From an uncultured Lachnospiraceae bacterium (lineage in GTDB: Bacteria > Bacillota > Clostridia > Lachnospirales > Lachnospiraceae), in the NCBI GenBank assembly GCA_905196345.1, contig CAJJVD010000003.1, positions 770 through 64,769 of the forward strand: a DNA stretch of 64,000 bases, in the 5' to 3' direction. Numbering within the stretch: the stretch's first letter is position 1; each line of letters opens with the position of its first letter. Position numbers and translations under genes: made by a program. Shown here one piece after another: positions 1 through 64,000 of this stretch. The notes beneath the pieces were generated by a model. It did no database searches. It was not told the DNA's origin and saw only the letters and a list, made by a program, of their open reading frames with translations.

Positions 1-997
<997 letters not shown>

Positions 998-1030
998 TCA
1001 TATCATATTATGAATTTATAAATGAAAATT

Positions 1031-1076
1031 AAAAAGGATCGAGCTCTGCGAATGGAAAGAGTTTCGATCCTTTTTG
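1031..1076 (+). terminator. Rho-independent terminator after ilvC
   Basis: Stem AAAAAGGATCGA / TCGATCCTTTTT followed by T-run. Confidence 0.6.
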
Positions 1077-1104
1077 TTAGAAAAATTTTCTTGAAAATAA
1101 ATAT

Positions 1105-1141
1105 AAAAAAACATCTGCCATGACGGTAGCAGATGTTTTTT
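1105..1141 (-). terminator. Terminator for convergent rpsT (bidirectional A/T-flanked hairpin)
   Basis: AAAAAAACATCTGC-loop-GCAGATGTTTTTT. Confidence 0.6.
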
Positions 1142-1176
1142 GTGTCTGTTAAATTCTATGATAAAACCATGAAATA

Positions 1177-1440
1177 TTAAGCAATGCTGTCTACTGCTTT
1201 GGAAAGACGAGCAACTTTTCTGGAAACTGTATTTTTGTGATATACACCCTTTGTTCCAGCCTTTGTGATCTCAACGATAGCAGCTTTTAAAGCTGTCTTA
1301 GCTGTTTCAACATCTTTCGCTTCAACTGCAGCTTCAACCTTCTTTACAGCAGTTTTCACTTTAGATTTGATTGCTTTATTTCTAGCAGCCTTTGTCTCGT
1401 TTACTAAAATTCTTTTCTTAGCGGATTTAATGTTAGCCAA
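1177..1440 (-). CDS. rpsT: 30S ribosomal protein S20
   Basis: ANIKSAKKR...VYHKNTVSRKVARLSK matches S20; likely TTG start at 1440 preceded by GGAGGTG RBS (track ORF extends to the TTG at 1455). Confidence 0.85.
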   Translation of the reverse strand: MANIKSAKKRILVNETKAARNKAIKSKVKTAVKKVEAAVEAKDVETAKTALKAAIVEITKAGTKGVYHKNTVSRKVARLSKAVDSIA

Positions 1441-1616
1441 TCTGTACACCTCCAACCATTGTAATTTTCAAATGTAAATTTGTTTTGTTGGACTCGGACA
1501 CGGACGTTCCAACGAAACATACTCATTTATTTTATGCCAAGTACTTGTACTTGTCAATACATAATTCGGAAATTATTGCAAAAACTAGAAGTATTCAAAA
1601 TTTCGGAGGTAAAAAG

Positions 1617-2603
1617 ATGATTGAGAAGTATAGTGTGAGGACTGATCTTGCATTGGAAGAAAAGGAAAGGTTTGAATCAGACAATGTGGAAATTCAGGGA
1701 GTCGTTTTAGAAGAGGAATATGATGAGCAATGCGAGATGAGAATTACAAGAGTGAAAGTAGAGACTGAAAACGGTGCGAAAGTAATGGGAAAACCGGTGG
1801 GGAAATATTTGACTCTGGAGGCTCCGAATCTGGCTGTTCCGGATGAGGATTATCACAGGGAAATATCATTGAAATTGGCGGAGTATTTGAAGGAATTGAT
1901 AGGAAAAGAGATGCTGGAGCAGGAAGAGATGTCAATTTTAGTAATCGGTCTAGGGAATCGTGAAGTGACACCGGATGCGTTAGGTCCTTATGTTGCTGAA
2001 CAGGTATGCGTGACAAGACATATTGTAAAAGAATATGGAAAGTATGCAATGGGGATGGAGCGTGTAAAATCAGTAAGTGCAGTTGTACCCGGGGTTATGG
2101 GGCAGACAGGAATGGAAAGTCAGGAAATTGTGAAGGGGATTGTAAAAGAGACCGGGCCGGATCTGGTTATTGCTGTAGATGCTTTGGCAGCAAGAAACAG
2201 CCGTCGTTTAAATCGTACGATTCAGATTGCAGATACCGGTATTCATCCGGGATCGGGTGTGGGGAATCATAGAAATGGACTGACTCGGGAAACTTTAGGG
2301 ATTCCGGTGATAGCGATTGGGGTGCCAACAGTAGTTGATGCGGCAACAATTGTAAATGATACAATGGAGAATTTTATTGAGGCGTTGGAGTCTTCTAAGA
2401 TGTTGAAAGGTGTCGGTGATGTTTTGAAAACGTACAGCAATGCAGAAAAGTATGAATTGGTGAAAGAGTTGATTTCTCCACATTTGAATGGAATGTTTGT
2501 TACTCCAAAAGATGAAGATGAAATGGTAAAACAGATCAGTTATACCATTTCTGAGGCACTGAACGTTTTGCTTACGGATTCAGAACAAGGGCAAGCGGTA
2601 TAA
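1617..2603 (+). CDS. gpr: Germination protease (spore endopeptidase GPR)
   Basis: Full-length similarity to GPR; ATG at 1617 after the AGGTAAAAAG RBS region; gpr-spoIIP synteny as in Bacillus. Confidence 0.85.
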   Translation: MIEKYSVRTDLALEEKERFESDNVEIQGVVLEEEYDEQCEMRITRVKVETENGAKVMGKPVGKYLTLEAPNLAVPDEDYHREISLKLAEYLKELIGKEMLEQEEMSILVIGLGNREVTPDALGPYVAEQVCVTRHIVKEYGKYAMGMERVKSVSAVVPGVMGQTGMESQEIVKGIVKETGPDLVIAVDALAARNSRRLNRTIQIADTGIHPGSGVGNHRNGLTRETLGIPVIAIGVPTVVDAATIVNDTMENFIEALESSKMLKGVGDVLKTYSNAEKYELVKELISPHLNGMFVTPKDEDEMVKQISYTISEALNVLLTDSEQGQAV

Positions 2604-2641
2604 TCATAAGAAAAACTGCATATAAAGAAGGAAAAGGAGGA

Positions 2642-3844
2642 ATGAAAATGCGGAAATGGAAAATAAATCGAGAAAGTATGGCAGGTGGTATAGCTGCCAT
2701 CTTTCTCATTGTTGCAGGTACATATTTCTTTTTTGGAAATGGCAGTTTGTGGGGAGCTGGATGGAAATATTCCATTCAGCATCAACTGGTACAACGGGTG
2801 GAAAAAGTTTATTTTCCAGGATTGCTGTATGTGTTTCAAGGGCCTAAAAAGACGGCAGGAGAATGGCTGAAAGAACAGGCAATGACATGGATTCCGATAG
2901 TGGGTTATGTGGATTCAAAGAAAGTGTATGAGGGGTATGTAGAAGATGAAGAAACAATTGCCAAAATTCTTGCAAGTCAGGCGGAAGATGGACATATGTT
3001 GGATGAAAATGGAAAGCCCAAAGGCGAGATTCCACCGGTTGAAAATGTTGTGCCGCAGACAGGAACTCCAACATTGGATATGTCAATTGAGCGACTAAGG
3101 GATTTTGATTATCTGCTCGGCAATTTTTACATTGTGGACAGCAGTACGATGATTGGTCCGGAGCAGCTAAATCCCGATGATTTATTGAATCGAAATATGA
3201 AAATAAATGTAGAGAGCAAGGGACCGAAAATTTTAATTTTTCATACGCATTCTCAGGAGGAATTTGTGGATTCTACACCAGGCGATCCTTCTACCAGCAT
3301 TGTAGGAGTGGGGGAATATTTGACACAATTACTGAATGCGAAAGGAATTGAAACCATACATGATACGGGGGTTTATGATATTATCAATGGGCAGTTGGAT
3401 CGGAGTAGCGCTTATGAAAATGCAGAAGCATCTATAAGACCGATTTTGGAAGCAAATCCTACCATAGAAGTTGTGATCGATCTGCATCGGGATGGAGTGG
3501 CTGAAGAAACCCATTTGGTAACGGATATCGGGGGAAAACCCACAGCGAAGATTATGTATTTTAATGGTCTGAGCCGTACACGGGTGAATGGAGATATCGA
3601 TTATTTGTATAATCCCTATATACAGGACAATCTAGCGTTCTCTCTGCAGATGCAGATTGCATCAGAAACCTTGTATCCTGGATTTGTCCGGCCGATTTAT
3701 TTGCGTGGATATCGATATAATTTGCACTTGATGCCAAAATCACTTTTGATCGAGGCGGGTGCACAAACCAATACAGTGGGAGAAATGAAAAATGCGATGG
3801 AGGTATTGGCGGAAACATTATATCATGTATTAATTGGGGATTGA
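2642..3844 (+). CDS. spoIIP: Stage II sporulation protein P (SpoIIP cell-wall hydrolase)
   Basis: N-terminal TM segment, conserved HTHSQEEF amidase-like motif, position directly after gpr. Confidence 0.8.
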   Translation: MKMRKWKINRESMAGGIAAIFLIVAGTYFFFGNGSLWGAGWKYSIQHQLVQRVEKVYFPGLLYVFQGPKKTAGEWLKEQAMTWIPIVGYVDSKKVYEGYVEDEETIAKILASQAEDGHMLDENGKPKGEIPPVENVVPQTGTPTLDMSIERLRDFDYLLGNFYIVDSSTMIGPEQLNPDDLLNRNMKINVESKGPKILIFHTHSQEEFVDSTPGDPSTSIVGVGEYLTQLLNAKGIETIHDTGVYDIINGQLDRSSAYENAEASIRPILEANPTIEVVIDLHRDGVAEETHLVTDIGGKPTAKIMYFNGLSRTRVNGDIDYLYNPYIQDNLAFSLQMQIASETLYPGFVRPIYLRGYRYNLHLMPKSLLIEAGAQTNTVGEMKNAMEVLAETLYHVLIGD

Positions 3845-3979
3845 AAAGAGAAATGGTTGTATGATAAGATAAATAAATGATACAGAAAACGGGCAAGGTT
3901 GAGAGATTCGTCTTTCAGCCTTGAATTTATGGGATGGCAGAGATGAATTTCTGCAAAGAAACCCAGCAGGAGGCAGTTT

Positions 3980-5902
3980 ATGGCAAGTAAAAATACATAC
4001 GATGCGGACAGTATTTCCGTATTAGAAGGACTGGAAGCAGTCAGGAAACGTCCGGGAATGTATATCGGAAGTGTGTCTACAAAGGGATTGAATCATTTGA
4101 TTTATGAGATTGTGGACAACTCTGTGGATGAGCATCTGGCAGGATTTTGTTCAGAAATTCATGTAACACTGGAAAAGGATGGATCTGCTACAGTGGAGGA
4201 TAATGGACGTGGTGTTCCGGTAGGGATGCACCAGAAGGGAATATCAGCAGCCCGTCTTGTATATACAACATTGCATGCGGGAGGAAAGTTTGATGACTCT
4301 GCATATAAGACAAGTGGAGGTCTGCATGGAGTGGGTTCGTCAGTAGTCAATGCGCTTTCCACTTATATGGAAGTGTGGATCAGCAGAGAAGGGGCGATTC
4401 ATCATGATCGTTATGAAAGAGGAATTCCAACAATTGAATTGGAAAATGGATTACTCCCAATTGTTGGAAAGACAAGAAAGACCGGAACAAAGGTGAATTT
4501 TTTGCCGGATGACACGATTTTTGAAAAAACTAGATTTCGTGTAGAAGAGATTAAAAGCCGCATGCATGAGACTGCATATTTGAATCCATCTCTGATAATT
4601 GTGTTTGAAGATAAGCGAATGGATGAGCCAGAAGTGGTTACCTATCATGAGCCGGATGGAATACTCGGGTTTATCAGAGACCTAAACCAGAAAAAAGAAA
4701 CACTGCACGAGCCGATTTATTTCAAAGGTGAATCGGATGGGATTGAAGTGGAAGTGGCGCTGCAGTATGTCAATGAATTTCATGAAAATGTGTTGGGATT
4801 TTGTAATAATATTTATAATTCTGAGGGTGGAACACATTTAACCGGTTTTAAGACAACCTTTACAACTGTTATGAATCAATATGCTAGAGAGCTGGGGATT
4901 CTAAAAGAAAAAGATGCCAACTTTACCGGGGCGGATATCCGAAATGGAATGACAGCAATCGTGTCTATTAAGCATCCGGATCCGAGATTCGAAGGACAGA
5001 CAAAGACAAAATTGGATAATCCAGATGCGGCAAAAGCAACTGGAAAGGTAACGGGAGATGAAATCGTACTCTTTTTTGACCGAAATCTGGAAACGTTAAA
5101 GAGTGTCTTGTCCAGTGCCGAGAAAGCAGCCAAGATTCGTAAGACTGAGGAAAAAGCAAAGACGAATCTTTTGACAAAGCAAAAATATTCTTTTGACAGC
5201 AATGGGAAACTGGCAAATTGTGAAAGTAGAGATCCGAAGAAGTGTGAGATTTTTATTGTGGAAGGAGATTCTGCGGGAGGTTCTGCAAAGACAGCACGTG
5301 ACCGGAACTATCAGGCAATCCTTCCAATCCGTGGTAAGATTTTGAATGTGGAAAAGGCAAGTATAGATAAGGTGCTTGCAAATGCAGAAATTAAGACAAT
5401 GATCAATGCATTTGGCTGTGGATTTTCCGAAGGATATGGCAATGACTTTGATATTACAAAGCTGCGATATGACAAAATCATCATTATGGCAGATGCGGAT
5501 GTCGATGGAGCTCATATTTCTACACTGTTATTGACACTGTTCTATCGTTTTATGCCGGAATTGATTTATGAAGGACATGTATATATTGCAATGCCGCCGC
5601 TTTATAAAGCGATGCCGAAAAAGGGAGAGGAAGAATATTTATACGATGATGCTGCATTGGAACGGTATAGAAAGACACATGACGGTGCGTTTACACTCCA
5701 ACGATATAAAGGTCTTGGAGAGATGGATGCACAGCAGCTGTGGGAGACTACGTTGGATCCGGAGCATCGGCTGTTAAAACTTGTAGAGATTGAAGATGCG
5801 CGAATGGCATCCAGTGTGACCGAGATGCTGATGGGAACGGAAGTGCCGCCTAGACGTGCATTTATTTATGAAAATGCCACAGAAGCAGAACTGGACGTAT
5901 AA
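3980..5902 (+). CDS. parE: Type IIA topoisomerase ATPase subunit B (GyrB/ParE family; probably topoisomerase IV ParE)
   Basis: GHKL ATPase + TOPRIM motifs (EGDSAGG, PLRGKILNVEKA, DADVDGAHI); not in an origin (dnaA-gyrB) context. Confidence 0.7.
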   Translation: MASKNTYDADSISVLEGLEAVRKRPGMYIGSVSTKGLNHLIYEIVDNSVDEHLAGFCSEIHVTLEKDGSATVEDNGRGVPVGMHQKGISAARLVYTTLHAGGKFDDSAYKTSGGLHGVGSSVVNALSTYMEVWISREGAIHHDRYERGIPTIELENGLLPIVGKTRKTGTKVNFLPDDTIFEKTRFRVEEIKSRMHETAYLNPSLIIVFEDKRMDEPEVVTYHEPDGILGFIRDLNQKKETLHEPIYFKGESDGIEVEVALQYVNEFHENVLGFCNNIYNSEGGTHLTGFKTTFTTVMNQYARELGILKEKDANFTGADIRNGMTAIVSIKHPDPRFEGQTKTKLDNPDAAKATGKVTGDEIVLFFDRNLETLKSVLSSAEKAAKIRKTEEKAKTNLLTKQKYSFDSNGKLANCESRDPKKCEIFIVEGDSAGGSAKTARDRNYQAILPIRGKILNVEKASIDKVLANAEIKTMINAFGCGFSEGYGNDFDITKLRYDKIIIMADADVDGAHISTLLLTLFYRFMPELIYEGHVYIAMPPLYKAMPKKGEEEYLYDDAALERYRKTHDGAFTLQRYKGLGEMDAQQLWETTLDPEHRLLKLVEIEDARMASSVTEMLMGTEVPPRRAFIYENATEAELDV

Positions 5903-5907
5903 GGAGA

Positions 5908-8160
5908 ATGAGAATGAGTGACAAGGAATCACAGATTATCCGAACAGAATATTCGGATCTGATGAAGAAATCATATATAGATTATGCGATGAGCGTCATT
6001 ATAGCCAGAGCGCTTCCGGATGTGCGTGATGGTTTGAAACCAGTACAGCGAAGAACGCTGTATGATATGCATGAACTGGGAATTCGTTATGACAAGCCGT
6101 ATCGAAAATGTGCGCGTATTGTCGGAGATACCATGGGAAAATACCATCCGCATGGAGACAGTTCAATTTATGAATCACTGGTAGTAATGGCTCAGGACTT
6201 TAAAAAGGGGATGGTTCTGGTAGACGGACATGGAAATTTTGGTTCCATTGAAGGCGACGGAGCCGCTGCTATGCGTTATACAGAAGCTCGTTTGGCGAAA
6301 TTTACGCAGGAGGCATATTTATCGGATTTGGATAAGAATGTTGTAGATTTCGGTCCGAACTTTGATGAGACAGAAAAAGAACCTGTTGTTCTTCCAGCTA
6401 GAGTTCCAAATTTACTTGTAAATGGGGCGGAAGGAATTGCAGTTGGTATGGCAACTAGTATTCCAACGCATAATCTGGCAGAAGTAATTGACGCAGTCAA
6501 GGCATATATGAAAAACAATGAAATCAGTACTGAGCAGTTGATGAAATATGTAAAAGGTCCGGATTTCCCGACCGGAGGAATTGTGGTTAATAAGGATGAT
6601 CTGCTTGATATTTATAAAACCGGACAGGGAAAAATCAAGATCCGGGGAAAAGTAGAAGTCGAAGAATTAAAAGGCGGCAAGAAACAGCTTGTAATTTCTG
6701 AAATTCCATACACTATGATTGGAAGTGGCATCGGTAAATTTTTAAATGACGTAGCGAATCTGGTGGAAACGAAGAAAACTACAGATATTGTGGACATTTC
6801 TAATCAATCTTCCAAAGAAGGCATTCGCATCGTGTTGGAGTTGAAACGTGGGGCAGATGCAGAAAATCTGAAAAATATGCTTTATAAAAAGACTCGGCTG
6901 GAAGATACATTTGGTGTCAATATGCTGGCAGTTGCAAATGGAAGACCAGAAACATTAGGGTTAAAAGCAATTATAGAACATCATGTGGATTTTCAGTTTG
7001 AACTGTCTACCCGCAAATATAAAACATTGCTTGCAAAAGAACTGGAACGTAAAGAAGTGCAGGAAGGTTTGATCAAGGCTTGTGATGTGATTGATTTGAT
7101 TATTGAAATTCTGCGGGGGAGTAAATCAGTCAAAGATGCCCGCGCCTGTTTAGTGCATGGTGTAACAGAGAACATTAAGTTTAAGAGTAATATTTCCAAG
7201 AAAATGGCAGCAATGCTTCGGTTTACGGAACGTCAGGCAACCGCGATTCTGGAGATGCGTCTGTATAAGCTGATTGGATTGGAAATTGAAGCACTTCAGA
7301 AAGAACATGAAGAGACATTGAAGAAGATTGCCAGATATGAGGATATCTTGAGTCATTATGATTCTATGGCAAATGTCATCATGGAGGAATTGGATGCATT
7401 TAAGAAAGAATACGGAAGAAAACGCCGTACAGTGGTAGAAAATGCAGAAGAAGCAGTCTATGAAGAGAAAAAAATTGAAGAACAGGAAGTTGTTTTCCTG
7501 ATGGATCGTTTTGGATACGCAAAAACAGTAGATATCTCTGTCTATGAACGAAACAGAGAGGCTGCGGATAAAGAAAACAAGTATATTGTACAGTGTTTGA
7601 ATACTGGAAGGATTTGTATTTTTACAGATACCGGAAAGATGCATCAGGTGAAGGTACTAGATCTTCCATATGGGAAATTCAGGGATAAGGGAACGCCAAT
7701 CGATAATGTGAGTAATTATACCAGTGCAGAGGAAAGAATTGTGATGGTATGTGATGCAGAGCAGATGCGATTCGCAAAATTATTGTTTACAACGAAACTG
7801 GGAATGATCAAACGTGTGGAAGGAACAGAATTTCAGGTGACAAAACGTACGATTGCAGCAACGAAACTTCAGGAAGAGGATGAAGTGGTGAGTGTACAGG
7901 TGATCAATGAGAATCAGCAGGTTGTACTTCAGACCAAAGAAGGATTTTTCCTGAGATTCCCGGCAGAAGAAGTGCCGGAGAAAAAGAAAGGCGCAATTGG
8001 TGTGCGTGGAATCCGTCTGAAGAAAACAGATGAAGTTGAACATGCTTATCTGTTTGAAGAAGGAACAGAGTGTAAGGTTACCTATAAAGAAAAAGAAGTC
8101 AGTCTGAATCGGCTGAAGGCAGCAAAAAGAGATGGAACCGGAACAAAAACACGAGGATGA
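5908..8160 (+). CDS. parC: Type IIA topoisomerase subunit A (GyrA/ParC family; probably ParC)
   Basis: Catalytic region AMRYTEARL; 750 aa with a short C-terminal domain and no recognisable GyrA-box (QRRGGKG); alternative ATG at 5914. Confidence 0.7.
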   Translation: MRMSDKESQIIRTEYSDLMKKSYIDYAMSVIIARALPDVRDGLKPVQRRTLYDMHELGIRYDKPYRKCARIVGDTMGKYHPHGDSSIYESLVVMAQDFKKGMVLVDGHGNFGSIEGDGAAAMRYTEARLAKFTQEAYLSDLDKNVVDFGPNFDETEKEPVVLPARVPNLLVNGAEGIAVGMATSIPTHNLAEVIDAVKAYMKNNEISTEQLMKYVKGPDFPTGGIVVNKDDLLDIYKTGQGKIKIRGKVEVEELKGGKKQLVISEIPYTMIGSGIGKFLNDVANLVETKKTTDIVDISNQSSKEGIRIVLELKRGADAENLKNMLYKKTRLEDTFGVNMLAVANGRPETLGLKAIIEHHVDFQFELSTRKYKTLLAKELERKEVQEGLIKACDVIDLIIEILRGSKSVKDARACLVHGVTENIKFKSNISKKMAAMLRFTERQATAILEMRLYKLIGLEIEALQKEHEETLKKIARYEDILSHYDSMANVIMEELDAFKKEYGRKRRTVVENAEEAVYEEKKIEEQEVVFLMDRFGYAKTVDISVYERNREAADKENKYIVQCLNTGRICIFTDTGKMHQVKVLDLPYGKFRDKGTPIDNVSNYTSAEERIVMVCDAEQMRFAKLLFTTKLGMIKRVEGTEFQVTKRTIAATKLQEEDEVVSVQVINENQQVVLQTKEGFFLRFPAEEVPEKKKGAIGVRGIRLKKTDEVEHAYLFEEGTECKVTYKEKEVSLNRLKAAKRDGTGTKTRG

Positions 8161-8186
8161 TGAAAATTTGTATGCATTTGTGCGTA

Positions 8187-8231
8187 TTTTCTGGAAATTC
8201 CCTTGCATTTCCAGAAAATAGGTGCTATACT
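8187..8231 (+). promoter_or_regulatory. Sigma-A type promoter (TTGCAT-17-TATACT) for the rimP-nusA-infB operon, embedded in a perfect 12-bp-arm palindrome
   Basis: TTTTCTGGAAAT-N8-ATTTCCAGAAAA at 8187-8218 overlaps the -35; -10 TATACT at 8226-8231. Confidence 0.45.
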
Positions 8232-8256
8232 ACGTAATAGTTACATAAGGAATCCG

Positions 8257-8292
8257 GCAGAAGAGTGAACGAAAGTTCACTCTTCTTTGTTG
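8257..8292 (+). terminator. Leader hairpin plus U-tract (putative attenuator of the nusA operon leader)
   Basis: AGAAGAGTGAAC-GAAA-GTTCACTCTTCT followed by TTGTTG, about 25 nt downstream of the predicted -10. Confidence 0.45.
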
Positions 8293-8361
8293 ATATAGAG
8301 ATTTTCTTTATTGGATTTCTTTGCGGTCACAACAATACAGGTAACGGAAAGGAAGTATATC

Positions 8362-8829
8362 GTGTCGAAAAAAGAACAGTATGAACAACAGACTGAGAAC
8401 TTATTGGAGCCAATTGTCACAGGTTTTGGTTTTGAACTGGTGGATGTGGAATATGTAAAGGAAGCAGGTACTTGGTATTTGCGGGCATATATTGATAAGC
8501 CGGGTGGAATTACAGTGGATGATTGTGAGGCAGTCAGCCGTAAGTTTTCTGATATTTTGGATGAAAAAGATTATATTGAGGATACTTATATTTTTGAAGT
8601 GAGCTCACCGGGGTTGGGAAGACCATTGAAGAAAGACAAGGATTTTCAAAGAAACCTGGGAGAAGAGGTGGAAGTTCGTACGTATCGTGCGATTGAAAAA
8701 CAAAAGGAGTTTACTGGAGTGTTGCAAGCGTTTGATAAGGATTCTGTGACGATTATTTATGAAGATGATACGACACAGACATTTTTACGAAGTGAGATCG
8801 CATTGATTCGATTGGCATTGGATTTTTGA
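8362..8829 (+). CDS. rimP: Ribosome maturation factor RimP
   Basis: RimP family similarity and position upstream of nusA; likely GTG start at 8362 after an AAAGGAAG RBS (track ORF starts at 8311). Confidence 0.75.
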   Translation: MSKKEQYEQQTENLLEPIVTGFGFELVDVEYVKEAGTWYLRAYIDKPGGITVDDCEAVSRKFSDILDEKDYIEDTYIFEVSSPGLGRPLKKDKDFQRNLGEEVEVRTYRAIEKQKEFTGVLQAFDKDSVTIIYEDDTTQTFLRSEIALIRLALDF

Positions 8830-8894
8830 TTATCTTAGATTTTATTTAGAATCAAACAGAACATTTTTATTAAAAGTAGTAGGAGGAAATAATA

Positions 8895-10079
8895 ATGAAC
8901 ACAGAGTTATTAGAAGCATTGACAATTCTGGAAAAAGAGAAAAATATCAGTAAGGATACGATGATGGATGCAATCGAGAATTCTCTGATCAGCGCGTGTA
9001 AAAATCATTTCGGAACTTCTGATAATATTAAAGTAATCATGGACAGAGAGACTTGTGATTATTCAGTTTTTGCAGAGAAAGAAGTTGTAGAGGAAGTGAT
9101 GGATCCAGCACTGGAAATTAGTCTGGAGGATGCGGAAAAATTGGACTCTTCCCTGCATCTTGGAGATATTGCACAGATTCCGGTAGAATCTAAATCTTTT
9201 GGGCGTATTGCAACACAGAATGCGAAAAACTTAATTCTTCAAAAAATTCGTGAAGAAGAAAGAAAAGTGGTATTCGATCAGTATTTTGAAAAAGAGAAAG
9301 ACATTGTAACAGGTATTGTACAGCGTTATGTTGGTAAGAACATCAGTATTAATCTTGGAAGAGCGGATGCTATGCTGACTGAGAATGAACAGGTGAAAGG
9401 GGAGCATTTTAATCCGACAGACCGTATTAAATTGTATATTGTTGAAGTGAAAAATACACCAAAGGGACCAAAGATTCTTGTATCTCGTACCCATCCGGAA
9501 CTTGTGAAACGTCTGTTTGAGGCAGAAGTTGCAGAGGTGAAAGATGGTACTGTAGAGATTAAGAGTATTGCTCGTGAAGCAGGTTCACGTACAAAGATGG
9601 CTGTATGGTCCAATGACCCAAATGTGGATCCGGTAGGAGCGTGTGTAGGTCTGAATGGAGCACGTGTAAATGCAGTTGTGAATGAGCTGCGTGGTGAAAA
9701 GATAGATATTATCAATTGGGATGAAAATCCGGCGTTATTGATTGAAAATGCATTGAGTCCGGCAAAGGTAATCTCTGTTATGGCAGATCCGGATGAAAAG
9801 ACTGCAAGCGTGATTGTTCCTGATTATCAGCTTTCACTTGCAATTGGAAAAGAAGGACAGAATGCCAGACTTGCGGCACGTCTGACAGGGTATAAGATTG
9901 ATATCAAGAGTGAGACACAGGCAATTGAATCAGGAGAACTTCCGGCTGACTATATGGAGCAGATGGCAATGATGGATGAAGAAGGCTATGTCGGCGAATA
10001 CGAGGAAGAATATGAAGATTACGAATCTGAAGCGTATGAAGGAGAAGAAGTTCCGGAATATGAGTTTGTAGAAGAATAA
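8895..10079 (+). CDS. nusA: Transcription termination/antitermination factor NusA
   Basis: S1 + KH domains; acidic C-terminal tail; GGAGG RBS. Confidence 0.9.
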   Translation: MNTELLEALTILEKEKNISKDTMMDAIENSLISACKNHFGTSDNIKVIMDRETCDYSVFAEKEVVEEVMDPALEISLEDAEKLDSSLHLGDIAQIPVESKSFGRIATQNAKNLILQKIREEERKVVFDQYFEKEKDIVTGIVQRYVGKNISINLGRADAMLTENEQVKGEHFNPTDRIKLYIVEVKNTPKGPKILVSRTHPELVKRLFEAEVAEVKDGTVEIKSIAREAGSRTKMAVWSNDPNVDPVGACVGLNGARVNAVVNELRGEKIDIINWDENPALLIENALSPAKVISVMADPDEKTASVIVPDYQLSLAIGKEGQNARLAARLTGYKIDIKSETQAIESGELPADYMEQMAMMDEEGYVGEYEEEYEDYESEAYEGEEVPEYEFVEE

Positions 10080-10107
10080 GAACTGAAATAATCGAGAGGT
10101 GATATAG

Positions 10108-10386
10108 TTGGCAGGAACTCGAAAGATACCGCTTCGCAAATGTGTAGGCTGCGGCGAAATGAAACCTAAAAAAGAACTGATTAGGGTTCTTCGTACAGAA
10201 GATGGAGAATTCGTTCTGGATATTTCGGGCAAAAAAAACGGACGTGGAGCATATATCTGTAATTCAAAAGAATGTTTTGGTAAAGCAGTAAAAAGCAAAG
10301 GTTTGGAACGGTCATTTAAGCAGGCTATTCCAGCAGAAGTGTATGAACGTCTGGAAAAGGAGATGGATGAGATTGAAGCAAGATAA
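10108..10386 (+). CDS. ylxR: YlxR/RnpM family RNA-binding protein (DUF448)
   Basis: CVGCGEMKPKKELIRV motif; TTG start with GAGAGGTG RBS; conserved nusA-ylxR-ylxQ-infB order. Confidence 0.8.
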   Translation: MAGTRKIPLRKCVGCGEMKPKKELIRVLRTEDGEFVLDISGKKNGRGAYICNSKECFGKAVKSKGLERSFKQAIPAEVYERLEKEMDEIEAR

Positions 10387-10696
10387 AGCACTGGCTTTGA
10401 TTGGGCTAGCCACAAAGGCAGGACGGACGGTAAGTGGTGAGTTTATGACAGAACGAGAGGTGAAGTCCGGACGTGCAGCGCTGGTTGTTGTGGCCTGTGA
10501 TTCGTCGGAGAATACGAAAAAAAAATTTCGGGATATGTGTGAATATTATAAGGTTCCCATTTATTTTTATGGAGATAAAGATGCCTTAGGCCATGCAATG
10601 GGAAAGGAATTCCGCGCATCTTTAGCTGTATTGGATGAAGGGTTTGCAAAAGGAATTCAGAAACAATTCGGAATAGATAATGAGACGATTGCATAA
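10367..10696 (+). CDS. ylxQ: Ribosomal protein L7Ae-like protein YlxQ
   Basis: ALIGLATKAGRTVSGE...YYKVP matches L7Ae/YlxQ; start taken at the second ATG (MRLKQDK). Confidence 0.75.
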   Translation: MRLKQDKALALIGLATKAGRTVSGEFMTEREVKSGRAALVVVACDSSENTKKKFRDMCEYYKVPIYFYGDKDALGHAMGKEFRASLAVLDEGFAKGIQKQFGIDNETIA

Positions 10697-10714
10697 ATGG
10701 AGGTAGTAGATAAT

Positions 10715-13474
10715 ATGACAAAAATGAGAGTGCATGAACTGGCAAAAGAGCTGGGAGTTGAGAATAAAACACTGATGGAAGCACTGGAAAAAAAGCAAGT
10801 AGAAGTGAAGAGCCATATGAGTTCTCTGGAAGAAAATGTGGTTGAAGAGTTGAAAAAAGAGTTTGCAAAGAAAACGGCGGCAAATGCTGAAAATGCTGCC
10901 GGTGAGGAGCAGGATAAAAAAGAAGATGCAGCTCCGAAGAAAAAAACGATTATGCAGGTATTCCGTCCACAGAATGCGAAGAGCGCAGGAAGAGGTCAGG
11001 GACGAGGAACACAGCGTACACAAGGGGCAAGACCGGCACAGCGTCCGCAGCAGGGAGCTGCAGGCAATGCAGGTCGTTCTCATGGAGCGGCACAGGCAAC
11101 AGGAAAAACAGTTGTACGTCCTCAGACAACTGCAGCAGAAACTGTGAAAGAAACACCGGTAGTGAAACCGGAAACTGTTTCAAAAGCAGAACCAATCGTA
11201 AAGACTGAAAATGTACAGGAAAAACGTCCGGTAGAGGATGAAAAAAATAACCGTCCGGTTAGAAATGAGAATCGAAATGATCGAAATGACCGTAACGACC
11301 GGAATGACCGTGGAAATGGAAAATCTCAAGGAGAGCGACAGGGACAAGGAAGACGTTTTTCTGATAATGAACGCGGAAATCGTTCCTTTAGAAATGAAAA
11401 TCGGAATGATCGTAATGAGAATCGGAATGATCGCAATGAAAATCGAAATGATCGCAACGACCGCAATAACCGCAACGACCGTGGAAATGGACGACCGCAG
11501 GGAAGACAGGGGGGGCGCAGAGAAGATCGTGATTCCATTCCGGCGCCAATGGTAGAACAGCAGAAAACACAGAGAAATAAAGGAAAAGACAAAGAAAAAG
11601 ATTACAAGAAGAAAGAACTTCGTGAAGGCGAATTTGAAAACAAAGGGAAAAAAGGCCGCAAACAGAAACCGGTAACAGAGATTAAAAAGCCGGAACCAAA
11701 ACAGGAAAAAGTAGAAGAAATCAAGCAGATTGTTCTGCCGGAAGTACTGACAATTAAAGAACTCGCTGATAAGATGAAGATTGTTCCGTCTGTGATTGTG
11801 AAAAAGTTATTCATGCAGGGAAAAGTCGTTACAGTGAATCAGGAAATTGATTTTGAAACAGCAGAAGAAATTGCTATGGAATTTGATATCCTTTGTGAAA
11901 AAGAAGAAGTTATTGATGTAATAGAAGAACTTCTGAAAGAAGACGAAGAGGATGAAAGCACAATGGTGAAACGTCCTCCGGTTGTTTGTGTTATGGGTCA
12001 TGTAGACCACGGTAAAACTTCACTTTTGGATGCGATTCGTGATTCCCGTGTAACAGATCGCGAGGCTGGCGGTATCACACAGCATATCGGAGCATCTGTT
12101 GTAGATGTGAATGGAGAAACAATTACATTCCTTGATACTCCGGGACATGAGGCATTTACAGCAATGCGTATGCGTGGAGCAAGCTCGACAGATATCGCAA
12201 TTCTTGTTGTAGCAGCTGATGATGGAGTAATGCCGCAGACCGTAGAAGCAATCAATCATGCAAAAGCAGCGGGCATTGAAATCATTGTTGCAATCAATAA
12301 GATTGATAAACCAAGTGCGAATATTGAACGTGTGAAACAGGAATTGACAGAGTATGAATTGATTCCGGAAGATTGGGGCGGAAGCACAATTTTTGTTCCG
12401 GTATCCGCACATACAAAAGAAGGAATCGAAGACTTGCTTGAAATGGTATTGCTGACAGCTGAAGTGATGGAATTGAAGGCAAATCCAAATCGTTCAGCAA
12501 GAGGTCTTGTAATTGAAGCTCAGCTGGATAAAGGAAAGGGATCTGTGGCAACGGTTCTGGTACAGAAAGGTACACTTCATGTAGGAGATGCAATTGCAGC
12601 CGGAAGTGCACATGGACGTGTCAGAGCAATGATGGATGACCGCGGAAGAAGAGTCAAAGAAGCAGGACCGTCACAGCCGGTAGAAATTCTGGGACTGAAT
12701 GATGTTCCGAATGCAGGAGAAGTATTTGTAAGCTGTGATACGGAGAAGGAAGCAAGAAACTTTGCAGAGACATTCATTGCACAGAATAAAGTGAAGTTGT
12801 TGGAAGAAACAAAATCTAAGATGTCTCTGGATGATTTGTTCAATCAGATACAGGAAGGTAATCTGAAAGAATTGAATATTGTTGTAAAAGCAGATGTGCA
12901 GGGATCTGTAGAAGCACTGAAACAGAGTCTTTTGAAACTTTCTAACGAAGAAGTTGTGATCAAGATCATTCATGGCGGTGTTGGTGCGATCAATGAATCT
13001 GATGTAATTCTGGCATCTGCATCCAATGCGATTATCATTGGATTTAATGTACGTCCGGATGCAACTGCAAAAGATATTGCAGAGCGTGAAGGGGTTGATA
13101 TGAGATTGTATCGTGTCATCTACAGTGCAATTGAAGATGTAGAAGCTGCAATGAAGGGAATGCTGGATCCGGTATTTGAGGAAAAAGTACTCGGTCATGC
13201 AGAAGTACGTCAGACATTCAAAGCATCCGGTGTCGGAACCATTGCAGGTTCTTATGTACAGGATGGTATTTTTGAGAGAAATTGTTCCGTACGTTTGACT
13301 CGTGACGGCATCGTAATCTTCGATGGACCGCTTGCATCCTTGAAGAGATTTAAAGATGATGTGAAAGAGGTTCGTGCAGGTTATGAGTGTGGATTTGTAT
13401 TCGAAAATTATAATGATATCAAAGAAGGCGACCTTGTGGAAGCTTATAAGATGGTAGAAGTGGAGAGAAAATGA
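10715..13474 (+). CDS. infB: Translation initiation factor IF-2, with a low-complexity (NDRNE)n repeat insertion in the N-terminal region
   Basis: G-domain motifs [17 protein letters not shown]; C-terminal domains conserved; repeat-rich N-terminus. Confidence 0.9.
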
Positions 13475-13845
13475 GAAAAAACAGTATCAAAAATACAAGA
13501 GTAAATGCAGAAGTGCAAAGAGAATTGAGTCAGATTCTCCGCGGTGGGATCAAGGATCCACGTGTGGCACCGATGACTTCTGTGGTGGCAGTGGAAGTGG
13601 CACCGGATCTGAAGACATGCAAAGCATATATTAGTGTATTCGGGGATGAGAAGGCACAGGCAGATACCATCAAAGGGCTGCAGAGTGCAGAGGGATTTAT
13701 TCGCCGGGAATTGGCAAGAACATTGAATATGCGGAACACTCCGGAGATTCAGTTTGTATTAGACCAGTCCATTGAATATGGCGTGAATATGAGCAAGAAA
13801 ATAGATGAGTTGACCAGAGATTTGAAAGATGGTGAAGAAGAATGA
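13471..13845 (+). CDS. rbfA: Ribosome-binding factor A
   Basis: RbfA similarity; overlaps the infB stop. Confidence 0.85.
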
Positions 13846-14798
13846 GTATTGCTTTAAATGAGATATTGCAGGGAAAACATTCAGTCGCTCTGGGCGGACA
13901 TATCCGCCCGGATGGTGATTGTGTGGGATCCAGTATGGGGTTATATCTTTATTTGAAAGAGCAGTTTCCGGAACTGGAGACGGATATTTATCTTGAGCCG
14001 GTCGCAGATTGTTATAAGATCGTCAGCGATATAGAAGAAATTAAACATCAGGTCGAACATGTAAAACAGTATGATTTATTTATTTGCCTTGATTGCGGAG
14101 ATGCAGCGCGTCTGGGATTTTCCGCACCATTGTTTGAACATGCGAAACAGACCATGTGCATTGATCATCATGTGAGCAATGAAGCATTTGCGGATATAAA
14201 TTATATTGAACCGGATGCCAGTTCAACGTCAGAGCTGGTATATCGTTTGATGGAAAAAGAAAACATCAGCAAACAAAGTGCAGAAGCATTATACATGGGA
14301 ATCGCACATGATACAGGCGTTTTCCAGTATAGCTGTACATCACCGGAAACAATGGAGGCTGCCGCAGAACTGCTGCGGAAGGGAGTCAATGGAAGCGAAA
14401 TCATTGATAAGACGTATTATGAAAAAACGTATGTTCAAAACCAGATTTTAGGAAAAGCACTTTTGGAAAGTATGCTTGTTCTGGATAAACAGGTGATTGT
14501 TTCCTATGTGAATTTAAAGTCGCTGAATTTCTTTGAGGCAAAACCGAGTGATTTAGAAGGGATTGTCAGCCAGCTCAGGCAGACAAAAGGAGTAGAAGTT
14601 GCAATGTTTTTGTATGAGCAGGAGCCGCAAATCTACAAAGTGAGTCTGCGCTCAAAGGATCGTGTAGATGTGAGTGTGATTGCAAAATATTTCGGCGGCG
14701 GCGGACATGCAAAAGCTGCAGGCTTTACGATGAAAGGAACGGTTCATGACGTCATTACGAATGTAAATAAACAAATTGCATTACAGTTGAATGTTTAG
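13842..14798 (+). CDS. nrnA: DHH/DHHA1 phosphoesterase (NrnA-like bifunctional oligoribonuclease/pAp phosphatase)
   Basis: DHH motifs (GGHIRPDGDCVGS, DHH) and DHHA1 GGGH at the C-terminus. Confidence 0.75.
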   Translation: MSIALNEILQGKHSVALGGHIRPDGDCVGSSMGLYLYLKEQFPELETDIYLEPVADCYKIVSDIEEIKHQVEHVKQYDLFICLDCGDAARLGFSAPLFEHAKQTMCIDHHVSNEAFADINYIEPDASSTSELVYRLMEKENISKQSAEALYMGIAHDTGVFQYSCTSPETMEAAAELLRKGVNGSEIIDKTYYEKTYVQNQILGKALLESMLVLDKQVIVSYVNLKSLNFFEAKPSDLEGIVSQLRQTKGVEVAMFLYEQEPQIYKVSLRSKDRVDVSVIAKYFGGGGHAKAAGFTMKGTVHDVITNVNKQIALQLNV

Positions 14799-14815
14799 GA
14801 ACCGCATGTATAAAC

Positions 14816-15724
14816 ATGATAAATGGAATTTTAAATATATATAAAGAAAAGGGATATACTTCTCACGATGTAGTAGCTAAGCTGCGTGGAATTACAAAGC
14901 AGAAAAAAATAGGGCATACCGGAACACTGGATCCGGATGCAGAAGGCGTGCTTCCGGTATGCCTTGGGAGAGCAACGAAGGTATGCGACCTTTTAAGCGA
15001 TAAAGACAAGGTTTATGAGGCAGAACTTTTGCTTGGGATTTCTACAGATACACAAGATATTTCAGGAAAAATACTGGAACAAAAAAGTGCCGATTTGTTG
15101 ACAGAAGAGCAGGTTTTAGAATGTATTTTGAGTTTTATCGGAGAGTATCAGCAGCTGCCACCGATGTATTCGGCATTGAAAGTAAATGGGAAGAAATTGT
15201 ATGAACTTGCCAGAGATGGAATTGAAGTAGAACGTAAGCGGCGGAAGGTTACTATTTTTGAAATTCAGATTTTAGAAGTAAACCTTCCGGTGGTTCGTAT
15301 GCGCGTACATTGTTCTAAGGGAACCTATATTCGCACACTCTGTCATGATATCGGAGAAAAACTTGGGGTCGGCGGGTGCATGCAATCACTGCTGCGTACA
15401 AAGGTGAGCTGTTTTGAATTAAAAGAAAGTCTGACTTTGAAACAGGTAGAAACTTTTGTGCAGAATGGTGAGTTGGAACAGGTTCTGATGCCGGTTGACA
15501 GGTTGTTTCAGGAAAAACAGGAGATAGTTGTTAAACCGGAATTTGAGTCTCTTGTTTTAAACGGAAATCCAATTTCTAAAAAAGCTGTGGAAAAGGCAGG
15601 CATTTACGAAGATCAGGAATCGGTGAGAGTATATGATAAAAAGGGGCGTTTTGTGGGAATCTTCGAATATCGTGCAGGTAAGCAGGAATTTCGAGTGAAA
15701 AAAATGTTCCTGACAAATTATTAA
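14816..15724 (+). CDS. truB: tRNA pseudouridine(55) synthase
   Basis: GHTGTLDP catalytic motif; PUA-containing C-terminus. Confidence 0.9.
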   Translation: MINGILNIYKEKGYTSHDVVAKLRGITKQKKIGHTGTLDPDAEGVLPVCLGRATKVCDLLSDKDKVYEAELLLGISTDTQDISGKILEQKSADLLTEEQVLECILSFIGEYQQLPPMYSALKVNGKKLYELARDGIEVERKRRKVTIFEIQILEVNLPVVRMRVHCSKGTYIRTLCHDIGEKLGVGGCMQSLLRTKVSCFELKESLTLKQVETFVQNGELEQVLMPVDRLFQEKQEIVVKPEFESLVLNGNPISKKAVEKAGIYEDQESVRVYDKKGRFVGIFEYRAGKQEFRVKKMFLTNY

Positions 15725-15734
15725 GAGGACAGTT

Positions 15735-16640
15735 ATGCAGTATATTACAGAAATTAATTCATATAAAAATGAAAAAAAGTCAGCCGTAACTCTTGGTAAA
15801 TTTGACGCACTCCACAGAGGACATCAAAAATTAATTGATAAAATCTGTGAATATGCAGATGAAAATACAGTAAGTATTGTTTGTGCATTTGATATGGGCA
15901 AACAGGTTCTATTGACAGGAGAAGAGAAAAAAAATCTTTTGGAGGAACAGGTGGATTATTTGATTTCCTGCCCGTTTACAAAAGAACTTCGGGAGATGGA
16001 AGCAGAGGAATTTATTGAAGAAATTCTAGTAGAACGTTTTCATGCAACGCATATTGTTGTAGGAACGGATTTTCATTTTGGACATGGAAAACGCGGAGAT
16101 GCCCATATGCTTGCAGAGTATGCGGAGCAGTATGGATATCGTGTTGATGTAATTGAAAAAGAACGGTATCAAGGAGAAATAATCAGCAGTACGTATGTGA
16201 GAGAAGCGCTTGCAGAGGGAAATATTGAGCTTGTTCAAGCGTTGTTAGGATATTCTTATCAAATTTCCGGCGAAGTCAGACATGGCAGGCAGCTGGGAAG
16301 AAGGCTGGGATTTCCCACAATGAATCTTATGGCAGATGAACATAAGATTCTGCCTCGATTTGGGGTATATACTTGCAGAGTTCGTGTAGACGGAATCTGG
16401 TATGATGGAATCGGAAATGTGGGAATTAAGCCGACGGTTGCTGACGGGCAGAAACCACTGGTAGAAGTATTTGCTTTTGGGTTTGATGGAGATGTTTACG
16501 GAAAAATGATAGATGCTGAATTTTGTACTTTTTTACGCCCGGAAATGAAATTTGATTCTATGGAAGAATTGAAGAAACAGGTGGACGCTGATATCGAAAG
16601 AGGAAAACAATATTTTAAAATGAAAGGTATGTACAAATGA
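15735..16640 (+). CDS. ribF: Bifunctional riboflavin kinase / FAD synthetase
   Basis: N-terminal FAD synthetase (GKFDALHRGHQ) and C-terminal riboflavin kinase domains. Confidence 0.9.
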   Translation: MQYITEINSYKNEKKSAVTLGKFDALHRGHQKLIDKICEYADENTVSIVCAFDMGKQVLLTGEEKKNLLEEQVDYLISCPFTKELREMEAEEFIEEILVERFHATHIVVGTDFHFGHGKRGDAHMLAEYAEQYGYRVDVIEKERYQGEIISSTYVREALAEGNIELVQALLGYSYQISGEVRHGRQLGRRLGFPTMNLMADEHKILPRFGVYTCRVRVDGIWYDGIGNVGIKPTVADGQKPLVEVFAFGFDGDVYGKMIDAEFCTFLRPEMKFDSMEELKKQVDADIERGKQYFKMKGMYK

Positions 16641-18289
16641 GTATAACGACAATCTTCTTACTGCTAGGTGGTTTGGGATTATTTTTATTTGGGATGAAAC
16701 TTATGAGTGACGGATTGGAACAGGTGGCAGGAGCCAGAATGCGTTCCATCCTGGAATTTTTTACAAAGAACCGTTTTGTAGGGATGCTGGTTGGTATTAT
16801 TTTTACAGCCATAGTGCAGTCTTCCAGTGCAACTACAGTAATGGTTGTTAGTTTTGTAAATTCAGGCTTGATGAATCTGTATCAGGCGGCTGGCGTAGTG
16901 CTGGGTGCCAACATCGGAACAACGGTAACGGGACAATTGATTGCTTTCAATTTGTCGGATATTGCACCGTTATTCGTAATTATCGGTGTTGTTATGTTTA
17001 TGTTTTTTAAGAATCAAAACGTAAAAAAAATCGGTGGTGTGCTGCTTGGATTCGGTATTTTATTTATGGGACTCAGCACAATGAGCGATGCAATGTCGTC
17101 TTTGAAAGAATCACCACAGATTCTGGGGCTTCTTCAGTCCTTGACAAATCCAATAGCGGCAATTCTTGTTGGATTTGTAGTGACCGCAATTTTACAGAGT
17201 TCATCTGCAACAGTAGGTATTGTTATTTTGATGGCAAATCAGAAAATGCTGGCATTTGCAATCTGTCCATTTTTAATTCTGGGATGTAATATGGGGTCTT
17301 GTGTATCCGCTCTTCTGGCAAGTCTGGGTGGAAAAAAAGATGCTAAGCGCGCCGCTTGGATCCACTTTTTGTTCAATATCATTGGATCGACTATTATTTT
17401 TGGCATACTGATGCTTGCTCTGGAACCAATTACGGATATGTTTATGGCAGTTTCAGGCGGCAATCCGGGAAGAGCTGTAGCAAATGCACATACTTCAATT
17501 AAGATTATGGAAGTAATTCTGTTGTTCCCATTCATGACATGGGTAGTAAAGGCAACGTATAAGATTATACCGGGTAAAGATGAGAGCGCTGAGGATGCAT
17601 ACCAGTTGAATTATATTAGCAATACAGGAATGCCGGCTCCGACAACTGCTGTGATCGATGTAATCCGGGAATTGTTGCATATGGGAGAACTTGCGAAAGA
17701 AAATCTGAAGGTCAGTATGGAATGTTTATGTAATCCAAATGAAAAGCAGATTGAGGAAGTTTATCAGAGAGAAAAATATATTGACTATTTGAACCGGGAG
17801 ATTACAGATTATCTGGTGAGAATTAATTCTCTTGAAATTCCGATGGCAGATGCGAAATTGCTTGGCGGATTGTTCCATGTGGCGAATGATATTGAGCGAA
17901 TCGGAGATCATGCGGAGAATTTTGTAGATTCTGCAAAAGAAAGAATGGAAAAGAATATTGCGTTCAGTGAAAAAGCAGTGACTCAGATTACAGATATGAC
18001 AGAGATGGTTGTAAAGGCACTGGAATATGCCTTGGAAATGTTTTCCAAGCGGGATCCGGAACATATGAAAGAAGTTCTGGAACTGGAAGAGTCTGTAGAT
18101 GAAAAGGAACGTAAGATACAGAAGGCTCATGTTAAACGATTGTCGAAGGGAAAATGTTCTGCAGAAGCCGGAATGTTGTATTCCGATGCTGTTTCCGGTC
18201 TGGAACGTGCAGCGGATCATGCTACGAATATTGCATTTGCAATTTTGGAACCGGAGGATATTACTGAGATAGATGAAGAAGATGAATAG
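16637..18289 (+). CDS. Na+/phosphate cotransporter family protein with C-terminal PhoU-like domains
   Basis: Duplicated QSSSAT membrane motifs; soluble PhoU-like C-terminal half. Confidence 0.8.
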   Translation: MSITTIFLLLGGLGLFLFGMKLMSDGLEQVAGARMRSILEFFTKNRFVGMLVGIIFTAIVQSSSATTVMVVSFVNSGLMNLYQAAGVVLGANIGTTVTGQLIAFNLSDIAPLFVIIGVVMFMFFKNQNVKKIGGVLLGFGILFMGLSTMSDAMSSLKESPQILGLLQSLTNPIAAILVGFVVTAILQSSSATVGIVILMANQKMLAFAICPFLILGCNMGSCVSALLASLGGKKDAKRAAWIHFLFNIIGSTIIFGILMLALEPITDMFMAVSGGNPGRAVANAHTSIKIMEVILLFPFMTWVVKATYKIIPGKDESAEDAYQLNYISNTGMPAPTTAVIDVIRELLHMGELAKENLKVSMECLCNPNEKQIEEVYQREKYIDYLNREITDYLVRINSLEIPMADAKLLGGLFHVANDIERIGDHAENFVDSAKERMEKNIAFSEKAVTQITDMTEMVVKALEYALEMFSKRDPEHMKEVLELEESVDEKERKIQKAHVKRLSKGKCSAEAGMLYSDAVSGLERAADHATNIAFAILEPEDITEIDEEDE

Positions 18290-18303
18290 AGAAAAAATAA
18301 TAC

Positions 18304-18332
18304 TTTACACAGTAAAATTTGTATGATATACT
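18304..18332 (+). promoter_or_regulatory. Sigma-A promoter for rpsO (TTTACA-17-TATACT)
   Basis: Canonical spacing; about 95-nt leader before rpsO that may contain the S15 autoregulatory structure. Confidence 0.45.
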
Positions 18333-18428
18333 ATCCGAGGTGTAAAGAGCCGGTGTTCGGTGAACGGAGGACTCCAACCGTCACTTAATATCAGGCGATT
18401 AACAAAGTAATATAAGGAGGAAACAAAG

Positions 18429-18695
18429 ATGATTTCTAAAGAAAAGAAACAGGCAATCATTGCAGAGTATGGCAGAAGCGAAGGCGACACAGGTTCACCG
18501 GAGGTTCAGGTAGCAATTTTAACAGCAAGAATCAACGAGCTTACAGATCATTTTAAAGCAAATCCAAAGGATCATCATTCCAGAAGAGGACTTCTGAAGA
18601 TGGTTGGACAGAGACGTGGTCTTCTTGCATATTTGAAGAAAATTGATATCGAAAGATATCGTGCTCTGATCGAGAAACTTGGACTGAGAAAGTAA
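18429..18695 (+). CDS. rpsO: 30S ribosomal protein S15
   Basis: Full-length S15 similarity. Confidence 0.95.
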
Positions 18696-18750
18696 TTTAA
18701 GACAAATCAGTAACAGTAACGAAGAAATTCATATAGACTCACAACACAAC

Positions 18751-18786
18751 AAAAAGAGAAGCAGAGTGATCTGCTTCTTTTCTTTG
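18751..18786 (+). terminator. Rho-independent terminator after rpsO
   Basis: AGAAGCAGA...TCTGCTTCT followed by TTTCTTT. Confidence 0.65.
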
Positions 18787-18817
18787 TCCTACTTTTGTTG
18801 AAAATCAAATAAAAAGA

Positions 18818-18846
18818 TTGTAACGATGTATTTTCTATGATACAAT
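18818..18846 (+). promoter_or_regulatory. Sigma-A promoter for pnp (TTGTAA-17-TACAAT)
   Basis: Consensus-like hexamers; about 130-nt leader. Confidence 0.45.
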
Positions 18847-18974
18847 AAATAAGATTGTGAGCAGGAAATATGTTCCCGAGACCACTGAAAAGCACATTAA
18901 AGTATAATGTGTTTTTCAGTAGTTTCGGACATTCCTGTCTGACGAACGAGAATAGAATAAAAGGAGAAACAATC

Positions 18975-21065
18975 ATGTTTAAAAAATTTGAGATGGAACT
19001 TGCAGGCAGAACACTGCGTGTAGACGTGGGCCGCGTTGCAAAACAGGCAAACGGCGCTGTGTTGATGCATTATGGGGATACTACGGTATTGTGTACAGCA
19101 ACTGCTTCTGAAAAGCCGCGAGATGGAATTGATTTTTTCCCGTTAAGCGTAGAATATAACGAGAGAATGTATGCAGTAGGTAAGATTCCGGGAGGCTTTA
19201 ATAAGAGAGAAGGAAAGGCATCTGAGAATGCAGTCTTGACATGTCGTGTGATTGACCGTCCGATGCGTCCGCTTTTCCCGAAGGACTACAGAAATGATGT
19301 GACTTTGGAGAATTTAGTTATGTCAGTGGATCAGAACTGCAGTCCGGAGTTAACAGCAATGCTTGGTGCTGGAATCGCAACTTGTATTTCTGATATTCCG
19401 TTTGACGGACCGATTTCTACAACACAGGTAGGGCTTGTTGATGGAGAATTTGTATTTAATCCAACAGCAGATCAGAAAGCAATTTCAGACCTTGCACTTA
19501 CAGTGGCATCTACAAAAGAGAAAGTAATCATGATCGAGGCGGGAGCGAATGAAGTTCCGGAAGCACAGATGATTGAAGCGATTTATGCAGCCCATGAATT
19601 GAATCAGAAAGTGATTGCATTTATAGAGACAATTGTTGCAGAGTGTGGAAAACCGAAACATGCATATGAGAGTTGTGCAGTTCCGGAAGAGTTATTTGCT
19701 GCAATCAAAGAAATTGTACCGCCGGCTGAGATGGAAGAGGCTGTGTTTACAGATGACAAGCAGACAAGAGAAGAGAATATCCGTGTAATTACAGAAAAAC
19801 TAGAAGAGGCATTTGCAGAGAATGAAGAATGGCTGGCTGTACTTGGCGAGGCGGTTTATCAGTATCAGAAGAAGACTGTTAGAAAGATGATTCTGAAAGA
19901 TCATAAACGTCCGGATGGACGTGCAATTGATCAGATTCGTCCGCTGGCTGCGGAAACAGATCTGATTCCAAGAGTGCATGGGTCTGCGATGTTTACAAGA
20001 GGACAGACTCAGATCTGTACAGTAACAACTCTTGCGCCGCTTTCTGAAGCTCAGAGACTGGATGGCCTGGATGAGGCAGAGACAACTAAGAGATATATGC
20101 ATCATTATAATTTCCCGTCTTATTCTGTAGGTGAGACAAAGCCGTCCAGAGGACCGGGACGACGCGAGATTGGACATGGAGCATTGGCTGAGAGAGCCTT
20201 GGTTCCGGTATTACCAAGTGAAACGGAATTTCCATATGCAATCCGTACAGTGTCTGAGACTTTTGAATCCAATGGCTCTACTTCTCAGGCAAGTGTGTGT
20301 GCATCCAGTATGTCATTGATGACAGCAGGTGTGCCGATCAAAGCTGCTGTTGCAGGTATTTCAGCAGGACTGGTAACAGGTGAGACAGATGATGATTATT
20401 TGGTACTTACAGATATTCAGGGATTAGAGGATTTCTTTGGTGATATGGACTTTAAGGTGGCAGGTACACATAAAGGTATTACTGCTATTCAGATGGACAT
20501 TAAGATTCATGGATTGACAAGACCAATCGTAGAAGAAGCGATTGCGGCTACAAAGAAAGCTAGAACTTATATTTTGGACGAGGTAATGAATAAGGCGATT
20601 GCTGAACCAAGACCGGAAGTAGGCGAATATGCACCGAAGATTATTCAGATGCAGATTGATCCTCAGAAAATCGGCGATGTAGTCGGTCAGAGAGGAAAGA
20701 CAATCAATGCAATTATTGAGCAGACCGGTGTTAAAATTGACATTGATGACGAGGGTGCTGTATCTATCTGTGGTACTGACAAAGAAAAAATGGAAGAAGC
20801 TGCAAAAATGATTCATATTATTGTGACAGAATTTGAAGCAGGCCAGGTTTTTGAAGGTACAGTTGTTAGTATCAAAGAGTTTGGAGCTTTTGTAGAATTT
20901 GCACCAGGAAAAGAAGGTATGGTACACATTTCTAAGATTTCTAAAGAACGTGTTAATAAAGTAGAAGATGTCTTGAATCTTGGAGACAAAGTAAAGGTTG
21001 TTTGCATGGGAAAAGACAAAATGGGCAGATTCAGTTTCAGTATGAAAGATGTTGTAGAAGATTAA
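18975..21065 (+). CDS. pnp: Polynucleotide phosphorylase
   Basis: Two RNase PH domains, KH and S1; start at MFKKFEMELAGRTL (track ORF has a 35-aa upstream extension). Confidence 0.95.
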   Translation: MFKKFEMELAGRTLRVDVGRVAKQANGAVLMHYGDTTVLCTATASEKPRDGIDFFPLSVEYNERMYAVGKIPGGFNKREGKASENAVLTCRVIDRPMRPLFPKDYRNDVTLENLVMSVDQNCSPELTAMLGAGIATCISDIPFDGPISTTQVGLVDGEFVFNPTADQKAISDLALTVASTKEKVIMIEAGANEVPEAQMIEAIYAAHELNQKVIAFIETIVAECGKPKHAYESCAVPEELFAAIKEIVPPAEMEEAVFTDDKQTREENIRVITEKLEEAFAENEEWLAVLGEAVYQYQKKTVRKMILKDHKRPDGRAIDQIRPLAAETDLIPRVHGSAMFTRGQTQICTVTTLAPLSEAQRLDGLDEAETTKRYMHHYNFPSYSVGETKPSRGPGRREIGHGALAERALVPVLPSETEFPYAIRTVSETFESNGSTSQASVCASSMSLMTAGVPIKAAVAGISAGLVTGETDDDYLVLTDIQGLEDFFGDMDFKVAGTHKGITAIQMDIKIHGLTRPIVEEAIAATKKARTYILDEVMNKAIAEPRPEVGEYAPKIIQMQIDPQKIGDVVGQRGKTINAIIEQTGVKIDIDDEGAVSICGTDKEKMEEAAKMIHIIVTEFEAGQVFEGTVVSIKEFGAFVEFAPGKEGMVHISKISKERVNKVEDVLNLGDKVKVVCMGKDKMGRFSFSMKDVVED

Positions 21066-21079
21066 GAACGAAAGACTCA

Positions 21080-21117
21080 GTGCAGAGGATTTTTCCTCTG
21101 TGCCGGGTCTTTTTTTA
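21080..21117 (+). terminator. Rho-independent terminator after pnp
   Basis: GCAGAGGA-TTTT-TCCTCTGTGC...CTTTTTTTATT. Confidence 0.65.
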
Positions 21118-21193
21118 TTGCACAGAATGCTGGGGGCATGCGGAATAAAGATCTTTCGGGTGGGAATCGTGCGTTTGTTCTTTAAAAATATAT

Positions 21194-21221
21194 GTATATT
21201 TTAGAAAGCCCCTCATATATT
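21194..21221 (+). promoter_or_regulatory. SigE-type sporulation promoter candidate for the spoIIIA operon (GTATATT-13-CATATATT)
   Basis: Resembles the SigE consensus (ATATT -35, CATACA-T -10) at the expected distance upstream of spoIIIAA. Confidence 0.4.
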
Positions 21222-21240
21222 GTTTAAAGAGGTGGACAAG

Positions 21241-22182
21241 ATGGGAGAGAACAGAAAAGAACAACAGATTTATCAGATTCTTGCAAAAAAAATACGTATA
21301 CTTTTGCAAGGGGAACAGTTGGAACTAAATAAACTGCAGGAAATACGTCTGCGAGTTGGAAAACCATTGATACTTGTGTATAAGAACAGGGAACTGATAC
21401 TACCTGTAAATAGAGCGGAAAAGTATCGTGTTACAAAAGAAGATATGCGTGAAACACTGGATTATATCTGCCATTATTCATTGTATGCTTATGAAACAGA
21501 AATGCGGCAGGGGTTTATTACGGTGGAAGGAGGGCATCGAGTGGGAATAGCTGGAAAGGTAATATTGGAGGATGACCAGATTAAAAATATGCAGTACATA
21601 TCGTCTATGAATGTACGGGTGTCACATGAGGTTGTGGGGTGTGCTGATAGTGTTTTACCTTACATTACAAGGAATAGAGAAGTTTGTCACACATTGATTA
21701 TTTCTCCACCCCGGTGCGGTAAAACAACATTGATCCGGGATTTGATCCGGCAAATTTCAGATGGAAACGGATATGTAAAAGGCTGTACAGTCGGCGTAGT
21801 GGATGAGCGTTCTGAACTGGGCGGGTGTTATTTGGGAATTGCGCAAAACGATATGGGAATGCGAACGGATATTTTGGACGGCTGCCCGAAAGCGGAAGGG
21901 ATGATTTTGTTGATTCGTTCTATGGCGCCGCGGGTGCTTGCAGTGGATGAAATAGGAGGGGAAGATGAGGCTAGGGCGCTGGAATATGCAATGCAGTGCG
22001 GGTGCAAATTAATCGCCAGTGTGCATGGGAAAGATTTGGATGAGATAGCGGAAAAGCCAGGCTTGCAAGGATTGGTGATGCACAGAAGATTTGAGCGGTA
22101 TGTTGTGCTGGATGATGGGAAATATCCAGGAACGATAAAAGAAATTTATAATGAACAGGGGAAGGTGTTATGCAGAAATTGA
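21241..22182 (+). CDS. spoIIIAA: Stage III sporulation protein AA (ATPase)
   Basis: Walker A SPPRCGKTT; first gene of an eight-gene spoIIIA operon. Confidence 0.85.
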   Translation: MGENRKEQQIYQILAKKIRILLQGEQLELNKLQEIRLRVGKPLILVYKNRELILPVNRAEKYRVTKEDMRETLDYICHYSLYAYETEMRQGFITVEGGHRVGIAGKVILEDDQIKNMQYISSMNVRVSHEVVGCADSVLPYITRNREVCHTLIISPPRCGKTTLIRDLIRQISDGNGYVKGCTVGVVDERSELGGCYLGIAQNDMGMRTDILDGCPKAEGMILLIRSMAPRVLAVDEIGGEDEARALEYAMQCGCKLIASVHGKDLDEIAEKPGLQGLVMHRRFERYVVLDDGKYPGTIKEIYNEQGKVLCRN

Positions 22183-22688
22183 TCGGAGCTTCCATGATTC
22201 TGCTGGCAACCAGCGGGGCGGGAATGATTTACGGTTTGGAACAGCAATGTTATCTGGAAAAGCTAATTTATATCCGGCATATCGTGTATATGTTAAAAGG
22301 AGAGTTGGATTATGCGAACATTCCGTTGGGGGAAGTGTTCGGAAGGGTTGCAGTACGAGTGAAGGAGCCCTATCGCAGATGGCTTCATGCGTTGGAAAAA
22401 CAAGTAGAGAACAGAGAGGAAGATGGATTTTTTAAAATATGGATGCGTAGTATAGACCGGTATTTGTCAGAATTGCATCTGAAAAGTGAACACGTGATAC
22501 AACTAAAAGAATTGGGGACCTATTTGGGAAAAATGGACAGTGTGTCTGAGAGTCGGAATCTGCAGTTGTATATAGAACGGCTGGAGTTGGAAATAGAAAA
22601 GGCTCGAAGTGGACTGGCATCGAAAAAAAGAATTGGGAACTGTCTGGGGGTGATGGGAGGACTGTTTTTGATTGTGATTTTTGTCTAA
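22170..22688 (+). CDS. spoIIIAB: Stage III sporulation protein AB
   Basis: Size, N- and C-terminal TM segments, position. Confidence 0.8.
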   Translation: MQKLIGASMILLATSGAGMIYGLEQQCYLEKLIYIRHIVYMLKGELDYANIPLGEVFGRVAVRVKEPYRRWLHALEKQVENREEDGFFKIWMRSIDRYLSELHLKSEHVIQLKELGTYLGKMDSVSESRNLQLYIERLELEIEKARSGLASKKRIGNCLGVMGGLFLIVIFV

Positions 22689-22697
22689 GGAGGAAAC

Positions 22698-22892
22698 ATG
22701 AGTATCAATCTGATTTTTAAAATTGCTGCAGTAGGAATTTTGGTATCAATCTTAAGTCAGGTGCTGAAACACAGTGGGCGAGATGAACAGGCATTTCTTG
22801 TGAGTTTTGCAGGGCTGATTCTGGTATTAACCTGGGTACTTCCGTTTATATATGAGCTATTTGAATCTGTACAGCGCATGTTTTCTTTGTAG
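22698..22892 (+). CDS. spoIIIAC: Stage III sporulation protein AC
   Basis: 64-aa two-TM protein in the conserved position. Confidence 0.75.
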   Translation: MSINLIFKIAAVGILVSILSQVLKHSGRDEQAFLVSFAGLILVLTWVLPFIYELFESVQRMFSL

Positions 22893-22912
22893 AAAGAAAG
22901 CGGAGAAAGGCA

Positions 22913-23308
22913 GTGAAAAAGATGAATATGATACAGATTGGCATGATCGGTGTGCTTGGTGCATTGTTGGCAATTCAGTTTAAGGGTGGAAAAACAGAAT
23001 ATGGAATCTATTTAAGTGCTGCGGTCAGTATGCTGCTGTTTGTATGCATTGTAGACCGGTTAGAGCTGTTTGTGGGGACGATAGAAGAAATCAGTCGGTA
23101 TATAACGATTGACAGAGGGTATATTTCTACAATGTTAAAAATGATTGGAATTACATATATTGCAGAATTTGCATCCGGCATATGTAAAGATACAGGATAT
23201 CAGACCATTGCAGTTCAGATTGAAATCTTTAGCAAACTTACAATTTTGGCAATGGGGGTTCCGGTATTGCTTGCTCTGTTGGAAACGATACAGGAGTTCC
23301 TGTTATGA
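22913..23308 (+). CDS. spoIIIAD: Stage III sporulation protein AD
   Basis: 131-aa membrane protein; IGIAYIAEF motif shared with B. subtilis SpoIIIAD. Confidence 0.8.
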   Translation: MKKMNMIQIGMIGVLGALLAIQFKGGKTEYGIYLSAAVSMLLFVCIVDRLELFVGTIEEISRYITIDRGYISTMLKMIGITYIAEFASGICKDTGYQTIAVQIEIFSKLTILAMGVPVLLALLETIQEFLL

Positions 23309-24480
23309 AAGAAAAGATTGGAAGATGGATATTATGGATAGCGTTTGTTCTAATGTTGGTAGAAAATTCAATTTCTGTGAAAGCAGCCGAAGAATCTATA
23401 GCTGCAGATACCTTGGAAAAAGTACAGTTACAAACAGAAGAACGAATTTTAGAAGAGCTTGATTTTTCAGAGATTGATCAAAGCCTTGGGAAAATTTTTC
23501 CGGAGCAGAAAATTCGGTTTCGAGAAGTATTGGAGACCTTCCTTATGGGAGAAGAAGATCAACTAAAGGAAACAGCGATTCAGTATGTATCTGATTTGTT
23601 TGCCTATGAATACAGAAATCAGAAGAAAAATCTGGTTTATATGTTGTTACTTGCAGTTACAGCAGCAGTCTTTGCTAATTTTTCCGGTGCACTGAAAAAT
23701 AAACAGGCATCTCAGATTAGTTTTTATGTATTGTATATGTTGTTGATTACAGTGTGCTTAAATACGTTTCGTATGGCAATTGGTGGCGTGGAACATCAGT
23801 TAGAACTATTAAGTGAATTCATGAAAGTGCTCTGTCCAGGCTATTTTCTTGCAGTTGCATTGGCATCCGGGAGCAGCAGTGCACTGATTTTTTACCAAAT
23901 CGTTCTTTTTGTGATCTATCTTGTGGAAGTTTTTATTTTGGAATTTCTTCTGCCGGTTGTCCATGTATACATTATGGTACAGGTTATGAACGATATGTTG
24001 GGAGAAGAAACGTTGTCAGAATTTGGAGAACTTTTGAAAAAAACAGTTCTTTGGAGTTTGAAATCATTGCTTGGTCTCGTCATTGGAATTAATGTGATTC
24101 AAGGATTGTTATCGCCTGCGATTGATACATTGAAACGTACTACAGTAAGCAAGACGATTGAGGCGATTCCAGGAATTGGGAATACATTTGGTAGTATGAC
24201 AGATGTTGTCTTAGGAACAACTGTTTTGATTAAAAATGGAATTGGTGTAGTAGGGGCTGCTCTTGTTTTAGGGATTTGTCTGTTGCCGATTGTACAAATG
24301 GTAATATTGACATTTTTGTATAAAGTAACGGCTGCTTTGGTACAGCCGATATCGGATAAACGGATTACGAACTGTATTGGTGGAGTAAGTTCTGGTTATG
24401 AATTGATTTTAAAGGTATTGTGTACAGTTATGGTTTTGTTTTTGCTTACGCTTGCAATTGTAACGGCGTCTACTTCGTGA
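23305..24480 (+). CDS. spoIIIAE: Stage III sporulation protein AE
   Basis: Signal peptide plus polytopic membrane protein of SpoIIIAE size and position. Confidence 0.8.
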   Translation: MKEKIGRWILWIAFVLMLVENSISVKAAEESIAADTLEKVQLQTEERILEELDFSEIDQSLGKIFPEQKIRFREVLETFLMGEEDQLKETAIQYVSDLFAYEYRNQKKNLVYMLLLAVTAAVFANFSGALKNKQASQISFYVLYMLLITVCLNTFRMAIGGVEHQLELLSEFMKVLCPGYFLAVALASGSSSALIFYQIVLFVIYLVEVFILEFLLPVVHVYIMVQVMNDMLGEETLSEFGELLKKTVLWSLKSLLGLVIGINVIQGLLSPAIDTLKRTTVSKTIEAIPGIGNTFGSMTDVVLGTTVLIKNGIGVVGAALVLGICLLPIVQMVILTFLYKVTAALVQPISDKRITNCIGGVSSGYELILKVLCTVMVLFLLTLAIVTASTS

Positions 24481-24509
24481 AACGACAAAGAAAGGGAAGA
24501 AGGTTGGAT

Positions 24510-24869
24510 ATGTTGGATACGGTGTATAGCTGGATGAAAAATACAGCATTCTATCTAGTAATTATGACAGCGGTGTTGGAGGTTCTTCCGGGAAATACGT
24601 ATAAAAAATATGTTCGTTTTTTTACCGGACTTGTTCTGATTTTACTTGTGTTATCTCCTGTTTTGAAATGGACAGGAACAGTTGATACTTTTCGATTAGA
24701 ATATAAGCAACAGGAGGAAAAATTTCGAGCAGAGATGGAACGACAGCTGGATTTTGAAGAAGGGAGAGAAGAGCCGGTGCCGGTAGAAAGGAACCGGATT
24801 GAAGTGGAGGAAGTCAAAATTGGAGAAATGGAAGAATCAGATATGGAGCTGGATTCATTCGGAGAATAG
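24510..24869 (+). CDS. spoIIIAF: Stage III sporulation protein AF
   Basis: N-terminal TM pair and acidic C-terminus; ATG at 24510 with a GGGAAGAAGG RBS (track ORF starts at 24420). Confidence 0.75.
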   Translation: MLDTVYSWMKNTAFYLVIMTAVLEVLPGNTYKKYVRFFTGLVLILLVLSPVLKWTGTVDTFRLEYKQQEEKFRAEMERQLDFEEGREEPVPVERNRIEVEEVKIGEMEESDMELDSFGE

Positions 24870-25443
24870 ACTGCCAAAAAAGAGTCAATTGCTCCTTCTG
24901 CTTTTGGTGGGGATGTTGCTATTAGTGATCGCAATTCCGGTTACTCCTTCCGGAGAGAAAAAGGGATCTGATACATTCCAAAAGGAGACAGGAGAAACAG
25001 GTGTGAAGCAAAGTGGACAGATGAATACAGATACGATGGAAGAATACGAAGCGATTCTGGAACGAAGAGTTGGGTCTGCGCTTGAGTATGTAGAGGGGGT
25101 TGGAAAAACAGAAGTTATGATTACGTTGAAATCCTCTTCGCAAAAAGTTGTGGAGAAAGATCAAACGGGGGATAGCCGTACTACAGAGGAAAAGGATTCT
25201 GCGGGGGGAACAAGGACAGAAAAATCACGAAGTTCAGAACGGACAAGCGTCTATACGCAGTCAACGGATGGAACGCAGATTCCGTATGTAAGTAAAGAGT
25301 TGACTCCAGAGGTAGAAGGGGTTCTGGTGATCGCAGAGGGTGGTGATAATGCGGTTGTAATTCAAAATATTACAGAAGCAATTCAGGCATTATTTGGAAT
25401 TGATGCGCATAAGATAAAAATAATGAAACGGACAGCTACATAA
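24799..25443 (+). CDS. spoIIIAG: Stage III sporulation protein AG
   Basis: Single TM followed by a YscJ/FliF-like ring-building domain; TTG start uncertain. Confidence 0.7.
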   Translation: MKWRKSKLEKWKNQIWSWIHSENRLPKKSQLLLLLLVGMLLLVIAIPVTPSGEKKGSDTFQKETGETGVKQSGQMNTDTMEEYEAILERRVGSALEYVEGVGKTEVMITLKSSSQKVVEKDQTGDSRTTEEKDSAGGTRTEKSRSSERTSVYTQSTDGTQIPYVSKELTPEVEGVLVIAEGGDNAVVIQNITEAIQALFGIDAHKIKIMKRTAT

Positions 25444-25458
25444 AAAAGGAGGGTTTCT

Positions 25459-26061
25459 GTGAAACGTATTTTTAAGAAAAATCAGATTATAATTGCAACT
25501 TTGGCGGTGATGATCGCCATAGCCGGATATTTGAATTATTCCGGTGTACTGTTTGGAAAAGATCCGGGAAGTACGGAAGCGAATACAGATATGGTGAACC
25601 AGGAACTGTTGGATATTTCAGAAGAAGACGTGTCATCGGGCGAAATAGCGAGTAATGATGCAGAAGTGGAAGGAACACCTGGGGAGGCGGTGTTGACAAA
25701 TGGGACTGCAGATACAACTGTAGCACAGGCGAAGGTGTCCAGAGAGCAGGTGCGGGCACAAAACAAAGAAACACTGCAAGGAATTATTGATAACGTAAAT
25801 ATCAGTGAAGAGGAAAAACAGGATGCAGTGGCGCAGATGGTGTTGATGACGCAATTGTCAGAGCAGGAAGTCGCAATTGAAACATTGATGGCATCCAAAG
25901 GTTTTTCAGAGGCTGTTGTGAATTTGACACAGGATTCAGCTGATATTGTAGTTAAGGCAGAGGAGCTGACTGATGCGAATCGTGCACAGATTGAGGATAT
26001 TGTCACAAGAAAAACGGAAATTGCACCGGAAAATGTTGTGATTACGCCGATTCATGAATAA
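25459..26061 (+). CDS. spoIIIAH: Stage III sporulation protein AH
   Basis: Single TM plus soluble domain; GTG start with AAGGAGGG RBS. Confidence 0.75.
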   Translation: MKRIFKKNQIIIATLAVMIAIAGYLNYSGVLFGKDPGSTEANTDMVNQELLDISEEDVSSGEIASNDAEVEGTPGEAVLTNGTADTTVAQAKVSREQVRAQNKETLQGIIDNVNISEEEKQDAVAQMVLMTQLSEQEVAIETLMASKGFSEAVVNLTQDSADIVVKAEELTDANRAQIEDIVTRKTEIAPENVVITPIHE

Positions 26062-26171
26062 AAGATTGCGGCTGTCCGATACTTATGGTAGAATCTAAAG
26101 TTGGTGCATCGCACTTTTATGATGTATCAGTTGTTAAGAAATGGATGATAAAATGTACAGGAGATAGAATT

Positions 26172-27761
26172 ATGTCAGATATTACAAATGAAATAAAAAA
26201 ACGTCGGACATTCGCGATTATTTCTCACCCTGATGCGGGAAAGACTACCTTGACAGAAAAATTTTTACTTTATGGTGGTGCAATCAATCAGGCGGGATCT
26301 GTAAAAGGAAAGGCAACAGCCAAACATGCGGTGTCCGACTGGATGGAAATCGAAAAAGAAAGAGGTATTTCTGTTACTTCTTCTGTATTGCAGTTTAATT
26401 ATGGGGGATTCTGTATTAATATTCTGGATACACCGGGACATCAGGATTTCTCTGAAGATACGTATCGTACACTGATGGCGGCAGATTCAGCAGTCATGGT
26501 CATTGATGCATCGAAGGGGGTAGAGGCGCAGACAAGAAAGCTGTTTAAGGTCTGCGTCATGCGCCATATTCCAATCTTTACATTTATCAATAAGATGGAT
26601 AGAGATGCAATGGATACGTTTGAACTGTTAGACGATATTGAGAAAGAGCTGGGGATTGCCACTTGTCCGGTAAACTGGCCGATTGGATCCGGAAAAGGAT
26701 TTAAAGGGGTATATGACCGGGCAAAGCGTGAAGTTGAGTTGTTCTCTGATACGCAGAAGGGAACAAAAATGGGAGAGGTGCAGAAAATTTCAGAGGAAGA
26801 TCCGGATCTTGAGGCAGTGATTGGTTCCGATGCAAAAGCAATTTTAGAGGAAGAAATTGAACTTTTGGATGGAGCAGCGGCAGAATTTGACCAGGAACTG
26901 GTGTCTAAAGGAGAGTTGTCTCCAGTATTTTTCGGTTCTGCGTTGACAAACTTTGGAGTGGAAACATTTTTGAAACACTTTTTGAAAATGACTTCGTCTC
27001 CATTACCGCGTATGTCAGATCATGGGGAAATCGACCCGATGACAGAAAAAGATTTTTCTGCTTTCGTGTTTAAGATTCAGGCTAATATGAATAAGGCGCA
27101 TCGCGACCGTATTGCATTTATGCGAATCTGTTCAGGAAAGTTTGAAGCGGGGATGAATGTGTATCATGTGCAGGGCGGTAAAGATGTGCGTTTGTCGCAG
27201 CCGCAGCAGATGATGGCAAGTGAAAGGAAAATAATTGAAACTGCATGCGGTGGAGATATTATCGGCGTATTCGATCCGGGGATTTTTTCTATTGGAGATA
27301 CTCTTACTACATCGAAAGAAAAGTTTGCTTATGAAGGAATTCCGACATTTGCTCCGGAACATTTTGCGCGTGTCCGCCAAGTGGATACTATGAAAAGAAA
27401 ACAGTTTGTTAAGGGGATTAATCAGATTGCGCAGGAAGGTGCAATTCAGATTTTCCAGGAATACAATACCGGAATGGAAGAAATTATCGTAGGTGTTGTA
27501 GGTGTTCTGCAGTTTGATGTGTTGAAATATCGCCTGGAAAATGAATATAATGTGGAAATCCGTTTGGAAACACTGCCGTATGAGCATATTCGCTGGATTG
27601 AAAATGATGAGATTGATATGGACAAGCTTACTGGAACGTCAGATATGAAGAAAATCAAAGATTTAAAAGATAGACCGTTGCTGCTGTTTGTGCATGAATG
27701 GAGTATTCGAATGACACAGGAAAGAAATGAAGGATTGATTCTTTCAGAATTTGGCAGATAG
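26172..27761 (+). CDS. prfC: Peptide chain release factor 3
   Basis: GTPase motifs AIISHPDAGKTT, DTPGHQDF, NKMD; RF3 length. Confidence 0.9.
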   Translation: MSDITNEIKKRRTFAIISHPDAGKTTLTEKFLLYGGAINQAGSVKGKATAKHAVSDWMEIEKERGISVTSSVLQFNYGGFCINILDTPGHQDFSEDTYRTLMAADSAVMVIDASKGVEAQTRKLFKVCVMRHIPIFTFINKMDRDAMDTFELLDDIEKELGIATCPVNWPIGSGKGFKGVYDRAKREVELFSDTQKGTKMGEVQKISEEDPDLEAVIGSDAKAILEEEIELLDGAAAEFDQELVSKGELSPVFFGSALTNFGVETFLKHFLKMTSSPLPRMSDHGEIDPMTEKDFSAFVFKIQANMNKAHRDRIAFMRICSGKFEAGMNVYHVQGGKDVRLSQPQQMMASERKIIETACGGDIIGVFDPGIFSIGDTLTTSKEKFAYEGIPTFAPEHFARVRQVDTMKRKQFVKGINQIAQEGAIQIFQEYNTGMEEIIVGVVGVLQFDVLKYRLENEYNVEIRLETLPYEHIRWIENDEIDMDKLTGTSDMKKIKDLKDRPLLLFVHEWSIRMTQERNEGLILSEFGR

Positions 27762-27810
27762 CCGGGAACTGTGGAAGAACACTGGAAGAAACAGCGATAT
27801 AAAAACTTGT

Positions 27811-27838
27811 TTGCAAATGATGTGATATTTGGTATAAT
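27811..27838 (+). promoter_or_regulatory. Sigma-A promoter (TTGCAA-16-TATAAT) upstream of asp23
   Basis: Near-consensus hexamers. Confidence 0.5.
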
Positions 27839-27874
27839 ACAAAAAGAGATTGGACCAGATAGGAGGTTTTTGAT

Positions 27875-28258
27875 ATGGCAAAGGACGAAAGAAAGAATTA
27901 TACAATACAAAATGACAATAGCTTGGGAGAAGTGCAGATTGCGGATGAAGTTGTTGCAATTATAGCTGCGTTGGCTGCTACAGAAGTAGAAGGCGTGGAT
28001 TCTATGGCTGGCAATGTGACCAATGAACTGGTGAGCAGACTTGGAATGAAGAACCTTTCAAAGGGGGTAAAGGTAGACGTTTTAGAGGGTGTAGTGACCG
28101 TTACATTGGCGTTGAATCTAAAATATAATTACAGCATCGTAGAGGTAACTGCAAAGGTTCAGGAGAAGGTGAAGGCTGCCATTGAAAATATGACTGGGTT
28201 GGAAGTTGCGGATATTAATATCCGTGTTGCCGGTGTAGAGATGAATTCTCAGGAGTGA
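27875..28258 (+). CDS. Asp23/Gls24 family envelope stress protein
   Basis: Asp23 family similarity; equivalent of yqhY upstream of nusB in Bacillus. Confidence 0.8.
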   Translation: MAKDERKNYTIQNDNSLGEVQIADEVVAIIAALAATEVEGVDSMAGNVTNELVSRLGMKNLSKGVKVDVLEGVVTVTLALNLKYNYSIVEVTAKVQEKVKAAIENMTGLEVADINIRVAGVEMNSQE

Positions 28259-28348
28259 GAAAAACATTTGTAAGGGAAATTTTTGGAAATAGGCAGTTGC
28301 TGTGGAGAGTTGTATCTTGCCAAGATATGACTCTCTGTAGTATAATAG

Positions 28349-28376
28349 AGGATGTCGTTAAGACATCCTTTTTGCT
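28349..28376 (+). terminator. Rho-independent terminator after asp23
   Basis: AGGATGTC-GTTAA-GACATCCT followed by TTTTGCTTT. Confidence 0.55.
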
Positions 28377-28461
28377 TTGCCAAAAAACAGGAATTCATGC
28401 GGTAAAGCAGTTTTTGTCACAGTGTGTATGACATAGAAGGAACAGGCAGAAAGGAGCCAGT

Positions 28462-28860
28462 ATGGTAAGAACAGAACTTCGCGAACATATCTTTAAGATG
28501 GTATTTCAACTAGAGTTTCACAATCCGGAGGAATTGCCGGAGAATCTGACACTATATTTTGATAGTCTGGAGAATGCTGCGGATCGTGATAAAGAATATA
28601 TTGAACAGAAATATAAGGCAGTGGTTGAGAAAGTAGTAGAGATTGATGAGATGATTGATGCTAAGAGTGAAAACTGGAAGACAAAACGTATGAACAAGGT
28701 AGACCTTGCAATTTTACGGCTTGCAGTATATGAAATGAAATGGGATGAGGATGTTCCAACAGGTGTTGCAATCAACGAAGCAGTGGAACTGGCAAAGAAG
28801 TTCAGTGGAGAGGGAGCACCGGCATTTGTAAATGGTGTGCTTGCGCGTTTGACAGAGTAA
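28462..28860 (+). CDS. nusB: Transcription antitermination factor NusB
   Basis: NusB family similarity and conserved position. Confidence 0.85.
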   Translation: MVRTELREHIFKMVFQLEFHNPEELPENLTLYFDSLENAADRDKEYIEQKYKAVVEKVVEIDEMIDAKSENWKTKRMNKVDLAILRLAVYEMKWDEDVPTGVAINEAVELAKKFSGEGAPAFVNGVLARLTE

Positions 28861-28869
28861 GGAAAAGTT

Positions 28870-30114
28870 ATGCGTAATGTTTATACAGTCAAACAGGTGA
28901 ACAATTATATTAAGAATATGTTCACACAAGATTTTATGCTGAATCGTATTTATGTAAAAGGGGAAGTATCGAACTGCAAGTATCATACTTCCGGACATAT
29001 TTATTTTTCATTAAAGGATGAGTCCGGCACAATTGCCTGCGTGATGTTTGCAAGTGCAAGGTCCGGGCTTTCTTTTCGTATGCAGGAAGGCCAGACAGTG
29101 ATCGTGCTGGGAGCTGTCAGTGTTTATGAAAGAGATGGAAGATATCAGCTTTATGCGAAAGAGATTATGCTGGACGGAGTAGGGCTTTTATATGAAAGGT
29201 ATGAGGCACTGAAACAGGAACTGGAAGAAATGGGAATGTTCGCTGCTGAATATAAACAGCCGATTCCGAAGTTTGCAAAGAAAATCGGAATTGTAACCGC
29301 ACCTACGGGCGCTGCAATACGAGATATCATTCATATTGCAACAAGGAGAAATCCATATGTGCAGCTAATTCTTTATCCGGCGCTTGTGCAGGGCGAAGAG
29401 GCCGCAGCCAGTATTGTAAAGGGAATTCAGGTGATGGAGAAGCAGGATGTAGATGTTATCATAGTCGGACGTGGCGGCGGATCCATAGAAGATCTTTGGG
29501 CGTTTAATGAAGAGGCGGTAGCAAGAGCCATTTTTCATTGCAGGATTCCTGTGATTTCAGCAGTGGGGCATGAAACAGACACTTTGATTTCGGACTATGT
29601 GGCTGATCTGCGTGCGCCGACACCGTCAGCAGCTGCTGAATTGGCGGTATATGAGTATAGTGCTGTGGAAAATACACGCAAGGAATTTGAACTTCGATTA
29701 AAACGGCAGATGCAGCTGAGAATTCAGTCAGAAAGAAATAAGGCTGAACGGATGGCATTGCGACTAAAATATACACATCCAAAACAGAAATTAAATGAAA
29801 AAAGACAACAGGCAGTGGATTTGGAGAATCAGCTGCGTATGTTGATGAAACAGAAATTAGATGAGAATCGTCACTGGTTAGCGCTTTATATCGAACAGAT
29901 GAGAAGATTATCGCCTATTGAGAAGATGAGTCAGGGATATTCTTATGTTGAGAACCGGAAACTGGAGAATATCCATAGTGTGTCACAGGTGAAAAAGGGA
30001 GAAGAGATACAGATTCGTTTGGCAGATGGAACGATTCACGCAAGTGTTACCGGAACGAAGAAGGAGGATTTGCCATGGCTGAAAAAAGAGAGGAAACACA
30101 GGAACTCACATTAG
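28870..30114 (+). CDS. xseA: Exodeoxyribonuclease VII large subunit
   Basis: OB-fold N-terminus and catalytic domain; overlaps xseB. Confidence 0.9.
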   Translation: MRNVYTVKQVNNYIKNMFTQDFMLNRIYVKGEVSNCKYHTSGHIYFSLKDESGTIACVMFASARSGLSFRMQEGQTVIVLGAVSVYERDGRYQLYAKEIMLDGVGLLYERYEALKQELEEMGMFAAEYKQPIPKFAKKIGIVTAPTGAAIRDIIHIATRRNPYVQLILYPALVQGEEAAASIVKGIQVMEKQDVDVIIVGRGGGSIEDLWAFNEEAVARAIFHCRIPVISAVGHETDTLISDYVADLRAPTPSAAAELAVYEYSAVENTRKEFELRLKRQMQLRIQSERNKAERMALRLKYTHPKQKLNEKRQQAVDLENQLRMLMKQKLDENRHWLALYIEQMRRLSPIEKMSQGYSYVENRKLENIHSVSQVKKGEEIQIRLADGTIHASVTGTKKEDLPWLKKERKHRNSH

Positions 30115-30299
30115 AAGAACAGTTTCAGGCATTGGATACCATTGTAAATAAACTGGAACGGGAAGAGGTTACTTTGGAAGAATCTTTTCAACTCTATCAT
30201 CAGGGGATGACCTTATTGAAAAAATGTAATGAGACAATTGATACCGTAGAGAAAAAAGTATTAATGCTGGATGAGGATGGGAAAACATATGAATTTTAG
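30075..30299 (+). CDS. xseB: Exodeoxyribonuclease VII small subunit
   Basis: 74-aa coiled-coil protein following xseA. Confidence 0.85.
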   Translation: MAEKREETQELTLEEQFQALDTIVNKLEREEVTLEESFQLYHQGMTLLKKCNETIDTVEKKVLMLDEDGKTYEF

Positions 30300-31179
30300 A
30301 GATGAGCAGGAAAAACGGGTAAAAGAGATTGAAGAGATTTTAAAAAAGAGACTTCCGTTAAAAGAGGGGAAGCAGAAACAAATTATGGAAGCTATGGAAT
30401 ATAGTCTTCTGGCAGGTGGAAAGCGTCTCCGACCTATGTTGATGCTGGAGACTTATCGATTGTTTGGCGGGCGTTCTTCTGTTATCGAACCTTTTATGGC
30501 GGCATTGGAAATGATCCATACCTATTCTCTTGTACATGATGATCTTCCGGCAATGGATAATGATGAGTATCGAAGAGGTCGTAAAACGACTCATGTTGTA
30601 TATGGAGAGGGAATGGGGATTTTGGCAGGAGATGCATTGTTAAATTATGCATTTGAAATAGCTGCCTCGGCTTTTGACATGGAAGATGTTGATGCTGCAA
30701 AGATTGGAAAAGCAATTCAGATTCTATCCGGAAAAGCTGGGATCTATGGAATGATAGGCGGACAGGTTGTAGATGTTTTGTCTACCGGACAGGAAGTGGA
30801 TGGAGAAACACTGGACTTTATTTATCAGTTAAAAACGGGTGCACTGATTGAATGTGCGATGATGATTGGCGCCGTTCTAGCCGGTGCGGACAGTGAGCAG
30901 GTTCAAGCAGTGGAACAAATTGCAGCAAAAGTGGGAATGGCATTCCAAATTCAGGATGATATTTTAGATGTGACCAGTACGGCTGAAGTATTGGGGAAAC
31001 CTATTCACAGTGATGAGAAGAATGAAAAAACAACATATGTGACTTGGAAAGGTTTGGAAGAAGCAAAACGGGAAGTTGCCCGGTTGTCTGAAGAGGCAGT
31101 TGGGGGATTGCGACAATTCCATCCGGAAGACGATTTTTTGGAGACATTACTGCTTTCTTTGATCCATCGGGATAAATAG
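30289..31179 (+). CDS. ispA: Farnesyl/geranyl diphosphate synthase (polyprenyl synthetase)
   Basis: DDLPAMDND first Asp-rich motif and QIQDDILD second motif. Confidence 0.85.
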   Translation: MNFRDEQEKRVKEIEEILKKRLPLKEGKQKQIMEAMEYSLLAGGKRLRPMLMLETYRLFGGRSSVIEPFMAALEMIHTYSLVHDDLPAMDNDEYRRGRKTTHVVYGEGMGILAGDALLNYAFEIAASAFDMEDVDAAKIGKAIQILSGKAGIYGMIGGQVVDVLSTGQEVDGETLDFIYQLKTGALIECAMMIGAVLAGADSEQVQAVEQIAAKVGMAFQIQDDILDVTSTAEVLGKPIHSDEKNEKTTYVTWKGLEEAKREVARLSEEAVGGLRQFHPEDDFLETLLLSLIHRDK

Positions 31180-31227
31180 AAAATACTGTGGGATCGTTTG
31201 TGAATTTAGCGAAAAGGGGTACACCTT

Positions 31228-33102
31228 ATGGTTTTAGAAAAGATTCAAAAAGAAAACGATATAAAGAAACTGGAAGCGGAGGAATTGGATCTGCTGGCGC
31301 AGGAAATCCGAGAGTTTTTAATTGAGAAGATCAGTAAAACCGGAGGACATCTGGCATCCAATCTGGGGGTTGTGGAATTGACGATGGCGCTTCATCTTGT
31401 TTTTGACCTTCCGGAAGATAAATTGATCTGGGATGTGGGACATCAGGCATATACGCATAAATTGTTGACAGGTCGCAGGGAAGGTTTTGATGAGCTACGT
31501 AAATTTGGAGGTATGAGCGGTTTTCCAAAAAGAGGAGAAAGTCCGTGTGATGCATTTGATACCGGACATAGTTCTACGTCTATATCTGCAGGGCTGGGGC
31601 TTGTAGCAGCACGGAATATGCAGAATGAGAATTATAGTGTTGTTTCTATCATCGGAGATGGATCAATGACTGGCGGAATGGCGTATGAAGCGTTAAATAA
31701 TGCTGCTCGGCAAAAGGGAAATTTTATTATTGTCTTGAACGATAATAATATGTCGATTTCGGAAAATGTAGGTGCAATGTCACGTTATCTGGACGGATTA
31801 CGCACTGCAGAAGCATATACAGAATTAAAGCGAGGGGTAGAGGATACACTGAAAAAGATACCGGGACGAGGAGAAAAAATCGTTTATCAGATTCGAAAGA
31901 CAAAAAGTGGAATTAAGCAGCTGATTGTACCGGGCATGTTTTTTGAGGATATGGGAATTACTTATCTGGGACCGGTAGATGGACATGATCTGAAAAAAAT
32001 GATCAAGGTGCTTCGGGAAGCGAAGCGTCTGGACCGACCGGTTCTGGTTCATGTTTTAACAAAAAAGGGCAAGGGATATCTTCCGGCAGAGGAAAATCCT
32101 TCCAAATTTCATGGAACCGGGCCGTTTGAGGTAGAAACCGGAGAGGCAATCACAACCTCGGATAAGGATAGCTATACAGATGTCTTTTCGAAGGTAATCT
32201 GTGATATCGGCAAGTCTAATCGGAAGGTTGTGACAATTACTGCAGCGATGGCAGATGGAACCGGCTTGAGCAGATTTGCCAAATATTTTCCACAGCGATT
32301 TTTTGATGTAGGTATTGCTGAAGAACATGCGCTTACGTTTGCTGCCGGACTTGCGGCAGGTGGGATGAAACCAGTGGTTGCATTGTATTCCTCTTTTTTA
32401 CAGAGAGCTTATGATCAGGCGATTCACGACATCTGTATGCAGAACCTTCCTGTTATGATTGCTGTAGATCGGGCGGGATTGGTTGGAAATGACGGGGAAA
32501 CACATCAAGGTGTTTTTGATCTTTCGTTTTTGAGTATGATTCCGAACATGACAGTTATGGCGCCTAAAAACAGATGGGAATTGGCAGATATGGTTCGGTT
32601 TTGCGTGGATTATGATGCGCCGGTTGCACTCCGGTATCCAAGAGGAACTGCATATGAGGGGTTAAAGGAATTTCGTGCTCCCATTGAGTATGGAAAGAGT
32701 GAACTGCTTTATGAAGAAGAAAGTATTGCAATTTTGTTTGTCGGGCATATGTCTGAACTTGCAGAGTCTGTGCGTACAGAATTGAAAGATATGGGATATA
32801 GCTGCTCGCTTGTAAATGCGCGTTTTATAAAGCCTCTGGATACGGAAATGATCGAGCGGCTCAGTCGAGAGCATCGTTTGCTTGTAACGATTGAAGAAAA
32901 CGTTCTGAGTGGCGGATATGGGGCGAGAGTATTGGATTATGTTTCAAAAGAAAAGTTGCCGGTACATGTCTGCAGGATCGGGCTCCCGGATGCATTTATT
33001 GAGCAGGGAAACATCGATCTTTTGCGTCGGGAAAATGGACTGGAAAAATCTGCAATCGTGAAGAAAATTATTAATGAATATGCAGAAATGATAGAAAAAT
33101 AA
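31228..33102 (+). CDS. dxs: 1-deoxy-D-xylulose-5-phosphate synthase
   Basis: TPP-binding GDG...N motif; transketolase-like domains; 624 aa. Confidence 0.95.
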   Translation: MVLEKIQKENDIKKLEAEELDLLAQEIREFLIEKISKTGGHLASNLGVVELTMALHLVFDLPEDKLIWDVGHQAYTHKLLTGRREGFDELRKFGGMSGFPKRGESPCDAFDTGHSSTSISAGLGLVAARNMQNENYSVVSIIGDGSMTGGMAYEALNNAARQKGNFIIVLNDNNMSISENVGAMSRYLDGLRTAEAYTELKRGVEDTLKKIPGRGEKIVYQIRKTKSGIKQLIVPGMFFEDMGITYLGPVDGHDLKKMIKVLREAKRLDRPVLVHVLTKKGKGYLPAEENPSKFHGTGPFEVETGEAITTSDKDSYTDVFSKVICDIGKSNRKVVTITAAMADGTGLSRFAKYFPQRFFDVGIAEEHALTFAAGLAAGGMKPVVALYSSFLQRAYDQAIHDICMQNLPVMIAVDRAGLVGNDGETHQGVFDLSFLSMIPNMTVMAPKNRWELADMVRFCVDYDAPVALRYPRGTAYEGLKEFRAPIEYGKSELLYEEESIAILFVGHMSELAESVRTELKDMGYSCSLVNARFIKPLDTEMIERLSREHRLLVTIEENVLSGGYGARVLDYVSKEKLPVHVCRIGLPDAFIEQGNIDLLRRENGLEKSAIVKKIINEYAEMIEK

Positions 33103-33116
33103 AGGATTAGGATAAC

Positions 33117-33923
33117 ATGAAAGAACGTTTGGATGTGCTGCTTGTAAAGCGGAATCTGGCAGAGTCCAGAGAAAAGGCAAAGGCAATTATTATGTCTGGA
33201 AATGTATTTGTTGAGGGACAGCGAGAGGATAAGGCAGGAACAACATTTTCGGAGGAAGTGCAGATTGAAATTAAGGGACATACGCTGCCTTACGTTAGTC
33301 GTGGCGGTCTGAAACTGGAGAAAGCATTGGCTAATTTCGATGTGACAGTGGAAGGAAAGGTATGTACAGATGTAGGTTCTTCTACTGGTGGTTTTACAGA
33401 TTGTATGTTACAGAATGGAGCGGTAAAAGTATTTGCAATAGATGTCGGCAGGGGACAGCTGGATTGGAAACTGCGTCAGGATGAGCGGGTTGTTTGCATG
33501 GAAAAGACAAATATCCGTTATGTAACACCGGAAGACATCGGAGAGCCGATTGATTTTTCTTCAATCGATGTATCTTTTATCTCTTTAACTAAAGTTTTGG
33601 AACCAATCCGTAATTATTTGAAGGCGGATGGGGAGATTGTGGCATTGATTAAGCCTCAGTTTGAAGCCGGAAGAGAGAAAGTGGGAAAAAAAGGTGTTGT
33701 ACGGGAGCGCAGTACACATCGGGAAGTGATTGAGAAGGTTGCAGTCTATGCACATTCTATCGGATTTGAGATTCTGAATATTGATTTTTCGCCGATTAAA
33801 GGACCGGAAGGTAATATTGAATATTTGATCCATTTGAAAAAGCATGAAGATCATGAAGTGCCGGAAATTACAGTGGATCTTAGTTCTGTTGTGGATCGTG
33901 CTTTTGAAGAACTGCAGCATTAA
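33117..33923 (+). CDS. tlyA: TlyA family rRNA 2'-O-methyltransferase (hemolysin A-like)
   Basis: S4 domain N-terminus plus FtsJ-like methyltransferase. Confidence 0.85.
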   Translation: MKERLDVLLVKRNLAESREKAKAIIMSGNVFVEGQREDKAGTTFSEEVQIEIKGHTLPYVSRGGLKLEKALANFDVTVEGKVCTDVGSSTGGFTDCMLQNGAVKVFAIDVGRGQLDWKLRQDERVVCMEKTNIRYVTPEDIGEPIDFSSIDVSFISLTKVLEPIRNYLKADGEIVALIKPQFEAGREKVGKKGVVRERSTHREVIEKVAVYAHSIGFEILNIDFSPIKGPEGNIEYLIHLKKHEDHEVPEITVDLSSVVDRAFEELQH

Positions 33924-33936
33924 GAGAGGAAACATT

Positions 33937-34776
33937 ATGGAGCGGTTTTATATCATTACAAACAATCTGAAAGATATAGACTACCGGATTACCAGAGAAA
34001 TGAAAGCGTATATAGAAGCGAATGGAAAGGAATGCCTGCTTTGTGAGAAAGATGAAGAAGGACATATTATTCCAGAAAAAGTACCGGAGCACTGTGATTG
34101 TGGAATTGTATTAGGTGGAGATGGAACATTGATCCGGGCAGCGCGTGAATTGATAGACTATGATATTCCGCTGTTGGGTGTGAATATGGGGACTCTAGGG
34201 TATTTGACGGAAGTAGAACTTCCAAATTACAAAGAAGCATTGGGCAGATTATTTGAATATACTCCGGAAATTGAAAAACGTATGATGATACAGGGATGTG
34301 TTATTGGAAAACGGAGACAGGATAATATTGCAATGAATGATATTGTAATCACGCGGGAAGGCGGGCTTAGAATTGTTCATTTTAACGTCTATGTCAATGG
34401 GTTATTTATGAGTAGTTATCAGGCAGATGGTCTGATTATATCTACACCGACAGGATCCACAGGTTACAATCTTTCGGCAGGCGGTCCGGTTGTAGAACCA
34501 ACAGCAAGTATGTTGGTTATTACACCAATCTGTTCACATGCATTGAATGCGAGCAGTGTTGTTCTTTCAGCAGAAGACACGATTGAAGTGGAGATCTGTG
34601 AAGGCAGGTATGGGCGGACAGAACGGGCTCTTGTTACATTTGATGGCGCAGAGACAGTGGCGCTGGAGTCGGGAGACCGGGTAAAAGTGCAAAAGGCAGA
34701 AGCATATACTAGGTTGATTAAACTTAGTAAAGAGAGCTTTATTAAAACAATGAGGGAAAAGATGAAAGGAAACTAA
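33937..34776 (+). CDS. nadK: NAD+ kinase
   Basis: GGDGT motif and NAD kinase fold; ATG at 33937 with AGAGGAAA RBS (track ORF starts upstream at 33844). Confidence 0.85.
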   Translation: MERFYIITNNLKDIDYRITREMKAYIEANGKECLLCEKDEEGHIIPEKVPEHCDCGIVLGGDGTLIRAARELIDYDIPLLGVNMGTLGYLTEVELPNYKEALGRLFEYTPEIEKRMMIQGCVIGKRRQDNIAMNDIVITREGGLRIVHFNVYVNGLFMSSYQADGLIISTPTGSTGYNLSAGGPVVEPTASMLVITPICSHALNASSVVLSAEDTIEVEICEGRYGRTERALVTFDGAETVALESGDRVKVQKAEAYTRLIKLSKESFIKTMREKMKGN

Positions 34777-34780
34777 ACGT

Positions 34781-35239
34781 ATGAAAGTGAGTCGTCATGC
34801 AAAAATTATTGAACTGATCAATCAGTATAGTGTAGAGACACAGGAAGAATTGGCAGACCGTCTGAATGATGCCGGATTTAAAGTGACGCAGGCAACTGTT
34901 TCCAGAGATATCAGAGATCTGAAACTGACGAAAGTTTCAGTCAATGGAGGAAAACAAAAATATGTTGTTTTGAAACCGGAAGAAGATGGCATGAATGAAA
35001 AATATGTCAGGGTTTTGTGTGACGGATTTCTTTCCATGGATATGGCACAGAATATTCTTGTGATTAAGACGGTCTCTGGGATGGCCATGGCGGTTGCAGT
35101 TGCGGTTGATGCTATGAAATGGCATGAAGTTGTTGGGTGTATAGCAGGGGATGATACGATTATGTGTGCAATCCGTACTGCAGAAGACACGAGGGCTGTA
35201 ATGGATAAGATTCGTAAAATTGTGTCAAAAGGTAAATAA
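34781..35239 (+). CDS. argR: Arginine repressor
   Basis: Winged-helix N-terminus plus ArgR C-terminal oligomerisation domain; upstream of recN as in Bacillus (ahrC). Confidence 0.85.
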   Translation: MKVSRHAKIIELINQYSVETQEELADRLNDAGFKVTQATVSRDIRDLKLTKVSVNGGKQKYVVLKPEEDGMNEKYVRVLCDGFLSMDMAQNILVIKTVSGMAMAVAVAVDAMKWHEVVGCIAGDDTIMCAIRTAEDTRAVMDKIRKIVSKGK

Positions 35240-35241
35240 TT

Positions 35242-36918
35242 ATGTTAGAAAATTTACATGTAAAAAACTTGGCCTTAATTGATGAGATTGAGGTGGATTT
35301 TCATCCCGGTTTAAATATTTTGACTGGTGAAACAGGTGCAGGAAAATCTATTCTTTTAGGCTCTGTGAATTTGGCACTGGGAGGTCGCTATACAGCGGAT
35401 CTGCTTCGGACAGGAAGTAAGTTTGGACTGGTAGAATTAACATTTTTAGTTGAAAATGAAACAATTATAGAACAACTTGGAAAGTTGGATATCTATCCGG
35501 AAGATGGGCGGATCACTTTAAGCCGTAAATTAATGAAAGGCAGAAGTACCAGTAAAATCAATGGAGAAACGGTTAGTATGAGCACTTTAAAAGATGTTGC
35601 AAGTATGCTCATAGATATACATGGACAGCATGAACACCAATCTCTTTTGCATAAGAAAAATCATTTGGCTTTTCTGGACCTTTATGCCAGGGATTCGGTT
35701 TCTGGTTTAAAAGAAGAAACCGCAGAGGCATATCGAGTATATCAGCGCTGTAAGCGCAAATTAGAAGAATCCAGTATGGACGAGAGAGAACGGCAAAAAG
35801 AATTGTCTCTGACAGAATTTGAGGTTAATGAAATTGAAGAAGCAGATTTATCGGAGGGAGAAGATGAAGAATTAGAACAGACTTACCGACGAATGCTTGA
35901 TGGCAAAAAAATAACGGAAGGAATCGCAGAGGCTTATCAATATACAAGCGAAGATGCCTCTGGAAATGCCAGTGACTATTTGAGCCGTGCAATTCGTGCA
36001 CTTCAGGAAGCTGCAGAGTGTGATGAACAAGGTGACTCTCTTTATTCTCAGCTCTTAGAAATTGATAGTCTGCTTAATGATTTCAATCGGGAATTATCTG
36101 ATTATGCAAAATCGTTTGAGTTTTCAGAAGAAGAGTATTATGATACAGAAAATCGGCTGAATGAAATAAATCATTTAAAGGCAAAATATGGAAACTCCGT
36201 AAAAGATATATTGGAATATTGTGAAGAAAAAAAGCAAAGACTAAAAGAACTGGAAGATTATGAAAATTATATATTAAATTTGCATGAACAACTGGAAAAT
36301 GCAGAAAAAAAATATCGTAAAACAGCTTCAGAACTTAGCAAAAAACGACAAAATGCAGCGAAAAATTTTGTCGATGAAATTAGAAGTGGTCTTGCTGATT
36401 TGAATTTTCTTGATATACAGTTTGAGATGCGGTTTACAGAATTGTCTGCATATACAGCTGGTGGAATGGATGAAGCGGAGTTTTATCTGTCTGCAAATCC
36501 CGGAGAGGCACTGCGTCCGATGGGATTGGCGGCTTCCGGGGGAGAATTATCCAGAATTATGCTGGTGATCAAGAGTGTGCTTGCAGACAGAGAGGATACG
36601 CCGACATTGATATTTGATGAGATTGATACCGGAATCAGTGGAATTACCGCGGGTAAGGTGGCTGAAAAGATGCATCTTATCGGAGCCTCGAGACAGGTAC
36701 TTTGTATTACGCATTTGGCGCAGATTGCGGCAATGGCAGATACGCATTACCGAATCGAAAAATCTTCACAAGAACATTCTACGAATACGGAAATTTATGA
36801 GTTAGAAGAAAAAGAGTCGATTGAGGAACTTGCAAGACTTCTGGGAGGAGCAAAGGTTACGGAAAGCATTTTGGAAAGTGCGAAAGAAATGAAAACATTG
36901 GCAAAGTGTGAAAGATAA
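35242..36918 (+). CDS. recN: DNA repair protein RecN
   Basis: SMC-like Walker A GETGAGKS, long coiled coil, C-terminal signature/Walker B. Confidence 0.9.
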   Translation: MLENLHVKNLALIDEIEVDFHPGLNILTGETGAGKSILLGSVNLALGGRYTADLLRTGSKFGLVELTFLVENETIIEQLGKLDIYPEDGRITLSRKLMKGRSTSKINGETVSMSTLKDVASMLIDIHGQHEHQSLLHKKNHLAFLDLYARDSVSGLKEETAEAYRVYQRCKRKLEESSMDERERQKELSLTEFEVNEIEEADLSEGEDEELEQTYRRMLDGKKITEGIAEAYQYTSEDASGNASDYLSRAIRALQEAAECDEQGDSLYSQLLEIDSLLNDFNRELSDYAKSFEFSEEEYYDTENRLNEINHLKAKYGNSVKDILEYCEEKKQRLKELEDYENYILNLHEQLENAEKKYRKTASELSKKRQNAAKNFVDEIRSGLADLNFLDIQFEMRFTELSAYTAGGMDEAEFYLSANPGEALRPMGLAASGGELSRIMLVIKSVLADREDTPTLIFDEIDTGISGITAGKVAEKMHLIGASRQVLCITHLAQIAAMADTHYRIEKSSQEHSTNTEIYELEEKESIEELARLLGGAKVTESILESAKEMKTLAKCER

Positions 36919-36953
36919 TACCAGTGTGAAATAGAGAAAAGTGTCACATACTA

Positions 36954-37006
36954 AAACGGACATCGGAAATCAGTAATGATGAATCGAATGTCCGTTTTTC
37001 TTTTTA
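36954..37006 (+). terminator. Rho-independent terminator after recN
   Basis: AAAACGGACAT...ATGTCCGTTTT followed by TCTTTTT. Confidence 0.6.
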
Positions 37007-37023
37007 ATTAAGATAGAAAGGAC

Positions 37024-38091
37024 GTGTATGTGGTGTATAAAAATAAGAAAAAAATAATACTTTTTACATTTTTTTGCGTTTCTGTATTTTTTTCCGGATA
37101 CTTGGGATGGTCTTATGCAGTTGAAGTGCCGCAGGAAGAGGTGAGTACGGAAAAAATCGATGAAAGTACAGTGCTTGTCGGCGGCATGCCGGTTGGAATA
37201 TATATGGAAACAGAAGGGGTACTTGTATTGGATACGCAAAGTATTCAGGGGATACATGGCGAAGTTCACAATCCGGCTCGGAATTTGGTGAAAGCTGGTG
37301 ATTATATTATTGCTGTAAATGGGAAAATCATTCCGGACAAAAAATCATTGATTCAAGTCTTACATGAAATGGATGAAAAAGATGTTGTGTTGAAACTGAG
37401 GCGTCAAAATGAGGTTCTGGAAGTAAAAATGGAAGCTGTAGAATGTGACGGTAATGAATATAAACTTGGAATCTGGGTCCGAGATAATGTACAGGGACTT
37501 GGTACAGTTACGTTTCTTACGGGAAATAGTCAATATGGTGCCTTAGGACATGGGATTCATGATGTAGATACCAATGTTCTGATGGATATACAAGAAGGGA
37601 GTCTGTATCGAACCAGTATTCGCTCTGTGGTTAAAGGTGAAAATGGAATTCCCGGAAGTATGGAAGGAATGATTGTATATAATGAATATAATCGTTTGGG
37701 AACAGTTGAGAAAAATACGGAAGCGGGGATATATGGAACAATTCAGGATATTGGACCATTGTTCGAAGAACAGATTCCGGTTCGTGTTGCCCAAAAAGAA
37801 GAAATTGAAGTTGGGAATGCTAAGATCCGTTGCTTTTTAGATGGAAAAATTCAAGAATATGAGATCCAGATAATGGATGTGGATTATAATGCGAAAGAAA
37901 TCAATAAGGGTATCGTTCTACAGGTAACAGATCCGAGGTTGCTGGAAGAAACCGGCGGGATTATACAAGGTATGAGTGGGTCTCCTATTTTACAGAATGG
38001 GAAATTAATCGGAGCGGTTACCCATGTATTTGTTAATGATCCATCCAAGGGATATGGAATTTTCGCAGAGACAATGTTACGCCAATTGTAA
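37024..38091 (+). CDS. spoIVB: SpoIVB sporulation serine peptidase
   Basis: Signal/TM N-terminus, PDZ domain, S55 peptidase domain; conserved recN-spoIVB-spo0A synteny; exact start uncertain. Confidence 0.8.
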   Translation: MYVVYKNKKKIILFTFFCVSVFFSGYLGWSYAVEVPQEEVSTEKIDESTVLVGGMPVGIYMETEGVLVLDTQSIQGIHGEVHNPARNLVKAGDYIIAVNGKIIPDKKSLIQVLHEMDEKDVVLKLRRQNEVLEVKMEAVECDGNEYKLGIWVRDNVQGLGTVTFLTGNSQYGALGHGIHDVDTNVLMDIQEGSLYRTSIRSVVKGENGIPGSMEGMIVYNEYNRLGTVEKNTEAGIYGTIQDIGPLFEEQIPVRVAQKEEIEVGNAKIRCFLDGKIQEYEIQIMDVDYNAKEINKGIVLQVTDPRLLEETGGIIQGMSGSPILQNGKLIGAVTHVFVNDPSKGYGIFAETMLRQL

Positions 38092-38138
38092 AATACTGTC
38101 AAAAGATAGAGGTTACAAAAGAATAAAAAACCCCCAAA

Positions 38139-38159
38139 AAGTCGACATTCTTTGTCGAA
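38139..38159 (+). promoter_or_regulatory. Pair of Spo0A-binding 0A boxes upstream of spo0A (TCGACA on - strand / TTGTCGAA on + strand)
   Basis: TGTCGAA is the canonical 0A box; an inverted near-copy sits 5 bp upstream; location matches known spo0A autoregulation. Confidence 0.5.
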
Positions 38160-38264
38160 TTGGCACGGATAAATATCCTTGATTTCTGCATAATTATACA
38201 AGTATAATGGTCTAAGTGGTGTTTCTTTAGTTCGGGCTTCAAGTTATAGGAGGATTAGGGGATT

Positions 38265-39053
38265 ATGGAGCATTTGAACGTGGCCATCGCAGACGATAAT
38301 GAAAGAATTTTAGACATGTTGGAAGAGGTGATCAACATGGACAAAGATTTAAAAGTTGTTGGAAAAGCAAAAAATGGGGAAGAGATGTGTCAGATTATCA
38401 AGAATAAAGAACCAGATGTTGTTCTTCTTGATTTGATTATGCCGAAAATGGATGGTCTGGCAGTTATGGAAAAAGTAAATCATGATAATACAGGCATGAA
38501 ACATCCGCATTTTATTGTTGTTACTGCAGTTGGTCAGGAGAAAATTACAGAAGATGCTTTTAACAAAGGTGCAAATTACTATATTATGAAACCATTTAAT
38601 AATAAGGTACTAGTAGATCGGATAAAGACTGTAAGCAGAGTGTTCCAAAATCACGAAAGAAAAAATGAAGAAACAATGGAGACAACCCAGATTCGGGAAG
38701 AGGATCTGGAAACACGAGTAACGAATATGCTGCACGAAATCGGGATACCGGCGCATATTAAAGGGTATCATTATTTGCGGGATGCGATTATGATGGCGGT
38801 GGAAGATATGGATGTTTTAAACGCAATTACAAAAATTTTATATCCGACAGTTGCAAAAAAATATCAGACAACATCTAGCAGAGTAGAACGAGCAATCCGT
38901 CATGCAATAGAAGTGGCGTGGAGCAGAGGAAAACTGGATACTTTAGATGAACTTTTTGGATATACTGTCAGTAACGGGAAAGGGAAACCGACAAATTCAG
39001 AATTTATAGCTCTGATCTCGGATACAATTCAGCTGGAGTATAAACACAAATAA
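38265..39053 (+). CDS. spo0A: Sporulation master regulator Spo0A
   Basis: Receiver domain with the phospho-accepting Asp context; C-terminal Spo0A DNA-binding domain. Confidence 0.95.
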
Positions 39054-39133
39054 TTAAATCTTTTCAAGTGCTTTGAAATGCGGTATAATAATAAACAGAA
39101 TTGCTGAAGAATGAAGAAAGTGGAGGAGTTATC

Positions 39134-40582
39134 ATGAGAAATATTTTATTTGTATCTTCAGAATGTGTGCCGTTTATTAAAACTGGAGGATTGGCAGATG
39201 TAGTGGGGTCACTGCCAAAATATTTTGACAAAAGTAAATATGATGTGCGTGTTGTTTTGCCAAAGTATAACTGCATGTTTCAGAAATGGAAAGATATGAT
39301 GGAATATGTAGATCATTTCTACATGAATCTGGCAGGGGAAGATCGTTATGTAGGAATTATGAAATGTGAATATGAGGGAATTACATTTTATTTTATCGAC
39401 AACGAGTATTACTTTAACGGTTTTGCACCGTACGATGGAGATCCGAGATGGAATATCGAAAAATTTGCATTTTTTTCAAAAGCAGTTTTGAGTATTCTTC
39501 CGGTGATTGATTTTCGCCCAGAATTGATTCATTGTCATGACTGGCAGACTGGTCTGGTTCCGGTTTATTTGGATAATTTCCGTTATATGGGAGAGTATTA
39601 CAGAGGAATTAAGACGGTAATGACAATACATAATTTAAAATTCCAGGGTGTCTGGGATACAAAGACAGTTCGGGAAATCACAGGATTGCCGGAGTACTAT
39701 TTTGTGCCAGATAAGATGGAGGCTTATAAAGATGCTAATCTGTTAAAGGGCGGTATTGTTTATGCAGATAAAGTGACGACAGTAAGTCAGACATATGCAC
39801 AGGAGATTAAGACACCATTCTATGGAGAGGCTTTGGATGGGCTGATGAATGCGAGATCCAATGACTTGTGGGGGATTGTGAATGGTTTGGATTACAATGA
39901 GTGGAATCCAGAAACAGATCCGAAGATTTATAAGAATTTTACTGCAGAGAATTTCCGTAAAAATAAAGTAATTAATAAGACTGAACTTCAGAGAGAACTT
40001 GGGTTGGAAGTCAATCCGAAAGTCATGATGATAGGAATGATTTCCCGTTTGACAGACCAGAAAGGTTTTGATTTGATTGATTATATGATGGATGAAATGT
40101 GTCAGGATGCAGTGCAGATTGTTGTTCTGGGAACTGGAGAAGCAAAGTATGAGAATATGTTCCGTCATTTTGCTTGGAAATATTCTGGTAAAGTATCTGC
40201 AAATATTTATTATTCAGATGAAATGTCACATAAGATTTATGCATCTTGTGACGCATTTTTGATGCCGTCTCTGTTTGAGCCATGCGGACTGAGTCAGTTG
40301 ATGAGCCTGCGTTATGGAACACTGCCGATCGTGCGTGAGACAGGAGGACTGAAAGATACTGTAGAGCCATATAATGAGTTTGATAAAACTGGTACAGGAT
40401 TTAGTTTTACAAATTACAATGCCCATGAAATGTTAAATACAGTTCGTTATGCAGAGCAGATTTATTATGATAAAAAGAGAGATTGGAATAAGATTGTTGA
40501 ACGGGCGATGTGTGCAGACTTTTCATGGTATAATTCGGCAAATAAATACCAGGAATTATATCAGAGTCTGCTTGGAGAGTAA
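39134..40582 (+). CDS. glgA: Glycogen (starch) synthase, ADP-glucose type
   Basis: N-terminal KTGGL ADP-glucose binding motif; GT5/GT1 fold; 482 aa. Confidence 0.85.
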   Translation: MRNILFVSSECVPFIKTGGLADVVGSLPKYFDKSKYDVRVVLPKYNCMFQKWKDMMEYVDHFYMNLAGEDRYVGIMKCEYEGITFYFIDNEYYFNGFAPYDGDPRWNIEKFAFFSKAVLSILPVIDFRPELIHCHDWQTGLVPVYLDNFRYMGEYYRGIKTVMTIHNLKFQGVWDTKTVREITGLPEYYFVPDKMEAYKDANLLKGGIVYADKVTTVSQTYAQEIKTPFYGEALDGLMNARSNDLWGIVNGLDYNEWNPETDPKIYKNFTAENFRKNKVINKTELQRELGLEVNPKVMMIGMISRLTDQKGFDLIDYMMDEMCQDAVQIVVLGTGEAKYENMFRHFAWKYSGKVSANIYYSDEMSHKIYASCDAFLMPSLFEPCGLSQLMSLRYGTLPIVRETGGLKDTVEPYNEFDKTGTGFSFTNYNAHEMLNTVRYAEQIYYDKKRDWNKIVERAMCADFSWYNSANKYQELYQSLLGE

Positions 40583-40612
40583 TATTTAGAGAGACATACA
40601 AAGGAGGAAAAC

Positions 40613-41482
40613 ATGAAAATTATTCACAGACTGAACGAGGAAGGCATACATATATCATTTGAGGTTTTTCCTCCAAAAACGGATGCGGGATTTCAAAAAG
40701 TATTGCAGGCAACGGAGAAAATAGCAGAACTCAAGCCGGCTTATATTAGCGTGACTTACGGAGCGGGTGGCGGTACAAGTAAAAATACTGCGAAGATCGC
40801 ATCTCATATTAAAAATAACCTGGGTGTGGAGAGTCTTGCACATCTGACTTGTGCTTCTTCTACTAAAGAGGAAGTTCAGGTTGTGATTGAAAATCTCAAA
40901 GCATTAGGAATTGAAAATATTCTTGCATTGCGCGGGGATATTCCGGAGGGAATGACATTTCCTACGGGGGATCGATATCATTATGCTTATGAGCTGGTGG
41001 AAGCAATTCGAAAATCAGGTGATTTTTGTATCGGTGCGGCATGTTATCCGGAAGGACATGTGGAAAATGAACACAAAGAGGATGATATCAAATACTTAAA
41101 ACAAAAGGTGGATAGCGGGGTGGATTTCCTGACTACGCAGATGTTTTTCGACAATGATATCCATTATAATTTTCTGTATCGGATCAGAGAGGCGGGGATT
41201 ACAGTACCGGTACTTCCGGGAATTATGCCGATTACAAGTGCCGCGCAGATGAAACGAAGCCAGGAACTGTCAGGAACGGTTTTCCCACGCAGATTCCTTT
41301 CTATTTTGGATCGGTTTGGAGATTATCCGGATGCAATGATGCAGGCAGGGATTGCATATGCAACAGACCAGATTATTGATTTACTTGCTAATGGAGTAAA
41401 GAATATTCACATTTATTCGATGAATAAACCAGAAGTTGCAGTCAAGATTATGGAGAATCTCTCCGAGGTAATAAAATGCTGA
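40613..41482 (+). CDS. metF: 5,10-methylenetetrahydrofolate reductase
   Basis: MTHFR TIM-barrel similarity. Confidence 0.85.
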   Translation: MKIIHRLNEEGIHISFEVFPPKTDAGFQKVLQATEKIAELKPAYISVTYGAGGGTSKNTAKIASHIKNNLGVESLAHLTCASSTKEEVQVVIENLKALGIENILALRGDIPEGMTFPTGDRYHYAYELVEAIRKSGDFCIGAACYPEGHVENEHKEDDIKYLKQKVDSGVDFLTTQMFFDNDIHYNFLYRIREAGITVPVLPGIMPITSAAQMKRSQELSGTVFPRRFLSILDRFGDYPDAMMQAGIAYATDQIIDLLANGVKNIHIYSMNKPEVAVKIMENLSEVIKC

Positions 41483-42144
41483 TGAACAGGGATCATGACC
41501 GATTGAAAAAAGAGGCCGTACGTTACCTGGGATATGGAAGAAATGCGGCAGATGAAAAGACGTCCGCGCTGATCGAGAGTGCCTTCAAGGAACTGGATTC
41601 AGCCGCGAATCCGAAATTTGTCTACCGCATCTTTGATTTGACGCGTACGGAAGGAACGTGCATCGGTTTTGGTCAAGTTGAGATTCAGAGCAGAAGTTTG
41701 GGGAGAAATTTAAAAGGGTGTGAGCAGATTATACTGTTTGGTGCAACACTTGGGATAGGTGTAGATCAACTGCTGGCAAGAAAGTCTGTGACGGATATGG
41801 CGTATGCAGTAGTGGCACAAGCGTGTGCATCAGCATTGCTTGAAGAATATTGTGATCAGTGTCAGGAGCAGATTGCGGAGATTTTAAGGAAAGAGGGAAG
41901 ATTTCTTCGACCAAGATTTAGTCCGGGATATGGAGATTTTCCAATTGATTTTCAAAAACAGTTGATGCAGATTTTAGACTGTGCCAAACAAATCGGCTTG
42001 ACAATGACAGAGAGTTATATGATGACACCGGTGAAGTCGGTGACGGCTGTAATCGGGGTATCGGCGCAGGATGCCGGGTGCAGAAGTGTACCATGTGAAG
42101 AATGTGATAAAAAAGACTGTAAATATAGAAGGGACAACATATGA
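41476..42144 (+). CDS. Stand-alone vitamin-B12-dependent methionine synthase activation (AdoMet-binding) domain protein
   Basis: Matches the MetH C-terminal reactivation domain (RFSPGYGD); sits between metF and a core metH that lacks this domain. Confidence 0.7.
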   Translation: MLMNRDHDRLKKEAVRYLGYGRNAADEKTSALIESAFKELDSAANPKFVYRIFDLTRTEGTCIGFGQVEIQSRSLGRNLKGCEQIILFGATLGIGVDQLLARKSVTDMAYAVVAQACASALLEEYCDQCQEQIAEILRKEGRFLRPRFSPGYGDFPIDFQKQLMQILDCAKQIGLTMTESYMMTPVKSVTAVIGVSAQDAGCRSVPCEECDKKDCKYRRDNI

Positions 42145-44528
42145 TAAGAGAACGCTTGGGAAAAGAATTACTGTTTTTTGATGGTGGTATGGGAACACTT
42201 TTGCAGGAAAAGGGGTTAAAACCGGGAGAGCTGCCGGAAGTGTGGAATCTGGAGCATGGACAGGATGTGACAGATATCCATAGAGAATATATTGAGTCTG
42301 GAAGTGATATCGTATTAACTAATACATTTGGGGCTAATGCCCTTAAATTTCATGATCCAAAGTATTCTATTAAGGATGTAGTGAATGCGGCGGTTATGCA
42401 CGTGAAGAACGCAATTGTGCAGTCTGGAACAGGGCGAAAGATTTATACAGCGCTGGATGTTGGTCCAACGGGAAAATTGTTAAAACCGATGGGAGATCTG
42501 GATTTTGAAGAAGCCTATGAAGCGTTCAAAGAAGTGATGATATATGGGGAAGAAGCAGGTGTGGATTTGATTCATATTGAAACAATGAGTGACACCTATG
42601 AAATCAAAGCAGCGGTATTGGCTGCAAAAGAAAATACCCATCTTCCTGTGTTTGTAACAGCGGTATTTGACGAGCGAAAGAAACTTTTAACCGGGGCAGA
42701 TGTTCCGGCATTTGTCAGTCTTTTAGAAGGGTTGCGTGTGGATGCTCTGGGAGTCAATTGCGGCTTGGGACCGGAACAAATGATACCGATTTTAGAAGAG
42801 ATGGCATCATTTGCGTCTTTTCCTATTATTGTGAAACCGAATGCAGGACTGCCGAAACAAAAAGAGGGGGAAACGGTTTACGAAGTAACTCCTTCTGGAT
42901 TTGCCGAGCAGATGAAAAAAATTGTTGAGACAGGGGCTGTAATTATCGGAGGATGTTGTGGAACAACGCCGGCCCATATAGCGGAAATGATAAAAACTTG
43001 CAGAAATCTTTCTGTTAGATCTGTTTCGAAAAAAACGGATACCATTGTATCATCCTATGGTCAGGCAGTGATTTTTGGAAAGGATTCCAAGATTATCGGT
43101 GAGCGGATCAATCCCACAGGAAAGAAACGTTTTAAGCAGGCCTTAAAGGAGCATGATATTGACTATATTTTAAAAGAAGGGATCATGCAGGAAGATCGAG
43201 GTGCACACATTCTGGATGTTAATGTAGGGCTTCCAGATGTGGATGAAGTGGCAATGATGACAGATGCGGTGACCGGACTGCAGAGTGTAACGAGTCTGCC
43301 CTTACAGATTGATACAGTGAATACTGCCGCAATGGAAAAAGCACTTCGAATCTATAATGGAAAAGCAATGGTTAATTCTGTCAGTGGAAAACAAGAATCT
43401 ATGGATGCTGTATTTCCTTTGATACAGAAATATGGAGGCGTGGTAATCGGGCTGACTTTGGATGAAAATGGAATTCCGGAAACAGCAGATGGAAGAGTTG
43501 CAATTGCAAAAAAAATAATTGCAGAAGCTGAAAAATATGGAATCGAGAAAAAGGATATTGTGATTGATGGACTTGCTATGACAATTAGTTCTGAACCGAC
43601 AGGGGCTTTGGTTACTTTGGAAACAGTGCGTCGTGTCCGTCAGGAGCTGGGGGTCCACACCGTGCTTGGTGTTTCGAATATTTCTTTTGGTCTGCCTAAT
43701 CGTCCGGTGATCAACGCCACATTTTATACAATGGCTATGTCAAATGGATTGAGTGCTGGAATTATTAATCCATCGTCCGAAGAAATGATGAAATCATATG
43801 ATTCTTATCATGCCTTAATGAATATGGATGATAATTGCAGTCATTATATAGAAAAATATGGAGCACAGCCGGCAGAACAGAAGGCTGTTACAGTAACTGA
43901 TTCAAATATGACCTTGCAGGCAGCCATTGAACGTGGACTAAAGGAAGAGGCGGAACGCCTTGCTGTGATTGCTGCCGGAGAGCGGAAACCGTTAGAAATT
44001 ATTAATCAGGAATTGATTCCTGCACTGGATTATGTGGGAAAAGGATTTGAAGATGGAAGTGTATTTCTTCCACAGCTTTTGATGAGTGCTGATGCGGCAA
44101 AGGCGGCATTTGAAGTGCTGAAAAAAGAGATGAATCATGAAGATAATGCAGAGACCAAAAAAGAAAAGGTGATTCTTGCAACTGTAAAAGGAGATATTCA
44201 TGATATTGGAAAAAATATTGTCAAAGTTCTTCTTGAAAATTACAGTTTTGATGTGATTGATCTTGGAAAAGATGTGGCGCCGGAGATGATTTTGCAGACA
44301 GCACAAGCGCAACAGGTGAAGCTGGTTGGATTGAGTGCGTTGATGACTACAACGGTTGTTAGTATGGAAGAAACCATCTGCCTTTTGAAGAAACATATGC
44401 CGGAATGTAAAGTTATGGTAGGAGGAGCTGTTCTGAACCAGGAATATGCGGATATGATCGGAGCTGATTTTTACGGTAAGGATGCAATGCAGTCGGTGCA
44501 TTATGCACAGAAATTGCTGCAGTCATAA
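42141..44528 (+). CDS. metH: Cobalamin-dependent methionine synthase, core (Hcy-binding, pterin-binding, B12-cap and B12-binding domains; no activation domain)
   Basis: Hcy S-methyltransferase N-terminus (GGCCGTTP), pterin-binding barrel, and a B12-binding DxHxxG-like motif (GDIHDIGKN). Confidence 0.85.
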   Translation: MIRERLGKELLFFDGGMGTLLQEKGLKPGELPEVWNLEHGQDVTDIHREYIESGSDIVLTNTFGANALKFHDPKYSIKDVVNAAVMHVKNAIVQSGTGRKIYTALDVGPTGKLLKPMGDLDFEEAYEAFKEVMIYGEEAGVDLIHIETMSDTYEIKAAVLAAKENTHLPVFVTAVFDERKKLLTGADVPAFVSLLEGLRVDALGVNCGLGPEQMIPILEEMASFASFPIIVKPNAGLPKQKEGETVYEVTPSGFAEQMKKIVETGAVIIGGCCGTTPAHIAEMIKTCRNLSVRSVSKKTDTIVSSYGQAVIFGKDSKIIGERINPTGKKRFKQALKEHDIDYILKEGIMQEDRGAHILDVNVGLPDVDEVAMMTDAVTGLQSVTSLPLQIDTVNTAAMEKALRIYNGKAMVNSVSGKQESMDAVFPLIQKYGGVVIGLTLDENGIPETADGRVAIAKKIIAEAEKYGIEKKDIVIDGLAMTISSEPTGALVTLETVRRVRQELGVHTVLGVSNISFGLPNRPVINATFYTMAMSNGLSAGIINPSSEEMMKSYDSYHALMNMDDNCSHYIEKYGAQPAEQKAVTVTDSNMTLQAAIERGLKEEAERLAVIAAGERKPLEIINQELIPALDYVGKGFEDGSVFLPQLLMSADAAKAAFEVLKKEMNHEDNAETKKEKVILATVKGDIHDIGKNIVKVLLENYSFDVIDLGKDVAPEMILQTAQAQQVKLVGLSALMTTTVVSMEETICLLKKHMPECKVMVGGAVLNQEYADMIGADFYGKDAMQSVHYAQKLLQS

Positions 44529-44559
44529 TAGAACAAGCAAGAGATAGGAGGATTTACAA

Positions 44560-46071
44560 ATGTTAAGAGGAATTGACACGCCAGTACGTTATATTCGAAA
44601 GAGAGTGTTTACGGAGGTTGCCAAGCTGGGATTTAAAGAGGATACGGCATCATTAAAAGATGATATGGAAATGATTCCGTATATGATTGTAAATGATGAT
44701 ACAGAAAAATATAGAGAGAGTACATATCGTTCCAGAGCGATTGTGCGTGAACGACTGCGTCTTGCAATGGGATTATCCCTTCGTCCGGAAGATCAGCCGA
44801 CACCTTTGACAGCTGGTGTAGAAGCAAGTAATATTTCTGAAAAATACTATGAGCCACCGCTGATGCAGGTGATTCCATCTGCATGTGACGGCTGCGAGGA
44901 AAATGGTTATGAGGTCAGTAATATGTGTCGTGGTTGTCTGGCACATCCATGTATGCAGGTATGTCCAAAAGGAGCAATTTCGTTTGTAGATGGAAAATCT
45001 TATATTGATCAATCGAAATGTATTAAATGTGGAAAATGTAAATCTGCCTGTCCGTATGATGCAATAGCTAAAAAAGAACGTCCATGCAAGGCTGCATGTG
45101 GAGTAAATGCAATTGGAACAGATAAATATGGACGCGCATATATTGATCCGGAAAAGTGTGTGTCTTGTGGTATGTGTATGGTAAGCTGTCCATTCGGTGC
45201 AATATCAGATAAGTCTCAGATTTTCCAGTTGGCACGTGCTTTATCTGATGGAGATAAGGTTGTTGCTGAAATCGCACCGGCTTTTGTAGGACAGTTTGGA
45301 GAAAATATAACACCACGTAATATCAAAGCAGCACTTCAGGAACTCGGATTTTCTGAAGTCTACGAGGTAGCGTTGGGCGCTGATATCGGCGCGATTGCAG
45401 AGGCACATCACTATGTAGAGAAAGTGGTGAGTGGAGAACTTCCATTTTTATTGACCTCCTGTTGCCCTTCCTGGGCAATGCTGGCGAAGAAGTATTTCCC
45501 GGAAATGATTGACCAGATTTCTGAGGAACTGACGCCGATGGTTGCAACAGCACGTACAATCAAGCAGGAACACCCAGATGCAAAAGTTGTTTTTATCGGA
45601 CCATGTGCGGCAAAGAAACTGGAAGCCTCCAGAAGAACTGTACGAAGTGATGTGGATTTTGTAGTAACTTATGAAGAGCTGCAGGCAATGTTTGAGGCGA
45701 AAGATATTGATATTACAAAATATGAAGCAGAGTCTTCGTTCCATGATGCCACAGGAGCAGGAAGAAGATATGGATACGCAGGTGGCGTTGCAGAGTCTAT
45801 TGAAAAATGTATTAATGAATATTATCCGGATGTACAGGTCAATATTGAACATGCAGAAGGGCTGGCAGAGTGTAAGAAGACATTAGCGCTTGCTAAAGCA
45901 GGAAAAATGAATGGATGTTTGATTGAAGGAATGGGATGTCCGGGTGGATGTATTGCAGGAGCAGGAACTAACATTCCGGTAGCGAAGGCGAAAAAATTAT
46001 TGAGTGCTTATGTAAATAATTCCAGTACACCAATACCATCAAAAGAACTGGAAAAAATAGAATTGAAGTAA
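44560..46071 (+). CDS. [FeFe]-hydrogenase family protein with a complete set of H-cluster motifs and N-terminal 4Fe-4S ferredoxin-like domains
   Basis: TSCCPSW, GPCAAKKLE and EGMGCPGGC correspond to the L1/L2/L3 H-cluster signatures; two CxxCxxCxxxCP motifs and extra Cys clusters upstream; Cys-free N-terminal ~100 aa. Confidence 0.7.
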   Translation: MLRGIDTPVRYIRKRVFTEVAKLGFKEDTASLKDDMEMIPYMIVNDDTEKYRESTYRSRAIVRERLRLAMGLSLRPEDQPTPLTAGVEASNISEKYYEPPLMQVIPSACDGCEENGYEVSNMCRGCLAHPCMQVCPKGAISFVDGKSYIDQSKCIKCGKCKSACPYDAIAKKERPCKAACGVNAIGTDKYGRAYIDPEKCVSCGMCMVSCPFGAISDKSQIFQLARALSDGDKVVAEIAPAFVGQFGENITPRNIKAALQELGFSEVYEVALGADIGAIAEAHHYVEKVVSGELPFLLTSCCPSWAMLAKKYFPEMIDQISEELTPMVATARTIKQEHPDAKVVFIGPCAAKKLEASRRTVRSDVDFVVTYEELQAMFEAKDIDITKYEAESSFHDATGAGRRYGYAGGVAESIEKCINEYYPDVQVNIEHAEGLAECKKTLALAKAGKMNGCLIEGMGCPGGCIAGAGTNIPVAKAKKLLSAYVNNSSTPIPSKELEKIELK

Positions 46072-46188
46072 AGAGCTAAGTAATGTTGGGATTTTGTTTG
46101 AAAAAATTCCAGGGCTATGATATTATAAGCGTTAGGCATTATCTAGAATAATTAATTTGGAAAGATAGAAACCAGGAGGATAAAGACT

Positions 46189-48843
46189 ATGCAGTCGTAT
46201 GGAGTGAATGAATTGAGAAAGATGTTTCTGGAGTTTTTTGAAAGCAAAGGACATCTTGCAATGAAGAGTTTTTCGCTTGTACCGCACAATGATAAGAGCC
46301 TTTTGCTTATCAATTCCGGTATGGCACCATTGAAACCATATTTTACAGGGCAGGAGATCCCGCCGAGAACACGTGTGACAACTTGTCAGAAGTGTATTCG
46401 TACCGGTGATATTGAAAATGTAGGAAAAACTGCTCGACATGGTACATTTTTTGAGATGCTTGGAAACTTCTCTTTTGGAGATTATTTTAAAAATGAAGCA
46501 ATTGAATGGTCCTGGGAGTTTTTAACAGAAGTTGTGGGCTTGGATCCGGAACGGTTATATCCATCTGTGTATGAAGAAGATGATGAAGCATTTGAAATTT
46601 GGAATAAAAAGATGGGGATTCCGGCAGAACGTATCTTCCGTTTTGGTAAGGAAGATAATTTCTGGGAGCATGGTTCTGGACCATGTGGACCATGTTCAGA
46701 GATTTATTATGACAGAGGAGAAAAATACGGATGTGGGAAACCGGATTGTACGGTAGGATGCGAGTGTGATCGTTATATGGAGATCTGGAATAACGTATTT
46801 TCTCAGTTTAACAATGACGGACATGGCAATTACACGGATTTGATCCAGAAAAATATTGATACAGGAATGGGATTGGAACGTCTTGCATCTGTTGTCCAAG
46901 ATGTGGATTCTATTTTTGATGTAGATACCATTAAGGCTTTACGTGATCATGTGTGCAGATTGTCAGGAAAAACCTACGGAGCAGAGTATAACAATGATGT
47001 ATCCATTCGTGTTGTAACCGATCATGTGCGTTCTGTTACATTTATGATTTCTGACGGAATTATGCCATCTAACAGTGGACGAGGATATGTGTTGCGTCGT
47101 CTTCTTCGTCGAGCGTGCAGACATGGAAGACTCCTGGGAATTCAGGGTGCGTTTCTTGTAGAGCTGGTAACAACTGTCATTGAAGGCTCAAAAGATGGAT
47201 ATCCAGAACTGGAAGAAAAGAAAGAATTTATTTTTAATGTTATCGCTAAGGAAGAATCTAAATTCAATATGACGATTGATCAGGGGCTTTCTATTCTGGC
47301 TGAAATGGAAGCTGAAATGGAAAAGAACGGAGAAAAAGTCCTTTCCGGAGAAAATGCGTTTAAGTTATACGATACGTATGGTTTCCCGGTAGATCTGACT
47401 AGCGAGATTCTGGAAGAAAAAGGACTGACTTATGACGAAGAAGGGTTCAAAAAGGCACAGCAGGAACAACGTGCGAAATCAGAAGGAACGTTTGGTGTAC
47501 ATGCAATGTCTGGAAAAGAAGCAAGTGTATATGATCAGTTAGATACAAAACTGGAATCTACATTTGTGGGATATGATCATTTGACTTATGTTTCCGAGAT
47601 TACTGCCATGACAACTGATGCATCACAGAAGGATGCGGAAGTAACAGATGCGCTTTCAGATGGAGAAAAGGGAACGATTATTGTAAATGAAACTCCGTTT
47701 TATGCAACCAGTGGAGGACAGGAAGCAGATACTGGTGTAATTCGTACAGAAACAGGCGAATTTCGTGTAGAGGATACCATCAAGTTATTGGGTGGCAAGA
47801 TTGGGCATATTGGACAAGTTGTGAAAGGTATGCTTAAAGTCGGAGATTCTGTAACACTGGAAGTTGATGCGGAGAAACGAGCACTTTCAGCAAGAAATCA
47901 CAGTGCTACACATTTACTTCAGAAAGCATTGCGTACAGTTCTTGGAACTCATATTGAACAGGCTGGATCCAGTGTGAATGAAGATCGTTTGCGGTTTGAT
48001 TTCACCCACTTTTCTGCATTGACAGAGGAAGAACTGAAACAGGTGGAGAAACTTGTCAATGAAAGCATTTCCAAGGCATATTCTGTAGATATTAAAAATA
48101 TGCCGATTGAAGAAGCGAAGAAAACAGGGGCTCAGGCGTTGTTCGGAGAAAAGTATGGAGATGTTGTTCGCGTTGTCAATATGGGTGATTACTCAATTGA
48201 ATTCTGTGGTGGAACTCATGTCAAGAATACTTCTGAAATCATGGCGCTGAAGATTGTTTCTGAAACCGGAGTGGCTGCAGGTGTACGTCGAATTGAAGCA
48301 CTGACTTCAACAGGATTATTAAAATATTACGACGATTTGGAAGAGAAGATACAGGAAGCGGCAAAACTAGTGAAAGCAACACCGGAGACTCTCTCAGAGA
48401 AGCTAGCTCATGTTATTGCTGAGAATAAAACACTTCACAGTGAAGTAGAGAGTTTAAAGAGCAAGATGGCACAGGAGGCGGCCGGAGATGTTATGGATCA
48501 AGTGCAAGAGATTGCAGGAGTGAAATTGTTGGCGGCAGAACTGAATGACATCGACATGAATGGATTGAGAGATCTCGGAGATCAGATGAAGGAGAAGCTG
48601 GGAGAAGGGGTTGTAGTTCTGGCATCTGCTAATGGCGGAAAAGTAAATCTGATGGTAACGGCTACGGATGGTGCAATGAAGAATGGTGCTCATGCGGGAA
48701 ATCTTGTGAAAGCAATCGCGGGATGTATTGGCGGTGGCGGTGGTGGAAGACCGAACATGGCACAGGCTGGAGGTAAAAATCCGGCAGGAATTGCAGACGC
48801 ACTTTCAAAAGCAGCAGAAGTACTTGCAGAACAGTTGGCGTAG
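46189..48843 (+). CDS. alaS: Alanine--tRNA ligase
   Basis: Class II aaRS core, editing-domain HxxxH...CGGTH motif, C-terminal DHHA1 GGGGG. Confidence 0.95.
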   Translation: MQSYGVNELRKMFLEFFESKGHLAMKSFSLVPHNDKSLLLINSGMAPLKPYFTGQEIPPRTRVTTCQKCIRTGDIENVGKTARHGTFFEMLGNFSFGDYFKNEAIEWSWEFLTEVVGLDPERLYPSVYEEDDEAFEIWNKKMGIPAERIFRFGKEDNFWEHGSGPCGPCSEIYYDRGEKYGCGKPDCTVGCECDRYMEIWNNVFSQFNNDGHGNYTDLIQKNIDTGMGLERLASVVQDVDSIFDVDTIKALRDHVCRLSGKTYGAEYNNDVSIRVVTDHVRSVTFMISDGIMPSNSGRGYVLRRLLRRACRHGRLLGIQGAFLVELVTTVIEGSKDGYPELEEKKEFIFNVIAKEESKFNMTIDQGLSILAEMEAEMEKNGEKVLSGENAFKLYDTYGFPVDLTSEILEEKGLTYDEEGFKKAQQEQRAKSEGTFGVHAMSGKEASVYDQLDTKLESTFVGYDHLTYVSEITAMTTDASQKDAEVTDALSDGEKGTIIVNETPFYATSGGQEADTGVIRTETGEFRVEDTIKLLGGKIGHIGQVVKGMLKVGDSVTLEVDAEKRALSARNHSATHLLQKALRTVLGTHIEQAGSSVNEDRLRFDFTHFSALTEEELKQVEKLVNESISKAYSVDIKNMPIEEAKKTGAQALFGEKYGDVVRVVNMGDYSIEFCGGTHVKNTSEIMALKIVSETGVAAGVRRIEALTSTGLLKYYDDLEEKIQEAAKLVKATPETLSEKLAHVIAENKTLHSEVESLKSKMAQEAAGDVMDQVQEIAGVKLLAAELNDIDMNGLRDLGDQMKEKLGEGVVVLASANGGKVNLMVTATDGAMKNGAHAGNLVKAIAGCIGGGGGGRPNMAQAGGKNPAGIADALSKAAEVLAEQLA

Positions 48844-48893
48844 GCGTTTGGAGAAAAAAAGAGAAAAAATATAATTTTTTCAGCAGGAAATAG

Positions 48894-48921
48894 TTGACGT
48901 ACTCAAAAAATATGTTATAAT
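48894..48921 (+). promoter_or_regulatory. Sigma-A promoter (TTGACG-16-TGtTATAAT, extended -10) for rpsU
   Basis: Consensus hexamers upstream of the short rpsU gene. Confidence 0.5.
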
Positions 48922-49000
48922 CTTTTGTAGTGCAATAAATATACCCGAACAGTCGTATGATGCACAATACAAGGCTGGAGGGGAGGTTAGGTGTGAGACT

Positions 49001-49177
49001 ATGTCAAATGTAATCGTTAAAGAAAACGAAACGTTGGATAGTGCTTTACGCAGATTCAAAAGAAACTGTGCGAAAGCTGGCATTCAGCAGGAGATTCGTA
49101 AGAGAGAACACTACGAAAAGCCAAGCGTAAGACGTAAAAAGAAATCTGAAGCTGCTAGAAAACGTAAGTATAACTAA
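49001..49177 (+). CDS. rpsU: 30S ribosomal protein S21 (58 aa; below the ORF-track size cut-off)
   Basis: Manual translation [58 protein letters not shown] matches the S21 family; GGAGGGGAGG RBS. Confidence 0.85.
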
Positions 49178-49191
49178 TATGTGCAGTTAAA

Positions 49192-49224
49192 TGGAGTATC
49201 GACAATTCGATACTCCATTTTTAA
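49192..49224 (+). terminator. Rho-independent terminator after rpsU
   Basis: ATGGAGTATCGA-CAAT-TCGATACTCCAT followed by TTTTAAT. Confidence 0.7.
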
Positions 49225-49324
49225 TACATTTAATACACTGAGAATTTGCTTATGAAAAATGCCCAAAGAAAAGGATGGTTTATCACGCTAAAGCGGTGAA
49301 ACTGTGAAAACATAAAATTTTTGA

Positions 49325-49353
49325 TTGACAAGCTGACATGAAGCAGATAAAAT
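49325..49353 (+). promoter_or_regulatory. Sigma-A promoter (TTGACA-17-TAAAAT) for gdhA
   Basis: Consensus -35 hexamer. Confidence 0.45.
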
Positions 49354-49419
49354 ATACGAGTAAGAAAAAGGTAAGATATCAGATATAATATTTATCTGAT
49401 TATCATTTAAAGGAGGTAA

Positions 49420-50760
<1,341 letters not shown>

Positions 50761-50826
50761 TTCATAGATCAAAGCGAAATATTCAATTTTAGATCTTTAT
50801 TTCATAATGAACATTTAGATAAGTAT

Positions 50827-50866
50827 AAAAACTCTGGGAGACTTAGTCTTTCAGAGTTTTTATATT
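50827..50866 (+). terminator. Rho-independent terminator after gdhA
   Basis: AAAAACTCTG...CAGAGTTTTTATATT. Confidence 0.6.
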
Positions 50867-50996
50867 GGACTCATACATAGGTACCAATTGATTTTGGTGG
50901 ATATTTCGTGGTTGATTTGATATACTATATGTTAGTTAGAGAAAATGAATGACTAGAATCGTAAGGAATATAATTACAACAGAGGAGTTATCAGGA

Positions 50997-51662
50997 ATGA
51001 ATTTATTTGATATTCTGGGGCCTGTGATGGTTGGACCCTCCAGTTCTCATACTGCCGGAGCAGTTCGAATTGGGTATACTGCAAGAACTTTATTAGGAAG
51101 TACACCGATCAGTGCAGAAATCGGGCTGCATGGTTCCTTTGCAGCAACCGGACGGGGACATGGTACAGATCGAGCGTTAGTTGCAGGATTATTAGGGATG
51201 AAACCGGACGATATGCGTATACCGGAAAGTTTTGAAATAGCAAAGAATCAGGGGATGCAATTTTCGATTGAAAATGTGCAGATTGCAGGTGCCCATCCCA
51301 ATACAGCCAGATTGCGTGTAAAAGATAAACAAGGGAATGAATTGGAAGTGCAGGCGTCTTCTGTCGGCGGAGGGCGGATCTTGATTAATAAGCTGGATGG
51401 TATTACAGTGAACTGTACGGGAGAAGGTCCGACTTTGATCGTGCACAATCAAGATCATCCGGGACATGTATCAGAGGTAACCACGATGCTTGCAAAGCGG
51501 GAAATTAATATTGCAACCCTGCAGTTATATCGAAATAAGCGCGGGGGTGATGCTGTGATGGTCATTGAGATAGACCAACCGGTGCCGGAAGAGGCTGTTC
51601 GTTGGCTGGAGCAAAAACCGGGAATTATGAAAGTTACTTATTTGAATGGAGCGGAGGTATAA
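50997..51662 (+). CDS. sdaAB: L-serine dehydratase, iron-sulfur-dependent, beta subunit
   Basis: Beta-chain family with C-terminal ACT-like domain; start at MNLFDILGP (track ORF starts upstream at 50949). Confidence 0.8.
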   Translation: MNLFDILGPVMVGPSSSHTAGAVRIGYTARTLLGSTPISAEIGLHGSFAATGRGHGTDRALVAGLLGMKPDDMRIPESFEIAKNQGMQFSIENVQIAGAHPNTARLRVKDKQGNELEVQASSVGGGRILINKLDGITVNCTGEGPTLIVHNQDHPGHVSEVTTMLAKREINIATLQLYRNKRGGDAVMVIEIDQPVPEEAVRWLEQKPGIMKVTYLNGAEV

Positions 51663-51663
51663 T

Positions 51664-52533
51664 ATGGCATATCAGTCATTGGATGAAATCGCAGAATATG
51701 GAAAAAAACATGAAGAACCCTTTTGGCGTGCTGTTATGCTGGATGATGTAAATGAACGGACAGTGACAGAACAGGAGTCTGTGGAATCTATGCGTGAAAT
51801 GTGGAAAGCTATGCTTTCCGCAAGTGAGGAGTATGATGAAACGTTAATTTCCAACAGTGGTCTGGTCGGCGGTCTGGGCGGCAAGATGGAGGAGTATCGT
51901 AAAAAAGGAAATACACTTAGTGGAGATTTTACTGCACGTGTCATTGCTCATGCATTACAGATGGGAGAATCAAATGCCTGTATGAAACGAATTGTGGCAG
52001 CGCCAACGGCAGGCGCTTGCGGAGTATTGCCGGCGGTATTGGTTCCATTGTATCAAGATGGAAAGGTTACAGAAGAACAGATTGTAGAAAGCCTCTATGT
52101 GGCGGCGGGAATTGGACAAGTCATTGCGGCGCGGGCTTTTATTGCAGGCGCGGCAGGTGGATGTCAGGCCGAAATCGGTTCCGCATCTGCGATGGCGGCA
52201 GGAGCCCTTGTGAGTTTGCGGGGAGGAAATTCGGAACAGATTACACATGCTGCCGGAATGGCGCTGAAAAACCTGCTCGGATTGGTATGTGATCCGGTGG
52301 CAGGTCTGGTAGAGGTTCCTTGTGTAAAGAGAAATGTAATCGGCGCTGTCAATGCATTGGCAAGTGCAGATATGGCGCTGGCAGGAATTACGAGCCGGAT
52401 TCCCCCGGATCAAGTGATTGATGCCATGCGTGAAATAGGAGAATCGATGCATAGTTCACTGAGAGAAACAGGGGAAGGCGGAGTGGCAAATACGCCGGCA
52501 GCAAAAGAAATCGAAAATTTGTATTTTCTGTGA
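51664..52533 (+). CDS. sdaAA: L-serine dehydratase, iron-sulfur-dependent, alpha subunit
   Basis: Alpha-chain family with conserved Cys (CGVLP...CDPV); GGAGGT RBS. Confidence 0.85.
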   Translation: MAYQSLDEIAEYGKKHEEPFWRAVMLDDVNERTVTEQESVESMREMWKAMLSASEEYDETLISNSGLVGGLGGKMEEYRKKGNTLSGDFTARVIAHALQMGESNACMKRIVAAPTAGACGVLPAVLVPLYQDGKVTEEQIVESLYVAAGIGQVIAARAFIAGAAGGCQAEIGSASAMAAGALVSLRGGNSEQITHAAGMALKNLLGLVCDPVAGLVEVPCVKRNVIGAVNALASADMALAGITSRIPPDQVIDAMREIGESMHSSLRETGEGGVANTPAAKEIENLYFL

Positions 52534-52548
52534 AATGTGAAACTTGTA

Positions 52549-52577
52549 TTGACATTTTATAGAAAAACGTTTATAGT
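52549..52577 (+). promoter_or_regulatory. Sigma-A promoter (TTGACA-17-TATAGT) driving the leader of the P-type ATPase gene
   Basis: Consensus -35; predicted TSS immediately before the riboswitch-like element. Confidence 0.45.
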
Positions 52578-52586
52578 TAGTTTCGA

Positions 52587-52760
52587 TAAAAGGGAGTAAT
52601 TGGCACCGGATTATGATTTGGATAATAAGGTGTGCACGATGTCGTCAGTACGATGGCAGTAGTCATCCGTATCGTGATTAAACAGTGAGACTTTTATTGC
52701 ATCATGAGTTGTGTGCAATAGAAGGCTCATTTTTTATTGTAAAAAATACCATTCATTGCA
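52587..52760 (+). ncRNA. Candidate yybP-ykoY (Mn2+) riboswitch with a terminator-like expression platform
   Basis: 5' AAAGGGAGUA ... 3' GUGAGACUUUU resembles the conserved P1/L1 and L3 blocks of the Mn2+ riboswitch as recalled from memory; 200-nt leader; sits upstream of a cation P-type ATPase, a classic yybP-ykoY target. Confidence 0.4.
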
Positions 52761-52784
52761 TCCAGAAGAATAGGAGGAAAGAAT

Positions 52785-55400
52785 ATGAGTGAATTTTATC
52801 AAATGTCTGCGGAAGAAGTAAAGCAACAGATCAATGGAACTTTGGAACCGCTGACTGAAGAGCAGGTTCGGGCACATCAGGAAAAATATGGACCGAACGA
52901 ACTGGTAGAAGGGAAGAAGAAAACAACTCTTCAGATTTTTTTAGAGCAGTTTAAAGATTTTTTGGTTATTATTTTGATTTGTGCTGCAGTAGTATCCGGA
53001 TTTTTAGGAGATGCAGAAAGTACGATCGTAATTTTAATTGTTATTACAATTAATGCAATTTTGGGAACTGTACAGACAGTGAAAGCAGAACAATCTTTGG
53101 ATAGTCTGAAAAAACTTTCAGGTCCAGAGGCAAAAGTGCTGCGAGGTGGTTCTGTAGTACCGGTTCCGTCTTCAGAAGTAACGGTTGGAGATATTGTGAT
53201 GTTGGATGCCGGAGATTATATCCCAGCAGACGGACGTATTTTGGAATGCGCGAGCTTGAAGGTTGATGAGAGCGCACTGACCGGTGAAAGTCTTGGTGTA
53301 GAGAAAAATATAGATACAATCGGAAAAGAAGTACCTTTGGGCGACCGGGTAAATATGGTTTATTCCGGAAGTTTTGTAACTTACGGACGTGCATCCTTCC
53401 TTGTAACAGGCGTAGGAATGGAGACAGAGGTTGGTAAGATTGCGAGCTTGTTAAAGACAACTTCTGAAAAACGAACACCATTACAGATTAACTTAGATCA
53501 GTTTGGACAGAAATTGTCAATTATTATCTTAGTATTCTGTGGAATCTTATTTGGGGTAAACGTTCTAAGAGGCGGCAATATCGGAGATGCATTCCTATTT
53601 GCAGTAGCACTTGCAGTTGCAGCAATTCCGGAGGCACTTAGTTCTATCGTAACGATTGTTTTATCTTTCGGTACACAGAAGATGGCGAAAGAACATGCAA
53701 TTATCCGTAAGTTACAGGCGGTAGAAGGTCTGGGAAGTGTATCCATTATTTGTTCCGATAAGACCGGTACATTGACACAGAATAAGATGACAGTAGAAGA
53801 TTATTATGTAAATGATACAAGAATCCCGGTAGATGCGATTGATTTAAAAGATCAGGATGTGAATTTCTTACTTCTTTCCAGTATCTTGTGTAATGACTCT
53901 ACAAATGTAGATGGCGTGGAAATTGGTGATCCGACAGAGACTTGTTTGATTAATTTGGGAAGTAAGTTAGGTCTGTATGCACAGCAGGTTCGGGAACAGT
54001 ATCCGCGTGAAAGCGAGAACCCATTTGACAGTGATAGAAAATTAATGTCTACAAAGCATACAATCAATGGCATGCCGATGATGATTGTCAAAGGTGCGGT
54101 AGACGTATTGCTTGAAAGAATGACAAAAATCCGTATCAACGGTGAGGTTCGACCGATCACAGCAGAAGATCGGAAATTGATTGAGGCACAGAATCAGGAG
54201 TTCTCCAGAGAAGGTCTTCGTGTACTTGGTTTTGCATATAAAGAAGTGGCAGATGATTTGGAATTAAGTATTGAAGATGAGCAGGATCTTATTTTTATTG
54301 GTTTGATCGATATGATGGATCCGCCGAGAGAAGAATCCAAACAGGCGGTTGCAGAGTGTAAACGTGCCGGAATCCGTCCGATTATGATTACCGGCGATCA
54401 CAAGGTAACAGCAGCTGCAATTGCAAAACGTATTGGTATTCTTCAAGATGAGTCAGAGGCATGTGAAGGCGCTGAAATCGATTCATTGTCTGATGAAGAA
54501 CTGAAAGATTTTGTAGAAGGAATTTCCGTATATGCACGTGTGTCACCGGAACATAAGATTCGAATTGTACGTGCATGGCAGGAAAAAGGAAATATTGTTT
54601 CCATGACAGGTGATGGTGTCAATGATGCTCCGGCATTGAAACAGGCAGATATCGGTGTAGCAATGGGAATTACCGGAAGTGAAGTATCCAAAGATGCTGC
54701 ATCCATGGTATTGACAGATGATAATTTTGCAACCATTGTAAAGGCAGTTGAAAATGGACGAAATGTATACCGTAATATTAAGAACTCTATTCAGTTCTTG
54801 TTATCTGGTAACTTTGGTGCGATTCTGGCAGTATTATATGCCTCAATTGCAGGATTGCCGGTTCCGTTTGCTCCGGTACATTTGTTGTTCATCAATCTAT
54901 TGACAGATAGTTTGCCGGCGATTGCGTTGGGATTGGAACCGCATTCTAAAGATGTAATGGATGAAAAACCACGTCCGATGAATGAGTCAATTTTGACAAA
55001 AGATTTCCTGACCAAGATCGGAACAGAAGGTTTGTCAATCGGAATTACAACAATGATTGCATTTATGATTGGATACAAAGGCGGAAATGCAGTTCTTGCC
55101 AGCACAATGGCATTTGGAACACTTTGTACTGCACGTCTGGTACATGGATTTAACTGCAAAGAAGATAAACCTGTTATTTTTACAAACAAATTCTTCAATA
55201 ATATTTATTTGATCGGTGCATTCTTGATCGGATTTGTACTGATTACCTGCGTGATGACTGTGCCGTTCCTGCAGGGAATGTTTAAAGTACAGACATTAAC
55301 GTTAACACAACTTTTGATCGTATATGGACTCGCAGCAGCAAACCTGCCGATTATCCAGTTAATGAAAGCTGTGAAACAAGCATTTAAAAAGAAAAAATAA
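52785..55400 (+). CDS. P-type cation-transporting ATPase (P2A, Ca2+/Mn2+-type)
   Basis: DKTGTLT phosphorylation site, TGES actuator motif, GDGVNDAPAL hinge, 10 TM; 871 aa. Confidence 0.9.
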   Translation: MSEFYQMSAEEVKQQINGTLEPLTEEQVRAHQEKYGPNELVEGKKKTTLQIFLEQFKDFLVIILICAAVVSGFLGDAESTIVILIVITINAILGTVQTVKAEQSLDSLKKLSGPEAKVLRGGSVVPVPSSEVTVGDIVMLDAGDYIPADGRILECASLKVDESALTGESLGVEKNIDTIGKEVPLGDRVNMVYSGSFVTYGRASFLVTGVGMETEVGKIASLLKTTSEKRTPLQINLDQFGQKLSIIILVFCGILFGVNVLRGGNIGDAFLFAVALAVAAIPEALSSIVTIVLSFGTQKMAKEHAIIRKLQAVEGLGSVSIICSDKTGTLTQNKMTVEDYYVNDTRIPVDAIDLKDQDVNFLLLSSILCNDSTNVDGVEIGDPTETCLINLGSKLGLYAQQVREQYPRESENPFDSDRKLMSTKHTINGMPMMIVKGAVDVLLERMTKIRINGEVRPITAEDRKLIEAQNQEFSREGLRVLGFAYKEVADDLELSIEDEQDLIFIGLIDMMDPPREESKQAVAECKRAGIRPIMITGDHKVTAAAIAKRIGILQDESEACEGAEIDSLSDEELKDFVEGISVYARVSPEHKIRIVRAWQEKGNIVSMTGDGVNDAPALKQADIGVAMGITGSEVSKDAASMVLTDDNFATIVKAVENGRNVYRNIKNSIQFLLSGNFGAILAVLYASIAGLPVPFAPVHLLFINLLTDSLPAIALGLEPHSKDVMDEKPRPMNESILTKDFLTKIGTEGLSIGITTMIAFMIGYKGGNAVLASTMAFGTLCTARLVHGFNCKEDKPVIFTNKFFNNIYLIGAFLIGFVLITCVMTVPFLQGMFKVQTLTLTQLLIVYGLAAANLPIIQLMKAVKQAFKKKK

Positions 55401-55416
55401 TTTTGTATAAATAATC

Positions 55417-55466
55417 AAAAAACAGCAATTTTTCTGAAGTAAAGATCAGAAAGATTGCTGTTTTTG
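55417..55466. terminator. Bidirectional terminator between the convergent ATPase (+) and gatD (-)
   Basis: AAAAAACAGCAAT...ATTGCTGTTTTT with A/T runs on both sides. Confidence 0.65.
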
Positions 55467-55470
55467 CGTT

Positions 55471-56235
55471 TTAGGTATATCTTTTGATTGTTTCTTTCAA
55501 TACATATTTCTTATCGCTGTAGCGGTCTACGATGCAGCTGTTGGCTTTGTGTTCCAATTCATCCGGCAAAGGTTCTAAAGTAACGTTATCTCCGTATTTG
55601 CGTTTTAACGCGCGCTCCAACAGATAATCACATACGTGGGGGTTCTTTGGAAGGAGTGGTCCATGCAGGTAGGTTGCGATTACATTCTTGTATACAACGC
55701 CCTCATAACCGGATTTTCCGGTATTGCCAAGTCCAAAGAAGACTTTTCCAAATGGTGTATGGTCTCTGATGTAAGTACGTCCGCCATGATTTTCAAAACC
55801 GACAACAGGAGTGTCAAAAAGTGGGGAATTTAAAACAATATTTCGTATTAAACGTTCCGGTTCCCACTCAGTTGTAATATTTAAGATTCCCAGACCTTCA
55901 ATTAACTTATCTTTTGTTTTGTAGGATTTTCCGAGAAGTTGGTAACCGCCGCATACTGCGAGGACAACTCCGTTATTTTCTACATAATCTTTAAAATCGT
56001 CTTTAATTTCCAATAAATATTTACAAACAAGTTCTTGCTCCCGGTCAGAACCGCCGCCAAGTAATACAATATCCAGTTTCGAAAAATCGATTTTATCACC
56101 GGAAAGAAAAGGGATGACTTCTGCCTCCATTCCGCGCCATTCCAGACGTTTCCGGAAACACTGGATATTGCCTCGGTCGCCGTAGAGGTTCAAAAGGTCC
56201 GGATACAAATGTCCGATTGTTAATTTCATACTCAT
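55471..56235 (-). CDS. gatD: Lipid II isoglutaminyl synthase, glutamine amidotransferase subunit GatD (CobQ/CobB-type GATase)
   Basis: GATase1-like domain immediately downstream of murT. Confidence 0.75.
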   Translation of the reverse strand: MSMKLTIGHLYPDLLNLYGDRGNIQCFRKRLEWRGMEAEVIPFLSGDKIDFSKLDIVLLGGGSDREQELVCKYLLEIKDDFKDYVENNGVVLAVCGGYQLLGKSYKTKDKLIEGLGILNITTEWEPERLIRNIVLNSPLFDTPVVGFENHGGRTYIRDHTPFGKVFFGLGNTGKSGYEGVVYKNVIATYLHGPLLPKNPHVCDYLLERALKRKYGDNVTLEPLPDELEHKANSCIVDRYSDKKYVLKETIKRYT

Positions 56236-56238
56236 ACC

Positions 56239-57585
56239 TTAGTTCCCTCCTTTCTGTAACTCACTCAGCATATGATTGGTCCGGTATAAACCGGAATAGT
56301 TTACAATTACATATAGATTCTTTGTGCCGTTTGTTGTCAGATCAATAACCGATTGCTTTAAATCTGTTGTAGAATCACAAGAAATATCTTCGTATTTCAG
56401 GCGAAGTCCCATATCATGCCGCCGGGTTCCGTTGGTGAGGATTGTACTTACATTGGCATCCGCCAGATACTGGAAGTCTACATCCCAGAGCCAGGAAACA
56501 TCTTCGCCATCCTGATAAGTGTCATTAATCTGAATGATGACATCCTTTGGATTTGGATCTTTCAGTACGAGAGAGATCTTCTGCTGGAAACCGATTGGAT
56601 TTTTTGCCAGATGGAGCTGGACACGTGCGCCATTGATGGTGTAAATATCCTCCCGGTTATTGCCGTAATCAAAGGATTCGATTGTTGATTTAAAACGCTC
56701 TGTAGGTGCCTCCATTGCACAAAGTGCAGCGTATGCAGAAAGTGTATTGTATATATTATATGGAGTACGAGATGAGGAATCAATTTTTACGCCGTCAATT
56801 GTAAAGGAATAGACTTCGTTGTGGAAAATAATGTCAGTGGCAGTATAATCCGGTTCAGGTCTTTTCATCCCACAATTCGGGCAATGATAGATTCCCAATT
56901 GTCCATAATGGAAGAAATCATATTCTAATTTTTTTCCACAGGAACGGCAGAAAATACTTTCCCGAATCTCAGAACGGGAAATATCATCGAAGATTTGTTC
57001 ACTGATTCCGTAAGTAACAAATGGATTCTTTCCCTCAGAGGCAAGTGAATAGGAAAGAACATCATCACAATTGATAATGAGTTTTGTATTCGGGGAGCTA
57101 TGAAAGGCATCCCGAACAGCGTTATATGTGATGTCAACTTCGCCAAAACGATCCAACTGATCCCGACAAATGTTAGTCAGCAGTGCACAATCAGGCTGTA
57201 GTTGCGGCAATACCTTCAGAGAGGCAAATTCATCCACTTCAATGCAGGCGTAATCAGCATCCAGATTCCCTTTTTTGTCAGTAGAAAGTACAAAAGCAGA
57301 AATAATTCCGTTTAACATATTAGCGCCGGTACGGTTGATGATGACTTCTTTCCCTTCTGCTGCCAGTGCATGGTACAAAATACTGTTTGTTGTTGTTTTT
57401 CCATTTGTTCCCATAGTAACGATTGTTTTTTCACGCACCATGTCAGACATCGTACTTAAAATCTTAGGATCAATGATACGTGCAACGTAACCTGGAAGGG
57501 TAACGCCACTTCCCCGGTTCATTTTTTTAATCAGTGTGCTTGTCATTTTCGCACATTTAATAGCAAGTTTACTTCTTAATCTCAT
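56239..57585 (-). CDS. murT: Lipid II isoglutaminyl synthase, Mur-ligase-like subunit MurT
   Basis: Mur ligase central domain (GTNGKTTT), Cys4 zinc ribbon (CRSCG...CPNCG), DUF1727 C-terminus. Confidence 0.8.
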   Translation of the reverse strand: MRLRSKLAIKCAKMTSTLIKKMNRGSGVTLPGYVARIIDPKILSTMSDMVREKTIVTMGTNGKTTTNSILYHALAAEGKEVIINRTGANMLNGIISAFVLSTDKKGNLDADYACIEVDEFASLKVLPQLQPDCALLTNICRDQLDRFGEVDITYNAVRDAFHSSPNTKLIINCDDVLSYSLASEGKNPFVTYGISEQIFDDISRSEIRESIFCRSCGKKLEYDFFHYGQLGIYHCPNCGMKRPEPDYTATDIIFHNEVYSFTIDGVKIDSSSRTPYNIYNTLSAYAALCAMEAPTERFKSTIESFDYGNNREDIYTINGARVQLHLAKNPIGFQQKISLVLKDPNPKDVIIQINDTYQDGEDVSWLWDVDFQYLADANVSTILTNGTRRHDMGLRLKYEDISCDSTTDLKQSVIDLTTNGTKNLYVIVNYSGLYRTNHMLSELQKGGN

Positions 57586-57795
57586 GTGTTTTACTCTTTT
57601 ACTTTCTTTAATATTATTGAATGAAAATATATAAATAGTATTTGAAATACCTGTATTATTATAAGTGATATCTGGTAATAAAACAAGAAATATATCATTT
57701 TTTACTATGAGTAAATATTTCTACATGTTATACTAATCATACTGAGATCTGTTAGAATAAATACTGTGGGATAGATAGAAAAGGAGTATATGAAT

Positions 57796-57900
57796 ATGAG
57801 TAAAATTAAGGATGAGGCAAGAAAACGCGGTTTGGATCCCAATGAGTTTTCCAGTGCGGCAATCAGACGGTGTGGTCTGGCACAAGGGAAAATCTTGTGA
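57796..57900 (+). CDS. Small hypothetical protein (34 aa), basic C-terminus
   Basis: AAGGAG RBS 9 nt upstream of the ATG; MSKIKDEARKRGLDPNEFSSAAIRRCGLAQGKIL; no recognisable family. Confidence 0.3.
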   Translation: MSKIKDEARKRGLDPNEFSSAAIRRCGLAQGKIL

Positions 57901-58052
57901 AAAAGGGAAAAACAACCAGTTTGAAGGGGTTAAAAAAGACGTTGTTTACAAAGCAGGCACAATGGGTGTTCGAAATGAAGGTAGTGGAGAGTACGGATGA
58001 AGACATAAAAAATAACAGTTATAACAATTATAAGAATCGGAGGAAAATAAAA

Positions 58053-59021
58053 ATGAGCAGAAAAATTAAATGGGGCGTGCTGGGAACAGCCAATATTGCA
58101 AGAAAGTGTACAATTCCGGGAATGAAAAAGGCAAAGAATTGTCAGCTCTATGGAATTGCAGGACGTAATAAAGAAAAAGTAGATCAGTTTCAGGAAGAAT
58201 TTGGGTTTGAAAAGGCCTATTACTCTTTGGAGGAGATGCTGGATGATCCGGAAATAGAGGCAGTATATATTCCACTTCCAAATACGCTGCATAAGGAGTG
58301 GGTACTCAAAGCAGCAGCGAAAGGAAAGCATATTTTATGTGAGAAACCATTGTCCGGAACGGAAAAAGATGTCAGAGAAATGATTGAAGGATGTGAAAAA
58401 GCAGGCGTTGTATTTATGGAGGCATTTGCATATTTACATAGTCCGCTGGTTACTTCTGTAAAGGAAACTTTGAAGTCCGGCGTAATTGGAAAACTTTCTT
58501 TTATGGAATCTATTTTTATTACTCCGGGATATACTGCAGAAAACATCCGGGTTCGTCGAGATACACTGGGCGGTTCTATCTATGACCTGGGATGTTACTG
58601 TACAAGCCTGATGCTTACACTTTTTGAAGAAGAGCCAAAAGAAGTAAAGGCAGTGGGACATTTTACAGAACAGCACATTGATGATTTTGCATCGGCATAT
58701 TTCCATTTCGATGATGAGCGTAGGGCGTGTATGGTATCCGGAATGTGTTCCGCACAGCGAGGCGATCGTTTCTACCTTTATGGAACAGAGGGAACCATGG
58801 AAGTACCGGTGTCATTCAATGCAGATGGGGAATTGCATTATTATGTAAAAAAGGGCGATACTTGTCAGGAAATCAAAGTGGATGCACCGGATAACTATTG
58901 TCTGGAAGTAGAACAATTAGGGGAATGTATTCTTGAAGGTGCAGCTCCTCATGTGGCACATGAATTTTCTTTACAAAATGCACGTGTAATGGATAAAATA
59001 TTAAATGAAATCGGATATTAA
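58053..59021 (+). CDS. Gfo/Idh/MocA family NAD(P)-dependent oxidoreductase
   Basis: N-terminal Rossmann GVLGTANIA; EKP motif; C-terminal alpha/beta domain; GGAGG RBS; track ORF has a 61-aa upstream extension. Confidence 0.8.
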   Translation: MSRKIKWGVLGTANIARKCTIPGMKKAKNCQLYGIAGRNKEKVDQFQEEFGFEKAYYSLEEMLDDPEIEAVYIPLPNTLHKEWVLKAAAKGKHILCEKPLSGTEKDVREMIEGCEKAGVVFMEAFAYLHSPLVTSVKETLKSGVIGKLSFMESIFITPGYTAENIRVRRDTLGGSIYDLGCYCTSLMLTLFEEEPKEVKAVGHFTEQHIDDFASAYFHFDDERRACMVSGMCSAQRGDRFYLYGTEGTMEVPVSFNADGELHYYVKKGDTCQEIKVDAPDNYCLEVEQLGECILEGAAPHVAHEFSLQNARVMDKILNEIGY

Positions 59022-59035
59022 AAGGAGTATAGAGG

Positions 59036-59749
59036 ATGGATGTGAAATCAATTCGTATGGATTGTACGAGAACAGAATTTGTAGGGACTGCGGTTCTTGA
59101 TACCATCGGACTTGTGATTCCGGGAGTCGATGATACTTTATTGGATAAAATGAATGTGGGAAAGAAGTACCATGCTCTTGGTTTGTTCAGTTCCAGAACC
59201 GGAGCGGCAGGTCAGTTTACCGCATTGGATGATGCTGTGAAGGCGACAAACACAGAGGTGTTAAGTATTGAACTACCGAGAGATACAAAAGGCTGGGGCG
59301 GCCATGGAAATTATGTGGTGCTTGGCGGAAATGATGTATCAGATGTACGGGATGCCATTCAGATGGCATTGGATCTGACCAATAAATATGCAGGAGAATT
59401 ATATATCAGTGAAGCCGGTCATCTGGAATTTGCTTATTCCGCAAGTGCGGGAGATGTTTTGCAGAAAGCCTTTGGAGCGAAAAAAGACAAAGCGTTTGGA
59501 TTCCTTGCAGGGTCGCCTGCTGCCATTGGATTGGTTATGGCAGATACTGCCGTGAAAGCATCAAATGTTGAAATCATAAATTACATGACACCGGACAAAG
59601 GAACCAGTCATTCGAATGAAGTGATCTTGGCATTTTCCGGAGATGCAAGCGCAGTAAAAGCGGCTGTTTTGGAGGCAAGACAGATTGGATTAGAACTGCT
59701 TATTGCGATGGGAAGTTACCCTGAGATACCGGGAACACCATATTTGTGA
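59036..59749 (+). CDS. PduB-like tandem-BMC-domain (BMC-T) microcompartment shell protein
   Basis: From recall, collinear with Salmonella PduB (EFVGTA..DT.GLVI..VD..LLD ... DEAVKATNTEV.SIELPRDTKG..GHG....GGNDVSDV ... GFLAGSPAAIGLVMADTA.K..NVE); 14 nt after the oxidoreductase gene. Confidence 0.75.
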   Translation: MDVKSIRMDCTRTEFVGTAVLDTIGLVIPGVDDTLLDKMNVGKKYHALGLFSSRTGAAGQFTALDDAVKATNTEVLSIELPRDTKGWGGHGNYVVLGGNDVSDVRDAIQMALDLTNKYAGELYISEAGHLEFAYSASAGDVLQKAFGAKKDKAFGFLAGSPAAIGLVMADTAVKASNVEIINYMTPDKGTSHSNEVILAFSGDASAVKAAVLEARQIGLELLIAMGSYPEIPGTPYL

Positions 59750-59801
59750 GTGGCGAAGTAAAATAAATGAAGTTTGTATTAGTATATTGAGGTGGAGCGA
59801 A

Positions 59802-60800
59802 ATGCCAAAGGGAATGAATCAGAAATTCAAGTTGTACCGTCTTGCGGAAATTATGTTGGAAATGACAGACGAGGAACACTATATTACAATGCCGGAAATT
59901 CTAACTGCTCTTGAGCAATATGAGATACACGCAGATCGTAAGACAATTTATAATGACTTAAGAGATTTGGAAGTATTAGGGATTGAAGTAGAGGGCGAGG
60001 CAGTGGGAAAAGGGTATCATTATCATGTTGTAAATCGTCCATTTGAACTTCCGGAATTAAAACTTTTGGTAGATGCAATTCAGTCCTCAAAATTTATTAC
60101 AGAGAGAAAAACGAATACTTTGATTAAAAAGCTGGAAAAACTGTTGAGTAAATATGAGGCGATGCAGTTGCAGCGACAAGTATTTGTAACCGGAAGAATT
60201 AAGACAATGAATGAAAGCATTTATTATACTGTAGATGCAATTCATAATGCAATTTCCGAGAATCGGAAAATCTATTTCCATTATTTTCAGTGGAATGTAA
60301 AGAAGGAGATGGAACTTCGCAGAGGCGGGGAGTATTATCATATTAGTCCATGGGGGCTTTCATGGGATGATGAGAATTACTATCTCATAGGTTACGATTC
60401 TGAAACAGAACAGATCAAGCATTATCGAGTGGATAAGATGCTCCATATTCAGATGTCAGAGGAAAAAAGAGAAGGAAAAGAACATTTCAAAAAACTAGAT
60501 TTGGCAGAGTATGCGAAAAAGAGTTTTGGGATGTTCCGAGGAGAAGAATATCAAGTAAAACTGCGGGTGGAAAATCATTTGGCAGGAGTTATTATAGACC
60601 GTTTCGGAAAAGATGTGATGATGATTCCGGTAGATGAGGAACATTTTACAGTAAATGTGAATGTACATGTCAGCAAACAATTTCTGGCATGGGTAATTTC
60701 TATCGGAGAGGGAATTGAAATTCTTTCTCCGGAAGAAGTGGTACAGAATATGCGGAGGGAGATAGAACGATTAAATCGACAGTATCACATAGAAAAATAA
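59802..60800 (+). CDS. HTH-WYL-WCX domain transcriptional regulator
   Basis: N-terminal winged HTH (YRLAEIMLEM), central WYL domain (EYYHISPWGLSWDDENYYLIGYD), C-terminal WCX-like domain. Confidence 0.75.
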   Translation: MPKGMNQKFKLYRLAEIMLEMTDEEHYITMPEILTALEQYEIHADRKTIYNDLRDLEVLGIEVEGEAVGKGYHYHVVNRPFELPELKLLVDAIQSSKFITERKTNTLIKKLEKLLSKYEAMQLQRQVFVTGRIKTMNESIYYTVDAIHNAISENRKIYFHYFQWNVKKEMELRRGGEYYHISPWGLSWDDENYYLIGYDSETEQIKHYRVDKMLHIQMSEEKREGKEHFKKLDLAEYAKKSFGMFRGEEYQVKLRVENHLAGVIIDRFGKDVMMIPVDEEHFTVNVNVHVSKQFLAWVISIGEGIEILSPEEVVQNMRREIERLNRQYHIEK

Positions 60801-60848
60801 TAGAGCATATTAAAAAGAGAATATTATAAAAGTTAAGGAGGAGAAATT

Positions 60849-61493
60849 TTGGAGTTTTGGAAAGAGGTCTTTTCTCTCTATGCAGAGCGGAAAGATTGGT
60901 TTGTTCAGTTGATTCTGGAGCATCTGGGGCTGTCTTTGATTGCAATTTGTCTTGCCGGAACAATTGGACTGTTTTTAGGAATTTGGATTTCTGAACATGA
61001 ATGGGCGGCAGCGCCGGTATTGGGGATTGCAAATATCTTCTATACAGTTCCGGCAATTTCATTATTAGGCATGTTGATTCCGCTCTTGGGAATTGGAAAT
61101 ACAACGGCTGTAGCCGCATTAACAATATATGGAATTATGCCAATGGTAAGGAATACTTATGCCGGAATCAAAGGTGTCAGTACAGAAATTATCAGTGCAG
61201 CGGAAGGAATGGGAAGTACCAGATTCCAGATGATGATGAAGATAAAACTACCGTTGGCATTGGGTGTAATTCTCGCGGGAATCCGGAATATGGTGGTGAT
61301 GACCATTTCCGTAGCTGCAATTGCGTCTTTTATTGGCGCAGGCGGTCTTGGTGTTGCAATTTACCGGGGAATTACAATGTACGACACAGCAATGACATTT
61401 GGCGGCAGCTTTTTAATTGCTCTGATTGCTTTAATCAGCGATTGGATTCTGGGGGGATTAGAAAAATATATTAAGAAGAGGAGAAAAATGTAA
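60849..61493 (+). CDS. ABC transporter permease, glycine betaine/choline/carnitine (OpuBB/OpuCB-like)
   Basis: BPD-transporter permease with the EAA-like motif of the osmoprotectant uptake family. Confidence 0.75.
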   Translation: MEFWKEVFSLYAERKDWFVQLILEHLGLSLIAICLAGTIGLFLGIWISEHEWAAAPVLGIANIFYTVPAISLLGMLIPLLGIGNTTAVAALTIYGIMPMVRNTYAGIKGVSTEIISAAEGMGSTRFQMMMKIKLPLALGVILAGIRNMVVMTISVAAIASFIGAGGLGVAIYRGITMYDTAMTFGGSFLIALIALISDWILGGLEKYIKKRRKM

Positions 61494-61494
61494 G

Positions 61495-62430
61495 ATGAAA
61501 TACTGGAAAAGAGGAATTGCTTTGTTCTTGGCAGGAACAATGATGTTTGCGATTGGCGGATGTGGAAAAACTGAAAAGGATACGGAAAAGAGTACAGCAA
61601 AGAATACAGAACCAATTAAAATTGCTACAAAACCAATGACAGAACAGTATATTCTTGGTGAAATATTAAAACAACTGATTGAGGATAAGACAGAGTATAA
61701 AGTAGAAGTTACAGCAGGAATTGGCGGCGGAACAAGCAATATTCATCCGGCAATGGAAAAAGGGGAATTTGATCTGTATCCGGAATATACCGCCAGTGGA
61801 TGGGTCATGGTTCTTGGACACGAGGCAGGGGAAGTATCGGAAGATAAAATTTTTGAGGAACTGAAAAAAGAATATCAGGATAAATTTCAGATGACCTGGG
61901 TTGGATTGTATGGATTTAATAACACGTATGCACTTGCGGTTCGAAAGGATGTTGCAGATCAATATCAGTTGAAAACATGTTCGGATCTGGCAGAAGTGTC
62001 CGGAAATCTGGTGTTTGGTGGCAATCCGGATTATATTGAGCGGGAAGATGGATTCCAAGGCGTATGTAAAGCCTACGGTATGGAATTTTCCAAGGTAAAA
62101 GATATTGATATTGGATTGAAATATAAGGCGATGGAAAAAGGGGATATTGACGTGACGAACGGATTTACTACAGATGCTCAGATATCACGTGATGATGTAG
62201 TCGTATTAGAAGATGACAAACAGTATCAGGTGAATTATTTCTGTTCTACAGTGGTTAGAGAAGATGCGTTGAAAAAATACCCGAAATTAGAAGAAACATT
62301 GATGCTGATGGATGGGATATTATCTGATCAGGAAATGGCGGAGATGAACTATCAGGTAGAAGTGGAAGGAAAAGATGAAACCCAAGTTGCAAAAGCATTT
62401 CTGATAGAAAAGGGACTGATCAAGGAGTAA
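61495..62430 (+). CDS. ABC transporter substrate-binding lipoprotein, glycine betaine/choline-binding (OpuBC/OpuCC-like)
   Basis: Lipobox AIGGC; OpuAC-fold similarity. Confidence 0.75.
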   Translation: MKYWKRGIALFLAGTMMFAIGGCGKTEKDTEKSTAKNTEPIKIATKPMTEQYILGEILKQLIEDKTEYKVEVTAGIGGGTSNIHPAMEKGEFDLYPEYTASGWVMVLGHEAGEVSEDKIFEELKKEYQDKFQMTWVGLYGFNNTYALAVRKDVADQYQLKTCSDLAEVSGNLVFGGNPDYIEREDGFQGVCKAYGMEFSKVKDIDIGLKYKAMEKGDIDVTNGFTTDAQISRDDVVVLEDDKQYQVNYFCSTVVREDALKKYPKLEETLMLMDGILSDQEMAEMNYQVEVEGKDETQVAKAFLIEKGLIKE

Positions 62431-62434
62431 CAAC

Positions 62435-63178
62435 ATGGAAATGATTCGATTGGAACATGTTACAAAAAGTTTTGATAACCAGAAAGTATTGGACGATTTT
62501 TCCATTTCCATTGAAGAAGGAGAATTTTTAACTGTAATCGGTCGCTCCGGATGTGGGAAAACGACAATGTTAAAAACAATTAACGGACTGCATCGGCCAG
62601 AGCAAGGCAAGGTGTATGTAGAAGGAAAAGACATCAGCAAAGAGGATCTGATTGCAGTTCGAAGAAAGATTGGATATGTGATACAAAATAAAGGGCTCTT
62701 TCCTCATATGACTGTTGAAAAAAATATCACTTATGTTCCGGTTATCAGCGGAAAAAAAGAGAAAAAGGCAAATCACGAGCTGGCGTGTAGATTAATCAAA
62801 ACAGTGGGATTAGATCCTGCCATGCTGTCACGCTATCCCTCTGAATTATCCGGAGGACAACAGCAGCGAGTGGGGATTGCCCGGGCACTTGCGGCGGATG
62901 CTAAGATTTTATTGATGGACGAGCCATTTGGTGCTTTGGATGAAATTACAAAACAGGCAATGCAGGATGAGATTTTAAATTTGCAAAAAAAACTGGGAAT
63001 TACCATTGTATTCATTACGCATGATATTCGAGAGGCGATGAAACTGGGCAGCCGGGTTCTGGTGATGGACAAAGGGAAAATCGTGCAGTTAGATACACCT
63101 GAAAAAATAAAAAACGAGCCGGTGAATGAGTTTGTATATCAATTAGTGGGACAGAATTTAGAGAATATAATCGAATAA
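62435..63178 (+). CDS. ABC transporter ATP-binding protein (osmoprotectant type, lacking C-terminal CBS domains)
   Basis: Walker A GRSGCGKTT, signature LSGGQQQRV, Walker B LLMDEP; only 247 aa. Confidence 0.8.
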   Translation: MEMIRLEHVTKSFDNQKVLDDFSISIEEGEFLTVIGRSGCGKTTMLKTINGLHRPEQGKVYVEGKDISKEDLIAVRRKIGYVIQNKGLFPHMTVEKNITYVPVISGKKEKKANHELACRLIKTVGLDPAMLSRYPSELSGGQQQRVGIARALAADAKILLMDEPFGALDEITKQAMQDEILNLQKKLGITIVFITHDIREAMKLGSRVLVMDKGKIVQLDTPEKIKNEPVNEFVYQLVGQNLENIIE

Positions 63179-63192
63179 CATGATACTTAGGG

Positions 63193-64000
63193 GGAGAGCG
63201 AGATGAAAAAACAAGTAATGAATGCAACTATTTTAATATTGTGCCTGCCGCAGTTTGCGGTGGGCTTATTTACAACCATGCTCAATAATTATTTGATCTA
63301 TTTTTATCAGCCATCCAAAGAATCAGGATTGCCAAATTTAATTCCGCAAGGAGTTATAGTGCTTGGAGTTTTAACTGTTATTGGATTTATCAAAGCAATC
63401 GGACATATTATTGATGCAGTTACGGATCCTTTGATTGCTTCGAAAAGTGACCGTAGTCAAAATAAACATGGTAGAAGAATACCAATGATGCGCTGGGCGG
63501 CAATTCCGTTTGGACTATGTGCGTTATTGATTTTCTGCGTTCCTTTTCAAAAAATTTCAGTGGGAAATGCGATTTGGATTGCAGTGTTTATGTGGGGGTA
63601 TTATTTGTTTTATACACTTTATATGATCCCCCATACAGCTCTAATTCCAGAAATGATACAAGAAAATGGAATGCGTGTGAATACCTATACATGGAGTTCC
63701 TTTTTCTTTGTAACGGGAAGTGCAGTTGGTTATGCAACGCCTGCTATTGTAAGTATTTGGAAAAGTTCTGGTATGCAGGCGGTATCTGCTTGGAGAATGA
63801 CATTTGCGATTTATACGATAATCGGAATTATTTTACTATTGATTCCTGCTTTTTCCATTTGTGAAAAGGACTATGTAGCATCTGTAATACCGGGTATTTC
63901 ACTTAAAGAATCATTGAAACATGCTTTTTCGAATCAACATTTTCGGATTGTCACACTAGGACAATTGTTAGAAAATACAGGGATGGCATTCTTTCAAGCG
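63193..64000 (+). CDS. GPH-family (glycoside-pentoside-hexuronide:cation symporter, MelB/YihO-like) MFS transporter, 3'-truncated by the window end
   Basis: Manual translation open to the window end; conserved DPLIASKSDRSQNKHGRRIP loop-2 motif of GPH transporters; absent from the ORF track because there is no stop. Confidence 0.7.

Follow-up and report, generated by a model that had tools for sequence, protein, structure and literature searches.

A solitary PduB-type microcompartment shell gene in a Lachnospiraceae contig, probably a satellite of a propanediol-type metabolosome

Listed below are the genes and sites at the locus, with positions referring to the window, that is, the entire 64,000-nucleotide stretch of DNA that was analyzed. 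The support for each assignment is given in parentheses.

58053 to 59021, plus strand: gene for a Gfo/Idh/MocA NAD(P)-dependent oxidoreductase of 322 amino acids, directly upstream of pduB (PF01408, PF22725 and PF02894)
58970 to 58999, plus strand: promoter-like site TTTACA-18-TAAAAT within the 3' end of the Gfo gene, a possible pduB promoter (consensus scan, 10 of 12 matches)
59022 to 59035, plus strand: junction AAGGAGTATAGAGG, the 14 nucleotides from the Gfo stop codon to the PduB ATG, containing a ribosome-binding site (read from the sequence)
59036 to 59749, plus strand: pduB-type gene for a BMC-T(sp) shell protein of the short PduB' form, 237 amino acids from an ATG start (TIGR04501, PF00936, fold match and dN/dS)
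59808 to 60800, plus strand: WYL/WCX-domain regulator gene, downstream of pduB (PF13280 and PF25583)

The Gfo protein is characterized by an N-terminal Rossmann domain (PF01408, E-value of 3.2e-26) together with matches to PF22725 (7.8e-21) and PF02894 (6.6e-13). With this protein, scores for the substrate-specific NCBIfam equivalogs all stayed far below cutoff; the highest, 117.7 bits with a cutoff of 350, came from the xylose dehydrogenase model. The dN/dS ratio for the gene is 0.03 to 0.07. The ribosome-binding site of pduB is strong, and there is no terminator-like site between the two genes. Given the 14-nucleotide gap and the lack of a terminator, co-transcription of the Gfo gene and pduB is plausible. 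On the basis of this arrangement, the two probably belong to one transcription unit, or pduB is transcribed from the candidate promoter that lies within the last part of the Gfo gene; sites of this type are no more numerous in the region than expected from shuffling. Following the WYL/WCX regulator are genes for an ABC permease, an OpuAC binding protein, and an ABC ATPase, with the OpuAC set positioned within 2 kb downstream of pduB. Beyond the end of the window lie genes for an MFS_2/GPH symporter, an M20 peptidase, and a small Fer2 ferredoxin. Both the Pfam searches and the sequence itself thus agree with the original prediction, which had placed a Gfo/Idh/MocA gene 14 nucleotides before pduB and a WYL regulator, a choline/betaine-type ABC transporter, and a GPH symporter after it. 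The regulator adjoins PduB only in the window and in loci L001 to L006. A search of positions 55000 to 64000 against Rfam revealed no riboswitch or other known RNA at an E-value of 0.1 or below.

The gene at 59036 to 59749 is a real and intact microcompartment shell gene of the PduB type. A Pfam profile search matched its product to PF00936 (BMC) in two stretches with an E-value of 2.2e-25, and the single chain accordingly contains two BMC domains. This double-domain match was one of the checks proposed with the original prediction. Against the NCBIfam model TIGR04501 (microcomp_PduB) the protein scored 349.7 bits, with a cutoff of 310, and against NF011944 it scored 316 bits, with a cutoff of 173. 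The scores for the EutL model TIGR04502 (47.4 bits versus a cutoff of 300) and for PduT (27.8 bits versus 250) were far lower. The sequence matches included PduB of PDB entry 4FAY (E-value of 9e-64) and EtuB of entry 3IO0 (5e-62). An AF2 model of the monomer, with a pLDDT of 82, displays two α/β BMC repeats, and a Foldseek search with this model returned 3IO0 (EtuB) with TM-scores of 0.85/0.88, 4I61 with 0.83/0.86, and 4FAY with 0.82/0.86, each with an E-value of ∼1e-24.

The match to NF011944 covers profile positions 39 to 268, and an in-frame TAG codon is located at 59030, six nucleotides upstream of the PduB ATG. The stop codon rules out a longer N-terminus, and together these two observations identify the protein as the short PduB' form. 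The position, family, and short form that had been predicted for the 237-residue protein are thus upheld by the open reading frames, TIGR04501, NF011944, and the structural match. The elements of the protein considered next are as follows.

59156 to 59410, plus strand: first BMC domain, residues ∼41 to 125, with the tile-edge pair D65/K69 and the loop R82 to G91 (PduA alignment and model secondary structure; limits approximate)
59294 to 59296, plus strand: TGG codon for Trp 87, in the motif PRDTKG-W-GGHG (clade alignment)
59471 to 59725, plus strand: second BMC domain, residues ∼146 to 230, with the tile-edge pair D170/K174 (best PF00936 stretch, residues 153 to 218, and PduA alignment; limits approximate)

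In local alignments, D65/K69 and D170/K174 fall on D22/K26 of PduA, and the tile-edge Asp/Lys motif is therefore present in both domains. Lys 69, Asp 170, and Lys 174 are invariant across the clade to which the protein belongs and across the canonical PduBs that were aligned. This motif is needed for tiling, the role of Lys 26 in PduA being taken from PMC4139245. Canonical PduBs carry an N-terminal extension of 30 to 37 amino acids, whereas the clade lacks it. In the Salmonella protein this extension has been proposed to link the shell to its cargo or core. Given that it is absent here, the protein probably serves as a tile and a pore rather than as a cargo anchor.

The second distinguishing feature of the clade is Trp 87, which is invariant in its 79 unique sequences and is found in 131 of the 132 P-set proteins. 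The corresponding position is occupied by glycine in L. reuteri PduB, in EtuB, and in the PduBs from Salmonella, Listeria, and Ilyobacter. The surrounding loop, which aligns with residues ∼69 to 83 of EutL, would form part of the pore region, with a putative placement relative to the three-fold axis; residues 81 to 90 are modeled with low confidence (pLDDT of 52). The replacement of glycine by Trp 87, together with the missing N-terminal extension, suggests that the exact role of the clade in the shell could differ from that of canonical PduB.

With L. reuteri PduB (4FAY and 4I61) and the PduBs from Salmonella, Listeria, and Ilyobacter, the protein shares tandem permuted BMC domains, a full-length identity of 47 to 54%, and TM-scores of 0.82 to 0.86. 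The tile-edge Asp/Lys motifs are conserved as well, as is the greater part of the DTKG..GHG loop. The three canonical pduB genes that were examined differ, however, in lying within a main locus, beside pduA and/or a diol dehydratase or glycyl-radical enzyme gene. The best structural match is EtuB from Clostridium kluyveri, which is 46% identical, similar in length, and likewise without a long N-terminal extension. EtuB has Gly at the position of Trp 87. It is encoded in an ethanol-utilization locus alongside genes for aldehyde and alcohol dehydrogenases, and its gene also sits beside the BMC-H gene EtuA. EutL, a BMC-T(sp) protein from ethanolamine microcompartments (3I82, 3I87, and 4EDI), belongs to the same fold class (TM-scores of ∼0.65 to 0.75), and its central pore, located at the three-fold axis, has been seen in open and closed forms. 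With ∼20% identity and a TIGR04502 score far below the cutoff, however, the protein under study is not an EutL.

Several searches were made for other shell genes in the vicinity. The Pfam profiles showed none within 10 kb on either side of the gene on five contigs encoding the identical PduB protein, and tblastn searches with PduA, EutM, and EutN yielded no further shell gene. When profile HMMs for BMC-H and BMC-P were run against all six frames of the 64-kb window, the only match was PduB itself, with controls at E-values of 1e-40 or below. In total, 69 kb of contiguous sequence (the window and the 10 kb past the gene) contains no BMC gene other than pduB. The absence of nearby BMC-H and BMC-P genes is thus borne out over a wider span than had been claimed, and no complete BMC locus is present just past the window end, to ∼10 kb beyond the gene. 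No Lachnospiraceae BMC was found in a plasmid collection. A scan of viral contigs with PduA gave a Salmonella-like locus as its only match.

The same isolation is observed in relatives. All 85 related loci, at 78 to 100% identity and from Faecalimonas, Blautia, Robinsoniella, Murimonas, and others, are equally solitary, with no BMC-H or BMC-P gene detected by tblastn or profile HMM within 10 kb on either side in any of them, or in the window. The description of the gene as an "orphan" is consequently correct for the locus, around which there are no shell genes; as a claim of rarity it is misleading because the whole clade is solitary. The neighbors of pduB vary by lineage and are housekeeping genes such as those for GlgC/D-like proteins, SpoVG, a MurC-type ligase, BioY, galactokinase, and T2SSE/T2SSF type II/IV secretion proteins. 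In the Faecalimonas loci, pduB lies between a cluster-11 gene and the type II/IV secretion genes, and the copy in the window has moved from that position. In many of the clade loci, pduB is equipped with a sigma-70-like promoter and a terminator of its own. A conserved regulatory element traveling with pduB was considered and rejected; the upstream DNA is unrelated between lineages except for the ribosome-binding site.

The dN/dS ratio of pduB is 0.02 to 0.06 (0.023 versus L006, a sister MAG, 0.029 versus L007, and ∼0.05 versus Blautia), which indicates that the gene is functional. On the same grounds its status as a pseudogene or relic was rejected. The identical PduB protein occurs across many metagenomes, and its index entries span 116 blocks of the collection.

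A satellite BMC locus is defined as one with an insufficient shell complement, namely PF00936 only or PF03319 only without a BMC-H and BMC-P pair, in which the shell genes are contiguous and for which the same genome has at least one main BMC locus at another site (Axen 2014; Sutter 2021). The pduB locus has a single BMC-T gene, which is an insufficient complement, and with one shell gene it is contiguous. The etu locus that encodes EtuB also formally falls under this definition. A conceptual analogy, and only that, is provided by the CcmK3/CcmK4 satellite loci of β-carboxysomes, which share with a self-promoted lone pduB the logic of a detached paralogue. These loci are obligately removed from the main locus and are thought to permit separate regulation and the tuning of shell permeability. 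CcmK3 and CcmK4 are, however, BMC-H hexamers of a cyanobacterial anabolic compartment, unrelated in lineage and function.

Stand-alone PduBs of this clade are in fact already on record from gut Lachnospiraceae, where they are listed as satellites of propanediol and fucose/rhamnose microcompartments. In the BMC-T(sp) tree of Supplementary Data 4 of Sutter et al. (2021, Nat Commun 12:3809), the clade labeled "chartreuse3" consists of pduB proteins, as a rule 237 to 238 amino acids long, from Blautia, Ruminococcus, and Clostridium. Every member is tagged "(sat)" and is of type GRM5, GRM5like, PDU1D_GRM5, or incomplete; the one labeled "incomplete (sat)" comes from a genome in which no complete main locus was found. 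The sister clade "chartreuse4" contains a mixture of main and satellite members in GRM5 (Sutter 2021). The window clade resembles "chartreuse3" in length, in pduB annotation, in its gut Lachnospiraceae taxa, and in placement away from a main locus, with the 85 loci being likewise solitary. Note that this correspondence was drawn from the taxa, the protein length, the annotation, and the gene arrangement rather than from a comparison with the catalogue sequences. What differs is the Gfo gene upstream and the WYL/OpuAC genes downstream, which are specific to the window species. The main text of Sutter 2021 contains no discussion of "chartreuse3", and the overall pattern of the clade (always detached, no N-terminal extension, invariant Trp 87) is apparently undiscussed in the literature that was searched.

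Main loci have been reported for several relatives. A GRM5like main locus is present in Murimonas intestini DSM 26524 (the L037 genome), GRM5like and EUT2I main loci occur in a Robinsoniella genome, and pegs 1852 to 1864 form a contiguous BMC block in Ruminococcus sp. 5_1_39BFAA (the L047 genome). Faecalimonas MAGs have been reported with pduC.

Taken together, PduB is probably a satellite shell tile of a propanediol-type metabolosome encoded elsewhere in the genome, and its adjacency to the Gfo gene is likely the outcome of local rearrangement. This explanation is the best supported because the catalogue tags all members of the clade as satellites and because main loci are reported for three genera or genomes of the locus set. 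The original prediction had offered it first, as a satellite of a BMC encoded elsewhere, and that portion has indirect support; its two further suggestions, a choline glycyl-radical compartment and a non-BMC role with the oxidoreductase, are not supported. According to the proposed mechanism, PduB would most likely tile into the facets of the metabolosome, the other shell proteins and enzymes of which would be encoded elsewhere, and would act as a small-molecule channel as described for L. reuteri PduB. Judging from the catalogued labels of the clade and from pduC in the Faecalimonas MAGs, the compartment would be of the GRM5, GRM5-like, or PDU1D type and would convert fucose or rhamnose to 1,2-propanediol and then to propionaldehyde. 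We infer satellite status in the window genome at the level of the clade, and a main BMC locus of such a type would be expected there. The Gfo-pduB adjacency would have no evident functional meaning.

Somewhat different is the proposal that the solitary clade represents a specialized shell component, either a constitutive tile shared by PDU and GRM5 BMCs with altered pore gating or a protein with a BMC-independent function. It is considered unlikely. The proposal leans on the missing cargo-linking N-terminus, the invariant tryptophan, the constant separation from BMC operons, and the frequent occurrence of an own promoter.

It is quite improbable that PduB has been taken over for a function outside BMCs that is linked to the Gfo/Idh/MocA oxidoreductase, such as providing a scaffold or sheet for the enzyme or its pathway. 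The short gap, the shared strand, and the lack of a terminator are all in keeping with such a role, as are the retention of the pair in the sister MAG L006, the purifying selection on both genes, and the separation of the clade from BMC genes in every case. Yet the pairing is absent in 78 of the 80 species-level loci, only the window species and its sister MAG having it, and where orthologues of the Gfo gene occur elsewhere (83% and 64% identity), other genes follow them. In addition, the protein keeps the tile-edge residues of shell-forming proteins, and in the catalogue the clade is assigned to main BMC loci. A second lineage (L060 and L070) does have a Gfo-family gene on the same strand, 72 to 76 nucleotides upstream of PduB, but this gene is only 27% identical and the two are different paralogues. 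Gfo-family genes constitute ∼0.5 to 0.7% of flanking genes, and with ∼51 upstream contexts a second adjacency is expected ∼0.25 times by chance. The L060/L070 adjacency is therefore within chance, and was rejected as a sign of a non-random Gfo-PduB association. Co-occurrence across relatives, which had been suggested as a check on this idea, accordingly speaks against it.

Still less credible is a satellite of a choline glycyl-radical BMC (GRM1 or GRM2), an idea prompted by the adjacent OpuAC-type choline/betaine transporter. The OpuAC binding protein, permease, and ATPase genes are indeed close by, and PduB-type proteins can adjoin glycyl-radical enzymes, as in the pduA-pduB-glycyl radical protein arrangement on an enterobacterial plasmid. 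OpuAC-family binding proteins, on the other hand, are general compatible-solute importers, and the cluster adjoins PduB only in the window species and L006. Moreover, no CutC-like or CutD-like gene is present among those called within 10 kb on either side of pduB. The types recorded for "chartreuse3" and "chartreuse2" are GRM5, GRM5like, PDU1D, PDU1D_GRM5, and incomplete, and not one member is typed GRM1 or GRM2 (Sutter 2021). The least credible reading is that of a leftover, a lone shell gene persisting without a compartment after its lineage lost the main BMC locus; the 69 kb devoid of other BMC genes, the catalogued member typed as incomplete, and the move from the Faecalimonas position would fit, but the intact frame, the strong ribosome-binding site, the dN/dS of 0.02 to 0.03 versus the sister species and Faecalimonas, and the identity of the protein across so many metagenomes are at odds with it, as a functionless gene would not keep such conservation.

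In itself the find in the window matters little because an already catalogued class simply gains another member. When pduB turns up alone in a Lachnospiraceae genome or MAG, it should not be interpreted as a BMC locus or a novel orphan, nor as a hint at what the neighboring genes do, and marker-gene surveys that employ pduB as a proxy for a BMC locus will catch the detached gene. The pattern of the clade could offer a good system for studying how abundant gut commensals adjust the permeability of their shells through satellite shell proteins. Near-identical PduB proteins were also observed on contigs of 2.58 Mb and 1.81 Mb.

The features under discussion are as follows.
58053-59021, + strand: Gfo/Idh/MocA oxidoreductase gene, with domain matches and no match to a substrate-specific equivalog
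59036-59749, + strand: pduB-type shell gene, 237 aa, with PF00936 in two stretches
59294-59296, + strand: codon for Trp 87, in the loop motif PRDTKG-W-GGHG

The original prediction called the shell protein a tandem-BMC protein of the PduB' form, and searches against PF00936 and the subtype models bear this out. In addition to the double-stretch PF00936 match, the protein lies above both curated PduB equivalog cutoffs, with 349.7 bits for TIGR04501 (cutoff 310) and 316 for NF011944 (cutoff 173), and far under those of the EutL and PduT models. In the NF011944 alignment the first matched profile position is 39, and 6 nt upstream of the ATG there is an in-frame TAG; thus this is the short form, with no longer start possible. 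The nearest solved structures by sequence are Lactobacillus reuteri PduB (4FAY, E 9e-64) and Clostridium kluyveri EtuB (3IO0, 5e-62). An AlphaFold2 model (pLDDT 82, pTM 0.79) superimposes onto EtuB with TM-scores of 0.85/0.88, onto PduB with 0.82-0.86, and more weakly onto EutL (about 0.65-0.75). Both tile-edge Asp/Lys pairs, Asp 65/Lys 69 and Asp 170/Lys 174, are intact and align with Asp 22/Lys 26 of PduA. The dN/dS of 0.02-0.06 indicates strong purifying selection. The gene thus encodes a PduB-fold tandem-BMC protein under purifying selection; that it is a relic has a small probability.

The absence of other microcompartment genes nearby was likewise confirmed. No other shell genes are present within ±10 kb on the contigs with an identical PduB according to precomputed Pfam annotation, and none were found by tblastn with PduA, EutM and EutN. 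The sole match of the BMC-H and BMC-P profile HMMs in all six frames of the window is PduB itself, whereas the Listeria pdu locus, the positive control, was matched at E<=1e-40. The small upstream ORFs tested are housekeeping genes (YlxR, L7Ae, RbfA, S15, SpoIIIAC, Asp23). Downstream of pduB lie a WYL/WCX regulator and an OpuAC-type ABC transporter, followed past the window end, on contigs with the identical PduB, by an MFS_2 symporter, an M20 peptidase, an Fer2 ferredoxin and a TetR regulator; no BMC locus appears to about 10 kb past pduB. In this species the genes from WYL/WCX through the OpuAC-type transporter, MFS_2/GPH symporter and M20 peptidase to an 86-aa 2Fe-2S ferredoxin form a same-strand run (window 59808-63178; 10767-17166 on the conspecific contig L001), which is unlinked to pduB in other species.

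The relatives of the protein form a dense set at 81-99% identity. A scan of species-representative genomes yielded 318, the best 80 of which are 78-98% identical and derive from a Lachnospiraceae MAG (98%), Faecalimonas (89-90%), then Blautia, Robinsoniella, Murimonas, Fusicatenibacter, Oliverpabstia and others. Within ±10 kb of these best 80 loci, tblastn and profile HMMs revealed no BMC-H or BMC-P genes. Clustering of the neighbors demonstrated that the contexts differ by lineage and consist of housekeeping genes, including those for GlgC/D-like proteins, SpoVG, a Mur ligase, BioY, galactokinase and type II/IV secretion (T2SSE, T2SSF), and the DNA upstream of pduB is unrelated between lineages except for the ribosome-binding site. 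In many loci pduB has a sigma-70-like promoter of its own as well as a T-run hairpin, and hence it is usually a free-standing monocistronic unit. This appearance, with a TTGAC(A/T)...TATACT-like promoter and housekeeping surroundings, holds for most lineages (L012-L085); examples are L013, L031 and L037 upstream of the gene and L022, L028 and L079 downstream. A recurrent Blautia context comprises a PcsB-like coiled-coil gene, SpoVG, two GlgC/D-like genes and a Mur ligase gene. This Blautia-type context (clusters 2-, 10-, 1-, 1-) is also displayed by L064, L066 and L085, from genome records with the titles Ruminococcus bicirculans, Eggerthellaceae bacterium and Prevotella sp. CAG:279; in those MAGs the contigs are probably mis-binned.

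A satellite locus, as defined by Axen 2014 and equivalently by Sutter 2021, has an insufficient shell complement, contiguous shell genes and a main BMC locus elsewhere in the genome. Here the shell complement is insufficient and, with a single shell gene, contiguous. In the BMC-T^sp tree of the Sutter 2021 supplement, the clade "chartreuse3" contains pduB proteins of, as a rule, 237-238 aa (two calls are longer) from Blautia, Ruminococcus and Clostridium-labelled gut isolates and MAGs, with entries up to "54seqs_id80"; every member is marked "(sat)" and typed GRM5, GRM5like, PDU1D_GRM5 or "incomplete". Chartreuse2 is likewise satellite throughout, and in the sister clade chartreuse4 (241-242 aa) main and satellite members both occur within GRM5. 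Main loci are on record in relatives: main-locus shell proteins of GRM5like type from Murimonas intestini DSM 26524 (source of L037) appear in this supplement, as does a Robinsoniella genome with GRM5like and EUT2I main loci, and Ravcheev 2019 lists a contiguous BMC block (pegs 1852-1864) and two BMC-associated pathways in Ruminococcus sp. 5_1_39BFAA (source of L047). In Faecalimonas MAGs, pduC has been reported. The Sutter 2021 catalogue thus already includes the solitary PduB of gut Lachnospiraceae as a propanediol-type BMC satellite, and on this clade-level evidence the gene in the window is quite probably a satellite shell gene whose main BMC is encoded elsewhere. A satellite of a choline glycyl-radical BMC, which had been suggested by the neighboring choline-like transporter, has a small probability, and the catalogued types of the clade do not support it.

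The clade-level pattern, namely Trp 87 and the missing N-terminal extension, is the part of interest, and the main text of Sutter 2021 contains no discussion of the clade. The canonical, locus-embedded PduBs used for comparison were those of a Salmonella plasmid (pduA-pduB-glycyl radical enzyme), Listeria (pduA-pduB-pduCDE) and Ilyobacter. The solitary clade lacks their 30-37-aa N-terminal extension, and where it has tryptophan in the PRDTKG-W-GGHG loop (the window and L006-L085), these three proteins, 4FAY and EtuB have glycine. All 79 unique clade sequences have Trp 87, as do 131 of 132 database relatives. The loop, modelled with the lowest confidence of any internal segment (pLDDT 52), aligns with EutL residues about 69-83 and would lie at the trimer axis. 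Further clade-fixed differences, at positions where 4FAY and EtuB agree, are A104V, G163A, S185T and S204A.

In L. reuteri PduB, glycerol is bound in three intra-subunit channels and the central pore is closed; the central pore of EutL has been seen in both closed and open forms. The N-terminus of Salmonella PduB has been proposed to link shell and core. As a satellite component, the protein would trimerize and take part in the tiling of a GRM5- or PDU1D-type shell whose genes lie elsewhere, and would provide diol-sized channels without a cargo-linking N-terminus. Its detachment would let it be regulated on its own, in line with a proposal for other satellite shell genes.

A BMC-independent role with the oxidoreductase was also considered. 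Both ORFs and the 14-nt spacing are as originally described, the junction reading TAA-AAGGAGTATAGAGG-ATG with a strong ribosome-binding site and no terminator, so that co-transcription in this species is plausible; a promoter-like site also lies within the 3' end of the Gfo gene, and Rfam revealed no regulatory RNA near the genes. The arrangement of Gfo upstream and WYL/OpuAC downstream is confined, however, to the window, five conspecific metagenome contigs and the sister MAG (L006). Downstream of the Gfo orthologues with 83% and 64% identity come unrelated genes, and the contig with a 79% orthologue stops right after it. In a second lineage, two MAGs (L060, 8950-9924; L070, 8511-9521) have a true member of the Gfo family on the strand of a solitary pduB and 72-76 nt upstream of it, but this gene is another paralogue and shares 27% identity with that of the window. 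Gfo-family genes account for about 0.5-0.7% of flanking genes; over the roughly 51 upstream contexts that are distinct, about 0.25 such adjacencies are expected by chance, and this case was therefore given no weight. On these grounds the pairing was treated as incidental, and a role with the oxidoreductase has a small probability.

Strains differ in the stretch upstream of the Gfo gene (window 57586-58052, with gaps after 57809 and 58003, versus L001 8276-9017). In the conspecific contigs L001, L003 and L005 this stretch encodes a 164-aa ATC_hydrolase (PF14196); 84 and 190 bp of the gene are missing in the window, L002 and L004, leaving only short ORFs.

In the plasmid collection, the conjugative IncHI2 plasmid of Salmonella Senftenberg (NZ_CP029037.1, 91579-95261; L092) has a glycyl-radical protein gene immediately behind pduA-pduB, a GRM-type BMC module borne by a mobile element. 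PduB matches with the same score (53.2% identity) lie on plasmids of Enterobacter, Citrobacter and Kosakonia. The collection also holds 2-5 Mb records (E. coli, Klebsiella, Listeria, Fusobacterium, Acetoanaerobium, Proteus) that resemble whole chromosomes filed as plasmids.
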